DNA of 32,000 bases from an uncultured Alphaproteobacteria bacterium (GTDB lineage Bacteria > Pseudomonadota > Alphaproteobacteria > Rhizobiales > Xanthobacteraceae): NCBI GenBank assembly GCA_963753875.1, contig CAVWDY010000018.1:495057-527056 (forward strand). Reading direction: 5' to 3'. This document shows positions 1 to 32,000 of this stretch, in pieces (position 1 is the stretch's first letter; each line of letters opens with the position of its first letter). The position numbers and the translations under genes were made by a program. The notes under the pieces were generated by a model. It saw nothing but the letters and a program-made list of their open reading frames with translations. It did no database searches and was not told the DNA's origin.

Positions 1-121
1 TCCCTGCACAGCGTCAGTAATGACAAAGGGATTCGGAATTGCCCTTAGGATGCGCGGCCCGCAAGCCGTGGCATTCAGATTGATCACGGTACTCGCATCG
101 ATTACAACCGGCGCCGTGGGG

Positions 122-1321
122 TCAATCAGGCATGAAGGCCCCATCGGCTTCGCTCCCTTCTATTTCCAAGCCATCAAACATGCGCCGCAGCTCGACACGG
201 TCCAAATGGAGCATGCGGGAGAGTTGGCCCTCGCTGAGCATCCCGCGGCGCCAAGCTTCGCCGGCTAGGAGCCCGAGCCGGAGCGTCGTTGGCCTGTCTG
301 CATCCGCCTTATGGATGTCGGGGTTCGTGAGGTCTCCCAATACTTGACCAGCCTGTTGATCGCTAATGCCCCCGTTTGCTTGAAACCAATCCCAAGTGCC
401 GGATTTGGCCAGCTTAAGCTCCTCCAGTCGCCTGACGATCGCTTCACGTGAGACGCCAAAGAAGTGGGCGAGAACAATGACATGCCGACGAGTCAGTTTT
501 TCCGATCCGACGGTGATCTCCTTGCATTTTTGCATGACCGCGCGGGCTGGAGTCATAAATGCTCGGCCGAACGTGTTAGCGTAGCGCTCCTCACGGGAGT
601 TTTCAGTGACGCCTTCTTCCAGCACCTCCGGCTCCCGCCGAGTAGAAACCAGATGACCGAGCTCATGGGCTGCCGTTTGAGCGCGGCGATCGCGCGGATG
701 ATTCCCGTTGAGAAGGATGCAAGCGCCGAGAGCATCGTCGTATGCGAACACGCCGGAAATTCCGCCATCGATGCGACGAATATAGACGCGCACACCAAGT
801 TCGAGCTCCAGCAACGTTACAATGTCGGGGATCGGACTCAAGCCTAGGCCGAGCCGCTGGCGCAGTTCGAGGGCATCCTGTTCCGCCTGCGCCCTAACAT
901 CGCCGGAAAGAATTGGTCGCTCCGGCGGATAATTTCGCAGCGGTTGAACGCCAAGAAGCTGTTCCAGCTCCGCCTCTGCTCGGGCCAAGTCCTCTAACTG
1001 CTTCACAGCAAGCTCGACCGCGTCATCCTCTTGTTGGAACAATTTGCGGAATTTGGGAGTGAAGTCCGCGCGGATCGCCTCCTGCCTCATCATCTCGTTA
1101 ATCGACATTCTGTAAAGATTCGCGAGCTTGCGCAGCTCGTCGATCCGCACACGCCGTTGCCCTAGTTCAATCGCTACTAAGGTGGTCCGCGACAGCCCAA
1201 CGGCTTCCGCTGCTTCCGCTTGCTTCAGCTTCACGCGGTCGCGCGCTTCGCGAAGGCGCTCGCCGACTTCCGTCGGCGGCATGGTATCAAGAAGACTGGT
1301 CATTGACGGCCCACTGAGCAA
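122..1321 (-). CDS. XRE-family HTH fused to ImmA/IrrE (COG2856, M78-like) zinc metallopeptidase, 399 aa
   Basis: N-terminal HTH 'LKQAEAAEAVGLSRTTLVAIELGQRRV'. Central HEXXH motif 'AAHELGHLV'. Overlaps the upstream gene's stop (1287-1289). Alternative in-frame starts at 1303 and 1282. Confidence 0.85.
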   Translation of the reverse strand: MLSGPSMTSLLDTMPPTEVGERLREARDRVKLKQAEAAEAVGLSRTTLVAIELGQRRVRIDELRKLANLYRMSINEMMRQEAIRADFTPKFRKLFQQEDDAVELAVKQLEDLARAEAELEQLLGVQPLRNYPPERPILSGDVRAQAEQDALELRQRLGLGLSPIPDIVTLLELELGVRVYIRRIDGGISGVFAYDDALGACILLNGNHPRDRRAQTAAHELGHLVSTRREPEVLEEGVTENSREERYANTFGRAFMTPARAVMQKCKEITVGSEKLTRRHVIVLAHFFGVSREAIVRRLEELKLAKSGTWDWFQANGGISDQQAGQVLGDLTNPDIHKADADRPTTLRLGLLAGEAWRRGMLSEGQLSRMLHLDRVELRRMFDGLEIEGSEADGAFMPD

Positions 1322-2675
1322 CGAATGACTGCGGTCCCAGAGAACTCATATACGTCTTCCATTCTTTTTGGTGTTGGGAGAGCAGTCGGTCCAGCTTTGG
1401 CCAGATAACGGCTTCCGATTCACCGAGCGCGCGCGCCAGCTGAAAGGCCGCAAGATTGAGTGGCCGTTCCGCCGCGCGTGAATGCTTTAAATACGCGAGG
1501 TGATCGAGATGCAACGTGCCTGCGATTGCATATTGCTTCTGCGCGCGTGTCGTTTTGTTGAAACCTTCAGCGACTCCTGCATCGAAGGTTGGCGCAGAGA
1601 GATTTTCCCACACATAAGTATCTGCAGGTTCCGAGAGATCAGCCGCATGAACACTCAACCGTCGGAGCATGCAAGCAGCGCAAATGCCGCACTGGCGCCG
1701 GTGATTACCGACCGATACATGACGGTTATCCTGCCAGCATGATCTCGTGTTCGACCACTCAGTATCCTTGCCGTCGCTCAATGTCATGTATGCCTTGAGG
1801 GTTTCACCTTTGGTGAACCACAGGCGCGGGAACACGAAGGCGATGTCGGAGCCGAGAAGCATTTTGAAAAACACCGTCATGTGTTTCATGAATCGGGGAT
1901 GGTTACGATAATCCTCATACGCCTGACCGACCGGGACAAGCGTGGGACCGAGCGCGCCCTGTCCGCTCTCCGGTACGATGACCTTGTCCGCTTTGGCGAA
2001 ATACGCAGCCGATCCGCTCAGCACGGCAAATTTGAACCCGCGAGACCGGGCACTTGATTCGATAAAGCGGGATACACCGGGCTTCACTTGGTACGGCAAA
2101 GCCATGAAAGGCTGCGCTCGGCCTAACGAATCTTTCGGCTGGTCCTTCTTCTTCGATCCGAGGCGAACACGGATCAGCCGACCGCCATACTCCTCTGCCA
2201 TCAGCGCGCCGACTGCACGGGAGTCGAGTCCGTCACTGAACGGAATGACCGCCTCGGCTCCCGCATCCAGATGGAAAAGTTCCTGTGCTGGTTCAGCGGC
2301 AGGCTTCTTGCGCTTTATGAAGGTGATTTTCCACTTATCACCCGTCAGGAACTGCAGTGCTTCATGCAAGGCGTCAGACATGGCCTTCTGATTCCAGACG
2401 TCTAGATCATGCACCGGCAAGCGCAGTTCAAAAGCACGGCCCCATCCCAGGGCTGGGCGACGGTGGATGCGATCGCAGAATTCAACGGACGCCGCCAACA
2501 GCATCAGGTCGAATACAACCGGCTCCCATTTCGCGAAAAAATAGGTCGCAAGATCATGCGTCTTAAAGATGAGGTTGGTTTCGATCTCGCAAGAAACCCG
2601 ATTTGCACGAGCGCGTCCGCCGGCTTCGTGCACATCGACTTGGAGTTGGAGTCCGGGCAGTTCATCACCGTTCAT
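1287..2675 (-). CDS. QueC-like PP-loop ATPase (QatC/Cap9-like rather than housekeeping QueC), 462 aa
   Basis: Degenerate PP-loop 'PFSDGLDSRAV' (canonical SGGxDS). QueC-type C-terminal cysteine cluster 'TRSCWQ...RRQCGICAACMLRR'. About 140-aa N-terminal and about 100-aa C-terminal extensions. Start ATG overlaps the upstream stop (ATGA at 2672-2675). Confidence 0.8.
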   Translation of the reverse strand: MNGDELPGLQLQVDVHEAGGRARANRVSCEIETNLIFKTHDLATYFFAKWEPVVFDLMLLAASVEFCDRIHRRPALGWGRAFELRLPVHDLDVWNQKAMSDALHEALQFLTGDKWKITFIKRKKPAAEPAQELFHLDAGAEAVIPFSDGLDSRAVGALMAEEYGGRLIRVRLGSKKKDQPKDSLGRAQPFMALPYQVKPGVSRFIESSARSRGFKFAVLSGSAAYFAKADKVIVPESGQGALGPTLVPVGQAYEDYRNHPRFMKHMTVFFKMLLGSDIAFVFPRLWFTKGETLKAYMTLSDGKDTEWSNTRSCWQDNRHVSVGNHRRQCGICAACMLRRLSVHAADLSEPADTYVWENLSAPTFDAGVAEGFNKTTRAQKQYAIAGTLHLDHLAYLKHSRAAERPLNLAAFQLARALGESEAVIWPKLDRLLSQHQKEWKTYMSSLGPQSFVAQWAVNDQSS

Positions 2676-3250
2676 GGCAGCCTCACGCCGTCTTCAAGAC
2701 CTAGCTGCTTTGCGGATTGGGGTTGAGTGGCTGCGTCCAGACCCGACAAACGAAAAGCGAGACCCGCAATCGGAGCGCTCGCGACAGCGTCCTCCATCCG
2801 ATTTCTGACGCGGATCGTCATTGCTTCGGGGCTCTGCTTGCGCAGATAATGCTCTTCCACTTGCCGGCAGCCCCGCGCTGCGCGGTCGCGCAAGGCGTTT
2901 TCAACGCCGTCGCAAACCGCGTCGATACCAAGTCTTCCACTGTTAACGGATTGCATGACGTGATCGACGATCAGGCGCCGCATCGGATATCCGGCGGAAA
3001 GATCCCGCCGCGCTGCTTCCAGTTCGACTGACTTATCTTGTCCGAACATGTCAGTCTGTTGGGCGTCGCCCATGATCGCGCGGATGGCGCGAACGACTTC
3101 GTCGCAGCCTTCATCGCGCCACGTCTCTTCCAAGGCCGGGACCACACGTCCGGCCACTTCATGAGGCTCAAATGCAGCCTTGTGCGCCCACCCTGCAAAC
3201 TTTTTCCAGGCGCGCGTCATGTTCAAGCTCTTGTACGGACCATCACTCAT
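2672..3250 (-). CDS. Hypothetical protein (192 aa from ATG 3250; the ORF track begins at TTG 3268), first gene of the QueC-like operon
   Basis: Open frame with GGAG 7 nt upstream of ATG at 3250. Stop overlaps the next gene's start. No motif I recognise. Confidence 0.6.
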   Translation of the reverse strand: MSDGPYKSLNMTRAWKKFAGWAHKAAFEPHEVAGRVVPALEETWRDEGCDEVVRAIRAIMGDAQQTDMFGQDKSVELEAARRDLSAGYPMRRLIVDHVMQSVNSGRLGIDAVCDGVENALRDRAARGCRQVEEHYLRKQSPEAMTIRVRNRMEDAVASAPIAGLAFRLSGLDAATQPQSAKQLGLEDGVRLP

Positions 3251-3270
3251 GGCGACTCTCCATGTCAAAA

Positions 3271-3298
3271 ATTATCATGAAAATTCTGACAATGTCAA
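3271..3298 (-). promoter_or_regulatory. Candidate sigma70-type promoter for the minus-strand QueC-like operon
   Basis: Read on the minus strand: TTGACA (3298-3293), 16-nt spacer, GATAAT (3276-3271). This sits about 20 nt upstream of ATG 3250 with GGAG in between. Confidence 0.4.
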
Positions 3299-3337
3299 GA
3301 AGATAGAGCGGAAGCTGAGGTCCTCGGAAAAGGCAGG

Positions 3338-3366
3338 TTGACAACACTCTATCGAAGTTAGATTAT
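3338..3366 (+). promoter_or_regulatory. Candidate sigma70-type promoter for the Xre-RES operon
   Basis: TTGACA at 3338-3343, 17-nt spacer, GATTAT at 3361-3366, about 60 nt upstream of ATG 3426. Confidence 0.4.
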
Positions 3367-3385
3367 CAACCCTGACTATCAACCC
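3364..3385 (+). repeat. Tandem direct repeat TATCAACCC x2 (13-bp register) overlapping the -10 region; candidate operator
   Basis: TATCAACCC at 3364-3372 and 3377-3385, read directly from the sequence. Confidence 0.5.
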
Positions 3386-3425
3386 GTCCTGAAGTCAAAG
3401 GCGAACCAGGGTCGGAGAGGAGGCT

Positions 3426-4517
3426 ATGGTGACCAATCCATCATTAGTGGGCCTGCTGACGGCGGCGGGCGCTGCCGGGCTTGGCGGTCGGTCAATCCTG
3501 GACCAGCCACTGCGGGAGGTCCTGCTGCGTGCTGCAACGTTAAATCCGGAGTTGCACCGGAAGTGGGCAAGTCACTATGCAGTATATCCGACGCAGGAAG
3601 AGGTGATTGCTTCGCTACTAGAGCCGGGTCAGACGGAATCCTATGACGTAGACTTGCTGTCCTCGCTTGAGCGCGAACGAAGCGACGTCGCTTCCGTGGC
3701 GCGGTTTGGACATCGGGTCGAGTATGCCTCGTTTCACCTCTACGTCGCGTTCCGAAAAGCGCTGGTTGACGACTTCGAGCTGTCTCCATCACGCAATGTG
3801 GTGAAGCCGACGCATGGCATCAGCGTCTGGTACTGCAGCCTGGTGAATGCAACGTTCAATCGCTATCGTGATTTGAGGCGTGCACTGCTGCACAAATGGA
3901 CCCCGCCGGCCGAGGTGGAGCCGCTGACCTTGAGTGCCTTCCGGATCCTCAGCGAGATCACGCCGGCGGAGACGCAGCTGCGCAATCTATTCGTTCATGA
4001 TCGGCCCCGCGCGTTCCACGAGCTCGCGCGTCATCTCGACATCGTCGCAGAACAGCTAAAGGCAGCGATCGAGTTGGCTACCGATCTTGAGGCTATCAAA
4101 CCAGACGACATCCCGAGTCCGGAGCAGGCGCAGGTCAAGGCCGTGCAGCTGGAGATTTTGGGCAAGGCTGGCAAACCACTGTCGCTGACTGCGGCTGCCA
4201 AGGAGCTTGGCGTGTCGCGACAGGCCTTGCATAAGCGGATCGGGCTCGGGAGTGCCCTTGGATTGATGCACGGTTCGGAGCTCGTGGTGCCCGACGCGCA
4301 ATTCGTCAGCAAGGACGGCAAGCTTGGAATCGTCGATGGTTTGAACGCGATCGTGAGCTTGTTCGACACATCGGGGGCTGGACGCTGGTCCGCGTTGCAA
4401 TTTCTGACCGAGGTTGATCCCCTGTTGCAACGCGTGCCGCTTGACGTGCTGAAAGAAGGCGATCGGGACGCCGTCGTTAGAGCTACGCGGGCCTATCTCA
4501 GCCTAGACGAGGCGTGA
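3426..4517 (+). CDS. Extended Xre/DUF2384-type antitoxin (MbcA/ParS-like C-terminus) with an internal HTH, 363 aa
   Basis: HTH 'LSLTAAAKELGVSRQALHKRIG'. The C-terminal 'WSALQFLTEVDPLLQRVPLDVLKEGDRDAVVRATRAYL' resembles the RES-antitoxin domain. GGAGAGGAGG lies upstream of the ATG. It sits immediately upstream of the RES gene. Confidence 0.7.
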   Translation: MVTNPSLVGLLTAAGAAGLGGRSILDQPLREVLLRAATLNPELHRKWASHYAVYPTQEEVIASLLEPGQTESYDVDLLSSLERERSDVASVARFGHRVEYASFHLYVAFRKALVDDFELSPSRNVVKPTHGISVWYCSLVNATFNRYRDLRRALLHKWTPPAEVEPLTLSAFRILSEITPAETQLRNLFVHDRPRAFHELARHLDIVAEQLKAAIELATDLEAIKPDDIPSPEQAQVKAVQLEILGKAGKPLSLTAAAKELGVSRQALHKRIGLGSALGLMHGSELVVPDAQFVSKDGKLGIVDGLNAIVSLFDTSGAGRWSALQFLTEVDPLLQRVPLDVLKEGDRDAVVRATRAYLSLDEA

Positions 4518-4526
4518 GGTTCGCCC

Positions 4527-5132
4527 GTGCCGCGCCACGCCTTCCCGTCCGGAGTATTGGAAACTGCGGTCCCTGCCGGACAAGAGCTCGTGCGGGTACA
4601 CCGTTTGTCGAACGGTGCAATTTGGTATGGGCCCGGCCCCGGCAATCCACCGGCGTATCGCTTCGACGCTCCGGCGGGCGAATACCAGACCATCTACTGC
4701 GCCGAGCAATTAACGGGCGCATTCGTTGAGACGGTGCTGCGCCGTGCGCAGCGGATCGTCGGGCGCCCTTTCGTTGAGCAAAGGGGCTGGACGGTGCTCA
4801 CCTGCCGGCGCGAGCTGCGGCTGGCAAAGGTCTTCGACGAGGGCCTGATCCATCATGGGGTGACGGCCGACATCTGCGCTGGCGACGATTATTCAGCGTC
4901 GCAGCGCTTTGCCGGCGATATCTTTGCCGGTTTTCCAGATGTCGATGGTATCGCTTATCGGGCACGACACAATAACGGCCAGATCTGCTACGCGGTATTC
5001 GATCGCGTCGCTGCAACCGAGTTTGTGGAGAAGGAGCGCCGGGCTTTCAAGGATGAGAATGCCATCGTCGAAGCGGTTATGAAACGCCATGGTGCCGTTT
5101 GGGATCCGATGACGCCGCTGCCACCAGCATAG
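4527..5132 (+). CDS. RES-domain toxin (MbcT/ParT-like NAD+-utilising family), 201 aa, GTG start
   Basis: 'YRFDAPAGEYQTIYCAEQLTGAFVETVLRR' gives the Arg and Glu blocks. 'DGIAYRARHNNGQICYAVFDR' is the C-terminal block. GAGG lies 7 nt upstream of the GTG, 9 nt after the antitoxin stop. Confidence 0.8.
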   Translation: MPRHAFPSGVLETAVPAGQELVRVHRLSNGAIWYGPGPGNPPAYRFDAPAGEYQTIYCAEQLTGAFVETVLRRAQRIVGRPFVEQRGWTVLTCRRELRLAKVFDEGLIHHGVTADICAGDDYSASQRFAGDIFAGFPDVDGIAYRARHNNGQICYAVFDRVAATEFVEKERRAFKDENAIVEAVMKRHGAVWDPMTPLPPA

Positions 5133-5296
5133 AGCGAAGGCCCCCGCCGGGCGCCAGTGCAGTCACCGTCCTCTTCCGGCGGTTCGCCGGATGGACGAGA
5201 TTCTGAAAAGTTCGATGCACAGGGAAGGCGTACCGACCAACTTATTGAGGGTAACCACAATAAGTCAACGATGAAGGCCGATCCTAGGAGGGCTCT

Positions 5297-5647
5297 ATGA
5301 TTCTACCCAAATACAAAGCAACTGGGCAACGCGGGCAATGGTCCGCTCGGGTGGAGGGCGTGATGTACCCCTGTGTCCATGACTTTTGGGTCAAGTATCC
5401 CGTCAATAGGCACGAACCGATGATGTACGACGACCCGGGATGCGACCCGGATCGCCCCAAGTGGTGTAAGTTCATCGCTATGCTACAAACCACCAAACGT
5501 GCGGTTCTCAGCCAAGACAAAGTAACGGGGAAAGGTGCTGCTTTCCAGCGCACAGGCTATCTCGCCTTGTATGAGATTGAAAATCTCGAGTTCGGTCCCG
5601 GCTTTTTGCGGTTTCGGTTCAGCAGCACGGTAGCGGAACTGCTTTGA
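5297..5647 (+). CDS. Hypothetical protein, 116 aa
   Basis: AGGAGG (5286-5291) lies 5 nt upstream of the ATG. Non-repetitive, protein-like composition. No recognisable motif. Confidence 0.5.
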   Translation: MILPKYKATGQRGQWSARVEGVMYPCVHDFWVKYPVNRHEPMMYDDPGCDPDRPKWCKFIAMLQTTKRAVLSQDKVTGKGAAFQRTGYLALYEIENLEFGPGFLRFRFSSTVAELL

Positions 5648-6101
5648 GCGAACATTCCAAGTTTGCTTGGAAAGCGTCCTTTCAAACTGGACCGCTACCC
5701 ATCTGTGCTTCCACTTCCCGTGTTGGCACTTAGCCGACATCACCGGCTTATCCAATGTCCGCTTCGCGCCAGAACGGGTTGTCCGCGTGCCAGGGCGGCT
5801 GACGCGGCTAAGGCGCATCTCATGGACTCGCTTGGGCGAGTCCATGCTTATCTGGCCTTTCTCTGCGTCCAGTCCGACCTTAGTTGGCACGTAGTCCGAA
5901 ATTATTATTCGCGGCGAGGGAAAAATCCCTGCAATTGCAATTGCGTGAGTCCGAGCTATTCTGTCGCCCTAGAATAAAATCAGGCATATCTCGAATTTCG
6001 GCAAAAGCCGGTTTTAGCTCGGGTAAGCACCGGTTAAGCAGCCGTAGCGGTTTCAGCGCTCGCGGCCGGCAAGCCGCGACTCCTAGCATGGAAGAAGCTC
6101 A

Positions 6102-7020
6102 ATGACAGTCCAAGGATACGATCTCGTCGGCGACATTCATGGTCACGCTGACGCTCTGCATCGCCTTTTACGCGCGCTCGACTATGCCGAAATCGAAGGT
6201 GTTTTCCGGCATCCGGAAAGGCAGATGATCTTCGTCGGTGATTTCATAGATCGCGGCCCACAACAGCGGGAGGTTCTGAAGATTGCGCGCTCGATGTGTG
6301 AAACCGGCGCAGCAAAGGCCGTGATTGGAAATCACGAATTCAACGCGATCGGATGGGCGACCCAGGATAAGGACGGCATATCTGAGGAGTCATTCGGCGA
6401 AGAATGCGAATCAGCACAGCAAATTCCTTCGCCAGACTGGTGAGAACTCTGCGGGCCATAAGGATGCCATCGACTGGTTCAGGACCCTTCCCGTCTGGCT
6501 CGATCTACCCGGCTTTCGCGTTGTCCACGCTTGCTGGCACGATGCCTCCTGTGAGGCGCTGAAGCCCTTCCTGGACGAAGCCGGGCGCTTCACCGACGAG
6601 GGAGTATTCGAGAGTTATCGGCACGGAACGGCCGCCCATGCCGCTGTCGAAATACTACTCAAGGGCCCAGAAGAGCGTTTGCCGGCGGGGATCTATTTTA
6701 TCGACAAGGACGGGGAAAAACGGGAAGAAGTTCGATTGCGTTGGTGGGATCATAACGCAACGACCTTCCGAAAGGCCGCCCTCGGGATGGACGGGCGCGA
6801 GAATGAAATACCGGACACCGAGCTTCCGACCGACTATCGATATCACGAACGTAAGCCAGTATTCTTTGGCCATTATTGGCTGAAGGATCGACCGGAAATT
6901 ACTGCGCCGAACGCGGCGTGCCTCGATTTCAGTGTGGCCAAAGAAGGGTATCTAACGGCCTACCGATGGTCGGGCGAAAGTGAATTGGCCGAAAGATCTC
7001 TGGTTTCTGTCCCAGCCTGA
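6102..7020 (+). pseudogene. Calcineurin-like metallophosphoesterase (ApaH/PrpE-like Ser/Thr phosphatase family) disrupted by a frameshift near 6372-6380
   Basis: 'GDIHGH', 'GDFIDRGP' and 'GNHE' motifs are in frame 6102-6443. The homologous continuation 'YLRSHSAKNANQHSKFL...VVHACWHD' is in the +1 frame ORF 6325-7020. Confidence 0.75.
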
Positions 7021-7127
7021 CGGTTCAAATCAAATGGCGGCAACGAATGTCGAAGATGTATCGTTTGCTTGGCGCGGACCGGCAGATTTACCTAAGCCTT
7101 ACTCCAGGCTCCCTTGGGGGAAATCAG

Positions 7128-7517
7128 TCAGTCATCCATCGGAGACTTTCGATTAAAGTGTGGTTTCATCAACTGCCGACGTTCCCTAAATCGTCCAGCA
7201 ATTAGCTTCATCACCTTTTGCTTGGGAGTTTTTGAGGTCACATTGAGATTGTTGGCATCAGCAAATCGGCGCAACTCTTCGATCGGCATTTGATCCAGCG
7301 CATTCTCGACTTCAAGCTCCTCGCCGGTATCCCAACTTTGATAGAACATTTCAAATTTGCTTTTGTGAACGGCAATTTCTTCCTCGCTTAATGGAAGCAG
7401 TTTCGATTTGGCAGAGGAGCCTCCCCGCGTCTGGGCCTTCCGCGCCTCCAGCAATGAAAGAATTCGATCTACTTTTTCCGCAAGTTGGCGGAGCTGTTCT
7501 TCCACTGACTGTGACAT
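7128..7517 (-). CDS. Small protein, 129 aa: N-terminal coiled-coil plus C-terminal SAP/HeH-like putative DNA-binding motif
   Basis: 'EEQLRQLAEKVDRILSLLEARK' is heptad-like. 'IEELRRFADANNLNVTSKTPKQKVMKLIAGRF' resembles a SAP/HeH helix-extended-helix. It starts 9 nt after the ParA-like stop. Confidence 0.6.
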   Translation of the reverse strand: MSQSVEEQLRQLAEKVDRILSLLEARKAQTRGGSSAKSKLLPLSEEEIAVHKSKFEMFYQSWDTGEELEVENALDQMPIEELRRFADANNLNVTSKTPKQKVMKLIAGRFRERRQLMKPHFNRKSPMDD

Positions 7518-7526
7518 TCACTTCTC

Positions 7527-8399
7527 CTAGAGGTAGTTCTGGACTTCTTGCCACAATGCCGAAAATTGCCGATTGAACTGGACAGGCATGCCTTCTTGAA
7601 TCGCCCTTTTTACCCCTACCCTGTCGAAAATGGCAGTGTCGAATACTTTGGCATCGAGTCCGTTCGCAATGCCAACATTTTTGACTACGAGTCTTGCATC
7701 ATCCAGGTAGCGCTGAGTTTCATTACTAAATCGCTTGGTGCTGCTGCCGCCAGGTGGTTTTGCCCTATTCATGAACACGCCAATTTTTGGAACGGGAAAG
7801 GGTTCGATTCGCGCGCGTAGAGTGCTGAGAAGAAGATTGAGGCCCTTGGCTGCGAAGAAGTCTGGATTAATCGGGATCAGTATCAAATTGCAGCAAGAAA
7901 GAACCGAATAACTCAAGAGGCTGAAGGATGGCGGGCAGTCAAAAAGAACGAAATCGTAGTCCGGAACGTTGTTCGAGTTGCGTATCTTTTCTAATAGCCG
8001 GTGAATGAAGAATTTTACTTTTTCACGATCCCACAATTCGAGTTCGGTCCAATACAGATCCTCTACGGAGGGAATGAAATGATAGCGCGTGTTGATCCGA
8101 TAAATGAAGTCGTGATTGATCCCAAAATTGAAATTGCTGTTTGTTTTGGTAAACTCATCTAGGGCATCAAAGATGGTTTTTTTCTTGGCGACTGCCCGTT
8201 CGTACCAGTCAGTAAAATTCTTGAATGGGTTGCCGTCCTCGTTCAGGGCAATAGACTGAGTTAGAGACATCTGCGCATCAAGATCGAACACAAGCGATGA
8301 ATGCTGAGGTGACTCAGCGGCGACGTGGCCCAATGCCCAAGTACTTGTTGTCTTCCCGACACCGCCCTTAAAATTGATGGTTGCAATCGTTTTCATCAT
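7527..8399 (-). CDS. ParA/Soj/MinD-family ATPase, 290 aa
   Basis: Deviant Walker A 'NFKGGVGKTTSTWALG' at the N-terminus. 'VLFDCPPS' is Walker B-like. It starts 23 nt after the HNH gene stop. Confidence 0.85.
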   Translation of the reverse strand: MMKTIATINFKGGVGKTTSTWALGHVAAESPQHSSLVFDLDAQMSLTQSIALNEDGNPFKNFTDWYERAVAKKKTIFDALDEFTKTNSNFNFGINHDFIYRINTRYHFIPSVEDLYWTELELWDREKVKFFIHRLLEKIRNSNNVPDYDFVLFDCPPSFSLLSYSVLSCCNLILIPINPDFFAAKGLNLLLSTLRARIEPFPVPKIGVFMNRAKPPGGSSTKRFSNETQRYLDDARLVVKNVGIANGLDAKVFDTAIFDRVGVKRAIQEGMPVQFNRQFSALWQEVQNYL

Positions 8400-8422
8400 A
8401 GTGCAGCTCCGATTTTTGATCG

Positions 8423-9547
8423 CTACCCAGCAATTTTGAGAATGTTATGCTTTATTCTTTGGTGCTCAACGCGATGGCAAGTTGGACATAGGAGCGCAAA
8501 GTCCTTTACTGTTGTGTATCGCTCACCTTCATCAAGTGGGTTCTTGTGGTGAACGTCGAGCAGGCTTCGCGGGCTTACCTTCGTCGGATCCAACACCGTT
8601 GCCGGGTCAAACCGGCAGTCGTCACAATGTAGAGTTCTCGACCGTCGTCGCTCCCGAATAAATTTGTCGGCAATCCACGCCGCACGACGGCGGACCTTGG
8701 ATTTTCGCTCTTCGGTCATTCCCTCCAATGCACCGTCAGTCAAATCTGAATTTATTGATTTTTGGGTACGCGGATCTATTTCGCTTTCCTCGGCGAGGCG
8801 GATTTCGTCTTCAATTCCTATCCATGCATTTGACGCGTGCACGCTCTCCAATCGGAGGGACGCGAGCGCAACCCGTTCTTCCTCATTGAGAACTCGCAAC
8901 GTCGCTGAGGAGCGTTGGTACAGGCGGCGATAACCAGCCTCTCCAAGCACGGATTTCGCTTTTGGAAATCCCACCACACGATAGGACTCGACGATGGGAA
9001 AGGCGACTGACCAGCGAAAACGGTTTTCGCCCTGCGCCCACATATCTTGAATTCGATTGAAGCCTTCTTCGCCGATGATGGTTTCGAGGGCACGTGCGGT
9101 TGCCCTCAGCTTATGGACTGCGATGAACCGCCCGGCTAGTTCCTTGTGAGCCTCTTTCTCTTTCAGATATTCAGGATCATCTTCAAAGCCCGTGTTGGGT
9201 TGACTGAACTGCTCGGTAATGTACTCGACAACGTAACCCGTCCCGAATTGGCGTTGTATGGTACTCTGGCACATGTTCCTGGCGGTCTGGTCGCCGCCTG
9301 TTGGCGTGAAGCCCAGCCAAGTTGTCCCTGCGAGCCAGTCAGCTTTGGACGCGGTGATGGGTGCAGGCAAGTCATTAACGAACAGATTCGATTTCACGGT
9401 CGCTTGCCTGTCTCTTGTTGCGCGGATGACAAGGGACCGCGAGGTAGCGCCATGATATCCACAATACTGGAGAGCGAGAATGCTCTCTTGTTCTTCCCGC
9501 GCCACCATGGGCGCGAAGGTAAGCCGCAGCCGGCCAGTGTCTCGCAA
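8423..9547 (-). CDS. HNH endonuclease-domain protein with a roughly 280-aa unknown N-terminal region (McrA-like architecture), 374 aa
   Basis: C-terminal 'LHCDDCRF...DVHHKNPLDEGERYTTVKDFALLCPTCHRVEH' is an HNH motif with two CxxC pairs. The N-terminal region has no motif I recognise. Alternative start at Met14 (9508). Confidence 0.8.
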   Translation of the reverse strand: MRDTGRLRLTFAPMVAREEQESILALQYCGYHGATSRSLVIRATRDRQATVKSNLFVNDLPAPITASKADWLAGTTWLGFTPTGGDQTARNMCQSTIQRQFGTGYVVEYITEQFSQPNTGFEDDPEYLKEKEAHKELAGRFIAVHKLRATARALETIIGEEGFNRIQDMWAQGENRFRWSVAFPIVESYRVVGFPKAKSVLGEAGYRRLYQRSSATLRVLNEEERVALASLRLESVHASNAWIGIEDEIRLAEESEIDPRTQKSINSDLTDGALEGMTEERKSKVRRRAAWIADKFIRERRRSRTLHCDDCRFDPATVLDPTKVSPRSLLDVHHKNPLDEGERYTTVKDFALLCPTCHRVEHQRIKHNILKIAG

Positions 9548-9967
9548 CTGCTCATATACTGCGGCGAGGCGGGGTAAGATAACTGGACCGCTTGGAACCG
9601 GACCAGGCCGAGACTACCTGATGCGACCGATTGATCTTCGCACCCCTTGCTGACGGGTTGACCATCTACCCTACGGTCCGGGAATTTCGGTGCAGGTTGA
9701 ATGCGGGGATAAATGGCAGCCGAGCGTTAGAATGTGGAAAACGTAGGCGCCAACAGCCCTCCGACTGGCTAAAGGGTGACAGCGCCGTCCGATCGCCCGC
9801 CCGTCCACGCTTGCACAGCTCGATACAGGCCCAAGGTCAGTTTGTGCGGCTGCCGGGGCATGACAATACCCGTCGAGCATGTAAGAACGAAATTAGGAGG
9901 ACTATTGGCGCAAGCTGGAAGTGAGCCGTAAGCTGTTGTTATTAAGTCAGAAAATGCGTGGAAAAGA

Positions 9968-10780
9968 ATGCAAGCCAACATAGCGAACAAGAGGGAACAG
10001 CTGCGCTCTCCGGACCCGTATTCATCCAAAATCATCAAAGCCGGTGCCTTAATCGGGGACACGAAGACGCTGCTTGCCCACTGGGACATTCGCACCTCGG
10101 TCGACGAAAACCTCGATCGGGCAAGGCGGGATAATGTCTTCGGGAAGGCGTCCCGCTCGCGCGTCGAGGACATCTCAGCGATATTCCGGCAGCGCTACCT
10201 TACCGAGCATTCAGTCACCAAAGCACTTGTCACGCTGGTTCAAAAGAGGTTTCCTGCCGCCGGCTTGGAATGGCTATTTTACTTCCACTCCGCTCGTGCA
10301 GACCGATTGCTATATGATGCCGTGACCGAGATTCTTGTTCCCTTGCACGCGCGAGGTCTAGTCGACATCAACGTGCATGCTTTCCAACGTTCCCTGGCGA
10401 AGTGGGTCAATGAAGGAAAGACGACCGGCCACTGGTCCGAACCCACGATTACCCGGATTGCGCAAGGATTGCTTTCGACTCTACGGGACTTCGGCGTGCT
10501 CCAAGGGGCGGTTAATAAAAGGATTGCACCCGCGTACCTTCCCACCGAGGCATTCGCCTACGTCATGTTTTATTTGAAGCAGCGCCAACCGTCAGGAGTA
10601 AAACTGATCGAGCTTCCCGACTGGAAGTTGTTCTTTTTGTCGCGGGACGGCGTGGAGCGGCTTTTGTTCGAAGCCCACCAGCGGGGCTTGTTGGAATACC
10701 ACGTCGCTGGCAGCGTCACTCGATTGACCTTTCCAGCTGAAACTCTTGACGAGTATGCGAATGTCCTCGCTCAAAGATAG
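9968..10780 (+). CDS. brxA: BREX protein BrxA (DUF1819-like), 270 aa
   Basis: First position in a canonical type 1 BREX gene order. Overlaps the brxB start. The call rests mainly on synteny. Confidence 0.65.
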   Translation: MQANIANKREQLRSPDPYSSKIIKAGALIGDTKTLLAHWDIRTSVDENLDRARRDNVFGKASRSRVEDISAIFRQRYLTEHSVTKALVTLVQKRFPAAGLEWLFYFHSARADRLLYDAVTEILVPLHARGLVDINVHAFQRSLAKWVNEGKTTGHWSEPTITRIAQGLLSTLRDFGVLQGAVNKRIAPAYLPTEAFAYVMFYLKQRQPSGVKLIELPDWKLFFLSRDGVERLLFEAHQRGLLEYHVAGSVTRLTFPAETLDEYANVLAQR

Positions 10781-11360
10781 TATCGCACCTCTGGAAAGCG
10801 ATCTAAAGGCCATACCGCCGAGAATCAGCGTTTACCATGATCTGCCTTTTGCGATCATGCGGTACGACCCGACCGACGAATGGGAGCTTCGACGAGAGAT
10901 TAAATTGCTGGCTACTCGCCTAGAAGCCGTCGGCAAGAAGGTTCACATCATCCCGATGTCAGAACTGCTTTGGTCGGCGATGGAGAAGGTCCACGAAAAA
11001 GACGATGACGAAGGATTAGAGGCCGTCATCAAACTGGAAAAGGAACGCGGCTACGTCGAAGCTCAGCAGCAAATGACCACGTACTTGTCGAGCAAAGTCT
11101 GGATTCAGCTGTGGGATTTGCTCGCGGAACGCCTCGTTTCAATTAGCCCTGAGAATACGGTAGTCTTTCTGATCCGTGCGGCTGCGATGTCGCCAGGTAT
11201 TTTCCACATGTCCATGCTGCTCGACAAAATGAATGGCAAAACCAATGTGACAACGATTTTGTTTTACCCAGGAACGATCGAAGGCACGACCGGACTGCGA
11301 TTCATGGATCTAAAAGATCGTGATGCGCTGGGCAACTATCGGGTCAAGATTTACGGCTGA
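10746..11360 (+). CDS. brxB: BREX protein BrxB (DUF1788-like), about 200 aa
   Basis: Position between brxA and brxC. 'ISVYHDLPFAIMRYDPTDEWELRREI' is typical of the BrxB N-terminus as I recall it. Start ambiguous (10746, 10755 or 10761). Confidence 0.7.
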   Translation: MTSMRMSSLKDSIAPLESDLKAIPPRISVYHDLPFAIMRYDPTDEWELRREIKLLATRLEAVGKKVHIIPMSELLWSAMEKVHEKDDDEGLEAVIKLEKERGYVEAQQQMTTYLSSKVWIQLWDLLAERLVSISPENTVVFLIRAAAMSPGIFHMSMLLDKMNGKTNVTTILFYPGTIEGTTGLRFMDLKDRDALGNYRVKIYG

Positions 11361-11376
11361 GGAAACGAGTAACCAA

Positions 11377-14300
11377 ATGACGACAATCGGCGATCTGCTG
11401 ACACGTGATCTTAGCCGCAAGATCGAAGAGATCATCCAAGTCGATCAGGCCGATGAGCATTCGGTTCATTCTGAGATATCGGAATACGTTGCTACCGATA
11501 GTATCCGCGAACAGTACTATGGTCTCCTCAAAGCCATTGCTGAGGCTCCCAGCGATCCTAATGAAAGCGTCGGCGTCTGGGTGTCGGGCTTCTTCGGGTC
11601 TGGCAAAAGCTCATTTGCCAAGAACCTCGGCTACGCACTGGAGAACCGCACGGTTCTCGGCAGCAGATTTGCTGATCTCTTCAAGCAGCAACTTGGCGAT
11701 AACCGCACAAGCGATTTACTCGACCTCATTAATGCCAAGACGCCAACTCAGGTTATCCTTTTTGAGGTCGCGAAGGAGGCCGACACACGGAAGGTCACGC
11801 AACGAATTGCCGAGTTGATGTACACTGTTCTTCTGCGTGAGCTTGGTTACTCGGAAGACTTCGACATTGCTGAACTGGAAATAGAACTTGAAGCCGAGGG
11901 CAAACTGCCGGAGTTTGTTGCAACTTGCAAAACGCTGCTGAACAGAGACTGGGAAGCAGTCCGGTCCGGGGCGCAAAAATTGTCGCGCGCGAGTGCCATT
12001 CTAAATCAGCTTGATAGGAAGCTCTATCCTTCTGCGGATTCGTGGTCCCATTCTCAGCGTAATCGAGACGCGTCGATTTCCGTCAGCAAAGTAGTTAAGC
12101 GCACGTTCGAGCTATGGGGACGTCGCCGAAAGGGTAAAGCCCTTGTATTCATCATTGACGAAGTCGGCCAGCACGTCGCTCGCAGCGGCGACAAGATTGA
12201 AGACCTACGGGCGACCATCGAAGAATTCGGCAAGGTCAGTAAAAACTTGCTCAAGGAAGGCAAGATTACCGCTCCTTGCTGGATCGTTGTCACATCCCAG
12301 GAAAAGCTGGATGAAGTGGTCGCCGCGATAGATTCCAAGAGAGTCGAACTTGCTAAGTTGCAAGATCGCTTCCACCATCGCGTCGACTTGGCTCCCTCGG
12401 ACATCAGGGAGGTAGCCACCAAACGAGTCTTAGCGAAGACGGCCCAGGCTGTGATAACGCTCAAGAATCTCTTTTCTAAAAACCAAGGCGTGTTGAACGC
12501 CGCGCTGCGACTCGAACGTACGACCCGCCGCACCGACATCAGCGAAAGTGATTTCGTTCACTTTTATCCCTATCCGCCACACTACATCGATCTTTGCATT
12601 GGGATCATGTCGGGCATTCGACTGCAGCCAGGGGCTCCACGGCACTACGGAGGCAGCAACCGTACGATCATCAAGCAGGCGTACGAGATGCTGGTGTCGG
12701 ATCGTACTGCATTCGCCAAAATGCCCGTTGGAGCGCTTGTGACGCTCGACAAGGTGTTTGAGTTGGTAGAAGGAAACCTCTCTAACGAGAAGCGCACGGA
12801 CATTCACCAAATTGCCGAGCGATTCAAAAGCGATCCCGAAGATCGCGGGTGGGCGTTGCGGGTTGCCAAGGCCACCTGCCTTCTGGAATTCATTCGTGAT
12901 CTGCCCCGCACAGACGCCAATCTCGCCGCTGTGCTGGTCGACGAGGTGGGCAAGGCAACCCCGCTGAGTGAAGTTCAAGCTGCTGTAAAGCGGTTGAATA
13001 CTGCCCAGTTCATTCGCAATACTGAAGAGGGCTGGAAGCTCCAGACAGCGCAGGAGAAGAACTGGGAGACGGAACGGCGGGGATATCTCGAACCGAAGCC
13101 TCGTGAGCGCAATGAGCTTTCACGCACCGCTCTCCAGCAAATCTTTGATGAGCCGGAATTCAAGACCTTCCGCTACCAGAATCGCTCGTTCCGGATCGGC
13201 ATAAGCGTTGATGGATCAAACATTGGCGATGAAGGCGAACTCCTTCTGACCCTGTGCGTGGCTGAGGATACCGACGAACTTACCAAACGCATCGAAGAGA
13301 CGCGCACCGAGAGTCAGCAGAAATCTCACGAGAATGATCTTTACTGGCTCTTTTGCATGACGCCTGAGATCGATGAATTGGTTGGCCAGCTTCACGCCTC
13401 ACGCAAGATGGTGGACAAATACAACCAGCTCAGCGCCCAGCAAAAAATCAGTCCCGACGAAGCAACGTGCCTCCAGGACGAGAAAAACTCCAAGAACAGC
13501 TACGAAATCCGGTTGCGGGACAAGCTGACCGAGGCGATGGAGCGTGGCACCGGTATGTTCCGCGGCGTACAGAAAGACGCGTCCGCCTTAGGCAAAGGGT
13601 TAGGAGAAATCCTGAAGAAGCTCTTTGGTCAGGTCGTACCCGACTTGTACCCAAAGTTGCAAATGGGATCTCGGCCGCTGAAGGGCGATGAAGCCGAACA
13701 AGTCCTCAAAGCGGCTGACCTCAAAGCATTGCCTAACGTCTTCTACGCGGGCGATCACGGGCTGGGGCTGGTCGTCAAGGATGGCCCCAAGACCATTGTC
13801 AACAAGAATGCCGATGTCGCCAAGGAAGTCCTCGATTACTTAAAGAGCGAGCACAGCTACGGCAACAAAGACAGTCGCATGGGCAAGGCACTCGAAAAGC
13901 GATTCGGCGGCACGCCCTATGGCTGGGAACGTGACATGCTGCGACTGATCCTTGCCACGTTATTCCGAGCGGGTGAAATCGAGGTCACCTACCAAGGTAA
14001 CCGCTTCCACAACTACCAAGACCCGGCCTGCCGTACGCCCTTCACCAGCAATCCCGCATTCCGGTCGTCTCTGTTTTCGCCCCGGCAATCAGTCGGCCTC
14101 AAGACGCTCACGCAGGCCGTTCAGCAGCTCGAAGAGCTAACGGGAGAAGACGTCGACGTCGAAGAAGGCGCCATCGCTACGGCGTTCAAGAAAGTCGCCG
14201 CGGAGGAACTTGAAAAACTCTATCCGCTAAAGGCTACCGCAGAGGCCCACCGGCTCCCGATCCTGTCCATGCTGTCCGAGTATCAGCAGACGCTGGCGGG

Positions 14301-15042
14301 AATTCAATCGTCCGCTTCCGACGACTGTGTGCGTATTCTCACTGAGAATGGCAAGGACTTCGGGGGAACCAGAGAAAAGGTACGGAGGCTCCGTGAATTG
14401 CTGAATGCTGAGGCCATTAGCGTTCTGCGGGAGGCCCGACAAGCAACGGATCAAGTGTGGCAACGGCTTGCCGCTCACAATCCCTCGCCGGAACTCGAAA
14501 CGACGGTCGAGAAATTGAGAAACAACTTGGCCTCTGAATCGTTCATCAACTCGTGGGACGAGATCGCCGGCAGCACCAAGACGGTTCTGGAAGCCTACCG
14601 CATCGCCTACTGCGAATTGTTTGATCGTCGTAAGAAGTCCTACGAGTCGGCGATTGGTGAGATCAAAAATCGCCCCGAATGGGGGCCGCTGGAGGCTAAC
14701 AACTCTAGTATGGCCGCGATGCTCTTGTCGCCGCTACAAGGTCGGGTTGGCACAGACGAAGATAAGGAATCGGTAAAAGTTGGCACATCGCTAGGGAGGT
14801 CCAGCCTCACCGAGATGGAATCAGACCTTGCCGCCGTCGATGGACTGAAATCGTCAATTTTGGTCAAGTTGCAAGAACTGTCGATCGGTGGCGAGAAAAA
14901 GTCGCCGATCCGAAAGGTGCGAATCTCGGAATTCTTCAATCGTCCGATCCAGACGCAACCAGAACTCGACAAAGCTCTCGATCTCATAAGGGATTCACTT
15001 CAGAAGTACATCGATGAAGGCGCAATCATCATTCTGGAGTGA
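11377..15042 (+). CDS. brxC: BREX ATPase BrxC/PglY, 1221 aa from ATG 11377 (the ORF track begins at 11320)
   Basis: P-loop 'GFFGSGKSSFAKNLGYAL'. Size about 1200 aa. Synteny. ATG 11377 follows the brxB stop (11358-11360), with GAGGAA upstream. Confidence 0.9.
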   Translation: MTTIGDLLTRDLSRKIEEIIQVDQADEHSVHSEISEYVATDSIREQYYGLLKAIAEAPSDPNESVGVWVSGFFGSGKSSFAKNLGYALENRTVLGSRFADLFKQQLGDNRTSDLLDLINAKTPTQVILFEVAKEADTRKVTQRIAELMYTVLLRELGYSEDFDIAELEIELEAEGKLPEFVATCKTLLNRDWEAVRSGAQKLSRASAILNQLDRKLYPSADSWSHSQRNRDASISVSKVVKRTFELWGRRRKGKALVFIIDEVGQHVARSGDKIEDLRATIEEFGKVSKNLLKEGKITAPCWIVVTSQEKLDEVVAAIDSKRVELAKLQDRFHHRVDLAPSDIREVATKRVLAKTAQAVITLKNLFSKNQGVLNAALRLERTTRRTDISESDFVHFYPYPPHYIDLCIGIMSGIRLQPGAPRHYGGSNRTIIKQAYEMLVSDRTAFAKMPVGALVTLDKVFELVEGNLSNEKRTDIHQIAERFKSDPEDRGWALRVAKATCLLEFIRDLPRTDANLAAVLVDEVGKATPLSEVQAAVKRLNTAQFIRNTEEGWKLQTAQEKNWETERRGYLEPKPRERNELSRTALQQIFDEPEFKTFRYQNRSFRIGISVDGSNIGDEGELLLTLCVAEDTDELTKRIEETRTESQQKSHENDLYWLFCMTPEIDELVGQLHASRKMVDKYNQLSAQQKISPDEATCLQDEKNSKNSYEIRLRDKLTEAMERGTGMFRGVQKDASALGKGLGEILKKLFGQVVPDLYPKLQMGSRPLKGDEAEQVLKAADLKALPNVFYAGDHGLGLVVKDGPKTIVNKNADVAKEVLDYLKSEHSYGNKDSRMGKALEKRFGGTPYGWERDMLRLILATLFRAGEIEVTYQGNRFHNYQDPACRTPFTSNPAFRSSLFSPRQSVGLKTLTQAVQQLEELTGEDVDVEEGAIATAFKKVAAEELEKLYPLKATAEAHRLPILSMLSEYQQTLAGIQSSASDDCVRILTENGKDFGGTREKVRRLRELLNAEAISVLREARQATDQVWQRLAAHNPSPELETTVEKLRNNLASESFINSWDEIAGSTKTVLEAYRIAYCELFDRRKKSYESAIGEIKNRPEWGPLEANNSSMAAMLLSPLQGRVGTDEDKESVKVGTSLGRSSLTEMESDLAAVDGLKSSILVKLQELSIGGEKKSPIRKVRISEFFNRPIQTQPELDKALDLIRDSLQKYIDEGAIIILE

Positions 15043-15045
15043 ACG

Positions 15046-15867
15046 ATGCTGAGTCCACGACAGATATTTGAAGACAACATTCGGCCAGCAGACCTGCTTC
15101 TAAAGGTCTTCCGGCTGTTGGAGCATGATTCACTCAATACCGAAGAAGCATTACTTCGTTCGCTTCGTGAACTTGTGAAAGCAGAGAAAGACGAAAGCCT
15201 GCTGGTCATTTCCAACGGCATCTTTCTGGGATTGATCCGGGAATTGGCCGAAGTGCCGCCGTCATCGATCAAACGCAGTGCCTTGTGCAATTTGCTGCGT
15301 CAGGCCGTTGTCACCGCCAGCACTGCTTTGGAGACGTACCTGCCCATCTTGCTGAGGGACAATCTGCCAGAAATTATTCGGCTCCGTGGACGAGATTTTG
15401 TTCCAAGGAACGATGAAGCGTTCAAGAATCAATTCAAGGAACTGAAATTTGACCTTGATGAAGCAGTCCGCATTTTGGTTGATCCCGATCCACTGTTCCT
15501 TGCCAACAAAATGATTAGTAGCCTGAACTTCAGCTACCTCAACGGCAGACGGGGCGTCCATGTCACAGGCGTGCTGCTCGGTCTGGACAATCCGTGGAGC
15601 CTCGTCGCTCAGCAACTGGGACGAGCAGAAGAAGAAATCAAAAAAACACTCGATATTACAGTGAAACGTCGCAACGATATCGTGCATCGGGCCGACCGTT
15701 CGCAGGATGATCCCGCCGGCGCCGCTCAAGAGATAGGCTTCCCGTGGGCAAAGCAGGCGGTCGAAACGATTCGGGTCGTTTGCCTTGCACTGGATGATCT
15801 TGTGGTGAGCCGGCTAAATGGATTGAAACAACTAGCGGCGGCGTCACAACCGCAAGGCGCGGCGTGA
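15046..15867 (+). CDS. Non-canonical BREX-embedded gene: putative HEPN-domain protein, 273 aa
   Basis: 'TVKRRNDIVHRADR' contains R-N-x3-H, the Rx4-6H HEPN signature. The sequence is Leu/Glu/Ala-rich. ATG lies 3 nt after the brxC TGA, with GGAG 6 nt upstream. Its TGA is followed after 1 nt by the pglX ATG. Confidence 0.55.
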   Translation: MLSPRQIFEDNIRPADLLLKVFRLLEHDSLNTEEALLRSLRELVKAEKDESLLVISNGIFLGLIRELAEVPPSSIKRSALCNLLRQAVVTASTALETYLPILLRDNLPEIIRLRGRDFVPRNDEAFKNQFKELKFDLDEAVRILVDPDPLFLANKMISSLNFSYLNGRRGVHVTGVLLGLDNPWSLVAQQLGRAEEEIKKTLDITVKRRNDIVHRADRSQDDPAGAAQEIGFPWAKQAVETIRVVCLALDDLVVSRLNGLKQLAAASQPQGAA

Positions 15868-15868
15868 C

Positions 15869-18800
15869 ATGGACACGGAGATTCGAAACAAGCTCCGCAA
15901 TGTCGTGACGCGGTGTCGCAAGCTGCTGGAAGACTCCATTTCACAGGAGCTTGAGGGGAAGTACGGTATCTTCGTCAAGAATGATCAGGTGATCGCAAAT
16001 CCGAACGCCTCGATGGCCCATCTAAAAGAAGAGGAGCAGTCGGCTCGTAAGGATATCCTCGATCACTTCGGCCACATCATAGCCCGTGGTTTCAAGCCGA
16101 ATGAAGCTCTAGACCAGTTGGTGCGTGAAATTGCTTTTACACATCTAAACCGGCTCTGCGCCTACAAGATGATGGAGGCCCGCGAGGTCTATGTGGGCGG
16201 TCAAAAGTTCCGTGAGGCTGTAAGTCGCGGTATTAACTCCAATGGCGTAAAATTCTATCTGGCGGACAACCCCGAAGAAGAGCGCCTATTCAATACAGGT
16301 CATCAAGATACTGCATACCGGCATTTTCTGGATTGGCTAGGCGGGGCGCTCTCCGACGAAATCGGCGTCCTGTTCAATCCCAACGACCCGGCCAATCGGC
16401 TCTATCCTCGGCAACAGACGCTCGATGAAGTGCTGGACCTGTTGAACGGCGGTGGCATCAAAGTCGACGAGATCGAGTTACGGGAGCAATGGCCGAAGAT
16501 TTGGTCACAAGACGAAACCATCGGCTGGGTCTACCAGTATTTCACGCCCAAGGAACTACGAGATAAAGCCCGCAAGGCAAGCCCAGCCCCTCGAAACTCG
16601 TACGAATTGGCCTTCCGCAATCAGTTCTTTACGCCGCGCTACGTGGTCGAGTTCCTTACGGACAATACACTGGGTCGCATCTGGTTTGAGATGCGCAAAG
16701 GTGACACAAAGCTCAAGGACCAGTGTCGCTACTTAGTCTGTCACCCCAGCGAGTATTTCCTAAGGGAAGGAGAGCAGCGGCCCATTGACGCTGTCGAGGG
16801 GCCCGCCGACCTTCCGCAGGAAAAATTGTTCGAACGCCCGGTTAACATTCCGCACCGCCCGAAGAAAGATCCAAGGGAGCTGAAGATTCTCGACCCGGCA
16901 TGTGGGAGCGGTCACTTCTTGCTGTACTGCTTTGACTTACTGCTGACGATTTATGAGGAAGCATATTACGACCCCGACCTCGGCCCGGCGTTCCAGATCA
17001 AGCCCGTCGAAGAGTTTCGGCGCGATATTCCGGGCCTGATCCTCGCCCATAACTTGCACGGTATCGACATAGACGTGCGGGCTAGTCAAATTGCCGCCCT
17101 TGCGCTCTGGCTCCGCTGCCAACGGGCCTATCAAGACATGGGGCTGAAGAAAGATCGTCCCAAGATCACCCGTTCGAACTTTGTTTGTGCCGAACCAATG
17201 CCTGGTGAAGAACAAATACTTCAGGAGTTTGTCTCACAACTTGAACCGAAGGTTCTTGGCCAAGTGGTCGAAGTTGTCTTCGACAAGATGAAGTTAGCTG
17301 GGGAGATTGGCACGCTCCTCAAGATTGAAGAGGAGATTCGAGTTGCAGTCTCAGAAGCCAAAGAACAATGGGTCCGAGAAACGACCCTTGCCACGGATCG
17401 CAAGGGCCAGCAGCTCTTGTTCACACAAGCGGCAATGGATCGGTTGGATGGCAAGCCTACGCAACCCTCGCTCTTCGATTTGTCTGATGTCACCGACGAT
17501 CAGTTTTTCGAGCGAGCCGAAGTAAAGGTAATTGAGGCTCTTCGTTTCTACGCAGAGAAGGCCCATAACGGACAGCAACTTCAGCGACGGCTTTTCACGG
17601 AAGATGCCGTGCGCGGATTTGGTTTCGTGGATTTGTGCCACAAGCGGTTCGATGTTGTGCTGATGAATCCACCGTTCGGCGAGCCGATAAAGTCCACGCA
17701 AGGGTACTTGGAAGCGAACTATCCGCACACGAAGCATGATCTTTTTGCTGCGTTTTGTGATCGAGCAATGGGACTTTTGAATGAATCGGGGATGATAGGA
17801 GAAATTTCAAGTAGGGTCGGCTTTTTCATCCGCTCATTTGAAGAATGGCGAAACGATTTGCTCAACTCATGGCAAATTACGCTAATGGCTGATCTTGGGT
17901 CGCATGTTCTCGACACAGCGGCGGTCGAGGTGGCATGCTACGTAATACAGCGACCTTCTGAGCGTGCGGCCGCTACGTACGTATTTCGGCTGCTAGTCGA
18001 AACGCAGAAGGCAGTTAGACTACTGCATGCGTGCCAGAACCTTGCGGATCGGAATTGCTTTATTCTCACGACAGACCGCTTTAAAATTCTACCGCTTCAT
18101 CCATTCGTTTATTGGGTCGAATCTGAAACACTACGAAAGTTCACTTCCCATCCGACGGTTGAACCATCAGCGGGAGTTGTCCGTCAGGGCTTGGGCACCG
18201 GTGACAATTTTCGCTTTGTTCGGGCCATCTGGGAGGTGCCAGTCCAATCGATCGCTGGTCACCAATGTGTCACTCCGAACGAGGTCCGAAATCAGCTCTC
18301 TGGGGCAAAGACATGGGCCGTTCACGTAAGGTCGGGAGCTTCGCAGCCCTGGTATTCTCCACTTACAGTCGTAATTGATTGGGAAAGACAAGGCGAACGA
18401 CTGAAAGACCATTGGCGATCAAAGGGTGAGTCGCCCTCTCGGTATATTCCCAGCGAAGACTTATATTTTCGTCCTGGAATTAGTTGGACACGAAGGGCAT
18501 TCCGCCTGATTCCGTACATTGTGCCAACAGGGTGCATCCCTTCTGCAAGTCGTTATATGGCTTTCCCTGAGGATGCGCACCGGATCAACCTCTTAGGTCT
18601 GAGCGCTTCGGCTGTAGCCACGTTATTTATGCGGTTCTACGGAGAAAAGTTCGAGCATCCTAATCATTTGGTCGATACTTTCAAAAAGCTACCCTTCGTT
18701 TCATTGGAAGCCAATACGCAGGCATCAATTCGTTCGACCGCCGAGAGCGAGGTGAGTAAGCGAAAGCGGTATTATGCAAACTACGAGCCGTATTCTGATT

Positions 18801-20008
18801 TTGTGCTTCCTGCTTCTATTACGAAGTTCAGCAATGCTGGGGACTCGGAATGGGATTCAAGAACCTTCCTAGGAGAATCGGGCGAGGCGGCAATAGCGTC
18901 CGCAATCGGATTAAACCAGGCCGCATTAGAGCGAGCAATGCGAGACCTGGACGAGGCGATTGACGCTCGTCGGCAGACAGCGTCGGGCGGTGATGGCGTA
19001 GACGATGTGGATGGCGACGAAGATACCGGTGACACCGCTTGCGACTCAACGCCAAGAGGCCACGCGGTTGACACAGTATCCTACGCAGTAGGATGCGTGT
19101 TTGGGCGATGGGACATTCGCATGGCAAATGATCCGTCACTTGTCCCGGTCCCAGGTGATCCGTTCCTGCCGATTCAGCCTTCTCCCCCGGGTATGCTTGT
19201 TGGTCCAAACGGACTTCCTGCGGATAATGGATATGTGGCGGGTCGCGAATGGCTTCGTGCTAGACACCACATTGGCGACAAGTCGCCGACTTTGCTCGAT
19301 TCTGATGCCCTGGAGTCGGCATACCCCCTACGTGTCAATTGGGATGGCATCGTTGTCGACGACGAAGGGCACGCCGATGATATTGTTCGGCGCATTCAGG
19401 AAGCGTTCGAGATCATCTGGCCAGATAGTGCCAACTCGGCAGAGGCGGAGATATGTTTCAAGCTTGGGGCAAAAGGTGGCCTTCGAGAATTTTTGCGGAG
19501 ATCGGGAAAGGGTGGATTCTGGACAGAACACGTTTTCCGCTATTCCAAGAGCCGTCGTAAAGCGCCGATCTACTGGATGCTCCAGTCATCGAAGAAAAAC
19601 TACGCCGTTTGGCTGTATTACCACCGCATAGATAAAGATCTCCTTTTCAAGGTGCTAGTGAAACACGTAGAACCAAAGATTCGGTTGGAGACGAGTCACC
19701 TCGAAACTCTGCGTGACCAAGGATCCCAATCTGGGGAGTCAGGAAAGGAAGCGAAGGGACTTGCAAAGAAGATTGAACGGCAGGAAGAGTTTCTTTCTGA
19801 ATTGAAGGACTTCGAGGATAAGCTGCGTCGTGCGGCGGATCTACATCTCGAACCCGATCTCAACGATGGAGTTGTCCTCAACATTGCTCCACTTTGGGAA
19901 CTTGTCCCGTGGAAAGAGGCTAAAAACTACTGGGATGAACTCCTCAAGGGTGAATACGAGTGGTCCTCTATCGGCAAGCAACTTCGTCAAAGGCAATTGG
20001 TGAAGTAA
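15869..20008 (+). CDS. pglX: BREX N6-adenine DNA methyltransferase PglX, 1379 aa
   Basis: SAM-binding motif I 'ILDPACGSGHFLLY'. Catalytic motif IV 'VLMNPPFGEP'. Size and synteny. Confidence 0.92.
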   Translation: MDTEIRNKLRNVVTRCRKLLEDSISQELEGKYGIFVKNDQVIANPNASMAHLKEEEQSARKDILDHFGHIIARGFKPNEALDQLVREIAFTHLNRLCAYKMMEAREVYVGGQKFREAVSRGINSNGVKFYLADNPEEERLFNTGHQDTAYRHFLDWLGGALSDEIGVLFNPNDPANRLYPRQQTLDEVLDLLNGGGIKVDEIELREQWPKIWSQDETIGWVYQYFTPKELRDKARKASPAPRNSYELAFRNQFFTPRYVVEFLTDNTLGRIWFEMRKGDTKLKDQCRYLVCHPSEYFLREGEQRPIDAVEGPADLPQEKLFERPVNIPHRPKKDPRELKILDPACGSGHFLLYCFDLLLTIYEEAYYDPDLGPAFQIKPVEEFRRDIPGLILAHNLHGIDIDVRASQIAALALWLRCQRAYQDMGLKKDRPKITRSNFVCAEPMPGEEQILQEFVSQLEPKVLGQVVEVVFDKMKLAGEIGTLLKIEEEIRVAVSEAKEQWVRETTLATDRKGQQLLFTQAAMDRLDGKPTQPSLFDLSDVTDDQFFERAEVKVIEALRFYAEKAHNGQQLQRRLFTEDAVRGFGFVDLCHKRFDVVLMNPPFGEPIKSTQGYLEANYPHTKHDLFAAFCDRAMGLLNESGMIGEISSRVGFFIRSFEEWRNDLLNSWQITLMADLGSHVLDTAAVEVACYVIQRPSERAAATYVFRLLVETQKAVRLLHACQNLADRNCFILTTDRFKILPLHPFVYWVESETLRKFTSHPTVEPSAGVVRQGLGTGDNFRFVRAIWEVPVQSIAGHQCVTPNEVRNQLSGAKTWAVHVRSGASQPWYSPLTVVIDWERQGERLKDHWRSKGESPSRYIPSEDLYFRPGISWTRRAFRLIPYIVPTGCIPSASRYMAFPEDAHRINLLGLSASAVATLFMRFYGEKFEHPNHLVDTFKKLPFVSLEANTQASIRSTAESEVSKRKRYYANYEPYSDFVLPASITKFSNAGDSEWDSRTFLGESGEAAIASAIGLNQAALERAMRDLDEAIDARRQTASGGDGVDDVDGDEDTGDTACDSTPRGHAVDTVSYAVGCVFGRWDIRMANDPSLVPVPGDPFLPIQPSPPGMLVGPNGLPADNGYVAGREWLRARHHIGDKSPTLLDSDALESAYPLRVNWDGIVVDDEGHADDIVRRIQEAFEIIWPDSANSAEAEICFKLGAKGGLREFLRRSGKGGFWTEHVFRYSKSRRKAPIYWMLQSSKKNYAVWLYYHRIDKDLLFKVLVKHVEPKIRLETSHLETLRDQGSQSGESGKEAKGLAKKIERQEEFLSELKDFEDKLRRAADLHLEPDLNDGVVLNIAPLWELVPWKEAKNYWDELLKGEYEWSSIGKQLRQRQLVK

Positions 20009-22599
20009 TGGCGATCGTCACCGCATCTCTCGTTCAAATGATCGCCAAACAAGTCGATGAGAAAGGGCTGGTGGTTTGGTACGACCCGGAGCGAGCATAC
20101 CTTACGGTGGCTGCGGAACTGCTTCTGCCGAGTACAACCGTGGCCCGATACAACGGAAGCTTCCTCAAGCTGCGAAAAGAAATCGACCATTTGCTCAACG
20201 ACATTCAACCGCCTCGACTAGTCGTATATGTGCCGATGGAACGAACCCAAACCGACAGTGCGTTAATCGAACTCGATTGTGCCGGGGTCATCATGCAGCC
20301 TCGGCAGCAACCGCCAGCTTGCAATACCCGGTTGTCGGTTGTGGGCCGCAATGCTCTCAAGCACATTTTGAGTGACGATCAAGTTTCCGAAATCGAACGG
20401 CAGGTGGAATCAGGCAAGTTATCGCTTGCCGATCTGAATTCACTGGCCGAGCAGGGAATCGATATCTCGACCGGCGTGTTGAAACTCATCTTCGGCTCGG
20501 CTAACCCGCAGGAAGTTGCGTTGGCATTGCTGCACGGCGAGCGGCACGATGAAGAGATCGGTAAGAAGGAGGCCCAGAAAGAACTGCGGCACCTTCTCCA
20601 AGTTAGCTTTGATATTGAACTCTCTGCATCAGAAAGCCTCTCCAAGTGGCGAGCTCAATTGGGCCGGCACGTTCTACTGACCGATTTGTTCGCAGCTCTT
20701 AAAAAGCAGGTGCCATCCTCGCTTGCGGCAGTCCCGGTAGCCAAGAGCACTGGCGGGATCGATGCTTGCGTGCGGTTGGCTCGAACCTGGCGTAACAGCC
20801 GGGACGTGCGAAACAGCTACGTTATCCTGGCCAATAAGGTCGAACAGGACCTTTCCCTCGGTCAATTGGACATTCCCGTGGAGGCGCTGAGGGAAAACGA
20901 AACTTTCCTCTGCGTCGAGCGTGCGTTGCTGGCACATGTAGAGCGTGAGCTACTGAGGTCCGCGACCACCGAATTGCTGCAACTGGCCGAATATCGTCTC
21001 TCCCGCTTTTGGGCCGATGTCATTCCGGCGACACAGGCTCAGTGGGCGCTGATCTCCTCCGCCGCCGAGGTCTTGATTGTTGCCGACCGTGTGAGCAAGG
21101 CACTCAAGAAGGCTCCCAGCATGGTGCCCGCTCTTGTTAAAGCATATGCCGACGACGATGAGCCGTGGTGCTTGCTCGACACCCATCACCGGCACATGGA
21201 AAGCCGTAAATACAATTTTGAGTTCGCAGCCAATATCGATCACGGCGCGTTGGAAAAGCTCATCACCAGGGCCGAGCAACGCTATACCGAGGTCGGATCC
21301 GAACTCGCGAAGCATTTCATTATACAGTTTCAAAAGGCCAAGCATCCGATCAATGGATTACTAAGACAGCGAGATATTTTTGAGAAGCAGGTGAAGCCGC
21401 ATTTGAGCGAAGGCAAGGTTGCCTACGTTTGGGTGGATGCACTGCGATTCGAGATGGCGCGTGAACTGTGCTTATTGCTCAAGGACAATTTCAAACTCGA
21501 AATTCAGCCCGCCATCGGCACGATGCCTACGATCACCGAAATTGGCATGGCGGCGTTGTTACCTAGAGCTCATGCGTCGGCCAAGGTTGTGGCCGTCGGA
21601 GGCGGCAAATTAGCGTTGGAGATCGACGGCAAGACGATCAGGGATCGGAAAGACCGGGTGGCGTTTCTCAAAGAAAATGCGGGCGTGTCGGTCTTTGATG
21701 CCAAGCTGGACGATCTGCTGCCTAAGCCAACCAAAAAGGTGAAGGACGGAATTCAGAACAACCAGTTGATCTTGATTACTTCGCAGGAGATAGATGAACT
21801 GGGTGAGGCCGACAACATGGCCCAATCCCGGCTCCAAATCGACGGCGTGCTGAGCCATTTGCGACGTGGCGTGCGTGTTTTGGCCGATCATGGGATAGAT
21901 ACGATCGTCCTCGTTGCCGATCACGGGCACTTGTTCGCTGACGAGATCGGGGAGGACATGAAGATCGAGACCCCCGGTGGCAAGGTAGAAGATTTGCATC
22001 GGCGGGTATGGGTGGGCATTGGCGGAACCTCGGAGCCATCGTACCTTCGGGCGTCACTGTCCTCGTTGGGCGTGGACAGTGAACTAGACATTGCCACGCC
22101 TTGGACGTTTGCCGTCTTCAAATCAAAGGGGGGCGGCCGAGCTTATTTCCATGGTGGGCTATCCCCTCAGGAACTGATTGTGCCCGTGGTCGTGATGCAT
22201 CCGACAACGAAGCCGTTGGCTCCCAAGACCAGCATACAATGGACATTGAACCCCGGGACGCCCAAACTAACGACCAGGTTCTTTTCCGTTCAGATTGCCG
22301 GTATCGAGAACGAGTCAAGCCTATTTGGGTTTGAGCCGCCCAAGGTGCGGATCGAACTTCGGGCCAACAAAAAGTGCGTTTCGTTGTCGGTAAGTGCCTC
22401 CTACGGTTTCGAGGATGCAACCGGCGAAGTAAAGCTGAAGGTTTCTGATACTGACAACAAGCGAATCGAGCCCAACACGGTCACAGTGATGTTGTCCGAG
22501 GAGATTTCCCAGAAAACAGTGGGAGTCTATCTGCTCGATGCCACAACGGGAGCAGAACTGGCGCCTCCCTTGACGGTTGATGTCGCCATTTCGATGTGA
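20008..22599 (+). CDS. pglZ: BREX alkaline-phosphatase-superfamily protein PglZ, 863 aa from ATG 20008
   Basis: 'VWVDALRFEMAREL' and 'LVADHGH' are PglZ-type metal-site blocks. The start overlaps the pglX stop as TAATG (20006-20010). Confidence 0.9.
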   Translation: MAIVTASLVQMIAKQVDEKGLVVWYDPERAYLTVAAELLLPSTTVARYNGSFLKLRKEIDHLLNDIQPPRLVVYVPMERTQTDSALIELDCAGVIMQPRQQPPACNTRLSVVGRNALKHILSDDQVSEIERQVESGKLSLADLNSLAEQGIDISTGVLKLIFGSANPQEVALALLHGERHDEEIGKKEAQKELRHLLQVSFDIELSASESLSKWRAQLGRHVLLTDLFAALKKQVPSSLAAVPVAKSTGGIDACVRLARTWRNSRDVRNSYVILANKVEQDLSLGQLDIPVEALRENETFLCVERALLAHVERELLRSATTELLQLAEYRLSRFWADVIPATQAQWALISSAAEVLIVADRVSKALKKAPSMVPALVKAYADDDEPWCLLDTHHRHMESRKYNFEFAANIDHGALEKLITRAEQRYTEVGSELAKHFIIQFQKAKHPINGLLRQRDIFEKQVKPHLSEGKVAYVWVDALRFEMARELCLLLKDNFKLEIQPAIGTMPTITEIGMAALLPRAHASAKVVAVGGGKLALEIDGKTIRDRKDRVAFLKENAGVSVFDAKLDDLLPKPTKKVKDGIQNNQLILITSQEIDELGEADNMAQSRLQIDGVLSHLRRGVRVLADHGIDTIVLVADHGHLFADEIGEDMKIETPGGKVEDLHRRVWVGIGGTSEPSYLRASLSSLGVDSELDIATPWTFAVFKSKGGGRAYFHGGLSPQELIVPVVVMHPTTKPLAPKTSIQWTLNPGTPKLTTRFFSVQIAGIENESSLFGFEPPKVRIELRANKKCVSLSVSASYGFEDATGEVKLKVSDTDNKRIEPNTVTVMLSEEISQKTVGVYLLDATTGAELAPPLTVDVAISM

Positions 22600-22609
22600 G
22601 GAGTCAAGC

Positions 22610-24637
22610 TTGACTGAGCTAGATCGAAAAGCGGCATCCGTATTTGCGGGCAAGGTCGTTCGCAAGGATTTGGTCCGCAAGGTGAAGGTGGGGGCAAACG
22701 TCCCAGTCTTCGTGCTTGAATACCTGCTGGGGAAATATTGTGCCACCGACGATCCGGCGGCCATCGATGCTGGGCTGAGAGTGGTAAACAACACCCTGTC
22801 CTCGAATTTTGTGCGCTCTGACGAGGCCAACAAAGCCCAGTCGATGGTGAAGGACAAAGGGAAGCATACGCTCATCGACAAAGTGCAGGTGCGGTACGTT
22901 TCCGAGGAGGACAAGTACTGGGCTGAGCTGAAAAATTTTGGCCACAAGTTCGTACACGTTCCTGAACATTTCTTGAGGGACTACGATCGTCTGCTTATGG
23001 GTGGGATTTGGGCGCAACTAGATATTCGGCATCAGTACGATGAGGAGCAAAAGGGGAAGAAAAGTCCATTCTGGATCGACAGTATCAAACCGATTCAACT
23101 TGCAACGTTCGACCTCGAAGAATATCGGGCCTGCCGCGCCCAATTCACAACGGACGAATGGATCGACTTGCTGCTTCGCACGATCGGACTTGAACCATCA
23201 CACTTCAATCGCCGTCAGAAGCTGCATTACTTGGCACGGCTGATACCGCTGGCCGAGGCTAATTATAATCTCGTCGAACTCGGCCCGCGTGAAACGGGGA
23301 AAAGTTACGGCTATCAGGAACTATCGCCGTACACTATTCTGCTCACGGGACCCACGACTGTCGCCAATCTGTTTTTCAACATGGCCACTGGAAAGATGGG
23401 ACTTGTCGGGATCTGGGACGCCATTGGCTTCGATGAGGTTGCGGACCTCCAAAAAATGCCAAAGGAAGTCGTGACGACCCTCAAGACCTACTGCGAGTCA
23501 GGTACCTTCGCGCGCGGGAAGGATTCATTATCTGGCATGGCTTCCATTGCCATGTTCGGAAACACCAATCAGCCCGTCGAAGCGATGGTGCGGTCGTCGC
23601 ACCTATTCATGCCACTGCCGGAGGTGATCCGAGAGGACATGGCGTTCCTCGACCGCATCCATTTTTACATCCCCGGTTGGGAAATGCCGAAGATGAAGGT
23701 GGAGTTCTTCACTAATCACTACGGCTTCGTGGTCGACTATCTGGCGGAGGCTCTGCGAGACCTACGTAAGCACACCTTCACCGAAGTACTCGACCGGCAC
23801 TTTGCGCTGGGGTCTCACCTAAAATCACGTGACGTCAAAGCCGTGAGAAAGACAGTTTCGGGGTTGGTCAAACTGATCTATCCGAACGGTGAGCTTTCAA
23901 AGGAGGAATTGGCCGAACTAGTAGAGTTGTCCCTCGAAGGACGTCGGCGGGTGAAAGAGCAACTGAAGAAAATGGGATCATTCGAGTTCCATCAAACGTC
24001 GTTTTCGGTGATCGATAACGAAACACGAGAAGAGAAATTTGTCGGCGTGCCCGAACAGGGTGGGCGGGACATGATCTCGCTCGACCCCTTGGCCCCAGGA
24101 TCGTTATACACGTCTTCTGTGGACGATCACGGCAAGGTCGGACTCTATCGGCTCGAAGTCGGCTGTTCGCCTGGTACTGGCAAGCTTAAGATCGCGGGTG
24201 GGGTCGAGGGACAAATGCGGGAGTCCATCAACCGAGCCTTTGCCTATTTGATGGGTCAGAAGGTCAAGATGGGTATTGCCCAACAGGTTGATACAACCGA
24301 CTTTCACGTTGAGGCCATCGACTTACTTAGCAATCACGTCCCTTGCGAGGCTGGAATTGCGCTGGTAGTAGCGATTTACTCGGCACTGAAGAGGGTTCCA
24401 GTTCAAGCCGGCTTTGTCATCCTCGGCGATCTCAGCATCCAGGGAAACATCAAGTCGATTCGGTCCTTAGCCGAGCCATTGCAGGTTGCTATGGACAACG
24501 GCGCGCGCAAGGCGCTGATCCCGCTCGAAAACAAGCGGAATTTCCTCGAAGTCTCCGGCGATATCGTGGAACGGGTTGATCCTGTATTCTTTTCAGATCC
24601 GATGATGGCGGCGATGAAGGCTTTGGGGATGACCTGA
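22610..24637 (+). CDS. brxL: BREX Lon-like protease/ATPase BrxL, about 675 aa from TTG 22610 (the ORF track begins at 22577)
   Basis: 'LDRKAASVFAGKVVRKDL' N-terminus. Walker A 'GPRETGKSYG'. Lon-like C-terminus 'ILGDLSIQGNIKSIRSL'. GAGGAG (22598-22603) lies 6 nt upstream of the TTG. Confidence 0.88.
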   Translation: MTELDRKAASVFAGKVVRKDLVRKVKVGANVPVFVLEYLLGKYCATDDPAAIDAGLRVVNNTLSSNFVRSDEANKAQSMVKDKGKHTLIDKVQVRYVSEEDKYWAELKNFGHKFVHVPEHFLRDYDRLLMGGIWAQLDIRHQYDEEQKGKKSPFWIDSIKPIQLATFDLEEYRACRAQFTTDEWIDLLLRTIGLEPSHFNRRQKLHYLARLIPLAEANYNLVELGPRETGKSYGYQELSPYTILLTGPTTVANLFFNMATGKMGLVGIWDAIGFDEVADLQKMPKEVVTTLKTYCESGTFARGKDSLSGMASIAMFGNTNQPVEAMVRSSHLFMPLPEVIREDMAFLDRIHFYIPGWEMPKMKVEFFTNHYGFVVDYLAEALRDLRKHTFTEVLDRHFALGSHLKSRDVKAVRKTVSGLVKLIYPNGELSKEELAELVELSLEGRRRVKEQLKKMGSFEFHQTSFSVIDNETREEKFVGVPEQGGRDMISLDPLAPGSLYTSSVDDHGKVGLYRLEVGCSPGTGKLKIAGGVEGQMRESINRAFAYLMGQKVKMGIAQQVDTTDFHVEAIDLLSNHVPCEAGIALVVAIYSALKRVPVQAGFVILGDLSIQGNIKSIRSLAEPLQVAMDNGARKALIPLENKRNFLEVSGDIVERVDPVFFSDPMMAAMKALGMT

Positions 24638-24837
24638 TTGGGCTGATTGACACGACCTGAGCATCGACGGGCTGCATAGTCGCTGCTACAGGATCACCGG
24701 CTAGGTCCAGAACCCGATCACGCGAGCGAAAACCTCGATCGCATCTCGGGTCCTCTCTTCATCTAGTCGTCAGCGTCATTGAAAATGACGGCAACTTCTG
24801 AATCTCTGTCGCCGCAAGCCAGCGATGGAGGTGATTC

Positions 24838-25991
24838 GTGGCCGGGAGAGAGATCGCCGTCAAGAAGTACGTGGTGCGTTTGACCGCGGAGGAACGTGCC
24901 CAACTCGATGAGTTGATCAGGAAAGGTAAGCGTTCCGCGCAGCTGCTGACGAAGGCGCGCCTTCTCTTGAAGGCGGACGTATCGGATGCGGGCGAAGGCT
25001 GGAGCGACAGCCGGATTGCCGCGGCGCTGGACACCAGCATCGCCAATATCGAGCGGACCAGGCGCCAGTTGGTCGAGGAAGGGTTCGAGGCGGTGTTGAC
25101 CCGTAAATACAATCCCAATTCTGCCCGTCCACGGATTTTCGACGGCGCGGCGGAAGCAAAGCTGATCGCACTGACACTCTCTCCGGCCCCGGAGGGTTTT
25201 GCCCGTTGGAGCCTGCGTCTGCTCGAGGAGAAGGTCGTCGAACTGGACATTGTCGAGCGCGCCAGCGACAACACGATCGGGCGAACGCTAAAAAAAACAT
25301 TCTCAAACCGCACCTCAAGCAGCAATGGGTGATTCCGCCGGACGCCAGCGCGGCCTTTGTCGCCAACATGGAAGACGTGCTGGAGGTCTATCAGAGGCCG
25401 CACGATCCGCGGCGTCCGCTCGTGTGTCTCGACGAGACCTCCAAGCAGCTGATCGTTGAGACGCGCGCGCCGATCCCTGCGAAGCAGGGACGCAAGGCGC
25501 GTCACGATTACGAATACGAACGCAATGGCGTCGCCAATCTATTCATGGTGTTCGCGCCGCTGGAAGGCTGGCGGCATGTGAAAGTGAGCGACCGGCACAC
25601 CGCCATCGATTACGCTCATACGCTCAGGGATTTGTCTGACGTGCATTTTCCTGAGGCGGCGGAGATCGTGCTGGTGCAGGACAATCTCAACACCCACAAG
25701 CCAGCCTCGCTCTACGAAGCCTTCCCCGCTTCTGAGGCCCGCCGGCTAGTCGAGCGCTTCGAATGGCATTACACGCCCAAGCACGGCAGCTGGCTCGACA
25801 TGGCAGAATCCGAGCTCGGCGTTCTCGCATCCCAATGTCTGAACCGCCGCATCGCCGACAAGAAAATCCTCGCCCGCGAAGTCAACGCATGGCAGGACCA
25901 CCGAAACAAGCACCACGCCAAGGCCAACTGGCAATTCAAAACCGCCGACGCCCGCGTCAAGCTGAAGAGACTGTACCCTCAGTTTGAATGA
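24838..25991 (+). CDS. IS630-family DDE transposase, orfA (HTH) plus orfB (DDE) joined by a -1 frameshift
   Basis: orfA runs 24838-25332 and orfB 25206-25991. Slipping -1 on A AAA AAA at 25290-25297 gives '...GRTLKKNILKPHLKQQWVIPP...'. 'LVQDNLNTHK' is a DDE-type block. Confidence 0.8.
25290..25297 (+). other. A8 slippery run: candidate -1 ribosomal frameshift or transcriptional slippage site
   Basis: Eight consecutive A residues lie exactly where the two transposase frames overlap. Confidence 0.6.
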
Positions 25992-26088
25992 CTCGGGCGA
26001 CTAGTATATTGATGAACTACTCGTTTCTTCAGGGGTGAACGACGATCATCAATCGGAACTGCTGCCGCATCATCGTGTCGCTATCGTC

Positions 26089-26355
26089 CTATTCTTTCCA
26101 TGCAGGATCAAAAGGAATCCAAATCGGTCGTGTCCTTAGCAACTCAAGGCTGAAATTGCCGCTCGCGTCGGTCCAACGTTCGTCCGGCGATAAGTCCTCC
26201 TCCAGTATTTCCGAGTGAAATCCATAATCGGAATATGTGCCATCCGGCATTCGTTCGCATCCCTCACCCGGAGCAGAGTAGGTCTTGATCCAGGGATAGT
26301 TCTGAATGACAGCAAGCTCAGGTTTCTTTGGCATCGCTAGTGCTCTCAGATCCAA
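26089..26355 (-). CDS. Hypothetical protein, 81-88 aa
   Basis: Protein-like composition ('YPWIKTYSAPGEGCERMPDGTYSDYGFH'). The likelier start is Met8 (26334). No recognisable motif. Confidence 0.4.
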   Translation of the reverse strand: MDLRALAMPKKPELAVIQNYPWIKTYSAPGEGCERMPDGTYSDYGFHSEILEEDLSPDERWTDASGNFSLELLRTRPIWIPFDPAWKE

Positions 26356-26541
26356 ATTCTACGGGTGGCCGCTTGTAATTGCCCAGCTTTGACCTCATAT
26401 TGAAACTGCATCTCGACGAAGGCTGGCACCTTCACCAACCTGCCACACTGCGGCAAGGTGGTCTCCACAAAAGTGGGATGTGGTCGCTTGAGCGACAATT
26501 TAGCAGAGCGGTGCCAGCCCTCATCACGAGAGGAGGGCTGT

Positions 26542-27063
26542 ATGAGAACCGCAATTCTTGTCTCCGATCAGGACCTCATAACACGTAGAAGCATCTTCAT
26601 TGGTGCAGCGGCCTCGCTGCTGTGCGCCCCTGCCATCGTGCAAGCTGCTAATCTTATGCCAGTACGTCGCTTGCCATTTCCGGGACGCCCGGAGCCGCGT
26701 CGTCGACCAGCGCTCGACGTCGGAACCGGTCGAGGGGTATGTTTGCCTTGCGAATCGACAGGATGGTCCGTTTCTGTGGCGAAGAAGAGGAAGAAGCAGC
26801 CGAAGCCCTTTTCGGCCAGGTTTCCGGTACGCACCTCGACGGCGCTCGAGATGCTTGCGGCGAACGTCCGCGACCGGCGCAAGGCGCTCGGCCTGTCCCA
26901 AGCCGCGTTGGCCGTGTTGATCGCGGTCGACCAAACTGAGATCAGCAAGATCGAAAACGCCCGCGGCAACCCGTCGGTGCTCTTCGCGGAACGGTTGGCC
27001 GAGGCGCTTGGAGTGTCGCTCGCCGACCTTTTCGCCCCGCGATCCAAGGCGACGTCCACTTGA
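26542..27063 (+). CDS. ORF with a C-terminal XRE-type HTH; the N-terminal part looks like a Tat-signal-type peptide (possible fusion, or a real start at GTG 26776)
   Basis: HTH 'LGLSQAALAVLIAVDQTEISKIENARGNPSVLFAERLAEALGVSLADLF'. N-terminal 'TRRSIFIGAAASLLCAPAIVQA'. GAGGAGGG lies upstream of ATG 26542. Confidence 0.5.
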   Translation: MRTAILVSDQDLITRRSIFIGAAASLLCAPAIVQAANLMPVRRLPFPGRPEPRRRPALDVGTGRGVCLPCESTGWSVSVAKKRKKQPKPFSARFPVRTSTALEMLAANVRDRRKALGLSQAALAVLIAVDQTEISKIENARGNPSVLFAERLAEALGVSLADLFAPRSKATST

Positions 27064-27777
27064 GCGGAGGAAAGCTCTAAGGCTGAGACACGGCGGGGGG
27101 CCTCGCACTTTCCTTTGCCCGCCGAGTTTAGCGCAACCTCCGCGGGACGCAGTGGAGCGACGCGCACCATCGGCGCACCATGAACAGGAATATCCTCGGA
27201 TCCCGCCGCGAATCTAACGATTCGTGTGCCTGAGCCAGTCGTCTCTATCGGCTCGGCTTCTAGGAAGATTGCGGCTTACAAGCGGTCCTCTAAGGGAAAT
27301 CCTAGGCGGGAAAGCCCGCCGCAGTTCGCGGCGCCTGCGGCTGCGTTGATGATGGAAGCGTTAACCAGCGCACTGGCGCGAGTCACCGGCGAAACGTCTA
27401 CCGCATCCCGCAGCGCGACCGGACTGAGGCCGCGCGTCTCCGATGCGGCCGACTAGGAACAGCCTGTTCGTTCGACCTGACCTCCATCACTTCGGACGGT
27501 CCCCGGCGCGTTCGAATGGGGCTGGGTCGCGCCGACGGGGCGGCTTTTCAATAGCTTGGCTAAGTATGCGCTGATCCGCCTACGCGCGAGCAAGTCATGC
27601 TTGTTGATGCCTGGGATCCACCGCCCAGGTTCACTGCTGATGCGACGGCCTCGGCTGTTCGCCGGCGCTGCGATCTGCAAATGCGCGACGTGCCGTTCTT
27701 CCTTCAGGACTTCACCGACCGCTGCGAGGGTCGCTATCGCGACATCCGGTTGCCGCTGCCCATGCGCCTGGTCTGAG

Positions 27778-28030
27778 ATGGCATTCCAGCGCAAGAAGCC
27801 TGCGGCGATCGGCACCAAGGAGGAGCCAATCCCGGACTTCATCGAGCCCGTGCTGGCGACATCGATCGAGCGGTTGCCGTCCGGTGACCGCTGGGTGCAC
27901 GCGATCAAGTTCGATGGCTACCGCGTGCAGGTTCATCTGAAGGATGCCAACGTCAAGGTGTTCACCCGGCGCGGCGACGACTAGACCAACCGCTTCAAAA
28001 AGATCGCCAACGACGCCTGCCAACATCAGA
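27778..28030 (+). pseudogene. Remnant of an ATP-dependent DNA ligase (LigD ligase-domain N-terminus)
   Basis: 'WVHAIKFDGYRVQVHL' contains the adenylation motif I KxDG. An in-frame TAG at 27982-27984 sits where homologues have Trp as I recall ('RRGDD*TNRFKKIANDA'). Similarity is lost after about 28020. Confidence 0.7.
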
Positions 28031-28312
28031 GCGGCGCTTATTGCTGCTACGTGCTAATTCCACGCCGAAGGGCGTTCGTACATCCAGCTTGCGTCCGACA
28101 AAGGCTGGTTCAATCTCTGCGCCCGGGTTATCGATGAGCGAACCAAAAATCGTGGAGATATTTTTTCAGCAATTCAAGATTCATTTCGAACCACCTCAAC
28201 GGCGATATTGAGATTCGATGGCCGTGCCGCTTTAACGCTTTGGACTTACAGCCTCGGCGTATATCGTCGGCCAGCAAAATGAGCATAGCCAGAATGGATA
28301 AAAGGCTGCGAC

Positions 28313-28834
28313 ATGAGAAACGATGCGAATGATCAAGACGCGCTCTGGGTGGCATTAAAACGCCGGATTGATTTCTCGCGCGAGAGCAATGTCGGTAATA
28401 CGAGCGTTGAACAACTGGTGCTGAAATATGGCCGTCCCTTCATCGGAGGTGGACGGCCAAAGGGCTACCGGCAGCGGGCAGCAAAGAACTGCTATTTAAA
28501 TTCATTTTACCTGGCTGACGCCGACCGTGGCTTTTACGTGGAGGGCTATGCACTTCGTCCCGGACATCTGTTCCAACATGCCTGGATCACGATAGATGGC
28601 ACACATGCTGTCGACGTAACCTTGCAGGATATTTCAGATTGCCTGTTCTTTGGAATCCTCTTTCCATTGAGGACAATCTCAGAAGAAATTCGCTCTCGGG
28701 GAGATCGCCCGTTCCCCTTGTTGGATCACGCGCAATCAATGGAAGCTATGGAAGATCTGCTTCGTCGAGCGATTAGATCTCCGCTCGATTTTTTCGCTGA
28801 TGTTAAGTCCGGCACAACCGAACCGAATATTTAG
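28313..28834 (+). CDS. Hypothetical protein, 173 aa, with a possible Cys-His-Asp papain/transglutaminase-like arrangement
   Basis: 'AAKNCYLNSFYLA ... LFQHAWITIDGTHAVDVT' gives the order C...H...D with spacing typical of transglutaminase-like cysteine peptidases. The region is lower in GC than its flanks. Confidence 0.45.
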   Translation: MRNDANDQDALWVALKRRIDFSRESNVGNTSVEQLVLKYGRPFIGGGRPKGYRQRAAKNCYLNSFYLADADRGFYVEGYALRPGHLFQHAWITIDGTHAVDVTLQDISDCLFFGILFPLRTISEEIRSRGDRPFPLLDHAQSMEAMEDLLRRAIRSPLDFFADVKSGTTEPNI

Positions 28835-30424
28835 CTGCGGCTTCAAGCACGCTGAGCGGCTCGATATTGGTGGGGACAAACGACGCAGAAAATACATTGA
28901 TGTGGCATTTCAGAACTACCTAGGTTGGGTCGACTGCGACAAGTCGCTTTACGTCTTCATCTCCATGAAACGAATACCATTCAAATAGCTTCGAATTGGC
29001 CCCGCCATATAGGCCGAAATCGTCGGACATTTCAGCAGTTCAAGATACACTTTGCTACCTCAACGGCGATATCCTATTGCTCGACGCCACGAACCAGCAT
29101 CAGAAGCCTTTGAAACTCAGCGTTGTCGGTATCGCACTTCCAGAAATTGAGGAACTGACAGACCATTTGAAGATCACCCGTTTTCGTAGTTCCCTGAGGG
29201 CAGAAGGTTTTCATCGACATCCGGGCCGATAAACTGAAATGGTAGGCCTGATGCAGCCCGACGACGAGGAACTGGCCGGCGGCTCGACATCGCGGCGTTA
29301 CGGCAAGCGAGGCCGCCGCCTACGGGAGATCTTCTGCGTATCCGGTCCGGCGCATGATGACGCTGGTCGAAGACATTGCTCCAAGCAGGTCAACGTTGCA
29401 CAAGCCGACCGGACAGCGTGATGCAAAGTTGGCGAGCAAAATAACTCACACCCAAGCCCTTCAAAACTATCCCGATGGAACCAGCCCATCGATGATACCG
29501 ACTCCAGGATCGCGCTGTCCTTGAGCAGCGCCATGACGGCTTGCCGTCGGGGTAGAGGATCGGTCCGACCGACCGCCTCCCGGGCGAACGTCCGGCGCAA
29601 TTCGACGGCTGCCGCCAATTCGAACCGCGCAAAGACCGGTAGCGACCGGGTGGACATGTGATCTTCGGCGGTCATGCCGATGCCGGTGCTCAGGGTACCG
29701 ACGTTCACGTTCCGGTTGACCTCCACGATTGTGCTGAGGTCGCCGGATCCCACGGATCGACCTTGCTGTACGTGGGATCCGCCGGCCAGATGGGACGCTT
29801 CTCGCTCCGGTCGAGAGCCTCGAAGATTTCGCCGGCGGGCCCCGTCGTCCGAATCGCCTGTGGCGCCGCTGCGTCGGCAGCGGTAACCACGATACCCGCG
29901 CAATTGCCCGTGACCTAAATCCCGCACTTCGATATCGCCGGACTATCGGACTCCCGGGCGATGGCGCCGGACTAGGTACTGGGAAACTCCGGCGGCAGGA
30001 TCCCGAGTTGAAGAAGATCCGATGGCTCGGTCGCGCCGGCTCGGTCGAGACGGCGAGGAAGGCTTGGCCGACGGTCGAGGTCGACGCGGGCGCGCCGACT
30101 ACACATAGTCCTCCATCCCTTCCACCGTACGACAAGGGTAGGCGTATGGATGATCAAGGGCATAGCTTGAAGCAGCAATGCGAGCGAAGGAGAATGGCAA
30201 AGCTGAGTACGATGAGCCATAAAGAGGCTGATCCAACGGCTTCCAAGCCGATCGATTGTACGGCGTTTTTCTTGAACACCCACTCTAAGTCATTGAATTT
30301 CCATGAGCGTGCTGGGGCAGCAACAACTACGGCCGCCTCTTACGTTCACGTTGCTCCCCCAATTGCGAAGCGCAGTCCTTTGCGGAACAAAAAGGAGGAG
30401 CGGTGTCCGGCCTTAGAGTGCTGA

Positions 30425-30451
30425 AAACCCCGCCGATAATCGGCGGGGTTT
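30425..30451. terminator. Perfect 13-bp-arm palindrome flanked by an A-tract and a T-tract (bidirectional intrinsic-terminator-like hairpin)
   Basis: AAACCCCGCCGAT-A-ATCGGCGGGGTTT, followed by GTTTTG and preceded by GAAAA. Confidence 0.5.
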
Positions 30452-30466
30452 GTTTTGACGACGGCG

Positions 30467-30873
30467 TCATCTGGCACGCCAGCCCCGGCGGGGATCGGCC
30501 TTGGGGCCTGGGACAAGGTTATTTCTCGATGTTCTGAGCGGCGGCGAAGAGCAGGCACTGGCCAGCGACGGCGAGCAGTCCCAGAAACCACCGATAGGCG
30601 ACGTTGACCTCGATCTCGCGAACACAGCTGCCGTTCGGAGTGCACCCCGAACAGGTAGCCCACGAGCAGCGCCTTGAACATCAAGGTGGGGTCGAGCGGG
30701 GCTGCTCGTTGGCCGGGCAGTAAGGCCCGACCACCAATCAGAGATGAAGGAAAAGTCGACCACCGCGTCGATCTTGCGCAACAAGTGGCCCTTCCGAACC
30801 AGACCGTCGAGACTACCCATTTCAAGGCGGTCTGTTGCGACGAGGGTTTCTTCAGCATCACGCATACCATCAA
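30467..30873 (-). pseudogene. Degraded N-terminal fragment of an IS5/IS1182-family transposase
   Basis: 'MLKKPSSQQTAL', 'SLDGLVRKGHLLRKIDAVVDFSFI' and 'LDPTLMFKALLVGYLFGVHSERQLC' are the conserved N-terminal blocks. They are split across two minus-strand frames (ORFs 30346-30873 and 30467-30886). There is no DDE domain. Confidence 0.7.
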
Positions 30874-30947
30874 GAGTCCCCGCCAATGGCGAGACCTTGT
30901 CAGTAGTCTGAGGCGCGCGATGCCCGGCCTTTAAGTTTCAACACTTG

Positions 30948-32000
30948 TCAGCCTCCACGCCGTCCCCCGTTCTTGTCGGCGCGCTCTTTGGCCAACTTCG
31001 CGACGACGCCGGTCGCGCGGACTCCCGGCGTTGCGTGTAGATAGCTCTTGCCGGCCACCCTCGCGGTGATGCCCAACAGGCTACACCTTTCCAGGAACGC
31101 CTTTTCGAAGCTAAGCCCATCGAGTCCCGCGAGGCCCTTGTTGAACACCATCTGCCGCTCTCGGTGCACGCCAAAGTCACGCACGTCAGCCCAACGTTCG
31201 TCGGCGATCTGGTAGAGAACCCAAAGGGTCGACGCCTGCACCTTCTTATACAGCTTTTGCGCGTCGAGGTTTGGGTTCTTGCTCCGTGTCACGAACAGGC
31301 TGTCGCTCGATTTCCCGTTCAGAATCCAGTCGCGAGCGCCACCGTTGCGGGTGTAGTCGTGAAGCGCATTGTAAAGCCCGTTCGTATCGTCGAGCTTCCC
31401 TTTGAACCAGTCGCTGTTCGTGTAGTCTCCGCTTTTCCTGCCGTTCTTGATCGACGACCAGTGCACGTACCACCACCATTCACCCTTGAGGTATCTCAGG
31501 CCGCCGGAATTGTCCGGCAGGTAGGTCGTCTCCGTAATTGCGCGAGACCGGTGTGGAAACTGCGCGACCATCTCATGGTATACGAGGTTCTGGACCGCGT
31601 AAGACCAAGCGCGGTAGCCGGGTTCGCACTTCGCGAGCCTCGCGACAAGAATATTTCCGAATGCGTTCCGGAAGTCGTCCAGGTCGTTGTCCAAAATCTG
31701 AACGACCCGGGCCTTTTGACGGCTAGTCTGGGGCCCGAGTTCAACGATCCAGCGGTCGATATTGCTGATACGGGCTGCATATCTCTCTTCGCTCGCCTCG
31801 CAGATCGCAACCCAATCGCCGATCGCCTCCGGAAATTCAGCTGCAAGCATCGCGCGCGCTTCCGGATTCAGGCAGTCGTAGAATTCCGGCCGCTGACGGA
31901 GAAATCCGCCTTTCGCCACCATCGCTTTCGCGAATACGTAGAGCAGGGTGTCCTCCGCTCCGTAAGGCTTGATCCCATCCGGGAACGTCTTGGTCGTCAC
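30948..32000 (-). CDS. Tyrosine-recombinase/integrase-like protein, 5'-truncated by the window edge
   Basis: C-terminal 'FGVHRERQMVF' (HxxR) and 'LLGITARVAGKSYLHAT' (LLGxxxxxxxxYxH-like) fit the catalytic region. The ORF is open to position 32000. Confidence 0.45.
   Translation of the reverse strand: MTTKTFPDGIKPYGAEDTLLYVFAKAMVAKGGFLRQRPEFYDCLNPEARAMLAAEFPEAIGDWVAICEASEERYAARISNIDRWIVELGPQTSRQKARVVQILDNDLDDFRNAFGNILVARLAKCEPGYRAWSYAVQNLVYHEMVAQFPHRSRAITETTYLPDNSGGLRYLKGEWWWYVHWSSIKNGRKSGDYTNSDWFKGKLDDTNGLYNALHDYTRNGGARDWILNGKSSDSLFVTRSKNPNLDAQKLYKKVQASTLWVLYQIADERWADVRDFGVHRERQMVFNKGLAGLDGLSFEKAFLERCSLLGITARVAGKSYLHATPGVRATGVVAKLAKERADKNGGRRGG

Follow-up and report, generated by a model that had tools for sequence, protein, structure and literature searches.

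The operon and its control elements

The window analysed here (the whole 32,000-nucleotide stretch of DNA, from an uncultured Alphaproteobacteria bacterium) begins with a compact operon on the minus strand. Gene 1 (2672-3250) encodes a 192-aa protein from ATG 3250, preceded by the Shine-Dalgarno sequence GGAGAG at 3261-3256; gene 2 (1287-2675) encodes a predicted 462-aa PP-loop ATPase/ligase of the QatC family with N- and C-terminal extensions; and gene 3 (122-1321) encodes a 399-aa protein from a TTG start, with an alternative start at ATG 1303. A previous sequence-only reading had described these reading frames as a three-gene operon of packed, overlapping genes, and both the frames and the packing hold: genes 1 and 2 overlap by 4 nt, and genes 2 and 3 by 17-35 nt, set by the choice of gene 3 start. 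The operon, however, has a fourth gene, which begins at ATG 144, 23 nt before the gene 3 stop, with its GGGAG Shine-Dalgarno sequence located inside gene 3. Its ORF crosses the left edge of the window, so that 48 codons (1-144, minus strand) remain from the beginning of a COG2405/DUF3368-type PIN-domain protein with a full length of 207 aa. The earlier statement that a nuclease partner is absent was therefore an artefact of the window boundary.

Upstream of gene 1 lies a sigma-70-type promoter (3271-3298, minus strand), in which TTGACA (3298-3293) and GATAAT (3276-3271) are separated by a 16-nt spacer; 11 of the 12 consensus positions match, and its description as near-consensus is apt. Two further elements accompany the promoter: a putative operator O1 (3287-3297), the palindrome TGACATTGTCA, which overlaps the -35 box, and a putative operator half-site O2, (C)TGACAT (3262-3267, minus strand), which stands between the -10 box and the Shine-Dalgarno sequence, at about the transcription start. 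The translations contain the motifs FSDGLDS, SCWQ...CGICAACMLRR and HELGH that had been read from them, and profile searches reproduce the domain calls made at that time, namely HTH_3 plus Peptidase_M78 in gene 3, a QueC-like domain in gene 2 and no family match for gene 1.

Conservation, linkage and genomic setting

The small protein, the QatC-like enzyme and the HTH-M78 protein were observed in identical order in 79 of 80, 80 of 80 and 80 of 80 loci, respectively, from many phyla. Because this order recurs, genes 1-3 are real and not chance ORFs, and the check on conserved neighbours that had been proposed for the 462-aa enzyme returns fixed partners. The PIN gene was found in all 76 related loci long enough to show gene 4, and wherever its ORF was called, the two frames share 22-28 nt at the gene 3 stop. 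Among plasmids, the same 25 records carry both the QatC-like and the HTH-M78 subfamily, and the latter (at least 49% identity) is never found there without the QatC-like gene; the plasmid PIN gene occurs on the same 25 records and as one orphan on a Microvirga plasmid, apart from which it is never solitary in this set. The four-gene layout is kept down to 37-40% enzyme identity. In addition, the distance matrices of the four proteins are correlated with one another (Spearman 0.60-0.80), the ligase and the peptidase being the best-correlated pair (0.80), and protein 3 evolves most slowly, with a mean pairwise identity of 66%.

Within the window, the cassette is adjoined by RES and a complete type 1 BREX system, which bears out the defence-island setting proposed from the sequence, and in other loci its neighbours include Fic, HipA, AbiE, Shedu and dGTPase. 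Of 25 cassette-bearing plasmids, 14 are conjugative. Defence islands and plasmids both carry the cassette; phage genomes yielded no copy, an observation that is neutral for a defence role. The PGAP name of the enzyme aside, the cassette is unnamed: no tool or paper was found that names the four-gene set, and no curated model in PADLOC or NCBIfam does so, in keeping with the first impression that the trio matches no named system.

A QatC-like enzyme and its small helical partner

By profile comparison, gene 2 appears to belong to the QatC family, in line with the earlier Qat-like reading: it matches the QatC models of PADLOC (3.5e-32) and NCBIfam (1.6e-35), and PDB QatC at 9e-16, or 3e-24 with the family profile. 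On the NCBIfam QatC equivalog NF041925 it scores 122.7 bits, the cut-off being 280. Canonical QueC was considered as an identity and rejected, since gene 2 fails both TIGR00364 (23.5 bits; cut-off 150.3) and PRK11106 (15; cut-off 378) and, at 462 aa versus about 220 aa, is twice the QueC length, with QatC-type extensions. The Pfam QueC model is matched at 30.7 bits, above the gathering score, over the C-terminal part only. PGAP annotates the enzyme as "7-cyano-7-deazaguanine synthase", and the QueC name is in use at both PGAP and JGI. Neither queD, queE nor tgt was found in the window or among the 71 nearest upstream neighbours, and queF is likewise absent from the window; the earlier argument from these missing genes, that the enzyme does not serve queuosine housekeeping, agrees with the TIGR00364 score.

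The gene 2 family keeps the equivalents of QatC D63, RxRxxxF, ExG, HP, PxxxxTK and the four cysteines; its PP-loop reads FS[DE]GLDS and its Zn cysteines are C313/C329/C332/C335. In a joint MAFFT alignment, the family reads Y-E-D-[YF]-R-N-H-P where QatC reads S-T-R-T-T-H-P, the invariant Thr-x-Thr of QatC (T278/T280) being missing in gene 2, with D255/R257 instead. The first PP-loop glycine is Asp or Glu. As both T278/T280 and this glycine are replaced, the chemistry may differ from that of QatC, or ATP binding may be altered.

Gene 1 has no sequence match in Pfam, PADLOC, NCBIfam or the PDB, consistent with the earlier failure to recognise a domain in it. The protein is all-helical in its AlphaFold2 model (pLDDT 87), and its family comprises 913 representatives at 50% clustering. 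The N-terminus (MSDGPYKSLNM..W) is near-invariant, reading M-S-D-G-P-H/Y-K/R-S-L across phyla, and outside the MSDGPH/Y N-terminus the proteins are only 27-40% identical; VEEHYxR is conserved at 131-137, and a C-terminal GLDDGVxL is conserved and disordered. Such a near-invariant N-terminus is as expected for a tail that would be fed into a ligase. The suggested comparison of the 192-aa protein with QatB detected no homology: hhalign against 8 QatB sequences gave a probability of 1.8%, a PDB profile search with gene 1 did not retrieve QatB, and in Foldseek QatB (9y02_A) was the best-probability match, at a non-significant TM of 0.36 and E of 0.57. In QatB and CdnD the modification falls on a conserved N-terminal tail, and QatB and QatC are sufficient for defence by themselves (PMC13279940, PMC13639016). 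Gly2, essential in both QatB and CdnD, is missing from the gene 1 N-terminus; the distant member L092 has Arg as residue 2, and Met1 may therefore not even be removed.

An HTH-M78 protein coupled to a predicted PIN nuclease

Protein 3 combines an XRE HTH (residues ~18-80), an M78/ImmA-IrrE peptidase (174-300) with the motif H219-E-x-x-H223, and a UPF0175-like segment (~351-379). Its Pfam matches are HTH_3 (8.7e-13) and Peptidase_M78 (3.7e-16); all 52 members have both domains, and the HExxH motif does not vary. UPF0175 matches the C-terminus in 47 of 52 members (best E-value 2.9e-6), but no scanned member reaches the Pfam cut-off (the window protein scores 17.9 bits where 27.9 are required). 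Conservation extends over the whole length of the protein, the C-terminal 100 residues included. Fifteen PADLOC RmrA models match gene 3 (best 2.1e-25), as do capP (8.5e-13) and capH (7.4e-9), and the HTH-ImmA fusion had rightly been likened to RmrA. More distant relatives consist of just two genes, one HTH-M78 and one PIN-like. Antitoxin function is confirmed for RmrA, an ImmA-domain protein (PMC10440598), HTH-DUF955 together with PIN has been predicted to form a three-component toxin-antitoxin system (PMC5499597, PMC2701414), and UPF0175 is found exclusively with COG2405 PIN proteins (PMC5499597).

For gene 4, the full-length protein (P0215) was taken from the same genome. The best 50 Foldseek PDB matches of its AlphaFold2 model (pLDDT 91.7) are all PIN/VapC, and PF11848 was precomputed for 120 of 120 gene 4 homologues among the matches listed. 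D16, E49, D99/D100/E102, D119 and D141 are invariant in the family, and the PIN domain carries a 60-aa helical C-terminal extension. PADLOC PDC-S70 matches 39 of 39 members (best 1.9e-12; P0215, 2.3e-6). Gene 4 is thus a predicted COG2405-type PIN nuclease and the predicted toxin of the Rosmer-like half, in the position that QatD would take.

A conserved putative operator

The same promoter layout was observed upstream of gene 1 in 79 related loci. The palindrome TGACAnTGTCA is exact in 67 of these 79 upstream regions and has at most one mismatch in 77; across the 960 kb of loci fetched, it occurs nowhere beyond these 67 exact copies, and the window holds a single copy. A TGACA half-site lies within 30 nt of the gene 1 ATG in 71 of 79 loci and starts 30-31 bp downstream of the O1 start in 69 of 70, O2 standing 15-21 nt before the gene 1 ATG. 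Both the palindrome and the half-site are kept across Proteobacteria, Acidobacteriota and Chloroflexota. We infer that the HTH of gene 3 binds O1.

Comparison with known systems

The QatABCD system reportedly goes back to Gao et al. in 2020. Its QatC shares with gene 2 a QueC-like PP-loop core with four Zn cysteines, extensions at both the N- and the C-terminus, and most of the QatC-specific motifs. As in the minimal QatB-QatC core (PMC13279940, PMC13376578, PMC13639016), a small all-helical partner lies directly upstream with a 4-nt overlap, and the extreme N-terminus is the most conserved part of that partner. What gene 1 shares with QatB is position, helical fold class and a conserved N-terminal tail; the partner here is ~190 aa compared with 240-300 for QatB, is missing the long disordered linker and starts MSDGP where QatB starts MGTS. 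Whereas every canonical QatC examined has QatA and QatD adjacent (on plasmids, always both), neither QatA (KAP NTPase) nor QatD (TatD) occurs in any of the 80 loci or in the window, and the downstream genes in all loci are the added HTH-M78 and PIN genes.

RosmerTA and the predicted Xre-COG2856 modules with PIN have a fused XRE-HTH and M78/ImmA protein upstream of, and overlapping, a toxin-type gene, here the COG2405/DUF3368 PIN gene, and gene 3 has a sub-cut-off likeness to UPF0175, the antitoxin family specific to COG2405 PIN proteins. As described by Makarova 2009 (PMC2701414), Matelska 2017 (PMC5499597) and Millman 2022 (as cited in PMC10440598), these systems consist of two genes or three separate ones, whereas here the HTH-M78/PIN pair is always preceded by a QatB/QatC-like pair under one promoter. 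The UPF0175-like part here belongs to the protease polypeptide and is not a separate small antitoxin. None of the four proteins is matched by an RmrT model.

CapP, an M78 protein, cleaves the HTH protein CapH on DNA damage. The logic of an HTH repressor and an M78 peptidase acting on a defence operon, with a putative operator that overlaps the promoter, has its likeness here; CapH and CapP, however, are separate genes, upstream or divergent, whereas here the two are fused and third in the operon, and gene 3 adds a conserved C-terminal domain and a coupled PIN gene. In type IV CBASS, the QueC-family enzyme Cap9 is thought to modify the N-terminus of its operon partner (10.1101/2025.04.06.647259). 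Cap9, a minimal protein of ~185 aa against the 462 aa of gene 2, retains the active-site motifs of canonical QueC (PMC13329287), and neither the window nor the conserved unit yielded a CD-NTase, a TGT-like Cap10 or a cyclic-nucleotide effector. PDC-S70, whose HMMs gene 4 matches, is likewise a PIN nuclease, but it is an unvalidated single-gene candidate of ~125-160 aa (PMC12988326), whereas gene 4 is the last gene of a fixed four-gene operon.

Proposed function and alternative explanations

The best reading of the cassette is a QatBC-like pair joined to a Rosmer-like HTH-ImmA/PIN toxin-antitoxin pair and autorepressed. We give about an even chance to this reading as a whole, with genes 1-2 as a QatB/QatC-type pair, genes 3-4 as a Rosmer-like toxin-antitoxin pair and the mechanism set out below. 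"Rosmerta-like or Qat-like hybrid", the wording of the sequence-only reading, is a good description, except that the fourth gene, the PIN nuclease, went unseen. What was computed here is which genes are present and in what order, how obligately they are linked, which domains they encode, which catalytic residues are retained and how the operator is conserved. The biochemical steps, what triggers them and the anti-phage phenotype are all inferred, as follows. The QatC-family PP-loop enzyme would bind the small helical protein of gene 1 and would use ATP to adenylate a carboxylate, probably host-made 7-carboxy-7-deazaguanine by analogy with QatC and Cap9; the group would then be moved, again by analogy, onto the invariant N-terminal tail of the gene 1 protein, starting at Ser2 after Met1 removal. 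The HTH of protein 3, on TGACAnTGTCA at the -35 box and on the half-site at the transcription start, would keep the operon low, and its UPF0175-like C-terminus would hold the PIN nuclease inactive. The M78 peptidase would serve as the switch: infection would lead to sensing of the state in which the gene 1/gene 2 complex is, and the peptidase would cut either protein 3 itself or the conserved tail at the C-terminus of protein 1, upon which repression and neutralisation would be lost and the PIN nuclease would degrade RNA and abort the infection. It is gene linkage alone that suggests a tie between the gene 1/gene 2 state and the peptidase.

Alternatively, protein 3 may lack antitoxin function and act only as a transcriptional switch like CapH/CapP or ImmR/ImmA; it would sense DNA damage or another generic stress, cleave itself and induce the operon, the modified small protein then activating PIN directly or acting alone as in QatBC. 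The capP and capH matches of protein 3, the conserved operator over the promoter, the sub-threshold UPF0175 signal and the sufficiency of QatBC for defence (PMC13279940) speak for this alternative, but it is unlikely: the whole-length constraint on protein 3 at 66% identity is above that usual for a plain repressor, gene 4 is translationally coupled to gene 3, HTH-M78 plus PIN pairs that stand alone resemble toxin-antitoxin modules, and UPF0175 is specific to COG2405 PIN partners (PMC5499597). Two unrelated selfish modules, a QatBC-like defence pair and a stabilising addiction toxin-antitoxin pair with no cross-talk, are quite unlikely in view of the obligate 1:1 linkage, with one promoter/operator and overlapping frames in all loci and across phyla, and of an HTH-M78 subfamily that never appears on plasmids without the QatC-like gene; what such a pairing would fit is the occurrence of QatBC within QatABCD, of two-gene HTH-M78 plus PIN pairs alone, and of the cassette itself, frequently, on plasmids.

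Conservation over the first 10-15 residues of protein 1 far exceeds what one acceptor residue would need, and the ligase and the peptidase always co-occur and have the best-correlated distance matrices, as might be the case if the ligase tagged protein 1 at its N-terminus and the M78 peptidase took the tagged N-terminal residues off again, setting a threshold for PIN activation, an arrangement likened to Cap2/Cap3 in type II CBASS. Known M78/ImmA enzymes, however, cleave C-terminal parts of HTH repressors (PMC12828697, PMC2701414), and no enzyme of this family is known to trim N-termini, which renders this scheme very unlikely. Finally, queuosine/preQ0 7-deazaguanine biosynthesis, whether housekeeping or specialised, which the PGAP and JGI names and the Pfam QueC match would favour, is scarcely credible given the TIGR00364 and PRK11106 scores, the doubled length with QatC-type extensions, the absence of queD, queE and tgt from the window and from the 71 nearest upstream neighbours, and the inability of canonical QatC to complement a queC deletion (PMC13329287).

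The preferred reading remains the QatBC-like pair combined with a Rosmer-like toxin-antitoxin pair. The cassette is a widespread, horizontally mobile, four-gene bacterial unit, and it is most likely a self-repressed anti-phage or toxin-antitoxin module.

A four-gene operon at the edge of the window

The three minus-strand open reading frames (ORFs) from which the sequence-only reading built a three-gene operon are all present: gene 1 (2672-3250, 192 aa from the ATG at 3250, with GGAGAG ahead of it at 3261-3256), gene 2 (1287-2675, 462 aa) and gene 3 (122-1321, 399 aa from a TTG, with an alternative ATG start at 1303), overlapping by 4 nt (genes 1 and 2) and by 17-35 nt (genes 2 and 3). The promoter assigned to them, TTGACA-16-GATAAT at 3298-3271, agrees with the consensus at 11 of 12 positions, and the motifs FSDGLDS, SCWQ...CGICAACMLRR and HELGH were all recovered. 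A TTG at 3268, which abuts the -10 box, was ruled out as the start of gene 1; the methionine of MSDGP, behind a Shine-Dalgarno sequence, is the start in all gene 1 homologues.

When neighbouring genes were tabulated for 80 related loci taken from species-representative genomes, an ORF of 205-220 aa on the same strand was found to open 22-28 nt before the stop codon of the HTH-M78 gene (gene 3). This gene 4 was detected by tblastn in 76 of the 80 loci; in the remaining four, the contig stops short of its position. The window holds its beginning, a minus-strand ORF that opens at ATG 144, with GGGAG 9-13 nt upstream within gene 3, and runs off position 1. The 48 visible codons are 94% identical to the related locus L001, whose cassette (5300-9150) shows 90% identity, and match exactly the N-terminus of P0215, a 207-aa protein encoded on the same contig as the other window proteins. 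The occurrence of this ORF both in the relatives and at the window edge indicates that the operon comprises four genes, not three, and that the reported absence of a nuclease partner was an artefact of the window boundary, which cuts off the PIN-encoding gene 4.

Linkage and distribution of the cassette

The small-protein gene lies directly upstream of the enzyme gene in 79 of the 80 loci, the exception being a contig that begins inside the enzyme gene, and the HTH-M78 gene lies directly downstream in all 80; the four genes form an obligate unit. These loci are spread over Alpha-, Beta-, Gamma- and Deltaproteobacteria, Acidobacteriota, Verrucomicrobiota, Chloroflexota, Planctomycetota, Spirochaetota and others, and the gene layout persists where enzyme identity has fallen to 37-40%. 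The cassette is common: enzyme relatives were confirmed by genome scan in 335 of approximately 185,600 species-representative genomes, the small-protein family at 50% clustering comprises 913 representatives at E <= 1e-3 (326 at E <= 1e-30), and the enzyme subfamily is carried on 25 plasmid records, 14 of them conjugative. The HTH-M78 subfamily (at least 49% identity) was found on the same 25 records, and the PIN gene on those 25 and one more, while no copy of the enzyme was found among 50,697 phage records. The additional PIN gene, an orphan on a Microvirga sp. VF16 plasmid (L099, 5001-5585, 39% identity, record unannotated), is accompanied by no other gene of the cassette within 5 kb and is the sole exception to one-to-one linkage on plasmids.

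The distance matrices of the four proteins correlate pairwise (Spearman 0.60-0.80). Pairwise identities average 39% in the small protein, 50% in PIN, 54% in the enzyme and 66% in HTH-M78, and the repressor-protease (protein 3) is the slowest-evolving of the four.

Gene 2 encodes a non-canonical member of the QatC family

In gene 2, the Pfam match to QueC (30.7 bits) was confined to the C-terminal third of that family, and the QueC model TIGR00364 failed clearly (23.5 bits, against a cut-off of 150.3). Matches were obtained to QatC, with the PADLOC model (3.5e-32), the NCBIfam model (1.6e-35; 122.7 bits, under the curated cut-off of 280) and the QatC structures 9zee_B and 9vlk_A, which were matched at 9e-16 with the single sequence and at 3e-24 with the family profile (residues 54-373). 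A joint alignment of the gene 2 family with nine canonical QatC sequences from plasmids revealed common features that have been described for QatC (PMC13329287, PMC13279940), namely the aspartate corresponding to QatC D63 (D56 here), the motifs D..R..WxR, FLTGDxW, RxRxxxF, ExG, HP and PxxxxTK, and four zinc cysteines followed by RR.

Other positions separate the two groups. The PP-loop reads FS[DE]GLDS in the gene 2 family but FSGGLDS in QatC, and the invariant S-T-R-T-T-H-P of QatC is replaced by Y-E-D-[YF]-R-N-H-P, such that D255 and R257 of gene 2 align with QatC T278 and T280, mutation of which abolishes Qat defence (PMC13279940). The C-terminal extension of gene 2, unlike that of QatC, carries invariant motifs of its own, YAIAGTLHLDHL and QH..EW. 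On plasmids, every canonical QatC that we examined has both a KAP NTPase and a TatD nuclease as neighbours; beside the gene 2 family they were found in none of the 80 loci. By these sequence criteria, gene 2 is placed within the QatC family, yet is not a canonical QatC. As for the substrate pocket, a single-sequence HMMER alignment to QueC 2pg3 places gene 2 Y253/D255 on the Tyr-x-Asp pair by which QueC and Cap9 recognize 7-carboxy-7-deazaguanine (CDG), whereas the family-profile alignment places H259-P260 on the Y-P of QueC.

The plasmid comparison also showed that qatB starts in RefSeq are often annotated too far downstream (L081, 2928-3776; L083, 2889-3785; L085, 2047-2922), the true ORFs in these three loci opening with MGTS 60-100 codons earlier; misplaced qatB starts have been noted previously (PMC13279940). 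Separately, the canonical Qat locus of Bradyrhizobium japonicum USDA 135 plasmid pUSD135-3 (L089, 1656-3776) has ISRj2 in place of qatA and a qatB frame lacking the MGTS start, and is probably an inactivated system.

Gene 1 resembles a ligase substrate but not demonstrably QatB

No Pfam family was found for gene 1. Across the loci, close relatives aside, its homologues share no more than 27-40% identity with the window copy. Its first residues, M-S-D-G-P-H/Y-K/R-S-L-P-M-x3-W, are essentially invariant, and further conserved patches lie at VEEHYxR (131-137) and at a C-terminal GLDDGVxL. AlphaFold2 (pLDDT 87) models the protein entirely as helices, apart from a C-terminal tail that is disordered. 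Since distant cassettes begin with MTDGPFR (L091) or (V)RDGIWKGLPL (L092), the most constant positions are D3, G4, L9, P10 and W15. In several database entries (P0377, P0387, P0403 and similar), gene callers picked the conserved internal Met11, so that the protein starts at profile position 11 and the invariant MSDGPHxSLP tail is lost; such a mis-start would mask the most informative feature of the family.

Conserved extreme N-termini are also known from QatB (MGTS) and the CD-NTase of type IV CBASS (MGGS), where they enter the active site of the QueC-like enzyme; for QatB, an N-terminal peptide bearing NDG has been detected, and together with QatC it is enough to protect against some phages (PMC13279940, PMC13376578, PMC13639016). 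Gene 1 differs from QatB and CdnD in having no Gly2 and an invariant Asp3, and a G2D mutation is inactivating in both of those proteins. Homology to QatB was not supported over five tests. Single-sequence scans of gene 1 with PADLOC and NCBIfam gave no match, PADLOC applied to 49 members yielded a single QatB match (E 0.025), a profile search of the PDB did not retrieve QatB, and hhalign against eight QatB sequences reconstructed from plasmids returned a probability of 1.8%. With Foldseek, QatB 9y02_A ranked third by E-value (0.57) and had the highest probability (0.54; TM 0.36), which is not significant. The viral structure library contained no match. Gene 1 behaves like a ligase substrate and is not demonstrably QatB.

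The N-terminus of the gene 4 family (window 144-118, minus strand) is mostly M-G-L-S-C-L-x-D-P, which would expose Gly2 after methionine removal, as in QatB and CdnD. This glycine is sometimes replaced, as in MALPT and MDSPT, and the PIN N-terminus may be an alternative acceptor for the ligase.

A predicted repressor-protease and its PIN partner

Gene 3 carries HTH_3 (8.7e-13) and Peptidase_M78 (3.7e-16), both of which occur in all 52 aligned members, together with an invariant H219-E220-x-x-H223 and a downstream EERYAN motif. The PADLOC models for RmrA, capP and capH each match it, and the M78 part has its best PDB match in 9vzy, a 393-aa HTH protein. The C-terminal 100 residues are conserved as much as the remainder, and 47 of 52 members have a sub-threshold match to UPF0175 (best 2.9e-6; residues 351-379 of the window protein). 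UPF0175 occurs exclusively beside COG2405 PIN genes, which are also co-transcribed with HTH + DUF955(M78) proteins (Matelska et al., PMC5499597). Xre-COG2856 with PIN or RelE has been predicted to form three-component toxin-antitoxin systems (Makarova et al., PMC2701414), and an antitoxin role has been confirmed for the ImmA-domain protein RmrA, whose node associates with PIN-like toxins (Ernits et al., PMC10440598). Protein 3 is thus best described as a predicted repressor and protease, and is probably an antitoxin too.

For gene 4, Pfam scans gave weak PIN matches only; PF11848 (DUF3368, COG2405 PIN) is precomputed for all 120 listed homologues. In a Foldseek search with the AlphaFold2 model of P0215 (pLDDT 91.7), the top 50 PDB entries were all PIN/VapC (probability 0.96-1.00), with a target TM of approximately 0.6-0.7 for VapC-sized entries. 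The invariant residues are D16, E49, D99/D100/E102, D119 and D141. PDC-S70, an unvalidated single-gene candidate described as a PIN nuclease (PMC12988326), matches 39 of 39 members in PADLOC. On this modelled fold, gene 4 is predicted to be a PIN nuclease.

A conserved putative operator

The palindrome TGACAnTGTCA overlaps the -35 box upstream of gene 1, exactly in 67 of 79 loci and with at most one mismatch in 77 of 79; within the 960 kb of DNA fetched, the exact palindrome occurs nowhere but at these 67 sites, and the window contains it once, at 3287-3297. In 69 of 70 loci, a second TGACA half-site follows 30-31 bp farther downstream, placed after the -10 box and before the Shine-Dalgarno sequence, 15-21 nt ahead of the ATG. 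This pattern is what would be expected of an operator for the highly conserved HTH of protein 3, and implies that the cassette moves among hosts with its own autoregulation.

Origin and genomic context

The nearest HTH-M78 relatives on plasmids beyond the cassette (28-31% identity) lie in two-gene units, each consisting of HTH-M78 and then a 171-aa protein, which in the Sphingopyxis unit matches the gene 4 PIN profile (4e-13). Given these two-gene relatives, the cassette reads as a join of two pairs, and looks like a Rosmer-like HTH-M78/PIN pair that gained, or was gained by, a QatB/QatC-like pair. It is a sister arrangement to QatABCD, in which a like core is joined to a KAP NTPase and a TatD nuclease.

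In the window, a near-consensus promoter (TTGACA-17-GATTAT, 3338-3366, plus strand) points away from the cassette and drives a divergent operon (3338-5132, plus strand) of a 363-aa protein with no Pfam match, then a RES-domain protein; this upstream partner is far larger than the usual Xre/DUF2384 antitoxin of RES. Two tightly packed minus-strand genes (7527-9547) lie between the RES module and BREX; one encodes a ParA/AAA_31-like ATPase, the other a 374-aa protein whose HNH motif is C-terminal, and they may form a further small module for defence or partition. The type 1 BREX system is complete (BrxA, BrxB, BrxC, PglX, PglZ and BrxL, 9968-24637), with a HEPN (RiboL-PSP) gene inserted between brxC and pglX (15046-15867, plus strand). 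Transposases also follow the cassette in the window. In a region rich in transposases, a SAM-I/IV riboswitch match (26403-26512, plus strand; 43.8 bits, Rfam gathering score 41.1) overlaps the start of ORF 26458-27063, the sole domain of which is a C-terminal XRE HTH, an unusual gene behind a SAM riboswitch.

Elsewhere, the nearest upstream neighbours include Fic (14 of 71 loci), HipA (5 of 71), AbiEi/AbiEii, RES, ArdC, integrases and relaxases, and on plasmids AbiE, Shedu, dGTPase and VapBC. A fifth conserved gene was ruled out, since even the commonest neighbour, Fic, occurs in no more than 14 of 71. This DUF4172-Fic gene stands divergently 110-260 bp upstream of the cassette in L001 (4163-5287) and 13 other loci, in both Alphaproteobacteria and Acidobacteriota, and is absent from the window; it is too rare for a system member and commoner than chance adjacency suggests. 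No queD, queE or tgt was found in the window or among the cassette neighbours.

A proposed mechanism

The gene content, linkage, domain identities, conserved catalytic residues and operator were all obtained computationally, and the mechanism that we propose from them has, as a whole, an even chance of being correct. Its firmest element is that protein 3 would repress the operon via the palindrome, which we consider very likely. The cassette would be anti-phage by abortive infection, a reading that we moderately favour, and the enzyme would modify the N-terminal tail of protein 1 with ATP and probably host CDG, toward which the balance tips slightly. That the C-terminus of protein 3 neutralises PIN could equally be right or wrong. 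More doubtful is the proposed trigger, in which infection would alter the complex of protein 1 and the enzyme and so activate the M78 peptidase, removing both repression and neutralisation.

It is rather unlikely, on our estimate, that a covalent mark placed by the QueC-family enzyme on the S2-D3-G4-P5 tail is itself the signal to protein 3 to release PIN; if it were, a nucleobase (or other adenylate-derived) protein tag would trigger a protease-gated toxin. In a stranger variant, suggested by the constancy of D3 and G4 even in the most distant member and by the acidic residue at the first PP-loop glycine position, the enzyme may adenylate the Asp3 carboxylate of protein 1 itself instead of using CDG, a chemistry so far undescribed for QueC-family proteins.

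Novelty and implications

None of the curated models names the four-gene set, no paper in the literature searched ties QueC or QatC to HTH, M78 or ImmA, and in the QueC SSN paper the tabulated neighbours of the QatC cluster are KAP_NTPase and TatD only. PGAP labels the four products as hypothetical, 7-cyano-7-deazaguanine synthase, XRE family transcriptional regulator or ImmA/IrrE, and hypothetical or DNA-binding; as a result of this systematic mis-annotation, catalogues of defence systems overlook the cassette, as do inferences about the queuosine pathway. The cassette does not represent a wholly new category; it joins the QueC-family/QatBC defence core to a protease-PIN toxin-antitoxin pair of Rosmer-like type.

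The recent structural papers on QatABCD (2026) ask what the downstream effect of QatC-dependent QatB modification is and how phage are stopped; QatA and QatD are dispensable for some phages, and no Qat effector is known. The cassette is a natural experiment on this question, in which a sister QatC subfamily and its own partner are wired to a switch (HTH-M78) and an effector (PIN), and the conserved operator gives a simple transcriptional read-out. Its value is that here this chemistry comes with a switch and an effector already identified by their domains, and, if the two halves communicate, the cassette would make the output of QueC-family protein modification accessible to study.

What the first reader, a model, noticed from the sequence alone, without database searches (positions are those of the whole stretch)
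15046..15867. HEPN-motif gene embedded between brxC and pglX: possible guard RNase inside BREX
A 273-aa ORF lies where canonical type 1 BREX has none. Its ATG comes 3 nt after the brxC stop, and its stop sits 1 nt before the pglX ATG, so it is co-transcribed and probably co-translated with the core genes. Near its C-terminus is 'KRRNDIVHR', which matches R-N-x-x-x-H, the Rx4-6H catalytic signature of HEPN ribonucleases such as AbiD/F, the PrrC/RloC nuclease domains and the MAE_28990-like families linked to restriction-modification systems. The placement parallels prrC, a latent HEPN anticodon nuclease embedded in the EcoprrI type I R-M locus. PrrC fires when phage inhibits the R-M enzyme. My inference is that this protein is held inactive by BREX proteins and acts as an abortive-infection backstop against anti-BREX factors such as Ocr-like DNA mimics or SAM depletion.
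Basis: partly seen in the sequence, partly recalled or inferred. Interest (0 to 1): 0.75.

Follow-up and report, generated by a model that had tools for sequence, protein, structure and literature searches.

The report
HEPN RNase accessory gene inside BREX
A small gene for a predicted RNA-cutting enzyme (HEPN family) really does sit between two core genes of a BREX phage-defence operon, but it is an optional add-on that related bacteria have repeatedly deleted or swapped, and this kind of add-on has already been described in general terms.

Summary
A 273-aa ORF (15046-15867, +) lies between brxC and pglX of a complete type 1 BREX operon. It starts 3 nt after the brxC stop and ends 1 nt before the pglX ATG.

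It is a HEPN-superfamily protein. It matches Pfam PF18735, as do all 39 aligned relatives. R209, H214 and an acidic residue at 96 are invariant down to 22% identity, and N210 is kept in 36 of 39. A confident AlphaFold model places the motif where HEPN domains carry it. dN/dS is 0.03-0.08.

The gene occupies the same slot in about 45 BREX loci from at least eight phyla. It is not a core subunit. Of 80 metagenomic loci with closely related BrxC, 50 keep it and 10 carry deletion scars of it. Six hold other cargo in the slot, such as a PIN toxin pair or a PD-(D/E)XK nuclease.

A remote relative sits in an Hma/DUF499 system, and others are solo genes.

The most likely role is an accessory second-line, abortive-infection RNase co-expressed with BREX. 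The PrrC-like guard mechanism is plausible but untested. HEPN genes in Pgl/BREX operons were already proposed as suicide or backup effectors in 2013 and 2026. I rate this a new member of a known kind, of moderate interest.

The parts
15046..15867 (+). HEPN-domain gene (273 aa), the extra gene in the brxC|pglX slot
   Evidence: ORF and translation. PF18735 HEPN_RiboL-PSP, E=1.5e-6, 28.7 bits against a threshold of 28.4. All 39 aligned relatives hit PF18735, best E=8.6e-16. AlphaFold pLDDT 92.2, pTM 0.88. dN/dS 0.03-0.08.
15667..15696 (+). Catalytic motif R208-R209-N210-D-I-V-H214-R-A-D217 (Rx4H with a polar residue after R)
   Evidence: R208, R209, H214 and D217 are invariant in 39/39 sequences down to 22% identity, and N210 is kept in 36/39. 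The motif lies at the C-terminal end of model helix 195-215, followed by a loop and then helix 232-267. [quoted passage not shown]
15292..15333 (+). Upstream conserved helix segment: L83-L84-R85-Q86 and the acidic residue E96
   Evidence: L84 and R85 are invariant. Position 96 is E (22) or D (17) in 39/39. This matches the second conserved acidic residue described for HEPN helix 2.
15036..15048 (+). brxC-HEPN junction: GGAG inside the last brxC codons, TGA stop, 3-nt spacer, ATG (in frame with brxC)
   Evidence: Sequence. The gap is exactly 3 nt in 31 of 41 measurable loci (Synechococcus and GTDB species genomes) and in 41 of 46 scorable metagenome loci. The spacer sequence itself varies.
15865..15871 (+). 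HEPN-pglX junction: TGA, 1 nt, ATG
   Evidence: Sequence. 'TGA N ATG' is the dominant form across loci. It is kept even in loci where most of the HEPN gene has been deleted.
9968..10780 (+). brxA
   Evidence: PF08849, E=2.4e-27.
10746..11360 (+). brxB (start codon uncertain)
   Evidence: PF08747, E=7e-10.
11320..15042 (+). brxC (start codon uncertain)
   Evidence: PADLOC BrxC, E=2.2e-216. Pfam BrxC wHTH domain.
15869..20008 (+). pglX (BREX adenine methyltransferase)
   Evidence: PADLOC PglX, E=0. Pfam Eco57I and MmeI_Mtase. Residues 701-1000 are hypervariable between loci, at 16-42% identity.
19960..22599 (+). pglZ (start codon uncertain)
   Evidence: PF08665, E=6.1e-20.
22577..24637 (+). brxL (start codon uncertain)
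   Evidence: BrxL_ATPase, E=8e-131, plus BrxL_N and Lon_C.

Best explanation
The gene encodes a single-domain HEPN ribonuclease. It is an ancient but optional accessory of one lineage of type 1 BREX systems. It is transcribed with the BREX operon and translated by coupling to brxC upstream and pglX downstream.

Its most likely job is a second-line toxic effector. Once activated during infection it would cut host and/or phage RNA, probably as a homodimer that pairs two Rx4H motifs, as other HEPN RNases do. That would stop phage production when the methylation-based BREX mechanism is insufficient or blocked.

Shown here: the HEPN identity, an intact active-site constellation, strong purifying selection, the conserved slot and junctions, and dispensability.

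Inferred: RNase activity, dimerisation, abortive or backup function, and any control by BrxC or PglX.
For: HEPN identity:
- PF18735 scores above the gathering threshold in the window protein and in 39/39 relatives.
- R85, R208, R209, H214, D217 and an acidic residue at 96 are invariant to 22% identity.
- The AlphaFold model (pLDDT 92) places the motif at the end of a long helix, before the loop to the last helix, with helical inserts upstream. This matches the published HEPN description.

Selection: dN/dS is 0.03-0.08 with dS from 0.7 to above 2.

Linkage to BREX:
- The gene directly follows brxC in every GTDB-species locus with upstream sequence, across Acidobacteriota, Planctomycetota, Chloroflexota, Pseudomonadota, Bacillota, Binatota and Cyanobacteriota.
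- The same holds in a second subfamily only about 24% identical, from Desulfobacterota and others.
- The 3-nt and 1-nt junctions are conserved, and no + strand promoter or terminator signal lies nearby.

Accessory status: among 80 loci with BrxC C-termini 55-90% identical, 50 keep the gene and 10 carry deletion remnants of it. Six carry other cargo: PIN plus a Phd-like antitoxin, PDDEXK_3, an AAA ATPase, 23S_rRNA_IVP and an unknown protein.

Precedent: HEPN genes in Pgl/BREX operons have been proposed as suicide or backup effectors (PMC3710099; PMC12839542). The embedded HEPN protein HEC-08 gives phage defence that is lost on mutating the motif histidine (bioRxiv 10.1101/2024.01.29.577857). 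The solo HEPN protein ApeA defends by tRNA anticodon cleavage.
Against: - No biochemical or genetic data exist for this family.
- The window protein clears the Pfam threshold by only 0.3 bits.
- No antitoxin-like partner or sensor domain is visible, so how a toxic RNase would be kept silent is unexplained.
- Repeated loss shows it is not needed to maintain BREX. That is compatible with a costly backup effector, but also with a mere passenger.
Confidence: 0.6

Rival explanations
1. PrrC-like guard. BrxC or PglX binds the RNase and keeps it silent. It is released when a phage anti-BREX factor, such as an Ocr-type DNA mimic or SAM depletion, disables BREX. Infection is then aborted, and the BREX cassette becomes addictive.
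For: - The gene has no sensor domain of its own, so a trans-acting regulator is needed.
- The brxC-HEPN junction is never interrupted in more than 90 loci, whereas cargo is found between HEPN and pglX (L015, L021, L023) or between pglX and pglZ.
- Conserved translational coupling would favour co-assembly.
- A member of the family also sits directly upstream of the methyltransferase of an Hma/DUF499 BREX-related system.
- The idea matches published proposals.
Against: - There is no direct evidence of interaction.
- A covariation test between HEPN and segments of BrxC and PglX was uninformative.
- In L026, L027, L029 and L036 the HEPN allele is only about 55% identical while BrxC, PglZ and BrxL stay at 77-88%. 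A tightly co-adapted interface is therefore not obvious.
- Remote relatives are solo genes.
- No HEPN-ATPase fusions were found in this family.
Confidence: 0.25
2. Self-contained abortive-infection gene that is merely nested in BREX. It senses infection by itself, as ApeA senses deoxydinucleotides, and gains only co-regulation and co-mobility from its position.
For: - Solo relatives occur outside any BREX, beside AbiEii and a transposase, or alone.
- The slot also accepts unrelated cargo, as expected for a nesting hot spot.
- Embedded defence genes are generally autonomous.
- The long helical inserts at residues 124-191 and the N-terminal 75 residues could form a ligand pocket.
Against: - The gene has kept exactly the same slot, with the same junctions, from 95% down to 24% identity across many phyla. 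That is unlike typical mobile embedded systems.
- No BREX-independent copies were seen among close relatives.
Confidence: 0.25
3. Integral subunit of this BREX lineage, required for its exclusion mechanism, for example as the effector that destroys phage transcripts.
For: The position is fixed, purifying selection is very strong and the gene is co-inherited with the cassette.
Against: - Ten related loci keep brxC and pglX intact around deletion scars of the gene, and six carry other genes instead.
- Canonical type 1 BREX works without such a gene (established knowledge).
Confidence: 0.07
4. The ORF matters mainly as a translated leader that couples pglX translation to brxC. The HEPN domain would be catalytically irrelevant.
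For: Five scar loci retain a 30-codon in-frame mini-ORF (HEPN nt 1-51 joined to nt 779-822). It preserves both junctions despite sequence divergence.
Against: Catalytic residues are invariant, and dN/dS is 0.03-0.08 over all 273 codons. The family also exists outside BREX.
Confidence: 0.03

Closest known systems
Pfam PF18735 HEPN_RiboL-PSP (RiboL-PSP-HEPN family of the HEPN superfamily)
   Same: The profile match covers residues 82-253 (profile positions 28-189 of 191). Every relative tested matches it. The protein has an Rx4H motif with N after R and an upstream acidic residue.
   Different: No RiboL-PSP (endoribonuclease L-PSP) domain is found in the protein or its neighbours. The window protein is only 0.3 bits above threshold. 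This BREX-linked clade is a compact subgroup: 239 clusters at 50% identity among 1.84 billion representatives.
HEPN genes in Pgl/BREX operons (Anantharaman et al. 2013, PMC3710099; 'backup suicidal effectors' in PMC12839542, 2026)
   Same: A HEPN gene embedded among brxC/pglY, pglX and pglZ genes in the same operon, interpreted as a suicide or backup RNase.
   Different: [quoted passage not shown] Here the family is PF18735-like and keeps one slot over deep divergence. The 2026 catalogue of neighbourhoods (its Supplementary Data S4) is not held, so I could not check whether this exact family is listed.
PrrC (and RloC) anticodon nucleases embedded in type I R-M loci
   Same: A HEPN-type RNase nested in a restriction-modification-like operon. 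The guard logic is a plausible analogy.
   Different: PrrC and RloC carry an N-terminal ABC-type NTPase regulatory domain. This protein is a single 273-aa HEPN domain. Masking by the host system is unproven here.
[quoted passage not shown]
   Same: Same orientation, flanked by system genes, with a nuclease effector. HEC-08 is a HEPN protein whose defence needs the motif histidine.
   Different: HEC-08 is a DUF3644-type HEPN with zinc-ribbon domains. The present protein has no hit in PADLOC-DB v2.0.0, which contains the PDC models. Close relatives were never seen outside BREX.
ApeA, a solo HEPN antiphage tRNA anticodon nuclease (bioRxiv 10.64898/2026.01.26.701840)
   Same: HEPN effector of abortive infection. 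The only PDB sequence hit of the family profile is the ApeA-type protein 9hxn_A, aligned over the motif region (...KVRNKITHRA).
   Different: That hit is not significant (E=1.4). ApeA is much larger, forms ring oligomers and has its own ligand pocket.

Membership tests
HEPN superfamily | Rx4-6H motif with a polar residue (N/D/H) right after R | tested here: met
   R209-N210-D-I-V-H214. R209 and H214 are in 39/39 sequences and N210 in 36/39. Definition from PMC3710099.
HEPN superfamily | Second conserved acidic residue upstream (helix 2) | tested here: met
   Position 96 is E or D in 39/39 sequences, inside model helix 77-118.
HEPN superfamily | [quoted passage not shown] | tested here: inconclusive
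HEPN superfamily | Metal-independent RNase activity | not testable with these tools
   Needs biochemistry.
Pfam PF18735 HEPN_RiboL-PSP | HMM score at or above the gathering threshold | tested here: met
   28.7 bits against 28.4 for the window protein. 39/39 relatives match at E<=0.01, best E=8.6e-16.
Pfam PF18735 HEPN_RiboL-PSP | Fusion or operon link to a RiboL-PSP domain (the origin of the name; my own knowledge of the name) | tested here: not met
   No such domain is found in the protein or in neighbours of any locus examined.
PrrC/RloC-type anticodon nucleases | N-terminal ABC/NTPase regulatory domain fused to the nuclease domain | tested here: not met
   Single-domain 273-aa protein with PF18735 as the only hit and no P-loop domain.
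PrrC/RloC-type anticodon nucleases | Embedded in a restriction-modification-type operon | tested here: met
   Lies between brxC and pglX in about 45 genome or long-contig loci and 50 metagenome loci.
PrrC/RloC-type anticodon nucleases | Kept latent by the host R-M proteins and unleashed by a phage anti-restriction factor | not testable with these tools
   Needs genetics and biochemistry.
HEPN-MNT type II toxin-antitoxin | Adjacent minimal nucleotidyltransferase antitoxin | tested here: not met
   The neighbours are BrxC and PglX only. No nucleotidyltransferase domain is found in the operon.
AbiD/AbiF (Abi_2) HEPN Abi proteins | Match to the Abi_2 profile | tested here: not met
   No such hit at E<=0.01 for the protein or any of the 39 relatives. 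The only other families seen were weak Cthe2314, MAE_28990, Swt1 and Apea HEPN hits in 1-2 members each.
Type 1 BREX | brxA-brxB-brxC-pglX-pglZ-brxL in one orientation | tested here: met
   All six are present at 9968-24637 (+). The HEPN gene is a seventh gene.
Core (obligatory) BREX component | Present in all members of the lineage that carries it | tested here: not met
   10 loci with deletion scars and 6 with other cargo among 80 loci with closely related BrxC.

The most novel reading that the evidence does not exclude
The HEPN protein is a dedicated guard of BREX. It is produced in fixed proportion with BrxC and PglX through translational coupling and held silent by binding BrxC, the gene it is never separated from. 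It is released as an RNase when a phage anti-BREX protein or loss of the cassette disturbs the complex. That would make it the BREX counterpart of PrrC-EcoprrI, and it would also act as an addiction module for the cassette. The conserved in-frame arrangement (brxC stop, one codon, ATG) would additionally allow a low level of BrxC-HEPN read-through fusion.
Probability: 0.22. Interest if true: 0.65.

Novelty: new member of a known kind. Interest (0 to 1): 0.4.

Why it matters
How BREX stops phage is still unclear, and so is how it withstands anti-BREX proteins. This lineage offers a compact, natural seven-gene cassette in which a predicted RNase is hard-wired between the ATPase and the methyltransferase.

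Nature has also supplied the controls. Related cassettes carry the gene, carry it cleanly deleted, or carry a PIN toxin pair or a PD-(D/E)XK nuclease in its place. That makes the 'second-line suicide effector' idea for BREX directly testable.

If the guard model held, it would extend the PrrC paradigm from type I R-M to BREX. If it did not, the finding is one more embedded accessory nuclease of a class already catalogued.

Tried and rejected
1. AlphaFold with a shallow alignment of 20 close homologues gave an unusable model (pLDDT 40.6). The 39-sequence diverse alignment fixed this.
3. Sequence-profile search of PDB chains gave no hit with A1. With A2 it gave only a non-significant motif-level hit to an ApeA-type protein.
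4. NCBIfam and PADLOC have no model for the protein. PLSDB plasmids contain no homologue.
5. Covariation of HEPN divergence with segments of BrxA, BrxB, BrxC, PglX, PglZ and BrxL, meant to find a partner: all segments track phylogeny (Spearman 0.48-0.85, apart from the hypervariable PglX 701-1000 at -0.03) and only 13 loci passed filters. Uninformative.
6. Rosetta-stone test. BREX-related DUF499 ATPases often carry an N-terminal HEPN, so I looked for fusions. No long fusion proteins appeared among the 150 listed hits of the representative search or the top 120 hits of the remote-member profile. No support.
7. I first read the fixed slot as evidence for a core subunit of the lineage. I rejected this after the BrxC-anchored metagenome scan showed deletion scars and replacements.
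8. Read-through fusion of BrxC to HEPN. The 3-nt spacer is in frame and mostly ACN, but other triplets occur (CCC, AGC, ATC, TCC), so there is no clear codon-level constraint. I keep this only as a remark.
9. Supplementary neighbourhood tables of the 2026 BREX survey that might list this family are not held.

Full report
**1. Observation**

The window carries a complete type 1 BREX operon on the + strand:
- brxA, 9968-10780
- brxB, 10746-11360
- brxC, 11320-15042
- pglX, 15869-20008
- pglZ, 19960-22599
- brxL, 22577-24637

These assignments come from Pfam and PADLOC.

Between brxC and pglX lies a 273-codon ORF, 15046-15867. The brxC stop (TGA, 15040-15042) is followed by 3 nt and the ATG. A GGAG lies inside the last brxC codons, at 15036-15039. 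The ORF's TGA (15865-15867) is followed by a single base and the pglX ATG.

No promoter-like or terminator-like site lies on the + strand between 11193 and 17256. The peptide KRRNDIVHR occupies residues 207-215.

**2. It is a real, constrained gene**

The protein has 833 homologues at E<=1e-3 in the 5.8-billion-protein collection. The best 120 are all 79-95% identical, yet their source names span Acidobacteriota, Ca. Contendobacter and Synechococcus.

Against ten orthologues, dN/dS is 0.03-0.08 while dS runs from 0.7 to above 2. The high protein identity therefore reflects strong purifying selection, not just recent transfer.

The family is compact. Only 239 clusters at 50% identity reach E<=1e-3 among 1.84 billion representatives, and many of these are fragments.

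**3. It is a HEPN domain**

Pfam PF18735 (HEPN_RiboL-PSP) is the only hit, at E=1.5e-6 and 28.7 bits against a gathering score of 28.4. All 39 members of a diverse alignment, down to 22% identity, hit the same model, with a best E of 8.6e-16. Isolated members also give weak hits to other HEPN families: Cthe2314, MAE_28990, Swt1 and Apea.

The columns invariant across that alignment are L84, R85, R208, R209, H214 and D217. N210 is kept in 36 of 39 sequences, and position 96 is E or D in all 39. This matches the published HEPN signature: Rx4-6H, a polar residue after R, and a second acidic residue upstream (PMC3710099).

A first AlphaFold run on a shallow alignment failed (pLDDT 40.6). The run with the diverse alignment gave pLDDT 92.2 and pTM 0.88. 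The model is essentially all-alpha, apart from a short β-hairpin at residues 52-65:
- a long helix, 77-118, carrying LLRQ and E96
- helical inserts at 124-191
- a helix, 195-215, that ends in the motif
- a loop
- a final helix, 232-267

The fold assignment is therefore strong at the level of sequence, motif and topology, but it is not confirmed by 3D comparison.

**4. Distribution: one slot, kept over deep divergence**

A scan of one genome per GTDB species returned 40 loci. In every one with upstream sequence, the gene directly follows brxC. In most it is directly followed by pglX, and the rest of the type 1 BREX set surrounds it.

The Synechococcus sp. PCC 6312 chromosome shows the same arrangement. 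The brxC-to-ATG gap is exactly 3 nt in 31 of the 41 measurable loci from these two sets (the count includes a second copy of the Synechococcus locus), and the stop-to-pglX gap is 1 nt in 25.

A second subfamily only about 24% identical to the window protein sits in the same slot. It includes Desulfatibacillum alkenivorans, Desulfonatronum zhilinae and other members.

Variable cargo in these loci lies elsewhere:
- Between pglX and pglZ: Fic, or an AAA_21 ATPase plus DUF4276.
- Occasionally between HEPN and pglX: small Phd-like ORFs in L015, a 256-aa unknown protein in L021, and a NACHT-TPR NTPase in L023.
- Never between brxC and HEPN.

Two Chloroflexota-type loci (L024, L035) have a second pglX and nuclease genes upstream of brxC. 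They still keep the order brxC-HEPN-pglX.

Still more remote relatives (22-25% identity) break the pattern:
- One lies in an Hma/DUF499 'BREX-related' system, between the SNF2 helicase and the DUF1156 methyltransferase.
- Others are solo genes, next to AbiEii and a transposase, next to a TetR gene, or alone.

**5. It is nevertheless optional**

I anchored a metagenome scan on the BrxC C-terminus rather than on the HEPN protein. It returned 80 loci with BrxC C-termini mostly 55-90% identical to the window's. They sort as follows:
- 50 have the HEPN gene directly after brxC.
- 5 end too early to tell.
- 10 carry remnants of the gene.
- 6 hold different genes in the slot.
- 4 near-identical loci have a 463-nt gap with no recognisable content.
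- The remaining 5 are unclear.

The remnants fall into three types:
- In L073, L074, L075, L099 and L134, HEPN nt 1-51 are joined in frame to nt 779-822. This gives a 30-codon mini-ORF (MLSPRQIFENNIRPADL|KQQTAASQPQGMA). In L075, L099 and L134 it still starts 3 nt after the brxC stop and ends 1 nt before the pglX ATG; in L073 and L074 about 330 further nt separate the scar from pglX.
- L091, L116 and L120 keep only the last 50-114 nt.
- L098 and L101 keep a few codons.

The replacement genes are a Phd-like antitoxin plus a PIN toxin (L068), a PDDEXK_3 nuclease (L104, L105), a 23S_rRNA_IVP four-helix protein (L082), an AAA ATPase (L094) and an unknown 333-365-aa protein (L067).

Some of these loci are near-duplicates from related samples, so the counts are not independent events. 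At least three distinct deletion types exist.

The HEPN gene was therefore ancestral in this BREX lineage, is dispensable for keeping the cassette, and has been lost or replaced several times. That rules out an obligatory core subunit. It fits a costly accessory effector occupying a slot that also accepts other toxins and nucleases.

**6. Other evolutionary hints**

In four Planctomycetota loci (L026, L027, L029, L036) the HEPN protein is only about 55% identical to the window's, while BrxC, PglZ and BrxL remain 77-88% identical. The HEPN allele has thus diverged or been exchanged independently of its flanks.

An attempt to find its partner by covariation with segments of the BREX proteins was uninformative. 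I also looked for fusions of this family to BrxC-like ATPases, because many DUF499 ATPases carry an N-terminal HEPN. None turned up.

**7. Mechanism**

Shown here:
- an intact HEPN active-site constellation
- strong constraint on the whole protein
- operon membership
- junctions suited to translational coupling

From established knowledge of HEPN enzymes (RNase L, Ire1, Cas13, Csm6, PrrC, HEPN-MNT toxins, ApeA): these are metal-independent RNases that usually need two HEPN domains side by side. A single-domain protein like this one should therefore act as a dimer or higher oligomer.

Inferred: the protein is a latent toxic RNase that acts as a second line of defence. The trigger is unknown. 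The first candidate is a guard arrangement. The lack of any sensor domain and the unbroken brxC-HEPN junction favour control by a BREX protein, most likely BrxC. The second candidate is autonomous sensing, favoured by the solo relatives. I rate the two about equally, at roughly 0.25 each, within an overall 0.6 for 'accessory second-line RNase effector'.

**8. Comparison with the literature**

- Anantharaman et al. [quoted passage not shown] They proposed cell suicide or limitation of burst size.
- Payne et al. [quoted passage not shown] They validated an embedded HEPN protein (HEC-08) and drew the PrrC analogy.
- The 2026 BREX survey lists standalone HEPN domains among 'backup suicidal effectors' linked to BREX loci.

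The concept is therefore published. This family has no PADLOC or NCBIfam model. I found no text describing its fixed brxC|pglX position, its deletion scars or its presence in Hma. The relevant supplementary table of the 2026 paper is not held, so prior listing cannot be excluded.

**9. Verdict**

The finding is a new, uncharacterised member of a known kind, namely nuclease accessories nested in BREX or R-M operons. Its anatomy is unusually clean and it comes with built-in natural controls, which makes it a good experimental entry point. It is not a conceptual surprise. Interest: 0.4.

Noticed in passing
L073, L074, L075, L099, L134 (brxC|pglX gap); compare window 15046-15096 and 15824-15867: Five related loci carry the same in-frame deletion of the HEPN gene (nt 52-778 removed). 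It leaves a 30-codon mini-ORF. In L075, L099 and L134 the mini-ORF keeps the 3-nt spacing after the brxC stop and the 1-nt spacing before the pglX ATG, despite sequence divergence. This suggests pglX translation depends on coupling to an upstream translated ORF.
   Followed up: partly
window 15040-15048 and the same junction in about 80 loci: The HEPN ATG is in frame with brxC, separated only by a stop codon (mostly TGA) and one triplet (mostly ACN, but variable). Stop-codon read-through would give a BrxC-HEPN fusion. I found no evidence that this happens.
   Followed up: partly
window 17969-18868 (PglX residues 701-1000): This PglX segment is hypervariable between otherwise similar cassettes, at 16-42% identity against 55-85% elsewhere. 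It is probably the target-recognition region, so specificities differ between cassettes.
   Followed up: partly
L026, L027, L029, L036 (Planctomycetota): The HEPN protein is only about 55% identical to the window's, while the flanking BrxC, PglZ and BrxL are 77-88% identical. The HEPN allele has been exchanged, or has diverged much faster than the rest of the cassette.
   Followed up: no
L043 4800-5597, L044 4114-4911: A 22%-identical member of the same HEPN family lies between the SNF2 helicase and the DUF1156 methyltransferase of an Hma/DUF499 (BREX-related type 1) system. It starts 3 nt after the helicase stop and overlaps the methyltransferase start by 4 nt.
   Followed up: partly
L024 343-18966, L035 1102-15376: These BREX variants have two pglX genes. 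One full-length copy lies upstream of brxC and is followed by a NERD or NucS-like nuclease. A split copy lies after the HEPN gene, with a 200-aa ORF (L035) or a 186-aa ORF and a 1222-aa WD40 protein (L024) between the halves.
   Followed up: partly
window 122-3268 (- strand): Three genes in a row: a 198-aa ORF with no hits, a QatC-like QueC-family protein (PADLOC QatC, E=3.5e-32), and an HTH plus M78 peptidase regulator resembling RmrA/CapP. This may be a partial or variant Qat-type defence module with a protease-type regulator.
   Followed up: partly
window 3426-5132 (+): A 363-aa ORF without Pfam hits is followed, 9 nt later, by a RES-domain toxin (E=1.7e-18). This is probably a RES-type toxin-antitoxin pair with an unusual long partner.
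   Followed up: no
window 7527-9547 (- strand): A 374-aa protein with a C-terminal HNH nuclease motif is followed by a ParA/MinD-like ATPase (AAA_31), just upstream of the BREX operon. Function unknown, with no PADLOC hit.
   Followed up: no
window 24700-32000 and 6000-25000: The BREX cassette has lower G+C (0.52-0.545) than the flanks (0.575-0.60). It is followed by a DDE_3 transposase (25206-25991), an HTH protein (26458-27063) and a DUF772 transposase fragment (30346-30873). This is consistent with a horizontally acquired defence island. There are no tRNA genes in the window.
   Followed up: partly
L032, L034, L038 (MAGs labelled MFD...bin): The HEPN reading frame is interrupted by premature stops or frameshifts in these three assemblies. 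They could be assembly indel errors or genuine pseudogenes. I did not resolve this.
   Followed up: no
L083, L084, L087, L089 (brxC|pglX gap, 463 nt): Four near-identical loci have a 463-nt spacer between brxC and pglX. It has no similarity to the HEPN gene and no + strand ORF of 50 codons or more. Its content is unexplained.
   Followed up: no
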